Positions 1 through 63,990 of a stretch of DNA of 63,990 nt are shown piece by piece (position 1 is the first letter of the stretch; the number at the start of each line of letters is the position of its first letter). Under the pieces are notes generated by a model that worked only from the letters and a program-made list of their open reading frames with translations, had not been told where the DNA came from and made no database searches. The stretch covers positions 18,858,685 to 18,922,674 of the forward strand of contig JASCQW010000109.1 in the NCBI GenBank assembly GCA_030264375.1, read 5' to 3'. The position numbers were made by a program, and so were the translations under genes. This DNA comes from Carcharhinus longimanus. Taxonomy: Eukaryota.

Positions 1-699
1 GAAGGAACAGCGCTCTGAAAGCTTGTGATTCCAAATAAACCTGTTGGACTTTAACCTGGTGTTGTGAGACTTCTTACTGTGCCAACCCTAGTCTAACACC
101 AGCACCTCCACATTATAATTGACAATGTCACTGACTTTTCTTAATCTACATAAAACCGCAGGAAAGGTGAACAATCACAGGCACAGCTTAAGGAAGAGAA
201 ACCATAAAATGTTTTCCTACTCTGTAATTTACTGATGCATTATTAAAAATCTACCTTTCTTGATGTCAGTGTATTTGCAGATGATAAACATCTGCTACCA
301 AATTCCTTCTTCTGCTGTCTACGCTTGATAGACCAATCCCACCCATGACAAATAATCATCCAAAAGCCTCCTAACGTTATTAATTGAGATAAAAAAATTT
401 GATAGGAATGTATTGCATAGAATTCTAGCTCTATTTTTTAAAACATCAAAAGATTTAGAGTACCCAGAGTCTGATAGCGACATCTGTGACTACCAATGTT
501 CAAACAGAAATATTACTGTACTTTGGAAACAAAAAAAGTTATGAGAATAATAACATATAGCTATGTAATTATAAAAATATTTTGAATCCTTTTTAGTAAT
601 TTGATGCGCAACACTAACATTATATGGAGAGACATTCAGATATTCCCTTGAACATGCTTCATTCCTTATTTAAGGTAATAGTAATTAATGAGTTCATTC

Positions 700-1120
700 C
701 TCTGATTCCTGGAATGAAAGGTTTAACTTATGTGGACAGGTTGGACTTGTATCCATTGCAATTTAGGAAAATCAGAGCTGATTTTATTGAAACAAAAAAA
801 GATTCTGAGGAGACTTGACAGGGTGGATGCTAAGAGGCTGCTTCCCTTTGTAGGGAGTCTTGAGGGGACATACGGGCCTTCTATTTAGGACTTCTTTCTC
901 TCAGAGTGCCATTAGCCTGTGAATTGCTCTTCCCCAGACAGCAGTAGAGACTGGGTCGTTGAATGCATTTAACTCTGTGTTAGATAGATTTTTGATTGAC
1001 AATGGAGTCAAGGCTCACGGAGGATAAATGGGAAAGTTGAGTTGAGGCCACAGTCAGATAAGCTATGATTGTATTGAATGGTGGAGCAGACCGATGGGCT
1101 GAATGGCCTATTCCTGCTCC
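700..1120 (+). mobile_element. CR1-type LINE 3' fragment
   Basis: Degenerate end of RT ORF (GMKGLTYVDRLDLYPL..) plus the typical 3' tail gggctgaatggcctattcctgctcct. Confidence 0.65.
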
Positions 1121-1777
1121 TAACCAACACTCACTGTGGTCTGGTGGAGATGCCGGTTTGAAACTGGCGCATAAAGTCCAAGTGGCCAACATCAGTGGTG
1201 GCCTGCACTAATTTCAGAAAAAACACACTGCAACGATCTGATGGGTAATACCTCTGCAATATGACGAGGAGACTGGAGAATGGAGAATGTGGCTTTTTTT
1301 TGGATGAGAAAGTTTTCATATAATTTGTCCCTCTGTCACATGGGCCCAATATTTTAATATTATAGATCTAGCCAACCTCAACTGAATTGAAGCCAAATAA
1401 AGGTGCAAATGAGAACTCATTGCTCCTACATGCTGGTGTTTCTGGATAGGGAATTAATTGAATCAATTGTTGAGGTCTGTGGGGTTTAGCTATTAAGAAG
1501 GGGGATGTTTGTTAAATCCAATCATCTTTTCTTACTCCTAAATATGCCAAACATCCAATGCCTGACTGTAATCATATGATCAAATTAAGGAAAAGTCTGT
1601 ATTTTTAATGTTTTATATAATACATTAATAAATATTACAGCCTCAGCAATAACAACACAATAACATCAACATTGACTAAAAGCGTCTGTTCTGTTAAAGT
1701 CGTGAGACTTAATTAGAAGCCAGTATTCAATAAAGCTCCCATTCAGGATCTGGAAACAATCTGTTTAATAAACCTAC

Positions 1778-2095
1778 CATCTTTACTGATCGTTCTGATG
1801 ATTGGCAAAGACAGGGCTTCATGCGAAACAATGCAGGTATAACGAGAGCCACTGAGCCATTGCGATGTTGAAATTGCTAATTTGCTGATCATGGTGTAAT
1901 GGCCATCTGAATCCATCAGTCCACCTGAGTGTAGAATTTCTGAAAATACCTGCGCGCCTCCTTTATACCAAGACACAGATATTTTTTTGGGGTAGAAGCC
2001 TTTCGACACGCAAACAATTGTACTGCCAGTCTGCTGGGAAATTCCCCTGGAAGGTGCGTAATGGACATTCACTGAAGGCGGTGTTGATAAAATGG
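1778..2095 (-). CDS. Gene A exon 3, C1-set Ig constant-type domain
   Basis: PPSV...IVCVSKGFYPKKISVSW...SQWLSGSRYTCIVSHEALSLP; 318 nt, phase 1-1, ttcag/gtagg. Confidence 0.9.
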
Positions 2096-5000
2096 CTGAA
2101 AGTAGAAAGGGGGTGGGGGGAAGGTAATTAATTTCCATTATATTTCACCACATTAAAACAACATGGCCTATCACAGCTCTGATTAAAGCTAGTTGCAAGG
2201 AATCTCTTACATATTTCTCTAATCCAGTTTCTGTGCTCATTTAAAGTTACGCATTAGATTTGTTCTACAGCCAGGCTCCTCAAAATATTTCCTTTTGTGT
2301 TTTTCCCATATTTGTGCTTCAAATTATGTGACTGGGCTGAGGATTAAACGTTTAAACAGTTGGTATTAGACTGTTGGGAAAACTTGGGTTCATCTGCTTT
2401 GAAAGAAGATGTACATTGATAGCCCTTATGGAGCTATAAACTGGTTTAAACAAACAAGGTCAGGACATTAGGAAATAATTTGTGTAAAGTTTAATGCCTG
2501 AATTGACCTTTGAGCTTGGACTGTAGGGGAATGATCTGGATTAATTTGGCAGATAGTTAACACTGTATTAAGGAATCAGTAGATTTCTATGGATTGGCTG
2601 AGCAGCCTCTTGCATTAGTTTCTTTCTCTATGAAATTTAATGTATCCTGGGTAAATTAAACTTACAAATATAGTATACATTTCAAAGCAAGAGAACACTT
2701 TATTATCTAATTTGGGAAAATCAAACACAACATCATTGATAAATGTGCAATTAAATGAATGGTATTCTTGAAGTTCGCATAGTTGATCCATCTGTACCAG
2801 CTTCACTACATTGGCTCTGCCCTCATCCATCTGTACCAGCTTTACCCCATTGGCTCTGTCTCATTCCATCTGTAAGATGTCTCACAACACCAGGTTAAAG
2901 TCCAACAGGTTTATTTGGTGGCAAAAGCCACTGGCTTTCAGAGCGCTTCTTCCCTTTCATCAGGAGAGTCACCTGACAAAGGTGCAAGCGCTCCAAAAGC
3001 TAGTGGATTTTGCTACCAAATAAACCTGTTGGACTTTAACCTGGTGTTGTGAGACCTCTTACTGTGTTTACCCCAGTCCAATGCCGGCATCTCCATATCA
3101 TTCCATCTGTACCAGCTTCGCCCCATTGGCTCTGCCCCTGATCCATCTGTACCAGCCTCACCCCATTGGCTCTGCCCAACTCCACTGTACCAGCTTCTCA
3201 TGCCCAATACTTGGCAGGAAGAATTAAAAATTGGTATGTTCCTTAAGTGAAGAGAGATTGCTATACAGAGGGATCTGGATGTTCCTAGCACATGAACAAC
3301 AGAAAGTTAGCATGCAGGTACAGCAAATGATTAAGAAAGCAAATGGAGTAATTTAGTTTCTCACAAGGGGAATGTAATATTAAAGGAGGGATGTTTTGCT
3401 CCAGTTGTATAAGGTGTTGTGAAACCACATCTAGATTATGATGTACAGTTTTAATCTCCTTATTTAAGGAAGGACAAACTTGTATTAGAGACAATTCAGA
3501 GAAGGTTCACTTGATTGATTCCTGGGATGGAGGCAGTTACCTTCAGAGGAAAGGTTGGAAAGGCTGGGCATTGGAATTTAGAAGATTGAGAAGTGATCTT
3601 CCTGAAATATATAATGTCCTGAAGAATCCCGATAGAGTGGATACTGGGAGCATCATTCCTCTTGTTGGAGAGACTAGAACTAGGAGACACAATTGAAAAT
3701 TAACCGGTCTCCCATTTAAGACAGGGGCAAGAACATTTTTCTCTCAGAGTGTTGTGAGTATTTGGAACTCTCTTCCTCAAGAGTGGTGGAGGCAAGGACA
3801 TAGAATCTAATCAAATCTGTGTTAGATATGTTTTTGATCTACAATGGGGTCAAGGGTTATGGGGGATGGTGAGGAATTTGGAGTTGGAGCCATAATTAGA
3901 TCAGCCATGATCTTACTGAATGGCTGAGCACATTTGAGGGCTGAATGGCATAGAGCTCCTAAAACTTGTGTTCAGATTTATCTCCCCCATTGACTCCATC
4001 CCATTCCACCTGTACCAGTTTCATCCAGTTGACTCTCCCCCAGTCCATCTGTAACAGGTTGATATCATTGACTTTGTTCCATATAAATTAATTCAAAAAT
4101 ATCCAGAAGAAAAACATCAAGACATCCTCAATTACCACAGTAAAAAAGAAATACCTTATACCAGTATAGTCACCAATATTATTTTTAAAAATTCTTTGAT
4201 GAGATGTGGACACGACTGGCAACTGCCAGCATTTGTTGTCCATCCCGAATTGCCATTTCAGCGTACTGTTAAGAAACAACCACGTTGCTGTGTTTGGAGT
4301 CACATGTAGGCCAGACCAGGTAAGGATGGCAGATTTCTTTCCTTAAAGTTTTTAAAGTTTAGTGTCACAAGTAGGCTTACATTAACACCACAATGAAGTT
4401 ACTGTGAAAATCCTCTAGTTGCCACATTCCGGCACCCGTTTGGGTACACCGAGGGAAAATTCTGCATGGCCAATGCACCTAACCAGCACATCTTTCAGAC
4501 TGTAGGAGGAAACTGAAGCACCTGGACAAAACCCATACAGACACAGGGAGAATGTGCAGACTCTGCACAGACAGTGACCCAAATTGGGAATCAAACTCAA
4601 GTCCCTGGTGCTGTGAGGCATCAATGCTAACCACTTTGACACCATGCTGCTCACAATAAAGAAAGATGCATTTGTATGACCATCAACAATGGCTTCATGG
4701 TCATCAATAGATTCCTAATTCCTAATTTTTATTAAATTCAAACCTCACCCTTTACCATGTCATTACCCCGGTCCGTGGATTACTAGCCAGTGACAACACC
4801 ACTGCCTTATGATCCCCATTCCAATCTGAGGAACAGATTATATATGAAATGATTATAGGACNNNNNNNNNNNNNNNNNNNNNNNNNNNNNNNNNNNAGGT
4901 TCTTTCCTAGCTATGGCTGGGGACGGGTGGTGGTGGGGTGGTGGGGGCTGGCAGTTTGATTCAAGTCATTTGGCAGCCAGAGTAAATCCTCCCACTCGGC

Positions 5001-5505
5001 TAAATATTTCCCATCACTTACTTGGTTTCACCTTCAGCGTGGTTCCACAGCCACACCAGTCATCAGCTTCTTTCTCATTTTGACAATAGTATCTGGCCGA
5101 ATCCTCCAGTTTCACGTTGTCGATTTTTAAAGTGTATTTGCTCTCACCGGAAAAACGGGGCTCGATCCCCGGCATTCGGGTAAAATTGCTGGATCCCTGT
5201 CTCCAGGACACGAGCCACTTGATCTCGGTGGAGCCAGGTGGTACATAACCCCACTTGGTAAGGAGATTGGTCTGGCTGGTTCCACACTGGAGTGTCACCG
5301 ATTCTCCCTCCTGACTGAACACAGTGGTGGATGGTATGTGTAGAGCAGTGTGGGAGACAAGTGGATCTGAAATGGAAAAAAAGAGATGGGAACTGTTCAG
5401 GAGAATTCCAGTGAGGACAATGTGAAGATGAAGACAATGTAGGGAGCTTGGCTCTTTACCCGTCTGGAGGAGAATCAGAAAGAATGACCAAAACATCCTT
5501 TGCAT
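1778..5505 (-). CDS. Gene A: non-rearranging antigen-receptor-like IgSF gene (leader + germline VJ domain + C1-set domain); 3' end unresolved or off-window
   Basis: Exons 5505-5460 (leader MQRMFWSFFLILLQT; alternative ATG 5511), 5366-5022 (V) and 2095-1778 (C1). All introns are GT-AG and phase 1, and the exons join in frame. About 50% aa identity by eye to gene B V and first C1. Confidence 0.85.
2787..3200. repeat. ~39-bp minisatellite (ccatctgtaccagcttcaccccattggctctgccc) interrupted by a palindromic element; further units at 3985-4080
   Basis: Repeated units visible at 2787-2875, 3102-3200 and 3985-4080. Confidence 0.7.
2879..3100. mobile_element. Short palindromic Penelope-terminus-derived element
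   Basis: tctcacaacaccaggttaaagtccaacaggtttatttgg... and its reverse complement lie within ~180 bp. The same sequence forms the termini of the element at 55.9-57.5 kb; fragments also occur at 1-115, 24664-24731 and 39907-40020. Confidence 0.7.
3200..3965 (+). mobile_element. CR1-type LINE 3' fragment
   Basis: Degenerate RT C-terminus and CR1-like 3' tail. Confidence 0.7.
4355..4655 (-). mobile_element. HE1-like tRNA-derived SINE inserted in an older repeat (4190-4810)
   Basis: Reverse complement of ggtggttagcattgatgcctcacagcaccagggac..gattcccaat (A/B-box-like head). Confidence 0.7.
5022..5366 (-). CDS. Gene A exon 2, V-set Ig domain with fused J-like G strand
   Basis: EGESVTLQC...KWGY...RFSG..YTLKIDNVKLEDSARYYC...WCGCGTTLKVKP; acceptor tttcag, donor gtaagt. 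Confidence 0.9.
5460..5505 (-). CDS. Gene A exon 1, signal peptide (46 nt)
   Basis: Hydrophobic MQRMFWSFFLILLQT+G followed by a GTAAAG donor; 93-nt intron; aligns with the gene B leader. Confidence 0.8.
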
Positions 5506-7479
5506 TTTCATCTGGGTGGCTGCTTCCACTACACGCCGATGAGAAGCTCAAGTGCAGTTTTGTTCCCCAGAGGAGGATTTAGGTCATGTACTTCCTTCTT
5601 CTTTTGCTTTTATCAGCTTTGCAAGTTAAAAGTTGTGAAGATTGCCTCTAAATCTGCAGTCAACACTGGATAGAGACCTTCTGATCTCCACCCTTTCCCA
5701 CAAACTGCTTCCTGGTGTCAGAAATATCTCGTTAGCAACAAGAAAACTGGAGACATTTGGATTTGTCGACCTGGTCTTGTTAAAGTGAAAAGGGTAAACG
5801 TGGAGACTTAGTTCAACTACATTGCAAGAGCAGGATACTGGGAAGACAATTTGAGTTTGGCAAGTTCTCCAGAGAAAGAGTGATCCACACTTAAATGAAT
5901 TCTCAGGAAAGTCCTGGTACTGTCTGCAAAAGAAGGTTATTTTTAACTTCGGTAGTTTTGCCGAATTGGCGAAATTATTCACTAACCGAAAGGGAAAGAT
6001 AACCAGTTTCTTGCAATACTGAGCCACTAATAGAATACGAGAGTCAGTGTCTGGATATGTCCTGTCAGGAGTTTTCACATTTTTCAGTGTTAGATATTCC
6101 ATGTTATTCCAAAACTTTCAGCTGTGAATTAACTTACTGGGCATCTGTCATAAACAAATTTTGTTGAGTGATTGCAGGAAATTGCTCCATAAGATATAAG
6201 ACTAATACTTTTAACTATTTACTTTAAACATATAGATTGCCACAACTACATTAAGAAAGTATAACTTTGTTTATTTACCTAGAACATGATTTATGTTAGA
6301 CTGGGTGTGATCTAACAACAACATTGTATAGTTACCTTTAGCAGAATAAAGTGCTTTGCAGGAGCAATATAAAATTAAATTTGACAACAAGCCACCTAAG
6401 GCAATCTTAGGGCACAAAGCAAAATGCTCGTCACTGAGGTGACATTTAAGAATCATCGAGGAGGAGGAAATAAAGTCGAAGAGGATAGAGATTGGACAAC
6501 TAAAAACATAGCTACCAGTGTGATGGAGTGATTAAAATCAAGAGGCCTGCATTAGATGAGTGCAAACACCAAGGAGCTTTATGAGTCTGGAGGAGATTAC
6601 AGAGATATTGCTGGGCAAGGCCACAGAGGGATTTGAAAACATGGATGAGAATTTTAAATTTAAATTGCTTGACCGCGAACCAATGTCAGTCAGCAATTAC
6701 AGGGGTGATAGGTGAATAGGATTTGGTGCAAGTTAGGTCATGAGCAGTAGAATTTTGGATGATCTCAGGTTTACAGAAGTCAGTTACACTCAGAATCATG
6801 GCACAATGTGTAGTGGGGAGGTTGTGCTCTCTCCCCAACTTGCACTGGGCCCAATGGTTGATATGGTGCCTGTTAACCAGGTCCACACCAACAGTTGGTG
6901 CCGATGGTGGAGAGTGCAAGGTTCCCCATGATCTGTGAGTGAGGGAGTGGTTTCTTTGGCAGACTTGTGGGCTAGGGTCAGGAGGACGCAGTCAGAAATA
7001 TGGTGAAGGAGCCACTGAGAGTGGCCCAATAGGTAAACTTGGGAACCAGTACTAGCTGCTATGGATTGATGAAGACGGAAGGGATAGCATGGAATACCCT
7101 GAGTTCAGGATGCCCCAAGACACTGAAGATGCAATTTATGGTTTGGATGGTAAGCTCACTTGTGTCTCATTTGTTTGAGTGAATCAATCAACAGGAGTGC
7201 CACGGCTTGGGACACTTCAGCTTGGAGATGAGCTCCCAACATGTTGGAAATCTTTTTATATGTTAACTTTTTTGAGCACAATGAACACTTACTGAACTGG
7301 AAATTTAGTCTGCTTCTGTTCTGCAATACACCTGGAAAGCTAGTTAAGCCTTATTTTAAGAATCCTTACCAGTACATGTTTAGCTACCTTCTTTTGGTAA
7401 ATTGCTTGCGTACATTGTCAAAAGCTTTTTTTTGACAACAGTGTTAACCATTGTGCCACTGTGTTGCCCTAGTCAAGGT

Positions 7480-9500
7480 GTAAAAGTGGAGGAGTGGGGG
7501 TGGGAAGAGAAATAAATTCAATACTATTACTGGAGAAAAAGCATGAAGGAAACTAATGGGACTAAATGTCAATAAGTCCCCAGGACCTAATAGTTTGCAT
7601 CCTAAGATATTAAAGGAAGTAACTACAGAGATAGTGGATGCACTTGTAGTAATCTTCCAAGAATCTTTAAATTCTGGAAAAGTCCCAAGGATTGGAAAAC
7701 TGCCAATAACACCCTTATTCACAAAGGGAGGGAAACAAAAACAGGTAACTATAGTCCTGTTAGCTTAATGTCTGTTGATGGGAAAATGTCCATTATAAAG
7801 GACATCATTTGTGCAGAGCATTTAGAAATACATAATATAATCAAGCAGAATCAGCATGGCCTCATGAAGGAGAAATCACGTCTGACAAAATTATTAGAAT
7901 TCTTTGAGATGGTAATGAGAAAGAAAGATAAAGTGGAACCAGTAGATGTAATATACCTGAATTTCCAAAAGGTGTTTGCGAAGGTACTGTATGAAAGGTT
8001 ACTTAATAAGGAACCCATGGTGTTGACGGTAGTATATTATCATGGATTGAGTATTGCCTGACAAATAGAAGGCAGATGGTTAGAATGAGAGGGACGTTTT
8101 CAAGATGGTGACCTGTAACTAGTGGAGTGCCACAGAATCAATTCTGGGGCCACAATCATTTATAATATATATTCATGACTTGGATGAGGGGAGTGAATGT
8201 ATTATTGTGAAGTTTGCAGATGACACAAAAACAGGTGAGAAGGCAAGTGATGAGGACGACACAAAGAATCTGCAGAGGGTTATAGACGGGTTAAGTGAGT
8301 GGGCAAAAACTTGGCAGATGAAATATAATGAAGGAAAATGTGAAATAGCGCACTGGCAAGAATAAAGGAACTGAATATTATTTAAATAGAGAGAGGCTGC
8401 AGAAAGCTACAGCACAGAGAGATTTGAGGGTCCTCATGAATAAATCACAAAAAGCTAGCAAGCAAGTTCAGCAGGTAATAGGGAAGACAAATAAAATGCT
8501 GGCCTTTATTTCAAAAGGAATGGAGTATGAAAACAAGAAAGCTTTGCTAAAGCTACACAAGGCACTAGTTAGACCACTTATGGAATACTGTGAACTGTTT
8601 GGTCCCCTTATCTAAGGAAAGATACATTGGCATTGGAGGCAGTTCAGAGATTGATTCTGGGTACGGAATGCTTATCTTGCAAGGAGAGATGAAGTAGGTT
8701 GGGCCTGGACTCATTGGAATTTAGAAGAATGGGTGGTAAATATCTCTTATTGAGATATTTAAGATTCTCAGGAGGTTTGACAGGGTAGATACTGAGAGGT
8801 CATTTTCTGCTGTGGAAGAGTCTAGAACCAGAGGGCATAAGCACAGATTAAGGGGTCACCTGTAATGAGAAGGAATTTCTTCTCTTGATGGAGTTTAGAA
8901 GGATAAGGGGGCATCTAACTGAAACTTACAGAATACCGAGAGGCCTAGATAGAGCAACATGGAGAGGATGTTTTCAGTACTGGGAGAGACTAGAATTCAC
9001 AGCCTCAGAGTGAAGAGACATTCCTTTAAAGCTGAGATGAGGAGGAATTTCTTCAGCCAGAGAGTGGTGAAACTGTGGTACTCATTGCGATAGAGAGCTG
9101 TGGAAGCCATTGAGTGTCCTTAAGACAGAGATAGGTAGGTTCTTGATCAATAAGGGGATCAAGTGTTACGGGGAGAACTCAGGAGGATGGGGATGAGAAT
9201 CATATCAATCATGATTGAATGGTGGAGCGGACTCCATGGGCCAAATGGTCTAATTCTGCTCCTATCTCTCAGAGGGTAATGAACCTGTGGAATTCTTTAC
9301 CGCAGAGGGTTGTAGAGGCTGGGTCAGTAAGTATGTTCAAGGCTGAGATGGACAGATATTTAATCAGTGAGGGATTCAAGGGTTATGGGGATACAGTGGG
9401 AAAATGGAGTTGAGGATTATCATATCAAATCAGTCACGATCTCATTGAATAGCGGAGCAGACTCGATGTGCTAAATGGTCTACTTCTGCTCCTGTATCGC
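7480..9500 (+). mobile_element. Decayed CR1-type LINE RT region (two or more nested 3' ends) in the gene A/B intergenic spacer
   Basis: KSPGPNSLHPKILKE, QHGLMKEKS.LT.LLEFFE and KFADDTK motifs, with frameshifts and stops. Confidence 0.85.
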
Positions 9501-9635
9501 GGAAAGCAGAACCATTCATGCTGATATAGCAGAAAGGAAATTCAAGAATCACCCTCCCTTGAGCCACAGAACCTCACTTGAATTTCCCAGTCAGGCTGTG
9601 TCAGGCTAAGCTGAACTGGGCAAACCGAGCTGGAA

Positions 9636-9681
9636 ATGCAGGGGATGATCTGCACCTTTCTCCTGCTCGCCCTGCAGATGG
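9636..9681 (+). CDS. Gene B exon 1, signal peptide (46 nt)
   Basis: MQGMICTFLLLALQM+G|gtaagc; 113-nt intron. Confidence 0.85.
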
Positions 9682-12600
9682 GTAAGCAACAACCTTACTG
9701 CTTCCCGCCCCCCCCCCCCCGCCAAAACAAAATGTTTCTTTCCTCCACTTGTTCCCCATTTGCTTGAATATTTCTGTCTGCCTTTACTTTACAGATGCGG
9801 TGTTACCTAACTCTAATTTGAATATTCAGCAGGCAATTGTGAACGGTCGAGAGGGAGAGACGGTGAAACTGGGGTGCATAAGCAGCAGAAAGGAAAATGA
9901 TAGCCTGGTGCGTTGGGGTTATGTACCCGTTAACACTACACAAATCAAATGGCTGGTGTCCTTGAGGCCGGGATCTACAAATTTCACTCGAGTGGAAGGG
10001 ATCGAGACCCGTTTCTCCGGAACCAACGAGACCAACTTAACCTTAAAAATCGATAACTTGAAACAGACGGATTCAACCAGATATTACTGTCAGAGTGAGC
10101 TTAGCGAAAACTGGTGCGGCTGTGGAATGGCCCTGAAAGTGAGAGCAGGCAAGTGGAAATTCATTCGGGGGAAATAATGACTGATCTCAAATGTTAACCC
10201 CACACCCGGGGGAGGTGTTTCCCCGTGTGCTATCTGTAAGGGTGTGTTAACTCTCTCCAAACAGCCAAGAGGGAATTTGGTTGATGAGCCCATCTACTTA
10301 CTGTCAGCACCTCGCAATGTGGCAGCTCCCCCGACTGACTCCAGCAACCTGCAACAGTTAGTCATAAACCGAATCACGGGATAGTTATTGCTCAACCTTC
10401 GGTGGTTTTAGGAAGCAATTCACTCTATAAGAGTAATCAGTTCCACACATCCAATCTTCATTGGATGCTGTATTAGTTTAGGTGTGTTCTTGTTATTGTT
10501 GTAGCTTGGGTCTTTTCAATCAGCGACTTAGTTGTATTTTATCTGGGACATATTAATGGTCTACATCTTGGTGTGCAGGAGACAATTTCATAGTTTACCG
10601 ATGATATAAAACTCAGAAGTATTGCGAACTGTAAGGAGGACCATGTAGGACTTTAAAAGAACACAGACAAGTCGGTGGAGTGGGCGGATAGGTGGCAGAT
10701 GAAGTTCAATGCAGACAAGTGTGAAGTGAGGTACTTTGGTAGGAAGAACTTGGGGAGACAAAACTAAATAAGGGGTAAAATTCTAAAAGAGATGCAGGAG
10801 CAGAAAGACAATTTTTATTATGCACTTGTGGGACATAGTGGATGACCAGCATTTATTGCCCATGCCTTGTTGCCCTTGAAGGGCAGTTGAGAGTCAAACA
10901 CATTGCTGTTGATCTGGATCATATGTAGGCCAGACCAAGTAAGACGGCAGATTTCCTTCCCGAAAGGACATTAGTGAACCAGATAGGCTCGTTTGAGAAT
11001 TGACAATGGTTTCATGGTCATCAACAGATACTTAATGCCAGTTTTTTCTTTATTGGATTCAAAATCCACCGTCTGCCATGGCAGGATTCGAACCCAGGTC
11101 CCCAAAACGTTAACTGAGTTTCTGGATTAATAGTCTAACGATAATACCACTAGGCTATCACCTCCCCAAAGACCTAGGCCTTTCTGTGAACAGATCATTG
11201 AAGATGGCACGACAGATGGAGAGAGCCATTAATAAAACATATAGAATTCTGGGCTTTATTAATAGGAACATAAAATATAAGAGCAAAAATGTTATGCTGA
11301 ATTTATATAAGATATGATTTAGACCTCACCTGGAATATTGTGTATAGTTCTGTGCACCACATTATAGAAAGGATGTGAACACATTGGCGAGAGTGCAGAA
11401 ATGGCTTACAACAATAGTTCCAGGGTTGAGAAACCTCAGTTATGGGGATAGACTGGAGAAGTTGGGACTGTTCTCCTTAGAGCAAAGGCTAAGAGGATAA
11501 TTGATAGAAATGTTAAAAATCATGAGAGAGTTGGGCAGAGTAGATATGGAGAAATTGTTCCCATTCATAAAAGGATCAAGAATGAGAGAACACAAAAGAA
11601 GAAAAAAAATTTTCATACAGCAAATGGTTTGAGTCTGGAATTCACTACCTAGAATTGTGATGGAGACAGGTTCAATTGAACTTTTCAAGAGGGCAATAGA
11701 TGATTATTTGAATAGAAGTGATATGCAGGGCACAGGGAAAAAGCAGGGGAATGGCATCAATTCACAATGCCTGTTTGGAGAGCCAGTACAGACACAAGGG
11801 GCCAAATGGTCTCCTTCTGCACCGTAACAATTTTGTCATTTTGTGAGGCAATGGTGTAAAGCTCTTCCAGAGAGCATCCTGGGTTGAGTGTCCTCCTTGT
11901 GCACTAGAATTCAATGGCCAAATGTAGACATTAATACCCAGTCAGGTAATATCATCAAAAGCATCAACATCTGAAGTGTGCACACAAAAGTTAGAAGAAT
12001 TAAATAAACAAACCAATCAACAGAACAAGCACCAAATTAGACTTATTTTAGCCACAGCTTTAAAATTAGGGTTAGAAAATATAATGGCAAAATATAGCAA
12101 AGCTACTCACACAATGATATAAGCTTGTTCATTGTTAATGTTACAATAATGGGAAATTCAGCTAACCATTCCTTATCTTCTGACCTCAGCCATCATGCCT
12201 AGAGCACCTTCAGTTTATCTCTTGCATCCATCTCCTGAGAAGATGTCGCAGCAAATTGTCAGCAAACTTGTTTGTGTGGTGAGCAATTTCTACCCAGAAG
12301 CTATCTCTGTGTCTTGGTACATTGGCAACACCCAGCTATCTACAGGGATTTCCACTTCGGGCATACTGATGGAATCTGAAAACAGTTACACGACTATCAG
12401 TGAACTGGTAGTATCAACCTTTCAGTGGGTCAGTGGACTTCGTTACACCTGTGTTGTTTCACATAAAGCCCTGTCTTCTCCCATCAGAAAAATGATCAGT
12501 ATTGACAGTAAGTGAAATAAATATGTTTATTTGAAATCTCCTACACGTTAATTATCAACAGCTACCTTTTAATTTAAGAATGCAGAGATTAATACCAGTT

Positions 12601-15600
12601 AGAGAGCAAGATTCTCTCAGGGGACTCCTCTACAACTTGGCTGGCATTTTGGTCTATCTTATTTTTGCAAAAAATATACGTTAGTAGTAAAATATCTACA
12701 AAAATACTACAAACATTTCAAAATGGCCATCACACAAAGTGCAATAATATGTGTTCTCTACATAAATCACATTGCACTCTGAGGTACTTCAGTACAGTCA
12801 AGGAAACATTTATTTATTGTGTCACAAGTAGGCTTACATTAACACTTCAATGAAGTTGCTCTGAAAATCCCCTATTCGCCACACTCCGACACCTATTTAG
12901 GTACACAAAGGGAGAATTTAGCATGGACCTAACCAGTACATCTTTCAGACTGTGGGAGGGGACCGGAACACCCAGAAGAAACCCACGCAGACACAGGGAG
13001 AATATGCAGACAGCGACCCAAGCTGGGAATCGAACCTGGGTCCCTGGCGCAGTGAGGCAGCAGAGCTAACAACTGAACAACCGTGATGCCCCACAATAAA
13101 GGATGGGTTTGTATGACAATCAACAATGGCTTCATGGTCATCAATAGAGGCAGCAGTGCGAACCAGTGTGCCATCAAAACCAAATAACCTTATCTGTCAT
13201 GCACAGGAATAAAGCACAAGGTTACATGTACAAATTAAGGACAACATAAAAAAGAGAATGCAGGAAGAGCTTTCTTCCTGAAGAGTGGCAGCACGTGGAA
13301 TACATTACTGGTGCGTGGTGGAATAAGAAACATGCATGAGTTTTAGGAAATTACAGGACAGTTCCTTGTCAACATATGGGATTGAGGGATGTTAAAAATG
13401 CACCATAGGAACATTAAATTGGTAGATAGATGGACCCAAGACCTTTTCTTGCTTGGATCTGTTATTATGTTACTATGGCATAGAAGTCGTCTAGAAAATA
13501 TTGTTTTAGTATTTATACCAATATTTAGAATTTGAATAATTATTCAAACAAATAAGACTTATTTTCTTAAGATTTCACCAGGAACTATTCTCATTACTGT
13601 TTGTGGAATTTGTGTGAAAATTAAACACCACATTCATCAACAAATGCCTTCACTGATTCTGAAGTGCTTTGGGATGTTCTGAAGCTTTGGTATGGAAACC
13701 TAAGTTCTGAATTCTGCAAAATATGACTCTGAACATTAACTGTCTCTATTCATTTAGATCCAATTCCACCATCTATCTATGTCTTGCCACCAACCTCTGA
13801 AGATATTGTTATGGAGAAGACAGCAACAATTGTGTGCCTGGCTGTTGGATTTTATCCTGAAAGTATTTTCTTTAGGTGGCTGGTTAATAATCAGGTTAAA
13901 GAAGCTTCCAGTTCGCAAACCTTTCCTCCAGTTCGAAATGCAAACGGGAGCTACACTTCCAGAAGTGAGTTAACAGTTGTTGTGGACAAGTGGGAATCTG
14001 GCTCCGTGTTCACCTGTGAAATTCAACATGTTTCGCTCTCCTTTCCTGTAAGGCACAGTTTGAGGAAAAGAAATGGTAAGGACGTTGCAATCTGATTGAC
14101 TTTATTTTCTCCATATATCCTAATTAACATTAAATGTCCTTAAACAACAGACAGCGTCTTACAAGCTTCTTCCAAAATTTCAATTCCTCTTTCCTACCAA
14201 ACCCTTCAAAATGCTTTCATTTCCAAAAGGTCTGAGTCCACTTAGACATGGCATCCTCCTCCTCTTTCAGGTACAGTGCCCTAGGAGGTTGTTGGTGACC
14301 ATGGACTTCCATTGGACTGGCCTATGTTTATGCTATGTTAATGCTTGGCAATATACTGAAGTGGTTTGCTATTGCCTTCTGCAGTGTGACTGACCAGGAA
14401 ACTCTTTACTGCCTGCAGTCAGATCTATTGGAAGGATTTACAGGCTGATAATGAACTTGTTTGGTTACAGTATGCATGAACCTTTCATGGCCATCAAGCT
14501 CTGAAATGGAACATGTACCTGGAGCTTCTAGCCCAGAAGTAGGGATGCTACCCACTGCACCAAAGTACTTTGCTAAGCATGGAATACCATTCCAACATCT
14601 GAGCAGAATTGTTAAATTTCTGTATCTGATAGAAAGACAACCTAAAGAGAAATCATGTGTCCCGTTAAAGCTCTTCTTGTTGCTATATGGTTTATAATTC
14701 TTCTCTTGCTAACATTAGTAAAGAAGTAGAGGTAAATAAGGTTTAAAGGAGATGTATGAGGCAAGTTTTTTACACAGTGGATGGTGGATGCCTGGAACTT
14801 GCTGCTGGGGGTGATAGATACAATAGTGAGTTTTAAGGGGCATCTGGACAACTACATGAATAGGATGGGAATAGAGGGATATGGCTCCTGGAAGGGTAGG
14901 GGATTTTAGTTCAGTCGGGTAGCATGGTTGGTGCAGGCTTGGAGGGCCAAACAGCTTGTTCCTGTGCTGTAATTTTCTTGGTTCTTTGTTCTGAACAGTG
15001 GGGATTGTGGATACAAATTGCTACTTGTCTATATTAAACAGACTATATTAGCAGTTTCTCAAGACACAACATGGAGATGCCATTTTTTTGACTTGAAGCA
15101 GATAAGGAGCAGTCATTTAGTAAGCTGACTAGACTCGGTAGATGAATGGACAGTATTTCCATTCTCCCATCTATTTATCCTTTTGTCTTAACAAAATAAA
15201 GGTAGCTTTAAGGGATTGAAATGNNNNNNNNNNNNNNNNNNNNNNNNNNNNNNNNNNNNNNNNNNNNNNNNNNNNNNNNNNNNNNNNNNNNNNNNNNNNN
15301 NNNNNNNNNNNNNNNNNNNNNNNAAATATTAGAAATAAGGTATAGTTTTTAGTGGGTTTAATTTAATGTTTCTGTGTAAAAAAAAGGGTAAATCTATAGT
15401 TAGATTCCTGCTGGACAAAGGTGTTTGTAGATGTGGGGGTTTTGGTTTCAATTCAAACTGCTTCTATTGTGCTTAGAGAGATTATGGCATGAAAAGTAAA
15501 CAAGGTAGTTATTTAACAACCAAGGGCCCTTTTAAGCTAGAAAGAATTTTTGGGTTTAATTTTAGCTGCATATATTGCAGTTGGAAATAGGTAGTGAAGG

Positions 15601-18600
15601 GGAAGGCACCTCTCAGTGCTGCTAGCAGCAGTTCGTTTAGAAGGTTGGAGAGGGAATATCTCTATTAGCTTTGCCAGAAGGCGGCCATACCATAGAGTAA
15701 TAATTCAGAAAACAAGTGCAAAGAGCTAAAGTCCAGTTAGTTAGGGAATCTCAAGGGATGAAAAGAAGCTTCCAAGAAGCCTGAGGTTAAAGGTATTAGA
15801 ATAGAGAAGTGTTCAGTAAAGACAGACAGACTGGAGAAGAGCAGTGAGATGCCAAAAGGATATCTGAAGTGATTTTCAGGTTTGTGAAACATTGTTACAG
15901 TTTGGGAGACATTATTAGAAATAATCATGAAAATTAGTGGGTGGATCCTGGAGTTTGTGTAAGATGTGTCTTCTGTTGTATTGCACAATACTCCAGAGAT
16001 CAAAGGCTCAAGCATTAAGTTGCTACTTGTATTTTTCAGTTTCCACCTAAGCAGGAGGAAGTCTCAGAGGAAGCTTAATAATCTGATTCCAAGATTAGAT
16101 GTTGGTCAGCAAGTGCATCTCAAGCATGAATGCTGGGTGCTCAGCAGTCATCTGCATTGCAATGCTGCACTTTGGCATCGGTGTTGTCCAGTTAATTTAG
16201 CTCATTTGCTATCACCGCTACAATGACCGATTTCTGGTATCACAGGATGTGATCCATGCAGTTTGTAGAGGCAAATTTAAGCCAGGATTGACGGTATAGC
16301 ACCCAGTTCTGACCCAGGACCATGGAATAGAATGGATGCAATAAAAGTTATTTTGATGAGTTGTTATGGCACACTTATTTAATGGCATGGGAGATGCCGT
16401 ATCTGCATGAATACAAGATTTTACATCTTCATTCATGTCATCTGCATTGTGGGCATGGCTTGAAGATGGTCAATTTGGCAGCATGATACATCATTCATGA
16501 TCAACGGCATCATGAGAAGCAAGTTTGCAGGTGACAGCAAGAATGGATAATTTTGAAAAAGGTGGTCGTGGGTGACAGGAAGATATAGATAGGTTGGTGA
16601 AGTGGGCAGAGCAGTGGCAAATGGTATTTATCCCTGATAAGTCCCAAAGTGACACACTTTGGAAGAAGTAACAAGACAAGGGTAGATTTAATGAATGACA
16701 GGACATTAGGAAGCTCAAAGGAACAGATGGATCTTGGGGTACTTAGTCACAGATCCTTGAAGGCAGGAGAGCATGTGAATAGCATGGTTAAGAAGGCATA
16801 TGGCACACTTGTTTTTATCAGCCCTGGCATGGAGTATAAGAAAAAGGAGGTAATGTTGGAGCTGTACAGAACATTGGTTAGGCCACAGCTGGAGTACTGT
16901 ATGCAGTTCTGGTCACCTCACTCTAGGAAGAATGTGATAGCATTAAAGGGGGTACAGAGGAGGTTCACCAGGATGTTGCCTGGGATGGCGCATTTGAACT
17001 ATAAGGAGACACTGGATAGGCTAGTGTTGATTTCTCTCAAGCATAAAAAGGCTGACGGTGTGTAAGATTATGAAGGGTATGAGCGGGGTGAATATGGAAC
17101 AGCTGTTCCCGTTGGTTGAGAGGTCAGTCACAAGGGGGCATAGTTTTCGGGTAAGGAATTGGACATTCAGAGGAGATCTGAGAATTGTTTTTCACTCAGA
17201 GGGTGGTGGGAGTCTGGAATGCACTGCCTGGGGATGTAGTGGAGGCCTAAAACCTTACAACCTTCAAAAAGTATTTGGATGACCACTTGAAACATCATAA
17301 CATTCAAGGATGTGGAACAAGTGCTGGAAAATGGGATTAGTGCCGCTTTAGTGGTAGTTATTGTTGGTGCAGACTCACTGGGCTAAAGATTCCTTTCTGC
17401 GCTGTATGACTCACCTTCATCTCTTTCAGAATGGCTTGAATGTCACGGGCTTCCTCTTCCTCAGAGGTTGGAGCTCTGCCTGTGGCTTCGTTGTTATCTA
17501 GTTGAAGACTCCTCCACTGTGCGAATGTTGTGCAGCATGCAGCATGCAATAACAATTCTTGAAACCCTTGCTGGAGAATATTGGAGAGTTCCCCCTATCT
17601 AATAGAAGCATTGGAACCTGATCTTTCAAATCCTAATGGCCTGCTCAATGTTGTTCCTGGTGATAATATGGCTGCTGTTGTAATTTTCTCTACTGCCAAT
17701 TATGGGTTCTTAAAAAGGGCTGTTATCTATGTTCTGAGGAAGTAACTCTTGTCCCTTAAGGAGTAATTCCCATACCTGGGTAGGTCGCTAAAATAGATTG
17801 GGGAGTTATGAATTCTTTAGTGTGAAGGACTCATGGTAGTTGCCTGGGAAACTTGCACACACTCATTATGGTCACAAACCACCTGCACGTCGATTGAGTG
17901 GAATGACTTACAATTCACGAAGGTGAGTTGAGCTTTTAGGGAAAACATGAGTGGAGTCAATGATGCCCTGCACCCAGAGGAAACCGTCAATTCTGACAAA
18001 GGCTGTGGCTCAAAATCCATGGCCAAGCTAATAAGTTCTCCCACATGAGCCTCTCCATCCACAATCACATACTGTTATTCTCACCTGCAAGAGCCACTGC
18101 TTCGTAACAAAAAACTCAGCCAGTGTGTTTTACCCACTGTTAGAGTCATCAGGTTGTAACTGCAATGCACCCCAATATTAACTGCTCACCACATCCTGGC
18201 TCTCGAGTTCTGAATGTCTAATTGATTCCGCTTTATTGCAAATTTATTGATGCTATGTGACCAGGATACACTCTGCCCTCTGTCTTCACTTAGTATGTTT
18301 TAAAATGCATTTGATCTGATGCATGTGATAAAGCTGTAACTATTGGTTTAATCTCTTATCTAATGATGTGTTCCTGTCTCTGGTGTAGATGATTATATTC
18401 AGGAGCCTGTCATCCACCTGATCTCTCCCCCTCTTGACGCAGCCTCTGCAAGGCTAACTGTTGTAATAAGTTGTTTGGTGTCGGACTTTTATCCTGCTGC
18501 TATCTCTGTGACTTGGAGAAATGAGAATGGGCCAGTGGATACAGGAGTGATGCAGTTTGCAGTGGCTTTGGGCAGTAACAGCACCTACCAGACAGTGAGC

Positions 18601-20302
18601 CAGCTCACCGTGCCAACAGCAGAGTGGGAGAGTAAATACACTTACTGGTGTGTGGTGAAACATGTGTCTCTTGGACAGCCGATGCTGAGAGCAGTCAGCA
18701 AGGATCTGGGTAAGGTCTACATTTGTGTCCTTGTATGTATACAAGTATCTGAATGGGAGGTTGAGGTGCCTGTGTGTAAACGGTGAGGTTTGCAAGGTGA
18801 GTTTCAGAATGTTTGAGTTGATGGGGTTTGCGAGTGTGGTTGGTGTGCGTGTAGTTGGGGCAGGGATGGTTTTGTGGATGATGCATGATAAGGGATGGAA
18901 GAGTTAACAATTCATTGCTAACCTGGGCCCCATGAAAATAGCTCTGGGACCATTTGTACTTTCTGTAGAAGTCTGTGGTTTGAGAAAAAGGACTTTCAAA
19001 GCAGCAGAGGGGGAAGCAGCTGCTGATCAAGTGTGAATCTAACTGTTTCATGGTGTGAGTATTAAATTGTAAAGATCAGTTTAGGATATTGTGTGGTGCA
19101 GTGCTGATGTCCCTATTTCTCAGCATGAAGCTTTGGGTTTAGGTCCCTCTTCAGGACTTGATGGCCATGAAAGATATGTCAAATATGGTCAGACAGGTCG
19201 ACTATCAGCCTGTAGATCCTGCCAATGCACCCACTAATAGTGGGTGGTAAAAGCGGCATAGGACAGATCCCTACTCACCCATACCAGAGAAGACAATGGC
19301 AAACCATTGGATTGGTTATTATGCTTGACAATGGAAGTCAATGGTTACAATATCCTCTTAGGCCATGGTACCTGGAGGAGAAGGAAGATCAAATTAAAGC
19401 CAGTTTAATATATTCCTCTACCAAAAAGCCTCACCACTTATTCCTCAATCAAGAAATTATTTAATTCCTATCATAACTTTGCCCTGTTTAAAAATAGATC
19501 TATTGCCTCCTTTTCTTAAAAGCAATGAAGTCCAATGGAAACATGGGAATGATGGCTCCGCTGTGGACTTTTGCTGTCGTGGGAGGCTTACTTTTAATTA
19601 TCGCTGCTGCTATTCTCATCTACAAGAAAACCACATCTTCCACTCGCAGCACGATAGGTGAGATTGCTTTTATTGCCCTTTGTGCATAGTTGAAACATTG
19701 GCACAATTTAACACAAGTGTTGTACCACCACTTCCTGTAAGGACTCCATCCCATTGTCCCAATTTCTCCACCTCTGTTGTATCTGTTACAATTATGCTAC
19801 CTTCTGAAATGGACACGTCTTTGTTTTTCCTGAATTGAGAGGTCTGGNNNNNNNNNNNNNNNNNNNNNNNNNNNNNNNNNNNNNNNNNNNNNNNNNNNNN
19901 NNNNNNNNNNNNNNNNNNNNNNNNNNNNNNNNNNNNNNNNNNNNNNNNNNNNNNNNNNNNNNNNNNNNNNNNNNNNNNNNNNNNNNNNNNNNNNNNNNNN
20001 NNNNNNNNNNNNNNNNNNNNNNNNNNNNNNNNNNNNNNNNNNNNNNNNNNNNNNNNNNNNNNNNNNNNNNNNNNNNNNNNNNNNNNNNNNNNNGCCGAAG
20101 GGCCTGTTTCCCGTGCTGGGTTGTTCTTTGTTCTTTGTATTTATAAATTATTGTAATAACGTTCAGCGAATTACAGTTTCTTCCTATGTTTCCATTTCTT
20201 AACACAGCCAACTTCAGGAGGACGTTAAGCCTGGGTACACGACAGGAATCCATCTACCAAAATGTCTATTATAAGGTACTTGGACCACAGTCGCATGTTT
20301 GA
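9636..20302 (+). CDS. Gene B: non-rearranging antigen-receptor-like membrane receptor, leader-VJ-C1-C1-C1-TM-cytoplasmic Tyr motifs (~528 aa)
   Basis: Exons 9636-9681, 9795-10148, 12190-12507, 13758-14075, 18389-18709, 19523-19657 and 20208-20302. All junctions are phase 1 and join into one open frame of 1587 nt including the stop. Confidence 0.85.
9795..10148 (+). CDS. Gene B exon 2, V-set domain with fused J-like strand
   Basis: EGETVKLGC...RWGY...RFSG...LTLKIDNLKQTDSTRYYC...WCGCGMALKVRA; acceptor ttacag; the donor is CAG|GCAAGT (GC-AG intron). Confidence 0.88.
10560..11830 (+). mobile_element. CR1-type LINE fragment, with another repeat inserted at ~10810-11170
   Basis: WQMKFNADKCEV-like and RPHLEYCV.F..PHYRKDV-like remnants. 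Confidence 0.7.
12190..12507 (+). CDS. Gene B exon 3, C1-set domain 1
   Basis: APSVYLLHPSPE..LVCVVSNFYPEAISVSW...QWVSGLRYTCVVSHKALSSP; 318 nt; ctcag/gtaagt. Confidence 0.9.
12810..13092 (-). mobile_element. HE1-like tRNA-derived SINE
   Basis: Same family as 4355-4655. Confidence 0.7.
13758..14075 (+). CDS. Gene B exon 4, C1-set domain 2
   Basis: PPSIYVLPPTSED..ATIVCLAVGFYPESIFFRW...NGSYTSRSELTV...WESGSVFTCEIQHVSL; 318 nt; tttag/gtaag. Confidence 0.9.
16530..17410 (+). mobile_element. CR1-type LINE 3' fragment
   Basis: ORF 16649-17065 contains LYRTLVRPQLEYCMQFWSPH..VQRRFTRMLPGM. Confidence 0.85.
18389..18709 (+). CDS. Gene B exon 5, C1-set domain 3
   Basis: EPVIHLISPP..VISCLVSDFYPAAISVTW...STYQTVSQLTVPTAEWESKYTYWCVVKHVSL; 321 nt; tgtag/gtaagg. 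Confidence 0.88.
19523..19657 (+). CDS. Gene B exon 6, transmembrane segment
   Basis: AMKSNGNMGMMAPLWTFAVVGGLLLIIAAAILIYKKTTSSTRSTI: an uncharged TM followed by KK. Pyrimidine tract plus aaag acceptor, gtgaga donor, phase 1-1. This frame is not in the ORF track. Confidence 0.8.
20208..20302 (+). CDS. Gene B exon 7, cytoplasmic tail with Tyr motifs
   Basis: ANFRRTLSLGTRQESIYQNVYYKVLGPQSHV* after a strong acceptor (tttcttaacacag). An extra exon in gap 19848-20093, or use of a donor at 20276, cannot be excluded. Confidence 0.65.
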
Positions 20303-21387
20303 ATCATGGGGGAGGTGTGTCTGTGTCATATGTTTCAGGGAATCTCTTTGAAGTCTAAGACGTGATCGTTACAGTCACGGTGATTTACATTGCATCCTTG
20401 CACAGATCTACTGAATGTATGCACTTCATTTAGATATCAAGACATATTAAGTCAGGTTATTTCGAATTATCTGATCAATTTTTAACCAGAAAATTCACAC
20501 TTTGAATTTATAAACTCAATCTACTGGATAATTCAGACTTTTGTTCAAACACCAGCAATGAATTTTTAACAGATGGCAGAAGTGATTTGAAGGGTTTCTA
20601 TTCTGCTAAATACACAGCCTGTTCATCTTAGCAGTTAAGCTTTTTGCGAATGCTGCTGTTCTGTTATTCAGTGTGGTTCTGAATGTAGTTTTCATGATTG
20701 ATTAAACTAAAAGACAGAGCAATATTACATCTGAACTGAGTTACAGAGAAACATCTATCTGACTCTCAGACAGACTCTCCAACGAAAGACCAATCTTCAC
20801 ACAGATCTCTGGGGGGTGGGGGGTGGAGCAGAAAATACCTCCTGCCTTTTGCAGACCTCTGGAGAAGAATCTATTTTCTAGCAGGTCTCAGACTTCAGTT
20901 TCCAGACGGAGAAAGAGCTGATGCTCCTTTTCAAATTCAAACAGCAACTGCCTGCTTGTCTCTCTGCAAGCCTAGCTCCACCTGTTTACATGACTTTCTT
21001 TTTGTCTAGCAGCCAAATGAAACTCTACACTGAAACCTTAGGGGACAACCTAAAATAAAACAAAATTGCATTAACTCAGATTAAAATGAATACCCTAAAA
21101 ACTAGGAGCAATTATTCTTCAACATGCAGGCTGCCGGTTGTCAACAAATTGGCACTGTTTAAGCAGAGTTGAATCTTAACATTTCCTTCACAAGAAACAT
21201 GGCATAAATACATTTCTTAAAGGTACAGTAGTGTCACATGTTAATTTCAGTCCATTTCTTTCCAGGCTTTAGTCCTTGAAATAATTTTGGTTTTGTCATA
21301 GCATTGCTGGTTCAGTGTTAGAATTCTCATCTGCCATGTGATTCTTGGCCAGTGCAAGACCAATCTTTTGATTCCTCTCACTGTTCC

Positions 21388-21690
21388 GAGGTGGCACAGT
21401 GGTTAGCATTGCTGCCTCACAGCACCAGGGACCTGTGTTCAATTCCAGCCTTGGGAGTTTGCACTTTCTCCCCATGTCTCTGTGAGTGCTCTAGTTTCCT
21501 CCCACAGTCCAAAGATGTGCAAGTTAGGTCAACTGGCCACACTAAATTGCCCAAGTGTCCCAAGGTGGATAAGTTCAGGTGATTAGCAGGGTAAATAGGT
21601 GGGGTTACGGGAATAGGGCCTGTATAGGATGTTCTGTCAGAGAGTCTGTCTCAATGGGCCAAACGGCTGCCTTCAGCACCGCAGAGATTC
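21388..21690 (+). mobile_element. HE1-like tRNA-derived SINE
   Basis: ggtggcacagtggttagcattgctgcctcacagcaccagggac head plus cccacagtccaaagatgtgc core. Confidence 0.75.
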
Positions 21691-24090
21691 TATAATGCTA
21701 TGCTTAAAGGTTACATCAGATATAATTTGACATTATTATGCTTTCCAACAATTGTGAAATGAATAATGAGATGATGGATGAATGTAAAAGGGAAGACAGC
21801 TTCATGTTTTGGGTGTCAGCTTCCCTGGATCTCAGACACTGCAGGGATTTTCCAGCTCTTCCCACCAGCAGGATCTTCAGGTCCTGCCAACGGTGAACCC
21901 TCACATGCCATGGGTTCTCTGGTGGTAGGACAGGCAATGCACTCGAAATACCATAGACGTGGGCGGGGGGCGGTAGGGGCGCGTTGGGGGACGTTGCTGG
22001 AAAACCTCACCTGAATTACCTCCGCTGCCAGAAAATCCCAACCTTTTTTACAAATGCCAATGCACCGTGTTTCCAGCGTTTTTTGTGTTTATTCCCAATT
22101 GTACTGTGAAATTTTGAAATTGCGATGTTTATTATCATTTTCTTGGTTTACTTCTAAAGATCTTTCTTTTATTTCAGTCAAACGCACCTGAGGGATCAGC
22201 AAGGGTTGGTGGCTTTGCCAACAACTATGATTTGGAAACACGCTGCACTTAACTGCACAATTCAATGGGAAGAATAGAAATATTTGATGATTTCTTGCAA
22301 CCTGTATTTCTGTCGTTTTGGAACATAAATGCATAGGAAAGGGTGGACCATTTAGCTCCTGAGCTATTCAATGACAGATTGGCTCAACTGAGATCTAACT
22401 CCACGTACCCATCTTTGTCCCTCACTTTATTGTGAAACAGATACACAGGCATTGATTGGTTAGCTCACCCTCTGCTTAGATATTTTTGGATCTCTTGTAA
22501 TCTTTTAACATAATTAAAGATAATCAGTGAATAGCTCATTTCTAAACTGTAAAATTACATGTAATTGTGTGGATTCCTTGTGCTCTCCTCATACTTACTC
22601 AAGGTTGTTTGCCTTGTTTCCCGAATCCCCTGTTTATTTCAAATTTTCATTGCTGAACGATGATTGTGTAGAAGCAGTCAAACAGGTGGTTACTGCACTG
22701 CTGAAAAACTATAGGGGGTGGCAAATTGAAACAGTTCCTATTACCAGGATTTGATTTTAGCAGGTAAGACTATCTGGGGGATTCATCAGGGGCTATGGAT
22801 CTTTATTTACAATGACAAGCCAGGCCTGAGAACTGTCTGGGATAAGCTGGTGTTGTTCAGCCTCTCCGTTAGAAACAGTCAGGTCCTGGAGTGTATTAAG
22901 CACAATACAGCCTGTGTTTGAAGGATACAATATATTGCCCACTGCTTGCTCTGTTTACAATAAAGTTTTTTTTTGACATGGAACAATGAATATTGATCTT
23001 GTATTTAATTTCTTCATTGCACAGAAGCAATTAAGTATAGGGGACTGAAGCTAATACTTGAGCTACATCCAGTTGTCCATTCACTGTGTTTTGGAGATGG
23101 ATGATGCATTGAAAAAAGTGTTTAAAATATAATTATGATTTAATCCCAATGATGGTGAATAATGCCACTCCTGCTTCAGTGAGAAATACTAATTCATACA
23201 TTACAGGCACATCCCTTCTAGTCCTTCAGCCTATTCCAACCCATGAATGGTTAAAATCAGTAAACAGTTAATGAAACTCTACAGGTCATTTTACCTGAGA
23301 AGATGTTTCCAACAGGGAAACAGGATCTGCAGTCATGGCTAATAGTAAATAATTCTACCCTAGAACTGAAAGTTTATACTGATTAGGAAACATATAAGAG
23401 ATTGAGGCTCTCTTCCCTCGATAAAAGTTGGGTGACTGACTTTTTTTTTAAGATTATGAAATATTTTGATAAGATAAATGTAGGTATGCTTTCACTTTAG
23501 AAAAAGAATTTAGGAGAAACCTCTTCCCAGAGACTGTTTGAATGCAAAATTCACTATCACTGTTGCGAGAAATATCACAGATGCATTTAAGGTGGAATTA
23601 GATGAACACGAGAAAGAAAAGGTAAGGAGAATGTTAATGGGGTCAGATGAAGCGAGTGCAATTGGGTAGAGTATAAACACCATCATAGACCTGTTAAACT
23701 CAGAATAGCTGTGGGTACATGAAAGAAAAGTTTCAATAAAATGTGATGGGAAATGTAAACGATGTTGGATCAAATCTAGAGAATGGATCTCTGATTAATG
23801 TAGAACTTTAATTATTAATCTTGTCTAATAGTTTAAGAAAAAAATGAGAATTAGTGCTTAAATCCAAATTTAATAAACTAGAAAATTAGTAATCAAATCA
23901 AAAAATTTGGACAGGCAACTTAGTTTTGTAATTATTATACTCAGCTTGAATATTAATTTAAACACTGAATTGCTATTTTGGGCTTCACTCTTGTAGTTAG
24001 TCAACTAAATATGACTCTCTCGCATATCATATCACTTAGAGTTTTATCTGTATAATTGTTATCCTGTAACATCCCATATTTTTATATTTT

Positions 24091-24410
24091 GGGTGGCACG
24101 GTAGCAGTGGTTAGCACAGCTCCAGGGTCCTGGGTTCAATTCCAGGTTTGGGCCACTGCCTGTGTGGAGTGTGCACATTCTCCTCGTGTCTGCATGGGTT
24201 TCCTCCAGGTATTCCAGTTTCCTCCCACAGTCCAAAGATGTGCAGGTTAGGTTGATTGGCCATGCAAAGAAATTGCCCCTTAGTGTCTAGGGATGCGTAG
24301 GTTAGAGGGATTAGTGGGTATAATATATAGGGATATGGGGGTAGGATTGTGTTCGGTGCAGACTTGATGGGCCGAAGGGCCTCTTTCTGCACTGTAGGGT
24401 TCTGATTCTA
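24091..24410 (+). mobile_element. HE1-like tRNA-derived SINE
   Basis: Same head and core; CR1-like tail gggccgaagggcctc..ctgtagg. Confidence 0.75.
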
Positions 24411-24789
24411 TGATCTGAATTGTTTAAATAAAGTGGAATTTCTCAGTAGGAGTGGACTTGATTTTGAAATGTCACAATTGAATTAAAAACATGAACCAAT
24501 TCTGTGAGCAATTCAGATTGAAATCACACAAGTAAAACCCAGCTATCTTCAGAACACTTCGCTCTAACTATATTGTTTTGCATGACTGATATTAGAATGA
24601 TCCCTTTTTTTATTTGTTTATGGGATGCAGGTATTACCCTTTGTGAGCTGCCTTCTTGAACCACGATGTGGAGATGTCGGCGTTGGGGTAAACACAATAA
24701 GAAGTGTCTCAACACCAGGTTAAAGTCCAACATTTCCAGACGGTGGTGTCCCCATGAGTTTGTTGTCCTTTTGCTTCTAGATAGAAACA

Positions 24790-26400
24790 TTGGAATTAGG
24801 AGCAGAAGAGGGTAAATTCAGCCCTTCGAGCCTGTTCCGTCATTCAATCAGATCATGGCTAATCTCTCACTGGTCTCAAATCCACCTCCCCACCTGTTCC
24901 CCACATATCTCTTTACATTTTATAATTAGATACATGTCTATCTCCCTCTTGAAACCATTCAACAATTCACTCTACTGCGTTCTGGGACAGCAAGCTCCAC
25001 AAATTCACCATCCTCTGCAAGTAGTTCCTCCTCATAGTTTTAAATCAACCGCGTTGCAACCTATAACTGTGATCTCATGTTCTAGATTGCCCCATAACAG
25101 GAAACATTTGGCCTACATTTATCAATCCTTTTAAAAATTTTATATACTTTGATCAGATCTGCTCTCATCCTTCTAAACTCTAGTGAGTACAAGCCAAAAT
25201 GTTCATTTCTGGAATCAATCTGGTGAACTTCCTTTGAACTGCCTCCAATGCCACCACATCCTTCCTAAGGAAATCAAAACTGGACACAATACCCCAGATG
25301 TGGTCTCACCAACATCCTATATAATTGCAACAAAACTTCTCTACTTTTATACTCCAGTCCTTATGCAACAAATCTCAACATCCCATTTTCCTTTTTTTAT
25401 TACATGCTGCACCCGCATACCAACTTTCTGCGCTCCACGAACATAGACATCAGATCCCTTAGCCCCGATGAAATTTGATCTGTTTTCCACTGTTATAATT
25501 TGTCGTTCTAATTTTTCCCACCAAACTTCACACTTATCTACACTTAACTCCATCTGCCAAATTTTGGCCCATTCTCCTGGGCTACCTATACCTGTCTGTA
25601 AAATCTTTATATCATCTTCACTGCCTGCTTTCCCATCTATTTTAATATCATCCATAAATTTTGCTATGTTGCACTCTGTCCCTGCTTGCAGATCATTTAT
25701 ACAGATTGTACACAGTTGAGATCCAAGGACTGATCCCTGCGGTGCCCCGCTAGTTACATTTCGCCAGCCAGAAAAGGACCCATTTTTCCCGACCCTCTGC
25801 TTTCTATCAGCAATCCTCAATCCAATCTAGTACTCTACACCCAATCCCCAGCAATCTCACCTCCTGGATCAGTCTTTTATGCGGCATCTTGTCAAATACC
25901 TTCTGGAAGTCTAGATATACCACATCCAAAAGCTCCACACTATGTTCCTTGCTGATTATATCTCAAAAGGAATCAAGCAAGTTTGTCATGCATGACTTTC
26001 CCTTCATAAAACCATGCTGATTATAGTGAATTGAGCTTTGACTTTCCAAATACTCTGTCCTCACCTCCTTAATAATTGATTCCAGCAACCTCCCAACTGC
26101 AGAGATCAAACTCACTGGCCCATAGATTCTTACTTTTTGCCTCTTTCCCTCCTTGATTAAGGGTGTCACATTAGCATATTTCCAATCCACCGGGACCTTA
26201 CCAGAATCCAACAAATCTTGAAATATCACTACCAAAGCATCCACCATCTCTGCTGCCACCTCCTTTAATGTCCTAGGGTGCCGGCCATTAGGTCTCAGAG
26301 ATTTATCTGCCTTTAATCCCATTAGTTTATTGAATACTTTGTCCCTAGTGATGGCTATTGTACCAAGTTGCTCCGCATTAACCATTGCTTGAAAAATCTT
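24790..26400 (-). mobile_element. Decayed CR1-type LINE RT region
   Basis: ORFs 25963-26403 (HPRTLKEVAAE..QHGFMKGKSCMTNLL) and 25347-25820 (SGAPQGSVLG..KFMDD). Confidence 0.85.
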
Positions 26401-26439
26401 CATTATTCTCTAGCGTGAAGAGGCAAATGTAGCAATCCT

Positions 26440-28230
26440 GAGTTTGTAAGGTCCTGCCTAAGAAGCCTTAGTGTTGTGTATCTTGTAGACAGTACACAAT
26501 GCTGTCACTGTGCATCAGTTGGTGAGGTAGTGAATGGGCTGCCAATCAAGCAGGCTGTTTTATCCTGAATGTTGTCACGATTCTTGAGTGTTGTTGGAGC
26601 AGCACTCATCCAGTCAAGTCGAGGATATTCCATCACGCACAGAGTCGTATAGGTTTACAGCATGGAAACAGGCCCTTCAGCCCAACTTGTCATGCCACCC
26701 TTTTTTTTAAAGCCCGTCAGCAAATCCCAATGACCTGCATTTGGCCCATATCTCTCTATACACATCTTACCCATGCAACTGTCTAAATGCTTTTTAAAAG
26801 ACAAAATTGTACTCAGCTCTACTACTACCTCTGGCAGCTTGTTCCAAACATTCACCACCCTCTGTGTGAAGAAACTGCCCCTCTGGACACTTTTGTATCT
26901 TTCACCTCTCACCTTAAATCTATGAGTCTTAGACTCCTCCACCTTTGGGGAAAGATATTGAATAGCTGATCTGTGCCTCTCATTATTTTATAGACCTCCA
27001 CAAGATCAACCCTCAGCCTCCTATGCTCCAGAGCAAAAAGTCCCAGCCTCTCCTTATAACTCAAACCGTCGAGTCCCGGTAGCATCCTGACTTCGGCATC
27101 ATAGATAGTGGGCACGCTTTGTGGAATTGGGCGAGTCACATACCACAGAACTCCTAGCTTCTGACCTGTTATTGTAATTACGGTATTAACATGGCTAGCC
27201 AAGTTTAGTGTCTGGTCAATGTTTACCTCAAAGATACTTTGTAGTGGAGATTCAGCAACAATAATACCATTGAATGAGAAGAAGCAATGTTTAAATTCTC
27301 CCTTGTTGGAGATGATCATTGCTTGACACTTGTGTGCAAATGTTCCTTGCCAATTATCAGCCCAAGTATCCGAGGAGTCACAAATGGTCATGAATATTGT
27401 GCAGTCATCAGCAAAGTTCCCCACTTCTGACCTTACAATGAAAGGAAAGTTGTTGATGAAGCAGCTAGAGATAGTTGGAAGAACTCCTGCAGCAATATCC
27501 TGGAACTGAGATGATTGACCTCCAACCACAAGTTTTCCTTTGTAGGTAGAATTCCAACCAAGAATTTTCCCCTGGATTTCCATTGACTCTAGTTTTGATA
27601 TCACACTTGGTCAAACGCTGCCTTCACATCAAAGGCAGTCACTCTCAACTCTGGAATTCAGCTGTACTGTCCCTTTTCAAACCAAGGCTGTGATAATGGT
27701 CAGGAGCTGAGTGGCCCTGGCAGAATCCAAACTGAGTTGTCAGTGTGCAATTGCTAAGCAAGGGTTAGTTGATAGCACTGTTGATGATCACATCACTATA
27801 TTGATGAGCAAAAATAGACTGTTGGAGCAGTCATTGATCAGGTTGGATTTGTCCTACTTTCTTGCACGTACAGGACATAACTGAGCAATTTTCCACATTG
27901 TTGGTTAGATTGTAACAATTTAGCAAAGGGTGCAGCAAATTCTGGAGCACGAGTTTCAGTACTGTTGGTGGAATAGTGTTACTAAACTTTGCAGTATTCA
28001 GTGCTTTCAGCTGTTTCTTCATATCACAGAGTGAATCAAATTGGCCAAAGACTGGCTTGTGATGCTGGGAACCTCCAGAGGAGGCCAAGACGGATCACCA
28101 CTTGACACTGTTGCAAATGCTTCAGTCTTATCGTTTGCATTGATGTGCAGGGCTCACCTACCATTAAGGATGAGTATTTGTGAAGCTGCAGCTGCCTCCT
28201 CCTTCAGTGAGTTTTTTAATTGTCCAGTGA
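26440..28230 (-). mobile_element. Decayed LINE RT (second family) with a CR1 3' fragment inserted at ~26655-27085
   Basis: ORF 26909-27604 is chimeric: RSEVGNFADDCTIF of one family fused to MLPGLDGLSYKERL of CR1. Confidence 0.7.
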
Positions 28231-29559
28231 CAATACCACTATGCCACAGCCTCGCAAATACTGGGACTAAAACAAACACTTCAAATGTACTTCACTGTCA
28301 CCCCTGTGCCGTGTAGAGTTGATAGAGCAGGATGAAGTTGAAAGCCTTATAAATGTCCAAGATACCATTTACCTTATATTAATTGGAGGTTTAAAATTGA
28401 AATGGTAAATTGATTTTTGGACATTCAGCATTGAATTAGCAAATAATCCAGACAATAGGGATAAGCGATTTTGCTGATCTTAGCCATGATGCAGAGGGAA
28501 ATTACAACGTTGGTGCTATTCAGGTTTGTGAACTTTAAACAAAGCTTGAGCACTGGTGATTTTAACTGATAGTGCACTGAGATGTTTCTGCTAATGTAAA
28601 ATTAGCAAAGCTCAATGAAGAATAAACATTTTAGAAATATTCAATTCACATTATTTGATAAAATTACTAGTGTGAAATTAGGTGTTTCTGGAAAACTAGT
28701 GATGGAAGAGAATGAATCTGGAGGTGAAATGAAATTTGAACTTAATAAGCAGGTGAAACATTCACATTTCCGAAAGATTCATGGAAGGCAAACTTGTGTG
28801 TTTTAGAGATAAAGGATGAAGCATTTATGAGACTTAATGATTTTGTGTGAATATAGGCAGAGAGTAATAACTTACGAGACTTCATATTCTTGCAATGCAA
28901 TAATTAGGGGACAGACTGACTGAAAAAGGACATTTACAAGACAGAGTTCTTGTCAGATAAAGATATGGTGAAGAACTTGAATTTATATAGCATTCCTCAC
29001 AAGGTGTCCCAAAGTGCTTCACTGTCAATTACTTTTAAAATGTAGTTACATTTGTAATGTTGGTAAATGCAGCAGCCAATTTGCTCACTGAGCTTACCAA
29101 CAGCAATAAAAATATTTTAATGATAGTGATTGAAAGATAAACATTGGTTAGAAGCACTCCTCTACTTTAAATTGCACTGTAGAATATTTTACACCCACGT
29201 AAAAAATGCATTCAAGCCATGGGTTTAACATCTCATCTGAAGATGGCACACTCCAACACGTGCAGCATTCAGGGTGCTGCGCTCAACTATAAGCTTAAAT
29301 ACTTCAAGTTGGACTTTTCATTGAGACAAGAATGCTGCTACTAAATCAACATTGATACTTGACAACTGGTGGTAGTGAAAAAGAGAACCAGCGGAAAATG
29401 AACGGATGCAGATTTGACAGAGCATAAATACAAAATTATGAAAACTAAATATATATAAAATGAAAAGGCTAAGGAGTTTCAACTGCCTAGAACACTTTAC
29501 AAACTCAGTTAGCAAAGCAAAACTTAATTTCACTCACCTGATGTACTGTGGTCTCCAGC

Positions 29560-30270
29560 TCAACTTGACAGATGGACGATAATGTGGAGAAGCATGAAGT
29601 TATCCATCTTGATAGAAAGGGAGGATTTTTTGTCATAATCAAGTTTTGACCAATAAATGTTGGTATCTAGGGATTCATGTGCCCAATTAATAAAGAAATG
29701 GTATGTTAGCTTTTCTTGCAAGGGGATTGGAGTATAACAGTAAGGTATTCAAACTTGATGTGCCATATTCAATTTGGTCTCTTTACCTAAGGAATGATCC
29801 ATTTGCCTTTGGGAATGAAATGATATCACTAGCTTGATATCTGGGATGAGAGGACAAATGAAGAGAGACTGAGTAAAATAGGCCTATATTCTCCAGAATA
29901 TAGACGAATTGAGAGGTGATCTCACTGAAATGTATAGAATGCTTTGAAGGTTTGACATGGGAGATGCAGAGGAGCAACTTCTCCTGGTCAGAGTCTGGAA
30001 CTAAAGGCCATGGTCTCAAGATCAGATCAGCCACTTAGGTTTGAGGTGAGGAGAAATTTCTTCATTCAAGAGTCTGTGATTCTTTGAAATTCTAACTCCC
30101 AGAGTGCTGTAGATGTTCAGTTGATTAGAATATTCAAAACGGAGATAAAATGAATTAGGATACAAAAGGAATCAAAGGATAGGGATGTAGGAAAATAGAG
30201 CTGAGGGAGTTCAGCCAATATCATACTGAGTGGCAGAGCAGGTTCATAGCATATTCCTGTTATTTCTTAT
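29560..30270 (+). mobile_element. Old CR1-type LINE 3' fragment
   Basis: Degenerate similarity to the other CR1 3' ends in the window. Confidence 0.55.
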
Positions 30271-31559
30271 GTAGATTTCAGAATTTCTTATCAATTCTTC
30301 TGGATTTGTTAGGCCTGAAGTGTTTGTGAGACCTTTTTCTATACATGGATGGAATATTAACCAGTTCCGGGGAGATGAATTCCCATAATTCTACAAATTA
30401 GATCCCTCCATTTGGGCACAAAGGTCTTACGATTAAAACATCCCTCACATATAATACCAACATAAAACACTACAGAATTTTAAGCAAGTTAATATGAGCA
30501 TAAATTTAGTTTCTGCTGTCTTTAGCAATTCTAAAACATTACACTGAAAGGCAACGTATGGAAAGAGTATGCTAAGTTTTCACTTGAACCTCTTCACTGT
30601 CGATAATTTAAAAAGCAGATTACTCTCAGGCTGTGGCTAAACACTTATTAAAAATGGATTTTGTGATAATCCCATTTTCAGCTGTAAAAGTTACATTCTA
30701 TTATGCTTGCAAATACACTAGTTCATGGAAGATTGTACTTTCACAATAATGCAAATGGGTTTGAATAGAAACTTCACTTTGAAAAACTAGCATAATTTAT
30801 ACNNNNNNNNNNNNNNNNNNNNNNNNNNNNNNNNNNNNNNNNNNNNNNNNNNNNNNNNNNNNNNNNNNNNNNNNNNNNNNNNNNNNNNNNNNNNNNNNNN
30901 NNCCAGATTTCCAACTGCAACCAAAGTAACTCTTAAACCCGCAATATTTCAAAAATTTAAGTAGTTCATTGATGCCTAGATCTTCACATGAATGAATGAG
31001 TTTATAGTGATGTTTTCTCTATTGCTCCCATCCTTTCATTTCCTGTGACTAGTTTAATATAATTTCTAATTTGCATTACTATTTATTAGCCAAGTCAATG
31101 TGGAAACTGGGACCGTGTCTGACATTTAATAATGGTACAAAAACCAGATAATCCATATTTCATAATGCAAGTTAAGAAAAGAATCTTGGCCAGGACTTGC
31201 GGAGAGTCCTAGCTCTTTTGCAATAATACCATTAATCTAAATAAATAGGTGGACAAGCTGCGCTGTAATGTCAATTCAATACTGATTGAAATGATAACCC
31301 ATATTACATGCTCAAATTCTGTAGTGGGACTTGAATTCACACATTACTTAACAGAGAGAAGACAGAACTGAACTGAAATATGAAGCAGCGACCATGGGTC
31401 TGTTTTGTTTTGGTTTTGAGATTTTCTGTTTGTACACAAATTAAATTGTCCTCCCAATTCTTGCTCGTCTGTCTGTCTCAATACTACAAGGTTTGTCACT
31501 CTTACATCTGCTAGGCAAAAAATAAATTAAGGAGTTGATTCTCCTAACGCCATCTGTCA

Positions 31560-34500
31560 CCAATAACAATATAAAAATTTTATTGTGTAGTGTTCAGGCA
31601 TAACAAGTTCTCCATTCCAGCCAATCTTCTCAACAGCACAATTTTAAACAAACAAAATAAACCAACAATTTCACATTTTGTCATTTAAAGCTTGTTTTCC
31701 AACTGATCCTGGACACATCAAGGTTGAAGAAAGTTTAAAAGCAAACATTTTTAAACAACACTGCAATCAAACATCAAATAAAAGGAAACCGGCCCACTTC
31801 ATTAACTATCCCATTTTTCAAATAACTAATCTATTCTCCAATTTACTGCATGTTGCAGTATTGTGTGTTTAGCTGTTCTCAGAAATGTCACACATCATTT
31901 GGGAGTCATGTATCACTCCCAAAGGGGAACAACTTGGCTTTCACATGCTGCTCAAGGACTGGAAATACTCCCCTACCCAGCCCAGGCATGTACTGCTGAT
32001 GGACAGACTAATTTAGCTGGTCAATTCTGGCCATATGTTTGGACGGCATGATCTACCAAGGCTTCTTTGTACAGCAGTGGGTTCATTACAGATCAAAATC
32101 AAGGAAAAATGTTTAAACAGTTTGAATACAAAACAATGTCTTTACTAAAGACCACAGATTTAAACAAGAAGCAAGAGTACATCACAGTTCTAATCGGCAA
32201 TGATTTTATATGTCTGAATACTTTAAATACCAACACCATCTCTCAGCAGTTTACTAAATACACGTGTAGATCAAATAAACAAGCAAGCTTGCTCTTAGAA
32301 ATGCAAAAGCAAGTTATGTGAGTTCAACTGCAGATGAAGACAAGGATCTGATTTAGACTCTGAGGCAAACTGAAAACAAGTCACTTCATATAAATTTAGG
32401 ACAGTAAGACAGAAACCTCAATGTTCTCAAATTTGATCTTTGACACCTTATCAGCAGCAAAACACAATAATCATAGCTTTTGCAATAATTCTGAGGGATA
32501 TTAGACTTTTAGTGCACCTCTGTTGTATGTTCCGCATAGGTTAAAATGTTTTAAAATATGTGCTTAAATTTTCTACACTTTCTAAATAAACAAGATAGTA
32601 TTTAGAAAATGTACAACCAACAGAAAAACAATGTCTGAGGCTTAATTAGTCCAATGGTGTCAAACTGTTATTTTGAGTTTTTTTGGTTCCCTTGGAATTT
32701 TCAATTTTTGTTATTAATGGCAAAGATATTTTGAATATCCTACAATACAATATGCAAGAATTTACAGTGACCTTTCCGAGTCCATGCACAACACTACTGA
32801 TGCATCAGTAACATGAGTATCTAAAACTCAGTTACAATTGCACAAGACTTTGGAAAATGTGACATCTGAAAACAACCAACAGAGTTCATACCTCTTAATT
32901 ATCCATTTGGCAAGTTCATACATTGAATGCAGCATACAATCCTGAGAAATAAATTTAGCAACATAACCCTCGCTTTTTCACTGCATGTCTGTCTTCGTGG
33001 GTTTTCACGCAGGTACAATTTTAATAGTTAAATTCTCTCAGGCAGTCACGTTGTACGAAGACTCCAAAGTCACTATGCACGTCAGACATTTTGCTGCAAT
33101 CTGTATGAATGTACTGAAGTACAAAGATCTCAAGAAACCAAATGGAATGCCCACACCAGAGTCTAGATAGCGCCCTGAAAGAATCTACTTCAGTCTACGA
33201 AACACAGTAATGGGGACTTCCAAAATACACATTTGTTTTATTGCATTCCAGATTTAGAATGTTGATTCATCCAGATTCGGTGAAGTTGCCACATATCACT
33301 TTAGGACTAGACAAGTTACCGGAAACTGCAACATCAGGTACAGTTTAAAATCATACATTAGAGATCTTAAAAAAAAGACTGTTCCACTATTCAATCACTG
33401 ACCAAACCTTCTACAATTATGGTTGTGATGCAGAAAACAGCTGTTACATTAACTGATTCATTGGTCCTAACGAAAACTGTGCATGACAGTAATCAGTAAA
33501 ACGAGCTAAATAAGATCTGGTATAAACAAAATTCATATGACCAAGAATGATATTTGTAAAACACTCTTAATTGCAGATTGAGAGTTTGCTAATAAATTAT
33601 AACTGCATGTTTACCTAACATTACACCAAGCATTGAATATGCTACTTCAGCATGCTTACAAAAGTAAAAATGGTAGAGTACTTACTGTACATAACCTTAT
33701 TTTCTGAAAAAAAATGAAAGTTCACAGAAAAATATGAATTACTGCTAATTCATGGGGAGGGATGGAGGCGAAACAACTTTAACAACGTTGCACGTTTTAA
33801 ATGTAGACCTCCCAGACATTTCTTTAGCTGATTTATATTGCAGGGTGATAATAATTCCTAAATTGTAGATGAAAATTCACTGAATGAATGTAGAAACAAC
33901 TATTTTAAGACAACAAATAGAATGTGCTGTATTTTCCAATGTTTATAGGTGTTAAAGGAAAACCCTCAAAACTTTGCTCATTTTGGGTTGAGATGGATGG
34001 ATGTCAGTGTTGGTCCAATATATCACAACCCAGATTACAAACTCCCTATTTATGGTTTTACAATTGAAAACATAACCAATACAACTCAAAATTCCAATTT
34101 AAACAAGCCAAGAAACAATGATGGATGAGATACTCTCATTTAACATTTCAATCATTCTCATTACATTTCTCAAAATGGATTTCTACCGAAAGAGTATTTT
34201 ACTTTTTTTCCATCACAGCCAGTTACATTGTTAACACTTATATTAGCTCAACAAAACATAACTAGCACTTCATCTCTTCACAAACCAATTCCAGATGTGT
34301 AACCAGAGACAAATACTGCATGTTGGATGTATTTGCTTCGATGTTTTTGTTACATTCAGATGTTAACAAATCAACCTTTTAAAAAAAGTTTGAAGCTTCA
34401 TATTGTTAGCACTGAAGGCATAATCACTGCTTTATAAAACATTAATGTAGGTAGTGGTGAGAAGCAGCTCATAGCAAGAGATCATATTGTGTTCAAGATT

Positions 34501-34793
34501 GAGACATTGGGACTTGGGTTTCACAGCTGGAGGGATATGTGGTTTGCTGCAATTGGAGTTACATTTTCTGACTAAAAAAAAAACAAACAGGAAAGCTGTG
34601 ACATATCAATGTTTCAAAACTCAAACTTTTGTATAATCCTAGGTTTTTCAACATTAGAGCACGATACTCAAGTAAACGTTTTCAGTTTATAAACTGCAAA
34701 AAAGACCACATCCATCTGGGTTGTCAGTTTGTGTTCAATGTTTTGGGTAATACTGGAATTATGTTTCTCATTGGTTGCCAGGTTCTTGTTCAG
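31560..34793 (-). other. Probable long 3' UTR of the MATR3-like gene with AATAAA at 31584-31579
   Basis: About 3.2 kb of AT-rich sequence with no recognisable LINE/SINE, running from the stop codon to a minus-strand AATAAA. Confidence 0.5.
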
Positions 34794-37700
34794 TTACTCC
34801 TGAATGAGTTGCTGCTGCTTTTCTCTCCAGTAATCCATTGCTTGCTTGGCCAGTGTTTTCTTTAAAAGTATAGCAAAAAAAATGTTAAATAGTAACACGG
34901 ACATTGCCACAGAAAACTCTCACCTTGCCTGGTTGAATGACGACAAGCAGTGTCAGTGAGTTATAGTGCACCAATCAGTCAAATTCTGCTTTTATTACAA
35001 ACGTTCATGATAAATTTTGCAGTAAAAATAAAAATGCCTTATGAGCATTTACACAGTGACCTAGGAATCCTGATCCACAGCAAAATGCAATGAAGATTGC
35101 ATCATATTTGCTTATATAACCCCTAATGCAATGCAATGAACCAGATTTTGCTAAAAAGGCATACAAACAAAGCAGGTAGCTATTAAAACATAGATAGGCC
35201 AGCAAATTGTACGAAAGATGACTTATTCCATAAACTGAAAACTACCACCAGTTTCTGGCTGATTTGTACCAGTTCACTTTAAGCTCATCACTTGCTTAAC
35301 CTCCCATAATTTTCAGAGTTTCTATTTCCACGTTAATTGCCAGTAAAACTCAAACACAAAGTTAAGACTAAAAGAAAACACTGCGGATGCTGGAATTTTA
35401 AACAAAAACAGAAATTGCTGGAAAATCTCAGCAAGTCTGACAGCATCTGTGGAGGTGGAAAACAGACCTTACATTCGTCAGAGCTGAAGACAAAGAAAAC
35501 AGGACAAGATTTATACTGTAAGGGCAGAACAGAGGTGGGGAAGTATAATTGACAAAGATGTAATAGACAAAAAGACAAAGGGAATGTAAATGGTGGTAGT
35601 TAAGGCTGGGAATGGTGCTAAAAGCAGCCCATGAAGCCCACCTTTTCAGATGAAACACCATTTCACATGCACCTCCTTTAATCTGCTTTATATTCGCTGC
35701 TCCCAACGTGATCTACTCTACATCAGAGACCAACGCAGACTGGGTGACCGATTTGCAGAACACCTTTGGTCCATCCACAAGCAGGACCCAAACATTACTG
35801 TCGCTTGCCATTTCAACACACCATTCTGTTCTCTTGTCCACATGTCTCCCATGGCCTGCTGCATTGTTCCAGTGAAGTCCAACATCAATTGGAGTAACAG
35901 CACCCCACCTTCCGATTAGACGCTTTACAGCCTTCCAGAATTGAGTTAAACAACTTCAGGGCATGAACTCTCTCCTCCACTTCCACTCCATTTATTTCTA
36001 TCTTATTAATCCATTTGTATTACTTGCATCATTTCATTTGTCCACTTCTTAAAAATCTCCTTCTCCATTGTGTTCTGCCCCTCTCCCAAGGGAATGCCAC
36101 ACGCCTCAGGTGGTCCTTTGACACTCTGCACCCTTTTCCTGCCATTTACACATTCTAATTGCTTAATGGGCTGCTATTAGCACCATTCTCAAGTCTTTAC
36201 TCCATTTATGTTCCTTTTTTTCTGTCCATGACATCTTTGTCAATTACACCCCCCACCTTACAGAATAAATCTTGTCCGGTTTTCTTTGTCTTCGCCTCTG
36301 ACGAAGGATTATCCAGACCTGAAACATTAGTTCTAGTCTCTCTCCACTGATGCTGTCAGACCTGCGGAGATTTTCCAGCAATTTCTGACAAAGTCTAGTA
36401 ATTAACAATGCAATGATCCTTTTAATGNNNNNNNNNNNNNNNNNNNNNNNNNNNNNNNNNNNNNNNNNNNNNNNNNNNNNNNNNNNNNNNNNNNNNNNNN
36501 NNNNNNNNNNNNNNNNNNNNNNNNNNNCTTTTAATGATGTAATAATTATTAATGGTTGCCAATCAACATCACTTGCAAAGGAATAAGCAATTAAAAGTTA
36601 CCTCAAGATGAAAACCTTTAGAGTTAAAAATATCTAATTTGAGATGGCCTTTTCTCTTTTACGTTTCCCAATCCAAGGTTTCCCTCACTTGATGTACCTG
36701 ACTTGGCACTGAATTCACCCACCCTAATTCACTTTCTCAGCCCTTCCACTGCATCTTTCTCAATCCTTCAATCTCTTTGATTAAAGAGAAGAAATACTTT
36801 GCCTATTGTTAATCAAGATCCCAGATGGCCTGCTGTCCTTGTCAAATTATCAGCTTACACTTCAAGCAATTGTTTAGGCAATTTTGCCTAAATATGCAAT
36901 TGTAAATATAATTGCCCATGAGCTACTGCAACAAAAGCAGACACACACACATATGTTTCAGTGCATGATGAGATATCTATAATTATTGCTCATTTTTCCA
37001 TATCAATATAGAATAAAAACTGCTCAATTAAGCTGCTCAGTTTAACTCTTGTTGAGTTCAATACTGATAATCTAAGTGGAAACACATTTTCTAAAAACTA
37101 TCTCACCAAAAAATGTGTTGCTGCAAAAAACAATGCATCAGCGATTTAATGGTTGTCTCAGTCTTCAAACTTTCATCTTCCACTTAATAGGATCACACAG
37201 ATGGGCTGAAATACTTTATTTTTCACATGAATTACATGCACTATTTGACCCTTCCCCTTCTGACAATACATAACTCCACACTTGGGCTACCTAGAAGAAA
37301 CGTTCCACATTTTGAAACTGCCTGTTCTTATCGCCCGGCTTAGATTGCATGACTAAAGATAGAAATTGGAAACTATTGGAACTTTGTCTTCCTTATTCTG
37401 AAAGCTAAGCTTCTTCAAAAAGGGATGCATGTGGAAAGAAAGAAAAATCTACTTCCCTTAAAATTCAGACTTACCTTGAGTCTCTGATAATGATCAACGG
37501 TGCCACAATGAGTCTGCTTCGCTGTCTCTTCACTTGTGTAGAAGAGACAGCAGAGTTTGCAATAGTAGCCAGTTTTTGGAACCACATAATCTAACCCTGA
37601 AAGAGAGTACAATGCTCTATTAGCTTTCTGATCATTACAGTGCGAGTACTTAAATATTGCTGAAGCAGACACTGCAAATATTATTCCTGGATATGTTGCA

Positions 37701-40700
37701 CAGCGATGCAAAGCACACTGGTACAGAATATATAGAAGGAAAAAAGTTAAAACATAATGTAGGGTTCAGATATTACAGGCTGTATACCAGCTTACAGAAA
37801 TTACAAATATGCAGAGTATTTATTAATATCTACAGAATGGCAGGACCAATGTAATGTGCTTAATCAAGAAGCATGCATTTTCCATTAAAAATGCAAGCCA
37901 CGGGATGATGTGGTACCTCAGTTTACAAAATATTTAAGAAGTACCCACACTGATGCCTGACAGATGATGTACTGACATTAGTATTGAGCTTTATCAAACA
38001 CTGTTAATTACTCATTGTTTGACAGCATTTTTTTTGTTGTAAAACTCAATGGGTCCAATTTTACCATCACGTTGCACCTGTTTTCTGGCACGAAAACTTG
38101 ACAACGTAGGACATGAAACGAGTAGCGCAATCCGTATCCACCTCTCTGCCGGTTCCCCCTTTACCAAGGCCCAAAAATGGCCTTGTATGCATTTAAATAG
38201 ACTTAATGGGCTGCATGCCTAACTTTACCAGCACTTGCCCCTTCACCACTGTGTTTGCCCTTCCAGAATCGGCATGAAACAGACATACTCCATAGGAGTC
38301 TGATTCAGGCAGTTAGTAAAGAGGTAGGTGCCGAGCATCCGATGGCTCGGCGCTTGTGTGTGTGTGTGCGTGGGAGGCATTATCCAGCCTGCGAGGGATG
38401 TGGCAGGGGAGTGGAGGTACCGAAGGTTCCAGCTGCATTAAGCCCCGCCTACAGGCTTGTGAAGCACAATTCAGAATCGCTGATATTTCTGCAGGCAGAG
38501 CACGGGGGGAAGGAGATTGCCTGAGAACGAGTCTAAAAATTGGGTCTGAAACACTCCCAGTTTCAAGTCCACCCAGCATTTAGAATCAAGATGATAAATT
38601 AGGGCCCTTGTCTCAATTTGAACTATGAAGAAATTGCTTAAAAGCCTGGAACAGCTATGATACAAGCCCTGCCTCAAATTTTGGATGGGCAAGTTGAACT
38701 TTCTGGATCAAAAACAACTAATATTTGGCCATTGCTTCTTAATTAATCTGTTACTTAACCTATTCAACGAAGAACCTATGACTGAGAAACAATACCGAGA
38801 GTCAGCTAAGTAGATCTACAGCTACAAAATACATAAATCAGTAGCGACAAAGGACCAAAATGTTTAGTCCTCTTAAATTTAGGATTTCTACTGTGTAGTC
38901 CGGTTCCTGCCTGGTGACAGTGCCGTTCAAGACACACAGGTGCAAGAATCACGAATATTGAATTTGGTAGCTAATTAGTCTTAGTTAAGTTCAATTTTCA
39001 CTCTGGAGAAAAGGGCTTTACCCTCAAGGTCACTTTCTGAAGATAAACTGCAACTGATCCAACAAGCTGTGCATGAGCCAGGGTTTTCAGTTTAAAACTT
39101 GCCGAGCCATAACCTTATCCTCAATCAACTTTATTGCTGGGGGATCACAAGTTGATAAATGTATCAGCCATGACCTCTGCCAGTCTTCCAGGAATGTACT
39201 AGACGTTGTTAAAGAAAAATGGTCTCTTTGCAAAGAGATTGCAAGAAAAACAAAATCATGAAAACTGAACAGATGCAATGCTATCTTTACAAGGCATTTA
39301 ATAGAGCCACATAAGACATCATAAGCCACAAGAAATAGAAGTTTGAGTAAACTACATGGCCCTTTGAGCCCATCCGCCACTCAATCTGATCATGACTGGT
39401 GTTCTTCCTCAACTCTACTTTCCCATCTGCTCCCCAAATCCCTTCATTCCCTGAAAGTTCAAAGATCTATCTATCCCAGCCTTGAATATATTCAATGTTG
39501 GTACATCCACAATCCTGAGTAGAGAATTCCAAAGGTTCATAACCCTAAATGGAGAAAATTTTCCTCATCTCAGTCCTAGATAATCAACTCTTATCCTGAA
39601 ACTCTGCCCTAGTTTTCTAGGCCCTGCAGACAGGGGTCAAATGTCAAGCTCCTTCAGAACATTGTCTGTTTCAATGACATCACCTCTTCTCAATTTCATA
39701 GAGTCTGCATCTCAGAACCCAATCAATTCTACCTTTGCTCCAATGCCTTAAGTATATGTCACCAAAGGAGTGACAAATATCCCCATCCTCAAGATGGAAG
39801 AGCTTAAAACATCAGTGTACAGATAAGGTTGAAGCGTTCAAAACAATTTTCAGCTCAAAGTGTCGAGTGGGTGATCCATCTTGGCCTCCACTGGAGGGCC
39901 TCAGCAGAGTAAGAAGTCTCACAATACCAGGTTAAAGTCCAACAGGTTTATTTGGTAGTAAATGCCACTAGCTTTTAGAGCGCTGCTCCTTCGTCAGGAC
40001 CTGACAAAGGAGCAGCGCTCATCAACAGTGCTATCATCTGCTCACTGATGCTCAGTTAGGGTTCCACCAGGGTCACTCAGCTCCTGACCTCATTACAGCT
40101 TGATTTAAACAAGAACAGAAGAATTGTACTCCAGTCGTGAAGTGAGTGTGACTGCTCTTGACATCAAAGCAGAATTGATTCAGTGCGGCAGTAAGCTCCA
40201 TCAAAACTGAAATTAATGGAAATTAGGGGGAAAAACCACCTGCTGATTGGAGTCATACCTAACACAAAGGAAGATGGTTGAAGATCAATCATCTCAGTTC
40301 CAGGACATTACTGCATGAGTTCCTCAGAGTAGTGTCCTAGGCCTAACCATCTTAAGCTGCTTCATCAATAATCTTCCTTCTGTCATAAAGTCAAAAGTGG
40401 GGATGTTCATTGGTGAGTGCACAACATTAAGCACCATTTGTGACTGCTCAGATAGTGAAGCAATCCATGACCAAATGCAGCAGCGAGTAATATTCACACC
40501 ACACAAATGTCAGGTAATGACCATCTCTAACAAGAGAAAATCTAACCATTGCCCATGATATTCAGTGGTACTTTCATCACTGAATCCCCCACTATTAACA
40601 TGCTAGAGGTTACCATTGTCCAGAAACTGAACTGGACTAGCCATGTAAATACTGTGGATACAATCGCAGGTCAGGATCGAGGAATTCTGCAGCAGATAAC

Positions 40701-43700
40701 CCATCTCCTGACTTCACAAAGTCTGTACACCATCTACAAAGTACAAATTAGGTGTGTACTCCTCAAAGCTTAACCAATCTTCCAAGATGCTAATATATTA
40801 CCCCGACTCTGTGAGCCTTTACTTTGCATAATAACCTTTATTAAATTTATTACTGAATGTGTTTTGGAAATGCAAGCATATTGCTTCTACAGGGTCTCTG
40901 TTATCGATCCCACTGGATACCCTCAAAAAAGAATACGCTTGTCAAACTCTATGCCTCTTTTGCAAAACTGCATTGGGCATACTTCTAATTTTTCTAACAG
41001 CATTGTTACAATTTTATTAATATTAGATTACAGAGTTTCCCTGATGACTGATGCCAGGCTAATGAACCTTTAGTTTTTAGTTCTTCCTCCTTTCTTGGAA
41101 TACATAACATTAGATTTGCTAATTTCTAATTTGCTAGGACGATTCGAGAACCTAGGAAATTTTGGAAAATCATACTCAGTGAGAATGATTGACGACAATA
41201 AGTTTGAAATTTCGCGGCTGAAGAGAAAATGGTTGGAAAATGTTGTGTGACAATAGAATCATGAACACATTATAACACAATCTTGCAAATATACTACAAC
41301 ATGAAGAATCAGAAAATTACAGTACTTTTAATCAGCTGAGTGAAATGTTTCTAGGCTACTTCAAATGAGAATTGTAAGGTACCATAAAATGAATGGACTC
41401 ACTTTTGGAGACTAAATCTAACAGCCACCTGATATAGCTAGGATGCACTTTCCAGTTACCTCATTATAAAGGAACACGATACAAAGCATATCAAAGTATC
41501 AATGGGGCAAGGGGGAGGGGGGAGAAGGGAGGGGCAAGAGGGAGGGAGATGATAAGAGACAGTGTCCTATGGAGAAGTATAAAAAAAAGAAAGCCACAGG
41601 AAAGGACTGAACTTTTTTTTTGTTTGGTTATTGTTCTTCCAACAGTAGTTTTTAAACTTGAAAGCCAGACCCAGGGGTGTTTTTAGAAAGAAAAATAAGT
41701 ATTTTAAAAGAGTTGAGAAAGCGTATACATAAATGAAATAAGCTGCAAGTGTGAAAGTGAGCAATGTTACCTGCTACCCGAGAATCATAGAATCCCTATA
41801 GCACAGAGAAACCATTCAGCCCATTGAGCCTGTGCCAACAACAATCCCACCCAGCCCTATTCCCATAACCCTATCTATTTACCTTGTTCACCTCCTTGAC
41901 ACTAAGTGACAAGTTAGCATGACCAATCAACCTAACCCACACATCTTTGGACTGTGGGAAGAAACTCACATAACAGAAAATGTGCAAACTCCACACAGAC
42001 AGTTACCCAAGGCTGCAATTGAACCCAGGTTCCTGTTGCTGTGAGGTAGCAGTGCTAACGACTGTGCTCCCCCCCTCTCCCATCTTATCACGTAGGCTTA
42101 TCCATGAAGTGTTAGCTTTTAGGGGAGAAACCACATGCCTGTGAGCACCNNNNNNNNNNNNNNNNNNNNNNNNNNNNNNNNNNNNNNNNNNNNNNNNNNN
42201 NNNNNNNNNNNNNNNNNNNNNNNNNNNNNNNNNNNNNNNNNNNNNNNNNCAAATGCCTGTGAGCACCTGCTAAAAATCACGAAGAATCAGCAGTTGTATG
42301 GGGAATAAAAGACAAAAAAATTGAGAGGTGGTAATTAATGTTAAGAATGCTGAATTAGTGATCCTCAGAAACTAGTTCAAATTTTACCTCAGCAGCTGGG
42401 GAAATTAAATTCATTAAATAAAAGTCCAGCATCAGCAATGTTGACAATAAAACTATCGGACTGTGATTTAAAAAATCTGGTTCACATCATTTAGGAAAGA
42501 AAGTCTGCTATCTCTAAATGCTCTGACCCAAATGTAACTTCATAACTCACAACTGGTTGACTCTTAACTCCCTCATGGCTTAGCTAACTGCTCAGTTGTA
42601 TACAACAAGGTAGTTCTTCTCAAGGGCATTTAAGGGTGACGAATAAATGTTGGCCTTACCAGTGTCACCTACATCCTATGAATATTAAAGAAAACTTACC
42701 TACAGGATTGTTGGGTTTATATGGCCCAAGCTTGTATTCATCTGGAAGAGGAGAGAGTGCCTGGATCTGTTCACTTGATGGTTCTTCACACATTGTGGAA
42801 TTGTTTCCCTTTGCTTCTTCATCAATTTTTCTATCAGCTTCGGGGTTTTCATCCATATTGTTTCTTAGATTAAACCTCTGTCTTTCGGCATCTTGTTCAC
42901 CTTTGCTTACATCAGCATCCATTTTGTCTGTTTGGACAGATTTTATTTTCGGAGCCAGGATACCATGCGGGTCATCAACCTCCTCAAAGGCAAAAAACTC
43001 ATCTATATATTCTGGACACCGTATGCCTTCTGATCTCTGAAGTGAAACAAAAATTACAATAGTATAAATAAAACGTCACAGGTTCAAAATGTGATTCAAC
43101 AGTTTCACTGTACAGAGAAGTTCACTTGCAAGATGTTTGGTTGCTCCAATGTCATTTTTGGATAAGAGAACAGAATGCAGCACTGGCCATTTTAGGTTTG
43201 AGTACGGTAAAGATGCAACTGTCTCAAAACCATCACTGCATATAATTTCATTTTAGAGTTAAATTACAGATGTTCTAAAAGTAAGCAAATGAGTAAAAAA
43301 AAAACAAATTCATACAGTGAGGCAGAAACTCAAAGAATTCAGAGAAAACATGCAGGATAAAAAGGGAGGTTTCTACAGGTAAAGACCATCCAAAAGGTCT
43401 TTCGGATTTAGTGTCAAAATTCAGCTGGATCAATGCTGGAGCTGAAGCAGCTTCTGCTAAATAGTGCTAAAGACACCACCAACAATCAATGAATGGTCCA
43501 AAGGCAAGTCAGCAACTGTTATACTTCACCACTCAAAACCAGACATGTCATCATGCAGCACTCGATTAATGGCCAGAGGCTTTTTCACCAACACTGGAGT
43601 AGATGAAAGGAGGACTCTTTTGTCTTTTGTTTGGCTATACAAACCAATGTGGCTCTACAAATATTATTTTATGTCAGAGAGTTCCTCTGTGCTTAAATGG

Positions 43701-46700
43701 ACTCCAAGATGTTCTAGATAGACGGTTCCAAGTACTGATTCATTGGATATTATTATTATTATTCATACATTTTCATCACCATTCTTCTGTCCTTTTTTAA
43801 AATAATATGCATGCCAATGTTCACCATTCCTCCCCAACTCTAACTACACATTCTCTCGTTTCTTCCTTCCTCCTTTCCCCGAGTAAAAACCTGAAGCAGC
43901 TATTTGCTTTTCTTTACAAGCAAGTGAGAATTTTGTAACATTGCTTAGCTTTATTCATTTACTCTAGTTTGAAGAGGAGACCGGTGAAGTCAAATAGCAT
44001 GACTATCAGTATCAAAACGATCAATCATTTTTGAGTCTGGTCAAATGTAGAGAAGTGGATGGTGGAAAACTGAGCAGTTGATTGGATTTTAAAATGATTT
44101 GTACCTTTGAATAGTTAATGCAAATATAAAGCCAGATGTGATTCACACATCAAAGCAAACCATCAGGTGAGTTGAAATGGCCTGATGACTGAGATGTATT
44201 CAATGTGAAAACAAAGGGATGGTTAATGTAGTCTCAGCCCAGTAGCTGTGGGACTGCTTCTCTATGGATACTCTGCTTTGCTTATTGCTGACCATATGTC
44301 ATAATACATTGTGAAGTCACTATAACAAGTTATCAAGATTCTCAACACAAGTGCTGCAAGAATTATGACGTCCATTGACTGTGTCTACACTTTCCGCTGC
44401 CTCTGCAAAGCAGCCAGCATAATTAAGGACCCCACGCATCCCAGACATTCTCGCTCCCACCTTATTCTGTCTGGAAAAAGATACATAAGTTGGAGGTCAC
44501 ATATCAACTGACTCAAAAACAGCTTCTTTCCTGCTGCCATCAGGCTTTTCAATGCACCTAACTTGCATTAAGTTGACCTTTCTCTATACACTAGCTGTAA
44601 CTGTCGCACAACATTCTGCGTTCTCTTGTTATGAATTGTCTGTATAGCGTGCAAGAAACAATACTTTTCACTGTATGCTAATACATGTGACAATAAATCA
44701 AATCAAAAAATTATCCAGTGCAAGGATCTCTCTGAAGGCCAGGTCCACGTGCAGTTTTCCTAAATTGAAAGAACAAAATCTTGGAAGCAGATAGAAAATG
44801 TGAACTGCCCCATCCAGTGACGTAACATCAAAGGAACTAAAGTGAATGATGGCTTTTTGGAAGTGGGGATATCCTGCAGTAGAGGACAGCGCAAGAATAG
44901 CATGCAGAGATCACAGCAATTCTCATCCATTGTTCACATGGAAGTGAAAAGAATTTGCCAAGTATATAAGATTTCCAATTTAATCATGCTACAAAATTAT
45001 CATGTGAATTTCTTCAAAAGAATAACCTCCTTAAATGTCCGCCCCACCACGTCCCAAGAGAATGGCAATATTCAATCTGTATGTGAAGGCTACATGAAAA
45101 GCATTGGGTTTGCTCTTAACCATTGTCTTGTGCTGCCATGTTGGAATTTATAAACAGCAACTCATTTCAGACTCCAGCTGCAGCAGGATAAATAGTTCTT
45201 GTGGAAGGGAGGGGAGAATAGACAAGTACTCTTGTTAAAAAAAAACCTTCTCTTGCCTGATAACTACTATAATAATGTTATCTTCTTGAACTTTTGTTCT
45301 GTTTCTAGTATAGAATATGGCATACAATCATTGTCACTTTACTACAAATACACACTAAACTGAATCCAGACTGAAAAATGACTGAAATGCAAGAATACAA
45401 AAGCATCATAATACCTGAATAAAAAAGGGTATGAACCCTGTTAGGGAAGCATGAATCCATAAACAAGTTTCACCCTTTTCTGTAATCCAAATCATACATA
45501 TTTAGTACTAAAAATTGTCAGAATATTTAAACAAATTATGTCTACCTTTCCAGGTAATCGTGCTGAGATCTGAGAACCTGACTCTGCATCATCAGCCTCC
45601 TCTTTAGTTTCACATTCGCTGAAGTGCCCAACTTCCATATCTGGTTCCAATTCCACTTCCATATCATCACCAGGTTCTAACTTGGCTTTCACTGATTCAT
45701 CATAGGCCAACAGTAAGTCTTCTGCGCCATCTTCCTCATCATTATCAGTGTCTGGTGAAGGGCTGCCCTGTGACTTTACTTTAGCAATATTTTCTCCTTC
45801 CGTCTGTTTGGAATCTTTATTTTCCTCCATTGAAGGAGAGTCCATCTGTGTACTTTCATGGTCTGTTTCCTTCGAATTCTTGGATTTGTCTTGAGCCTTT
45901 CTCTTATTGCTGGGGGATCGTGCTCTTTTAGAAGGACTGTGAGAACGACCTCTTTTCCTGAAATCAAACATCCACAAAAACATGAATTGAACTATCAGGC
46001 AATTCAAAAACTACCATCATGAGTGTTTTCCTAAAGAAAAAGGCCAGAGTTTCAACGCACCGTTGGTCTGTATCTTTGATTACAAGCTCCTGATTTTAGT
46101 TGATGTAAAAAGAACAGGTGCCAAGAATTTGTCAATATAGGAAAAATAATAATCACTCACAGCATTAGGAAATGGACTAAATACAAAAAAAAACTGGCTT
46201 TGAATCTACGAGCGGATGATTGCATTTGCTTTCTGCTCCTGTCTTATGACTAGTGCATCAAATGATGACATTAACAGGTTAAAATCACTCTGAATTCAAA
46301 GCTAAGTTGTCCATAATTATGTCTTAATTGCACTCATAAACACTGAAGATTTAGTGCCCCACCAAGGGCTGTCAACCCATCTCATTTGCGTTTGATTTTT
46401 GTTTTACATAGAAGAGTATTAAGTCTGAAGATCAGTTGACATGTAAATAGATGCCTTGATGCTCCAGGAGAGTACACTGCTCTAAGGTTATAAACAAATC
46501 TGTTATTTAGTCTAAAAAGAATTGGTGGTTGAGTGAGTGGAAAGATTATACCAATTTTTTAAGGTCTTTATTTTTTCTCTCCTTTCCACATGCTGCAATC
46601 CATCAATGATGGCTGTCACCAAACCCACAAGCTTGCACTAAAGATGCTCTGAAATTAGCAGCAGAAATGTGTACAGCAGAGCTGTCTTTGTTGCATCTGC

Positions 46701-49700
46701 TTAATTGCTAATGCCTGTATGTCAAACTGCACCATACTCCAAAAAAAATTTACAAAATACTTACACTGCAGATATTTCTAAAGATAAATTTCTAAATTAT
46801 TAATATCTAATGCAGCTTAATTACATTTGCTTAACTGTCTTTCAAATAAGTTTAAATAATTCCCAATGAGTTACTGTTGAAACTTAGCCAACATAAATAA
46901 ATAGAACATTTAAGTACACAGCTTACCGGTTTTCTCGCTCTCTGTTTCTTAACAGTTCGTCAACTCCTTTGCCTTGTTTCTGAAAGAAATAAAATATTAA
47001 TTCCCTTGTTGCCACCTGAGTTAATTCTTGAAGTAGCGGAGAATTCTTAAAGTACAATACTAACTCATTTATGAAGGAGCTCTTACGCTAGACAATTTAA
47101 ATAATTTGCTTATTAAAGGTATGAGAAAGTATGTCATCATTCTGCTACTAAAGCATCAAACCCAGCAGTAAATCCCACAGTTTTAAGAGGTCATTCTGCA
47201 TGTGCGATTCAATTGTTCTGGTACTTACTATGAATATCTGCTTCCAACTATTTAGCTGGGACAGCGTTTGTTCTACTCAGGCAGCAGTGGTATGCTTTGG
47301 TTGAGGTAAATGATGTTTACCACAGTAGCAATGCAAGTTGAAAGGGCATTGTTGTGTGCCAGTGAAGCAGACCAATTTTGCAAATCCCAAAGCCAACATT
47401 TCAATAACCATATCCAGGTACTCACTGGGCTCAATCCTAATAAATAAAATTTAACATTAACATATGACTTACCCTCAATACTAGATTTTTATATTTTTGA
47501 GACAAATATACTTTCAGCTCTCTGCCATGGAACATAAGAGGTATTTTCTTGAATTTCTCAATCATGGCCATTGCTATTTGGTGTGTTTCCATTTCCAGGA
47601 AAACCTGTAGTTGAAACAAAGGATCATTAGGAAACGTAACTAAGACCGGAAATAGAGGCAAACAATCCCTACAGTTCAGAAAGAGGCCTTTCGGCGCATT
47701 GAGTCTGCATTGACTCTCCAAAAGGGCATTACCCATCCTCTATATCCCTATGACACCGCACACAGAACACAGCTAATCCACCTAATCTGCACATCCTTAG
47801 ATTGTGCGAAGAAACCCACGCAGACACGGGAACAACGTGAAAACTCCACACAGTCACCCAAGGCTAGAATCGAACCCGGGTCCCTGGCCTTGTGAGGCAG
47901 CAGTGCTAACCACTGTGCCACCCCTCCAATAGGTTCAGCACCACAGCAGAAAAAGACTTACTATAGGCAGCCATATATTCAATCTTCGAAAGAAGTTCAC
48001 TTATAATTAGGAATGGCCAGAAATCTTGCCAGGGAAAATAACATTAACACCATCTTTCCAAAAAAATATATATTTGGACAGCAGACATTTCTTTCTCTCA
48101 TTGTGTTAGTTCAGAGCCTTCATATTAAGCAGGTTTATTGTTATATATCTAATGATACTACGATCCTTAGAAACAATTCAAATATTTACTAACAATCAAT
48201 TGTGCATAATCCCTTCTCAAATCTAACAAAGCATCATCCCTAATATCCTTTTATAACGTGTCATGTGAAACAAGTAACTCTCACTCACTTAAAATGCTTC
48301 TGCTTTTTTTACATGAGTTTGATCATTCAACATTATAAAATGCATGACTCAGTTATTCTGCCGTCTTACTATTTTTATTGTTTCCACTTTTAGAACAGCA
48401 CTGATGTCACAACCGCACCAGCAATAGGTCATCTTCATAGTTGACTATCTATTTTTACCTGTTCATATATACCTCTACTCCTACCCATCTCAATTTTCTG
48501 CTTATGTCATGATGTCAATATTTTATCTTAATATTTGCAGATACTACTGTAGCCAATAATTAATTCCAAATTCAAAACTTGGATCAGTGAAGCAACAGCT
48601 AGTGCAGCTGAATGAATCAACTGCCCATGGCTCAAAAGTAAAGAGAGGAGAGAGGAATGGTTGGATGGAGCACTTCCCATTTACAATACTGGTGCACGAG
48701 ATCACAATCACCTTCAACATCTCCTTCATGACTATCCTGACCTGGATATACTTAGTTGCCTCTTTACTGTCATTAAGTCATCATTTCTACCCAACAGCAT
48801 TGTGGGGCACCTTCATGAAGTGGACTGCGACAGTTCAAGGAGACCATCATCACCTTCAAAGGCAATGAACAGATGATAAATGTCAGCCTTGCCAGCACTG
48901 CTCATTTCCCAGAATTAAAAAAACTGCATGCTACTTAAGGTGGTAGCAAATTGCATTAAAAACAAGTTATGTATTAAAATCTTTCCACTAACCATAAGAA
49001 TGAGAGTAGCCAATGGCAAAAAGGTCTGAAAATTCATGACATGGAATCATGTAATTTTTGTACTTTTTTCATGGCCTGCAGTGAACTGGGGTTTCTGAAG
49101 CTCTCCCCTCCTCGTGTTGGGGAGGCAGAAAAATTTAAAAGGACGGAATTCCCTTATGCTAAGTCAGAATTCCACTAAACAATGGAAGTCCCCCCTGCCT
49201 CCCCTTAATACACATCAGTTTTAGAACAAAATGACCAAACAAATGCTAAGTTAAAATAAATGTTAATTCTATTTGAAGGATTATAATGTCAAATCCTAAC
49301 AGGATAAAGAAGCAAAATCAAGGAACTTGCAACACAATCTTTAAATAGCTTGAACAAGGCAAGTCCTGAATTCTTCGAAACACACAGTATTAAAATCCTG
49401 CAACCATTGAAATGCCAACAAGTCATACTCCAGTATATATTTGGCGGCTATTATTTTAAAAGAAACAATTCCTCACTACCAGAACAGTAATATATGATCC
49501 AAGTAAATTAATTCCTTTTATTACTCAGTCATAAAATATTTCACATTATTGCTGACATTTTGAATTCCACAGCACCTGATTCTTAACTCTCATCAGTAGG
49601 TAATTGGTCACTTTTCCAAAGGGTATACCAAGGCATACAATTTCTGAATCAGTGTAGCCAACAGAAGGCAAGTTGCTGATGTGGACCACCCGACTGCGTT

Positions 49701-52700
49701 CCTCAATTTCTTTGCCCTAAACATGAATGGAAAATACATTATTTAAACCACATAACTGCCAGCACCTTAACTTTCAACAAAACTGGCGATGAGGTGTCTT
49801 CCAGCAAGATCGTCAACGAAGGTCAACTTTAAACAAAACTGGTGACAAGAAAACAGTCCTGAAATAATTCATCTGGACTTTTTGAGTCAAGAGTCGATTT
49901 TCAGGGGACTGTCATACCATCGATCCAAAGTGCAGTTAATTTAGCCATGAAAACAGATTTTGTTTAGCACTTGCTGCAGGTGAATATTAACTTTTAAGTT
50001 GATAAAAGCACTCTTGACCATTCCATCTTTTTAAAAAAAAAATTGACTCAACATCGAGATAGCTCAAGGAGAATCAGGTGCAGGAAAAGCAATAGTTGGT
50101 GAACATAGCGTTTATTAAATAGCTAGGTGGGCTCAAAACCCCCTAGAAAACGAACAGATTGTGTAAATAAGGGAACAAATCTAAAATCAATAATTTTACT
50201 TACTGAATTGGAGACTCCTTTCGGGCTCTCTGTCGCACGTGGCTGCGTTGGATACTGTGTCTCAGGGTGACCCTGCTTCTGGAAAGGCAACTGCTCCAAC
50301 AAACCACAAAAAAGAACAAAGATAAATCAGAATTTAAATCTTCTGGTTTAAAGGCAGATTGGCGCTTATTATAAAAATAATTAGGGAAAAAGAAAATCGG
50401 ATTTTTTTTCCAATCTTGAGTCACAGTCCAGCCAAGAAATAATATAAAGAAATACTGCAAGTTAAATTTCTAGGAGTAAAAAAAGCAGGGAAGAAAAGGT
50501 TAAAGTAGTACTACAATCTAAGGATCAGTACTGCAATGACAAGGCCATGGAAGTGTTTCAGAAAATGGGGAAAATGGACTGCTTAAGAAAAGAGATTTGA
50601 ATGCAGCAAATAGGAGGCTGGATGAACTTAACGTAGTCACTTTCCTTAGCACTGTAAGGTGGAAAACCTTTGCTTTGCTGCAGAGCCTGTTCATCCCAAG
50701 AAGCCTAAACCACTAAATTGCTGAGACCTTCAGATTCCATCGATGGAGCCAAGAGGACGAAAATATATCACAATTTGTAGCAACATTAAGAAGACTGGCA
50801 ATAATTTGAGAGTTTGGCTTGACCCTCAGCAGGCTTGACTGTGAGACAGGCTTTTTGTAGGCTTTGAAATGAAGCAATTCAAAGACAATTGCTCACTGAA
50901 ACTACTTTAACACAAAAACTTGCTATTGTGTTCATGGTATCCATGGAATTGGCCGGAAAAGGAGCTTCTCAAATTGGAGCTGGAACCAAAACATACGAGA
51001 TGGAGACTGACAGAAAGAAATGTCTTAAAATGCAAGCATGCCATAGGTATGCCCAGGTGGGGGACTTGCCACATGAATGTTGGAGCAGAGAAAATAAACA
51101 TAAAAGCTGTGGCAAGAAGGGCCACAAAATGAAGGCATGTTGCAAGCCTCCAAGATGTGCAAATACAAGAAAATGTCAAGATTTACAAAAGGGGTCGACA
51201 AAGTATCTAAGGACAATGAAAATTTTCAAGATAATACCAGACCAGAGAAGATCGAAGAACTGAAACTAGGTGTCCGATCCATGAAAGGGGATACGCAAAG
51301 GTCTGAGTTTTACCCAAAGTTAGATGGAAATGAGGTAAAAATGGAAGCAGATACAGGAGCAGCTATACCACTTCTTCCAGAAAGTATAAACAATCAGAAA
51401 CTTAAACATTTATCACTAAAATCTTTAAACATAATCTTGCAAATTTATACTGAGAAGGTAGTTCCATTGAAGGGATATATCATGGTTCAAGTAGACGTTA
51501 ATGGTCAATCAGCAGAATTACCTTTGCATACAGTAAAGGGAAATTCTCCTGCATTCTTTGAAAGAACATGCTTATATAAAATCAAGCTTTACTGGGGAAC
51601 ATTTAACCAATTGGTTGACAGCAAGAACACACTGCAAAAACTTCAGGAGAAGGTGGTTGAGAATTCCCTAGGATCCATGACTGCAATGGAGGCAAAGCGT
51701 AATATCAACTCTGATAGCAACCTTAGATGTTTAAAGACAAGAACTGTGCTTTAAGCAGNNNNNNNNNNNNNNNNNNNNNNNNNAGAAAAAATAGTCAAGA
51801 GTGCAAAAAATAGTCAATGTAACAATGAGCAATTGGGCAACCTCAATTGGCCCAATTAGCAAATCTGATGGGTCTGTACAAATTTGCGAGGACTTTAAGA
51901 TGACGATAAATCCAGTCACGTGTGTCAACCAGTACCCTATACTGTTCATCAAAGACCTATTCACTGGATTATCTGGTGGTCAGCAGTTCAGCAAGCTAGA
52001 CTTGTCCCAGGTCTATCTGCAAATGAGGGTGGCAACTGAGTCACTGCTGAACCACTGCTAATGATTGTTATCCACAAGAGATTGTTCCTGTATAAGCAGC
52101 TACCATTCAAAACAACACTTACAACGGCTATATTCCAGAAATCAATGGACCAAATCCTACATGGCCTCAGCAATGCCCAATGTTATTTGGATGACATTCT
52201 AATCACAAGCAAAAGTGAATAGAAACATTTACAAAACTTGGAAGAAACACTGGAGCATCTCGAGAAGTCAAACCTCCATACGAAGAATGAAACGTGAATT
52301 TTTCCAATAATTCCCATCAGTTATCTAGGTCATGTAATAGACAAGGATGGCCTAAGAAAATGACAGCAATCCTAGATGTGCCAAGACCACAGAACGCGTC
52401 ATAAGTTGAGATCATTTTTAGGATTAATCAACTATTACGATAAGTTCATCCCAAATTCTGCGACACTACTAAAGCCACATCATACCTGGTGGGCTAACCA
52501 ACAATGGAATTGGGTGAAAGAGCGTGAAAGTGTGTACAAAGGAGTTAAAGACGTGCTCAAGCAATTGAGATATTGATCCAGTGTAACTCAGGTGAAAATT
52601 CAAATAGCATGTGAGGCATCACCCTATGGGGTGGGTGTCGTATCTCCTCGCATTATGGAAACTGCGGAGGAGCAGTCAACAGCCTTTGCATCACAAACGA

Positions 52701-55700
52701 TCTCAAGCACAGGAACAAAATTATGCAGGAATTGACAAAAAAGAGCTCTGCATAGTTTTGGCATGAAAACAATTTCACCAGAATGTATACGGCAGACGAG
52801 TTATCTTGTTGACCAACCACGGCCACTGAATCATTTTTAGCCCATACCAGGGAATTCCATTATTAGCTGCAAGTCATCAAAAAACATGGACATTGATATT
52901 ATCAGTACATAATTATGAAATCAATATCGGAGATCAGAACAGCATACCAAAGCAGATCCTTATTGAGCTTGTCACTTCAAGACAAAACTGAAGACAAGAC
53001 AGCAATATCAACATATACTTTTCCGAGGTAGAGAATGCTCCAATAAAATTGTCTCAGGTACAAAGGCACACGAGGAATGACCCGGTAATGAGTCGGATCG
53101 TAGACATGGATTTAAGAGGAACACAACATAAGAAGAATCCTGAATTGAGACTTTATGTAATGAGGGAACTTGAATTAACTGTCCAAAATGGAGTATTGCT
53201 ATGAGGGATCAGGGCGATCACTCCTCCATGCTTACAAAGCTGAATCCTGGATCAACTGCACAAAGATCATCCAAGGGCAATGCGAATGAAAGAACTCACA
53301 AAACTGTTTTTGGTGAACTCACAAACAGAAGAAAAAGTAGGTAACACCAGTCATATGCCACAATACAGAATATTCCAACCTACAACCACTTCACCCATGG
53401 AATAGCCAAAACAATCTTGGCAGAGGCTACATATCGACTTTGCAGGATCCATTGAAGGCTACATGTTTCTTGTCCAAGTGGACGTGCAAAGTGGCCCAAA
53501 GTCAGCATAATGAAAGACAAAAGAAACCAGAGTAGTTGCTCACAAGATTTGGATGAGCCGAACAACTAGTCAGTGATAATGGGACTCAGTTAACATCTCA
53601 GGAATTTTTCGATTAACTTAAGAGCAATGGTATACAACACATTAGGACTACCCCATATCCATATCATTCATCTGCTAACAGATTGGAGGAGAAGCTAGTA
53701 CAGTCACTGAAACATGACATTAAAGCATCCAAAGATGAAGGTCTGTTACCCCAGGGAGTAAACGACTTTCTCAAGTCCTAATGAAACACGGTTCATATCA
53801 CCACACAAAATTCACCGGCAGTGTTGTTCATGAGAAGGAAACTAAATAAGATCTACTCACACCATCTGACACAACTACAATAGTAGAGCAACAACAACAA
53901 AAAACATAAACTTACTGCCATTAACAAACATCAAAACTGAGGCATTTTAAGCAAAGAGAAAGCGTTTTAGCGAGAAGCTACTCTGCAAGTGAGAAATGGG
54001 TACCTGCAACCATTCTAGCTAAAATGGGCCTGATGGACATGGATCAAATCCCCAAGGCTTATATCAGACACTAAATACCTGAACCAAGAATTACTATAGA
54101 CCTAAGTTCAGAGTCTACTCCAGCAGAACAACCAACATCTCTGGAAGCTGAAAACAAAAGAAAACTTCATAAGATGAAATACCTGATATTCTTAAAGAAA
54201 AGGCTATCAAGGATGTCAAAGATCAGACTCCAGAACGTTGTATCTTACCAAAACGAAATCACATTCACCAAAAAAACTTGCGATTTGATTGCGTATTAAT
54301 TGTACATATATAGATTATACTACTTGGTAATGTAACTGATGTGGATAATCAATAAAGTTAAAAAGCTTGTTGTTGTGCTACTGAAGCAAAAGGGGAGAGA
54401 TGTTATGTATTGTGAAGCAATGCATCTCTGTGTAATTCGTCACATGACATTCTCTCCCATCTTAGACTGTGATAAAGTAATACCTATCTCACTGAAGTAA
54501 TCCAAGGGGTGGCTATCTATTCTTTTCTTCTGTAGAAGAGGTCAAATGCCCAAAACGTAACACATACTATATTAAATAAAATACCTTTATGGTCAACTTC
54601 TTATATTTCTGAGAGAGTTCTACTCTGATGACATTGCCATCGACAAAGGTAGGTTTCATCTGGTAAAACTTCACCATGGCTTGAGCCGCTTCAGGATACG
54701 CCAATTCCACAAATCCCTATAATTAAGAATATAAAAAATGTTGAATGCTACTAGATCTTGACAATCACCTGTAATTTTTTTTGTATGATCAGCTCCAAAT
54801 ATGAACATTCAAACTTGATGGCAAGCAGGCGAAGTACAATGGGAGAAGGGACAGGGGGAAGAACAACACAATCACAGACTGAGGGATGGAACTAGCACAG
54901 AGAAATTTCAATTATGTGATGGCAGATAATCAGTTCTAATGTCGGAACAACTTAGTGAAACAACTGTAAAACAACAGAATACTCGTTCGGTAGCTCGGAA
55001 TTGTGTATTGCTGAAAAGGGAAACTTTTTTGTCAAAGTTTTTCATCTTGCACTCATCAGGATAATTTGGAAGAATACCAAATGTACAGGGAATGACAATT
55101 TATACTATATGAGAAGGAAGACAGACTGGTTGGCAGTTGTGCTCTGTTTGATAGTGGCATTGCACCAATTGATGGTGACTTACAGTTAACAGCCAAGCAT
55201 TGTTTGAATTCTAAACCACTGATGGACATGAATCAAATCCCCTCTCCAAAAAAATGAATGACTCTGATTAGTCAAGGCATTGCCCCGTGGAATGAACCAG
55301 CAAACGGCTGCCAGTTATTTTGATTAGCTGAAACAGGCACAATGTATGCATGTTCTTTCTGTCTGCAAAGAACAAGGTCCTGCATATTCACATATGTAGC
55401 TCCCAGTACATGCAAATAGCGCATACTGCAAGCCTGGCAGACAATCTTAAATTGGTTATCACCATAATTCTGAGCACACTGAGGATTATGTAGCAAATGT
55501 TATCCAATCGCAGAATCACATCTATTGCTGGAAACTGTGTGCTATCAATCTCACATAATTGCAAGCAATGTTGGTTGGGTATAGTCTGTATCCTGCAAAG
55601 AGTATCAGGCAAGTGGTTTGACAGTGCATCTTGCATGATGCTGAATTGCCTGTCTGATTTTCACATGCAACGCGAGTGTCTTACAGCCTAGAGACCAAGC

Positions 55701-58700
55701 AGGGCATACACAGCTGTAAACTTGACAAAAGAACGGGAATAATCATCCATAACAAGCATGACTATACCAAACTGCATGCCATTCTTAATTATGGTCTAAA
55801 TTTGCATCCACTGAACTTGCTGCTCAACATAGCCTTGCTCGAAAGTAAGCTAATAAAAACCACTTAGTGGGCTTGCATAACAGCCATAAGCTGCCACGTG
55901 ATATAGGTGATGTGGAGATGCCTGCATTGGACTGGGATAAACAAAGTAAGAAGTCTCACAACACCCGGTTAAAGTCCAACAGGTCTATTTGGTAGCAAAA
56001 TCCACTAGCTTTCGGAGCTCTGCCCCTTCATCAGGTGAGCAGGAGTTCTATTAACAAACAGGGCATATAAAGACACAAACTCAATTTACAAAATAATGAT
56101 TGGAATGCGAGTTTTTACAAGTAATCAAGTCATATAGGTACAGACAATGTGAGTGGAGAGACCGTTAAGCACAGGTTAAAGAGATGTGTATTGTCTCCAG
56201 ACAGGACACTAGTTAGATTTTGCAAGCCCAGGCAAGTTGTAATGGGGGTTACATGTAGCGTGACATGAACCAAAGATCCCAGTTGAGGCCGTCCACACGT
56301 GTGCAGAATTTGGCCATCAGTCTCTGCTCAGTGATTCTGCGCTGTCACGTGTCGTGAAGGCCGTCTTGGAGAACGCTTACCCGAAATCAGAGGCTGAATG
56401 CCCGTGATCGCTGAAGTATTCCCCAACAGGGGGAGAATAGTTTTGCCTGATGATTGGCGAGTGGTGTTCATTCATCTGTTGTCGTAGCATCTGCATGTTT
56501 CCCCAATGTACCATGCCTCAGGACATCCTTCTCTGCAGCATATCAGGTAGATAACGTTGGCCGAGTTGCAAGAATATGTACTGTGTACTTGGTGGATGGT
56601 GTTCTCACATGAGATGATGGCATCCGTGTCAATGATCCTGCACATCTTGGAGAGGTTGCTGTGGCAGGGTTGTGGGGTGTTGCGGTCACTTTTCTCCTGA
56701 AGGCTGGGTAGTGTGCTGCAGACAATGGTCTGTCTGAGGTTGTGCCGTTGTTTGAAGGCAAGAAGTGGGAGTGTAGGGATGGCCTTGGCGATATGTTCAT
56801 CTTCATCAATGATATGTTAAAGGCTCCGGAGAAGATGTCGTGGCTTCTCTGCTCCAGGGAAGTACTGGACGACCAAAAATAAAGGTACTCTGTCCACGGT
56901 GTTCTGTGTTTGTCTTCTGAGATCGGTGCAGTCTTTCGCTGTGGCGCGATGAGTCGAGTGCCATAACCTGTTCTTATGAGGGCATCTTTCAGCATCTGGG
57001 AGGTGTCCGTTGCGATCCTCCTCTTCTGGGCAGATCCTGCAGATAGAGGGCTTGTCCATAGGGAATGGCTTCTTTAACATGTTTAGGGTGGAAGCTGGAG
57101 AAATNNNNNNNNNNNNNNNNNNNNNNNNNNNNNNNNNNNNNNNNNNNNNNNNNNNNNNNNNNNNNNNNNNNNNNNNNNNNNNNNNNNNNNNNNNNNNNNN
57201 NNNNNNNNNNNNNNNNNNNNNNNNNNNNNNNNNNNNNNNNNNNNNNNNNNNNNNNNNNNNNNNNNNNNNNNNNNNNNNNNNNNNNNNNNNNNNNNNNNNN
57301 NNNNNNNNNNNNNNATTTTGTAAATTGAGTTTGTGTCTTTATATGCCCTGTTTGTGAATAGAACTCCCACTCACCTGACAAAGGGGCAGCGATCCGAAAA
57401 CTAGTGGATTTTGCTACCAAATAAACCTGTTGGACTTTAACCTGGTGTTGTGAGACTTCTTATTGTGTGATATAGATGACAGGGTGAGTGCTCATGAATC
57501 ACTGTGTAGACGTATGTATGGGCCACCCAAGATGCACAAGAGTCATGACCCTTTATCCGTATTTTATCGATTACTGATTTTGCACAACATGTGCTGGCCA
57601 AATGGTTGGGTGATTTGTTACAACCAGTTTTGAGCACGTTTTCCCACATACACAGTGAAGAATTCCTTCACATTTGCAAAGACCACACAGGACTTGCAAC
57701 GATAGCAACAATGCATCCCTATGCTTGTTTAACATTGCTAGCCTATTCAACAATCTTCTATTTAAGAATATTTGCACTATATCATGGTGATCCAGACCCG
57801 CCATCATTACGTGAATCAGTATTCATCGAACTTATGAACTTTGCAGCTCAAGCAATTCAGTTCAGTTTTAACAACACAATGTATGCCCATGCAGATCGTG
57901 TTGCCATGGAATCCTTTTAGGCCCATCTCTTGCAAACATCTTTATTAGATTTCACGAGGAACGTGCCTTTGATGGAATGACACCTAACTCCTATCCCTCG
58001 CATATTTATGATATGTGGATGACACATCTGCTACATTGATATCTGCAGTTGCCCGTAATAATTTCCTTAGATGGCTTAATAGTCTCCATTCTGCAAATTT
58101 TGCCTTGGAAATGGAGCTGTCGCATGAGCTCCATTTCTTTAATGTACTAATTGTGAAGTCTACCTGGGGGTTCTCTACCATGGTAGTTAACTGTCAGTGA
58201 CTTTCAACTAATGCATTCCCTCTGGCAACACCTCTACTAATCAGAGTCCACCTGCAAACCAATAGCACACTCTTCTCATGTGGTACAAATTATTGTTCCC
58301 ATTACATTTGGTACTCTTGCAAGTGCCCAGATGAGTACAAAACAAAAAACTTCAACAACTTTTCCAGCAAAATCAGAATATTGGAACAACCATCAGAACA
58401 GTACAGAAAAATTTAAAGGTTAACTGATGAAGCCATACTTTTGGGAACTACATTCCATACTTCAAAACGAAAATATATATATTGATGAGGGGGCAGGAAA
58501 ATGATGATAAAGAAAAATTAACAAAAGATCTCCCTGAAGTTTACAAAGTATTAAATGGTTTAGATAAGGGGAATGCATAACAATAAATGAAGATTAGGCT
58601 TGCCAATAGAAAAACAGCTAAGGTGGAGTCAAGAGGGTTTAAAGTGATATATCGGGTAAGCTAGAAATATATCACTATTCCTTCACTGTCACTGGATCAA

Positions 58701-61021
58701 AATCCTGGAACTCCCTCCCTAACAGTACAATACCTACACCACATGGACTGCAGCAGTTAAGATGCAACTCAAGAACTATTAGGGACTGGCAATAAATGCT
58801 GCCCTAGCCAGCAAAAACCCACATCCCTTAAATGTTCTAAACACACTGGAAGGCTGAGCTTCAATGAGCTGACCAGCCTTTTCTCAGCAACATTTTCTAT
58901 CATAATTATCAAACTTTCTTTAAGGGAATCTGTCCTTTTTGGCCATCATGACAACTTATAAATACATCCAGGAATCTGGAATGATTATGAAATTTCACAG
59001 GCTTCAACACAATGCAACAGAATATGTTTAGCCATGGCTGATTCTTACCTCACCCTTTGACTTTATCAGCAAGTAGTTTGTCACCTTCCCAAAAGGTTCA
59101 GCCAGCTTGATCAGGTCACGATTCATGCATTTACCTCGCTGCAACTCGCTAATGTGAACTACTCGGCCAGGTTCATCATTCAAGTTCTAAGGTACAAGAA
59201 AGGATGAGCAGCAAAAGACATTTATTAAGCTTGACTGCATTGTAACATTAAATTATATACTGTTCCAAATCCACCATACTGACTAGATCAGGTAATGGCC
59301 TCTGGTTGCAAGGGTGTGCTCAGTCAATGTAGAACTCCCAAGGTTCACTGTATGGTCACAGTGACAATTATTCCTCCCATCACTCAAATCCATACCTGCA
59401 ATGTGCTGCTCAGGTCACACTGTGCTTCCGAATGCAAAGTTTAAGCGACACAGTATTCTTCATGTGCAACATACTGGTCAGGCACACAGTGATTCCTGGG
59501 CATTGTTACAGTAAAAAGTGCATCCTGTCATATCACAGACATACAGGAAGTAGATTTTTAATTATAAAGAGCAAAAGAATAAAATGGTACCAATATTTTC
59601 TATTTTATGCTCTTCAATTTAATATTGAACAAAAATCATTACTCAGATATTGGAATTCTTCTGGTTTTGATCAATTTAATGTGGTAAGGGGTTGAGTACA
59701 GGGTTCACAGAATCCCTACAGTGCAGGAGACTATTCGGCCCATTGTGTAAGCACCAACAATAATCCAGCCAGGCTCTATCCCCTTAACCCCACATATTTA
59801 CCTTGCTAATACTCCTGCCACGAAGTGACAATTTAGCATGGCCAATCCACCTAACCTGTGCATCTTTAGAATGTGGAAAGAAACCGGAGCACTTGGAGAC
59901 AACCCACACAGACATCAGGAGAATGTGCAAACTCCACAAAGACAGTCACCAGAGGCTTAAATAAAACCTGGGTCATTGGTGCCATGAGACAACAGTGCTA
60001 ACCACTTTGCCACCATGCCGCCCATTCTTCTTTAATATTTTGCTGATATCCAAAGTTCATGGAAATGAAATTTGAAAATATATCCCCCTTGAAAAATAAA
60101 TTCTTGGCATATTTTCTTTCTTTCTCCAAAACCTTTTGAACAACATATATTAGTTATCAGTCCAAGGAAACTGGTATTATCTAATGGCTTCCTGGTGTTG
60201 TTCAGAGATGTTACTTAAAATAATAGAATCCTTAACCAAATATAACCTTGACCTCAAAAACATGCAAATTGGGAAAATCTCAGCTATAAATATATCAAAA
60301 AGCTGAACAACGGGTATAGCAGTATTGATTGTAGCTACCTAGTTACACAATTATACATTAACTTAGACAAAACAGATATTTATCCACAGAAGTCTAATCA
60401 TAATTTCCACATTTTTCACAAAGCATAAAGAATGATCACTGTAAAATTATGTTACTAAATTCAGTATTCTTTGATGCATGCAAAAGTTATTTTGAGTGGA
60501 CACTAACTGCCACCCCACCATTCCAGGATCCTTCATATTGCAGGCACAAGTTTATGGCGATAAGAGTATCAGAAAGCTGCATAGATCTCTATATTTATGT
60601 ATGTTCTATATTTATGATCAATCAGATACAGGAGAGTACTTGTGACTCACTGCTTGATCTTTCTTCATCTCATACACTGCTGAGCATTTCAGCCACAAAT
60701 ATATTTCAAGGTAGGGTGCTGATCACGTGGATAGCTACTGATATTCAGACCAGATCCAGCATGTTGATTATATCCAACACCACTGTAGTGGCCCCCACAC
60801 CCACCTCAGTACGCAGATTAACTAAAGGTACTGAAAATACAGCTATATCCCTCATCAAATCATTAACTAGCTTCTCTGAAACTAGATTCTATTCATGGCA
60901 ATTAGTAACTTTCATTTAAGAATCTTACAAGAGAATGAAACACTAACCATTCTAAGTGGCTTCTTTAGCCTCTGAACATTGTTCCCTTGCTGGTTATCCA
61001 TAGGACCTTTGCGACTTGATG
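34794..61021 (-). CDS. MATR3: Matrin-3-like RNA-binding protein (RRM1, RRM2, acidic region, C-terminal matrin C2H2 zinc finger); 5' exons off-window or not identified
   Basis: In-frame exons 61021-60948, 59186-59049 ([26 protein letters not shown]), 54716-54585, 50278-50204, 49716-49576 ([15 protein letters not shown]), 47604-47473 ([19 protein letters not shown]), 46979-46927, 45957-45546 (KRGRSHSP), 43036-42700 ([14 protein letters not shown]), 37596-37475 ([20 protein letters not shown]....HYQRLK) and 34859-34794 (stop). The motifs match recalled vertebrate MATR3; strict orthology versus a paralog is not established. Confidence 0.85.
35380..36390. mobile_element. Penelope-like non-autonomous element with ~230-bp inverted arms and a GIY-YIG remnant
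   Basis: 35409-35637 is the imperfect reverse complement of 36161-36387. The core translates [31 protein letters not shown]. Confidence 0.75.
38051..38607. mobile_element. Possible non-autonomous DNA transposon (MITE-like)
   Basis: Imperfect terminal inverted repeats gggtccaattttaccatc / gatgataaattagggccc enclose a CpG-richer interior; no clear TSD. Confidence 0.35.
39310..41170. mobile_element. Cluster of decayed LINE fragments (CR1 on -, second RT family on + at ~40020-40760)
   Basis: Similarity to LINE copies at 24.8-28.2 kb. Confidence 0.55.
41780..42070 (-). mobile_element. HE1-like SINE
   Basis: acatctttggactgtggga..gtgcaaactccacacagacagt..gaacccagg motif. Confidence 0.7.
47665..47922 (-). 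mobile_element. HE1-like SINE
   Basis: aatcgaacccgggtccctggc..gcagtgctaaccactgtgccacc. Confidence 0.75.
50600..54562 (+). mobile_element. Decayed Ty3/Gypsy LTR retrotransposon in a MATR3 intron (antisense)
   Basis: Order is gag Zn-knuckle remnants, protease (MEADTGA), RT ([37 protein letters not shown]), RNase H ([11 protein letters not shown]), integrase ([15 protein letters not shown]), then PPT aaaaggggagaga and a TGTTA...TAACA LTR at 54401-54562. Many stops and frameshifts. Confidence 0.85.
55005..58370 (+). mobile_element. Old Penelope-like element (RT remnant with YVDD at ~58013; inverted termini), split by a younger insertion
   Basis: 55008-55120 and 58270-58368 are imperfect inverted copies; RT-like text [29 protein letters not shown]. 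Confidence 0.6.
55911..57466 (-). mobile_element. Younger Penelope-like element with inverted terminal repeats
   Basis: [41 protein letters not shown]; 55948-56095 is inverted at 57315-57461; flanking gtgatata(g/a)tga-type duplication. Confidence 0.8.
59708..60022 (-). mobile_element. HE1-like SINE
   Basis: Same family signature as the other SINE copies. Confidence 0.7.
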
Positions 61022-63455
61022 CTAAAATAGAGAAAGAATTAAACAACGTCATTCCCAAAAGATTTCAAAATCAAGTATTTTGCAGTCTTTTTCTCTTTGT
61101 CTTCTTTTATTTTCACTTCCCAGAGAATGATTTTATTAAATATTGTGGTGCAATATCAGCAGCTTGGCTGAAAATTATGGACAATCAAGAATTTGATTAA
61201 TTTATCAAAGCTTTGAACTGTTATATAAAATTGACCTGAGGCACTAAATTATCAAGAGTCCAAAATACATTATAATAAAAGACTCAACAAAAATAGCTAC
61301 ATAAACATGCATAAGAAATAGGAGCAAGAGTAGGCCATCTGGCCCTTCGAGCCTGCCCCGCCATTCAATAAGATCATGGCTGATCNNNNNNNNNNNNNNN
61401 NNNNNNNNNNNNNNNNNNNNNNNNNNNNNNNNNNNNNNNNNNNNNNNNNNNNNNNNNNNNNNNNNNNNNNNNNNNNNNNNNNNNNTGCCCCCTAGTCCTA
61501 CTGTCTTTTTTGAGCGGGAAGAGTCTCTCCACCTCTATCCTATCCATCCCATTCATCATGCAAGAAGCACTACTATGAACCTGATAAAACTAGGAAGGCC
61601 ACACCCTTCACATTATCTCCTGGCAGATTCACAGGGCATTCTCAAACACTTCATTGTGGTAAGTTTGTCTTTTTGGTTCAAAATAAGGAGCAGCCACCTC
61701 CTCCACCCTCACTTCACAGGAAGGGTAGATTTCCTATAGGGTACCCACCACCCCCGCCAAACCCAACAAATTATAAAGTTCTCCCTTATTTTAATAATTG
61801 AGTTGTCCATGCTGCTGAGTCACAGAAAGACGACAGTATAGTGTGATTTTTAACGAAGGCCTTCAGCACTGACATCAGATTAAGTAACAGTATGTTCTAT
61901 TGCAAGTTCACATACTAACTTGAGACAATCTCTGTGGGACTTCTCTGAACTAAATGTGAGCTTTCATGCCAACTGAAGTTAACCAATCGCATTCTCAATT
62001 TCTGGATACGGATAAAGATTGGAGCAGATCCTTGGTCACTTGGCTTAATTTAAGTTTGCTCCAAAGGACATTTTTTTTCACTGATATAAATTTTAATAGC
62101 TTATTTAGCTAACAGCTAACATTAACCCCATCCACAGGATCATCAGCTGAATATCTCTTAAAACTTTTTAGCATTGCCTTGACATTCTCCCTGTCAGGAT
62201 ATCTTAAAGTGATTTCAATTGATCAAAGTATCCCAGCATATCAGTAACATTTCAGCTAGAAAGAAATGCAGAGGAATGGGAAAATGCATGAACAAAGGAA
62301 ACTCAAAGACAAGGAATGATTTATACCTAATTCAGGAGGCAGGCACTGCTTAAATAAAGGGGCAGTTGCTAAGATACCACATACGAAAAAACTGCAAGCC
62401 ACTTGGCTTACTCATTCCAACTTTAAAAAAACCTCTAGAACAGAGTTGAAGGTCAAAATATGAGAAGCTGGTAAACAATTAAACATAGCCTTAGCAATCT
62501 TGCACCTACACGTGTTGTGTACAGATGCCGTAAGTAGTAAAGTAGAACAGGACTCATTTTTCTTGAAGGACAGCACTGTTGTAACTGGAAGTCATCTATG
62601 AAAGTTAACAAGTCTGAGAAAGTAGGACTAGACTTTGTGGAAAGGTAAGCAGGTATTAATTACTTACCATTCAATATAAACTGTAGAATAGTTACAGAAA
62701 ATCAATATCGTTAATAGTCAATGTGTACTAAAACTTTGAATGTTTAAAAGCCACTCAGGCCCGAATCTGAGGAGAGATTATTGTTCTAGACTAACAACCC
62801 AAGTCCTGCATCCCAACAATCTTCCATTGTGAGTTTCTGAGGGAACAACTCAAAACATAGCCAAGAGGAGGATCATTAGACAGTTCTACACATCCTCAAA
62901 TCTGGATTAATGGTTTAAAACAAAATTAACCTAAAGTGCTTGCTAACAAATTCTGAAAATCTTGAGTATTTCCGCAAGTTTAGCTTCTTATGCTATGGGC
63001 CTGTTTCACCCGTCACAAGACTCTGATCAGATATATATTAGTATTATTGAGCTGTGCAGATACATGGATTTGGGCCTGTGTCTGTGGGAGTTTGTGCATT
63101 CTCCCTGTGGTTGCGTGGGTTTCCTCNNNNNNNNNNNNNNNNNNNNNNNNNNNNNNNNNNNNNNNNNNNNNNNNNNNNNNNNNNNNNNNNNNNNNNNNNN
63201 NNNNNNNNNNNNNNNNNNNNNNNNNNGTGTAGGGTGATGTGGCGGCGCGGGCTTGTTGGGCCGAAGGGCCTGTTTCCCGTGCTGGGTTGTTCTTTGTTCT
63301 TTAGCAAGCTACTGTCAACTAGCTGGCAGATACATCTACAATGTCCAGTATGGCATTTTTGCTACTTGCCACTTAAGCCTGAGGTTGGATTATAATTGGA
63401 GATTGGTTACCTCATCCAGTCAAGACTGAACAGGCACAGAGGTTGATGCAGTGAT

Positions 63456-63577
63456 TTGGACAATCAAAGACAGGGAACATATACATATATATGTGTTGTT
63501 GCTTACCTGCGAGCAATTTAGACAATCAAAGATGGGGAATATATACACATATGTGTTGCTGCTTATCTGCAAGCAAT
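63456..63577. repeat. Two-copy ~60-bp tandem duplication
   Basis: tt(g/a)gacaatcaaaga..ggg..atatac.tat.tgtgttg.tgctta.ctgc.agcaat occurs twice. Confidence 0.7.
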
Positions 63578-63990
63578 ATGTCAAGAAATAGCAACAATAT
63601 GATAATATTGTACTCTGCAAATTAAAACTCGCTCACCTGTGTTCAGGCAACGCAACCGTATCCTTGTGTTGAAGTTAATCCAGAGATCTTCCAGATGTCT
63701 TAGATGACTAATCTGGGTCCTGATTCTCAAACTGCACTGATGTGACAGTCTGCACCATGCCAGTGCCAACCTGCGCTGGGGGAAATACCATGGGTGGTCC
63801 CCCGAAAGAGCCTCATGGGTAGGAAGGGGAGGGGGTTGAATTATTTACATGTGGTGGTGGGTGGGAGGGGACATGGGAGCTGAGAATGCCAGTGATGGCT
63901 GTGTGGATGGGGGGAAAAGGGCCAGATTTTGAGAGGGGAAGTGGGGTGCCAGCACTGACTGTTGGAAGGGGTGGGGGGATGGAGGCATTT

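Follow-up and report, generated by a model that had tools for sequence, protein, structure and literature searches.

The window analysed here, a stretch of 63,990 nucleotides of the Carcharhinus longimanus genome, contains two genes that are oriented head-to-head and divergently transcribed, A on the minus strand and B on the plus strand, with their start codons 4.1 kb apart. Both genes are intact, with all exons open and joined in phase 1, and the sequence of the interval between the two start codons (5512..9635) is likely to hold a shared promoter region. Each gene carries one copy of the motif WCGCG, which closes a single-exon VJ (V-set) domain. A six-frame scan revealed exactly two copies in the window, one on the minus strand (5044..5058, read from 5058 to 5044) and one on the plus strand (10112..10126); the coding DNA pattern of the motif gave 2 matches against a mean of 0.00 in shuffled sequences, and 0 of 100 shuffles reached 2. 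The sequence-only reading from which this work started had noticed the motif in both paralogs, and the scan bears this out.

Gene A follows the layout leader, V, C1, C3 and transmembrane (TM) segment, with a 15-residue tail that has no tyrosine. The coding part of its leader exon (5460..5511, minus strand) is supported by spliced contigs, with a 5' UTR extending to about 5710; the VJ exon (5022..5366, minus strand) matches the Pfam V-set at 41 bits, has PDB entry 9DMX as its top fold match and is present in spliced contigs, and the C1 exon (1778..2095, minus strand) is supported by Pfam C1-set and contigs. The other exons lie to the left of the window, also on the minus strand, and are supported by contig joins: the C3-type exon at L011:4161-4481, the TM exon at L011:3001-3138, and the last exon from L011:1497 down. 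Leader, V and C1 are spliced together in contigs of runs X1, X2 and X6, and leader and V in X4; contigs of 1131, 979 and 1001 bases (X1, X2 and X6) continue from C1 directly into C3, and the joins of C3, TM and last exon are also present in contigs. We considered a hidden C2 exon at the 100-N gap just left of the window and rejected it; gene A has no C2, because the contigs join C1 to C3 and the models of three species lack a C2 as well.

The tail of gene A ends in TETGRL, without tyrosine, and its TM segment has no charged residue. In the bamboo shark, the A-type model P0074 has a longer, tyrosine-bearing tail, whereas the last exon of gene A stops after GRL. Another frame of this exon resembles the P0074 tail, so gene A may once have encoded a signalling tail, since lost in this lineage. 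Directly after the gene A stop, the contigs contain 13 extra bases. In the C3 domain of gene A there is one additional Cys, within an N-C-T sequon; it is kept in four species and absent from B. The catshark isoform model P0003, in which an A-type V exon is fused to a LINE-like reading frame of many copies, is probably an annotation artefact.

Gene B follows the layout leader, V, C1, C2, C3 and TM, and ends in a cytoplasmic exon with the sequence SIYQNV. All of its exons are on the plus strand. The coding part of the leader exon (9636..9681) was obtained by exon reading; the single-exon VJ (9795..10148) matches the Pfam V-set at 35.8 bits, has 9DMX as best PDB match and is present in contigs. 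The C1 exon (12190..12507) and the C2 exon (13758..14075), the latter without counterpart in gene A, are each supported by Pfam C1-set, contigs and the tree of C domains, and the C3 exon (18389..18709), whose protein is 91% identical to that of A C3, by Pfam C1-set. The TM exon (19523..19657, exon reading) encodes a hydrophobic span without a charged residue, and the cytoplasmic exon (20208..20302), recognised by its frame and by the tail of the catshark ortholog, encodes SIYQNV (20249-20266) and YYKV. Contigs of X2 show V, C1 and C2 spliced together, and those of X1 show V and C1; the TM and tail exons are predicted from the genome, their joins being absent from the RNA rows listed. At the end of the V exon there is a GC-AG splice donor (10148-10149, CAG/GCAAGT), and the contigs splice there. 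The tail is 64% identical to that of the cloudy catshark ortholog, in which SIYQNV is replaced by SVYQNV. We take SIYQNV to be ITIM-like, as it fits the ITIM consensus known to us. It also fits YxNx, described as a GRB2/GADS motif in the accessible part of PMC11599192, and the tyrosines of gene B do not have ITAM spacing.

In both genes, V and the J motif occupy one exon with phase-1 splice sites, and the contigs splice V directly to C1. No RSS nonamer was found near either V, and one chance heptamer lies inside the coding sequence of A V. The leader exon is split in A and B, and the splice from leader to V is confirmed for A by contigs. Both genes are spliced in public contigs from runs of two studies, and both appear in the same runs; the runs are presumed to be RNA from two organisms slightly different from this genome, and their depth was not used for ranking genes. 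In cloudy catshark the pair is found under neighbouring locus tags (scyTo_0006167/8), as it is in bamboo shark (chiPu_0010574/5), and A-type models are present in Mustelus, small-spotted catshark and whale shark; word-limited or cluster-limited searches returned no A/B ortholog from batoid, chimaera or bony fish. Over 531 bp that take in the intron flanks, the C3 exons of A and B share 88.5% DNA identity, which points to gene conversion, whereas the V and C1 exons share 70-73%.

The J region of gene A reads YYCQNEKEADD-WCGCGTTLKVK and that of gene B YYCQSELSEN-WCGCGMALKVR. When set in the FGxGTxLxV register, one Cys falls in the F/W slot and the other at the x of GxG, just as had been read from the sequence, and the aromatic residue is shifted one place earlier. 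The residues are Cys122 and Cys124 of the A precursor, in the G strand of the V domain, and Cys123 and Cys125 of the B precursor; in gene A, the motif lies within the predicted strand E105-113 of the modelled V domain. Of 9 J-like V exons taken from this genome as outgroup, none has a Cys at either position. The motif had been called unusual, but it is not so within the UrIg family, where both Cys are found in 16 of 18 V domains, a count that excludes the redundant isoforms P0003, P0004 and P0006-P0008. Conservation in orthologs, on which the earlier interpretation depended, is complete, as the pair is kept in all 9 A/B-type V domains; it is also present in 7 of 7 UrIg2-type domains, and the UrIg sequences (n=2) read WSGCG, that is, they have the second Cys only. 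The motif glycines vary (S, A), and the second Cys is invariant across the 18 domains. The Cys pair is an already known hallmark of the shark UrIg antibody-like proteins, and the cysteine motif alone is nothing new. It had also been stated that each C1 domain has exactly two Cys, which holds for the window's four C1-set exons, and that the motif contains the only non-canonical Cys, which does not hold, as gene A has a third Cys in its last C domain (that of the N-C-T sequon) and a juxtamembrane Cys. Catshark A has an additional Cys in C1.

The structure of nurse shark UrIg2 (9DMX) is the best single-domain PDB sequence match for the V of A (E 1e-14) and also the best PDB match for the V of B (E 1.1e-13); two multi-domain antibody constructs outscore it for A only by summed domains. 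A fold search with the AlphaFold2 model of the gene A V (pLDDT 80.7) placed 9DMX at ranks 1 and 2 (TMq 0.77), and the 9DMX G strand reads FCSCGTTLKV at the motif position. In the crystal, the UrIg2 ectodomain forms a homodimer linked by disulfides, with the non-canonical inter-chain bonds A112-B112 and A114-B114 between G strands; the V domains make contact through their A and G strands, unlike Fv, the G strand lacks the usual bulge, and four domains span about 155 Å (PMC12227049, cited here and below from its accessible sections). Inter-chain V-V disulfides, the main proposal of the sequence-only reading, are thus strongly supported by homology, since the equivalent UrIg2 residues are bonded, although the UrIg family had gone unrecognised. 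By analogy, it is likely that the WCGCG cysteines of A and B form inter-chain V-V bonds; both the disulfides and the V-V dimer through A and G strands are carried over from the paralog UrIg2. A and B do not have the C1-C1 cysteine of nurse shark UrIg2, and neither does catshark UrIg2.

In the V tree, the UrIg family including A and B forms one clade (100/99), with 17 family rows against 16 outgroup V, whose labels (NCR3-like included) are our own assignments; the 33 rows omit one partial family sequence and 17 of the 33 extracted outgroup V exons. UrIg (99/92) and UrIg2 including batoids (100/99) are both recovered, and A and B fall outside both. A and B group together at 94/91, just under the starred level, as sister to UrIg2 at 98/92, and the gene A sequences do not form one clade. 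Nesting of A/B with shark UrIg2 alone was rejected (p-AU 0.022); placing A/B with UrIg, or as basal, was not (p-AU 0.30 each), so the tree is compatible with more than one branching order of UrIg, UrIg2 and A/B. The C domains of A and B are C1-set by Pfam, and in the C tree (32 rows, with 5 batoid rows omitted and no UrIg2 C3-type row) the domains cluster by position with those of UrIg and UrIg2 (C1 95/93, C2 96/87); the A/B C3 domains group with UrIg C3 (97/92), those of A and B from this genome together. The features considered for membership of the UrIg family also include a homodimer linked by G-strand Cys disulfides and non-lymphocyte expression (liver, gill).

The UrIg of this genome is on C81, where its V matches nurse shark UrIg V (PMC12227049, fig. 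S2) and its V-C1-C2-C3 exons lie on one scaffold with matches to MHC class I, proteasome and PBX. Taking UrIg to be MHC-linked, secreted and about 80% identical in V across species, we ruled out A and B as UrIg orthologs, as they have TM exons, show 36-40% V identity to UrIg and coexist with the true UrIg on C81. A UrIg2 C1 exon was found on the 918-base contig C40700 (L028); it is 65% identical to catshark UrIg2, as compared to 36-37% for the C1 of A and B, and it groups with UrIg2 C1 at 100/99 in the C tree. The C1-C1 cysteine of nurse shark UrIg2 is absent from this exon. Nothing else of UrIg2 was found in this assembly; its V exon did not turn up, and single-protein queries returned no other V exon of the family, so that the V exon of UrIg2 is either unassembled or was missed. 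UrIg2 and the A type are separate within the same species, as XP_038644097.1 (published UrIg2) and XP_038651300.1 (A type) in catshark, and XP_048449493.1 and an A-like model in whale shark; the published UrIg2 accessions of catshark, whale shark and sawfish (PMC12227049) form clusters apart from the A/B orthologs. We ruled out A and B as UrIg2 orthologs, as they lie outside the UrIg2 clade, have no linkage to IgH, TCR alpha/delta or PSMB5 and possess only 2-3 C exons.

The pair lies on C109 between MATR3 on the right and a CYP26-like gene on the left. MATR3 (matrin-3) exons, with RRM, zinc finger and a large first exon, are found on the minus strand at about 37400-47700 of the window and at L070:717-1790. 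The P450 gene beside gene A (L013:398-772, L014:5354-5623 and L015:3214-3747), presumably of the CYP26 family, is matched in the genome by just two further close copies, at 63% and 49%, and may be a little-known CYP26 paralog. The neighbourhood also contains DENN-domain and actin-related genes, namely DENN/uDENN exons that we take to be DENND4-like and an intronless actin-related ORF, together with two long ORFs, 579 and 503 aa in length, which are of low complexity and have no Pfam match (L079:4125-5776, L085:3701-4888, L080:3931-5667 and L084:4703-6211). Broken retroelement-like fragments with protease and reverse-transcriptase remnants, as well as many LINE remnants, occur at 51104-53201 of the window, in L014 and at L073:1605-2603. 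The annotation of the flanks covered the 290 longest of 704 non-repeat ORFs, so that short-exon genes were missed. Alpha-catenin is found on C109, 5 Mb from the A/B pair; none of the genome matches listed for MHC-I (at least 22), proteasome (at least 25) and PBX (at least 10) is on C109, and the IgH/TCR cluster, with its V, C1 and proteasome matches, is on C191, not C109. MATR3 and CTNNA1 (alpha-catenin) presumably mark human 5q31, which C109 would then resemble. The MHC paralogs listed in the accessible part of PMC10751288 do not include 5q31. An old translocation of the locus is the simplest reading.

On A and B themselves, we observed how the genes are built and spliced, that they belong to the UrIg family yet are separate from both UrIg and UrIg2, and that both Cys are conserved. 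We consider it probable that the pair constitutes a third locus of the UrIg family, with non-rearranging VJ-C1 genes for predicted membrane receptors with WCGCG inter-chain disulfides, most likely as A-A and B-B homodimers. Two symmetric inter-chain disulfides would lock the V domains G strand to G strand, in a covalent homodimer of each chain that would be formed in the ER and in which C1 and C3 would pair beneath the V domains, as they do in UrIg2. Each covalent dimer would then present a germline-fixed, two-headed surface for an invariant ligand, which, by analogy with the matrix association of UrIg, might be an extracellular-matrix or cell-surface structure. From its tyrosine motif, B might signal through a phosphatase by way of the ITIM or through GRB2 by way of YxN, and A, without tail tyrosine or charged TM residue, could serve as a competitor or adhesion partner that does not itself signal, co-expressed with B from the shared promoter region.

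A covalent A/B heterodimer through the same two cysteines, that is, a two-chain non-rearranging receptor in which B signals, appears unlikely to us. The close head-to-head arrangement conserved as a pair, the presence of A and B in the same runs and the identical register of WCGCG in both would suit it, and homogenisation of the C3 exons beyond the level of V and C1 would keep an A-B C3 interface compatible; however, this homogenisation may be a by-product of the inverted repeat. There are three Ig domains in A and four in B, such that V-V bonds in register together with two membrane anchors would require B to bend by one domain, and UrIg and UrIg2 were both reported as homodimers (PMC12227049). 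We hold homodimers to be likelier, as one domain less leaves A about 39 Å shorter than B and the two relatives, UrIg and UrIg2, are homodimers. The wider scenario, in which a third, equally old UrIg lineage outside the MHC paralogons became a paired receptor, with a signalling B and a tail-less A under one promoter region in a covalent heterodimer, is doubtful to the same degree.

That A and B are diverged, translocated copies of UrIg2 (co-orthologs) and no distinct lineage deserves little credence. The sister position to UrIg2 in the best V tree, and the WGYVP, two-Cys motif and TM region common to A/B and UrIg2, would be expected of such copies, and UrIg2 is described as fast-evolving and plastic (PMC12227049); however, the UrIg2 clade of sharks and batoids excludes A/B, nesting with shark UrIg2 was rejected, the two kinds of loci are separate in the same species, and V identity is 33-45% between A/B and UrIg2 but 47-85% among UrIg2 sequences when taken from catshark. 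A and B may still go back to an ancient duplication on the UrIg2 stem, which would be a matter of naming.

There is hardly any room for the other use of Cys-x-Cys that had been suggested, a redox-sensitive or intra-chain pair, for which the computation gave nothing beyond the spacing itself. A beta strand is predicted at these residues, and in such a strand side chains i and i+2 point in the same direction and an intra-chain bond would be strained. UrIg retains one of the two Cys, which suits inter-chain and not intra-chain use, and in UrIg2 both are engaged in inter-chain bonds (PMC12227049), so that, with V-V disulfides already demonstrated in the paralog, the redox idea is unnecessary.

The UrIg2 paper of 2025 speaks of two paralogues (PMC12227049). 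In the literature searched, the coverage of which excludes most subscription papers, we found no description of a third UrIg paralog or of the A/B locus, and in our judgement this locus has probably not been described before. The motif and its use are known, and A/B is apparently a new UrIg-family locus. A third locus of two genes must now be accommodated, whether it goes back to an old translocation or is one more ancient copy. Of the UrIg family members known to us, gene B is the first to have a motif for tyrosine signalling, and the function of the family thereby becomes testable, for instance by a reporter assay.

Among known systems, CD79a and CD79b resemble A and B in having a Cys at the x of GxG, which forms their inter-chain bond, and the Ig domain of CD79b ends in GCGTELRV. 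CD79 has one Ig domain and an ITAM, and no C1 domains. A and B do not fit this pattern, as they have 3-4 Ig domains, the A tail lacks Tyr and B lacks ITAM spacing; CD79 was absent among the 60 best PDB sequence matches. PRARP, the paired VJ-C1 receptor family of bony vertebrates, is a gene pair with joined VJ, C1, membrane anchor, ITIM-like tails and disulfide-linked dimers, but it is scarcely conceivable that A and B are its shark orthologs, as the single-V family profile matches of identified organisms are all elasmobranch and the domains of A/B cluster, position by position, with those of UrIg. PRARP, named as a joined-VJ gene in the accessible parts of PMC10751288 and PMC11599192, and NKp30/NCR3 resemble A/B as membrane receptors whose VJ is joined in the germline; in this genome, the V exons labelled NCR3-like lack a G-strand Cys and lie outside the UrIg family. 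UrIg, located in the elasmobranch MHC class III region, shares with B the V-C1-C2-C3 ectodomain layout (PMC12227049) and with A and B the non-rearranging VJ and the second G-strand Cys, but, unlike them, it is secreted only, has the one Cys of WSGCG and resides on the MHC scaffold C81. UrIg2 (9DMX; PMC12227049) has, like A and B, a single-exon VJ, a split leader, C1-set domains of C1, C2 and C3 type, a TM segment, the C strand WGYVP and the G-strand pair (F/W)CxCG, with WCGCG itself in the UrIg2 of sawfish, stingray and sevengill shark. UrIg2 has 9-11 C domains in sharks, made of repeated C2-C3 units, whereas A and B have 2 or 3, and it lies beside IgH/TCR/PSMB5, whereas A and B are two head-to-head genes beside MATR3. 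The CDR3 of A and B is shorter than that of UrIg2 and has no N-glycan site, and B has a tyrosine motif, whereas the accessible sections of the UrIg2 paper (PMC12227049) do not use the term ITIM.
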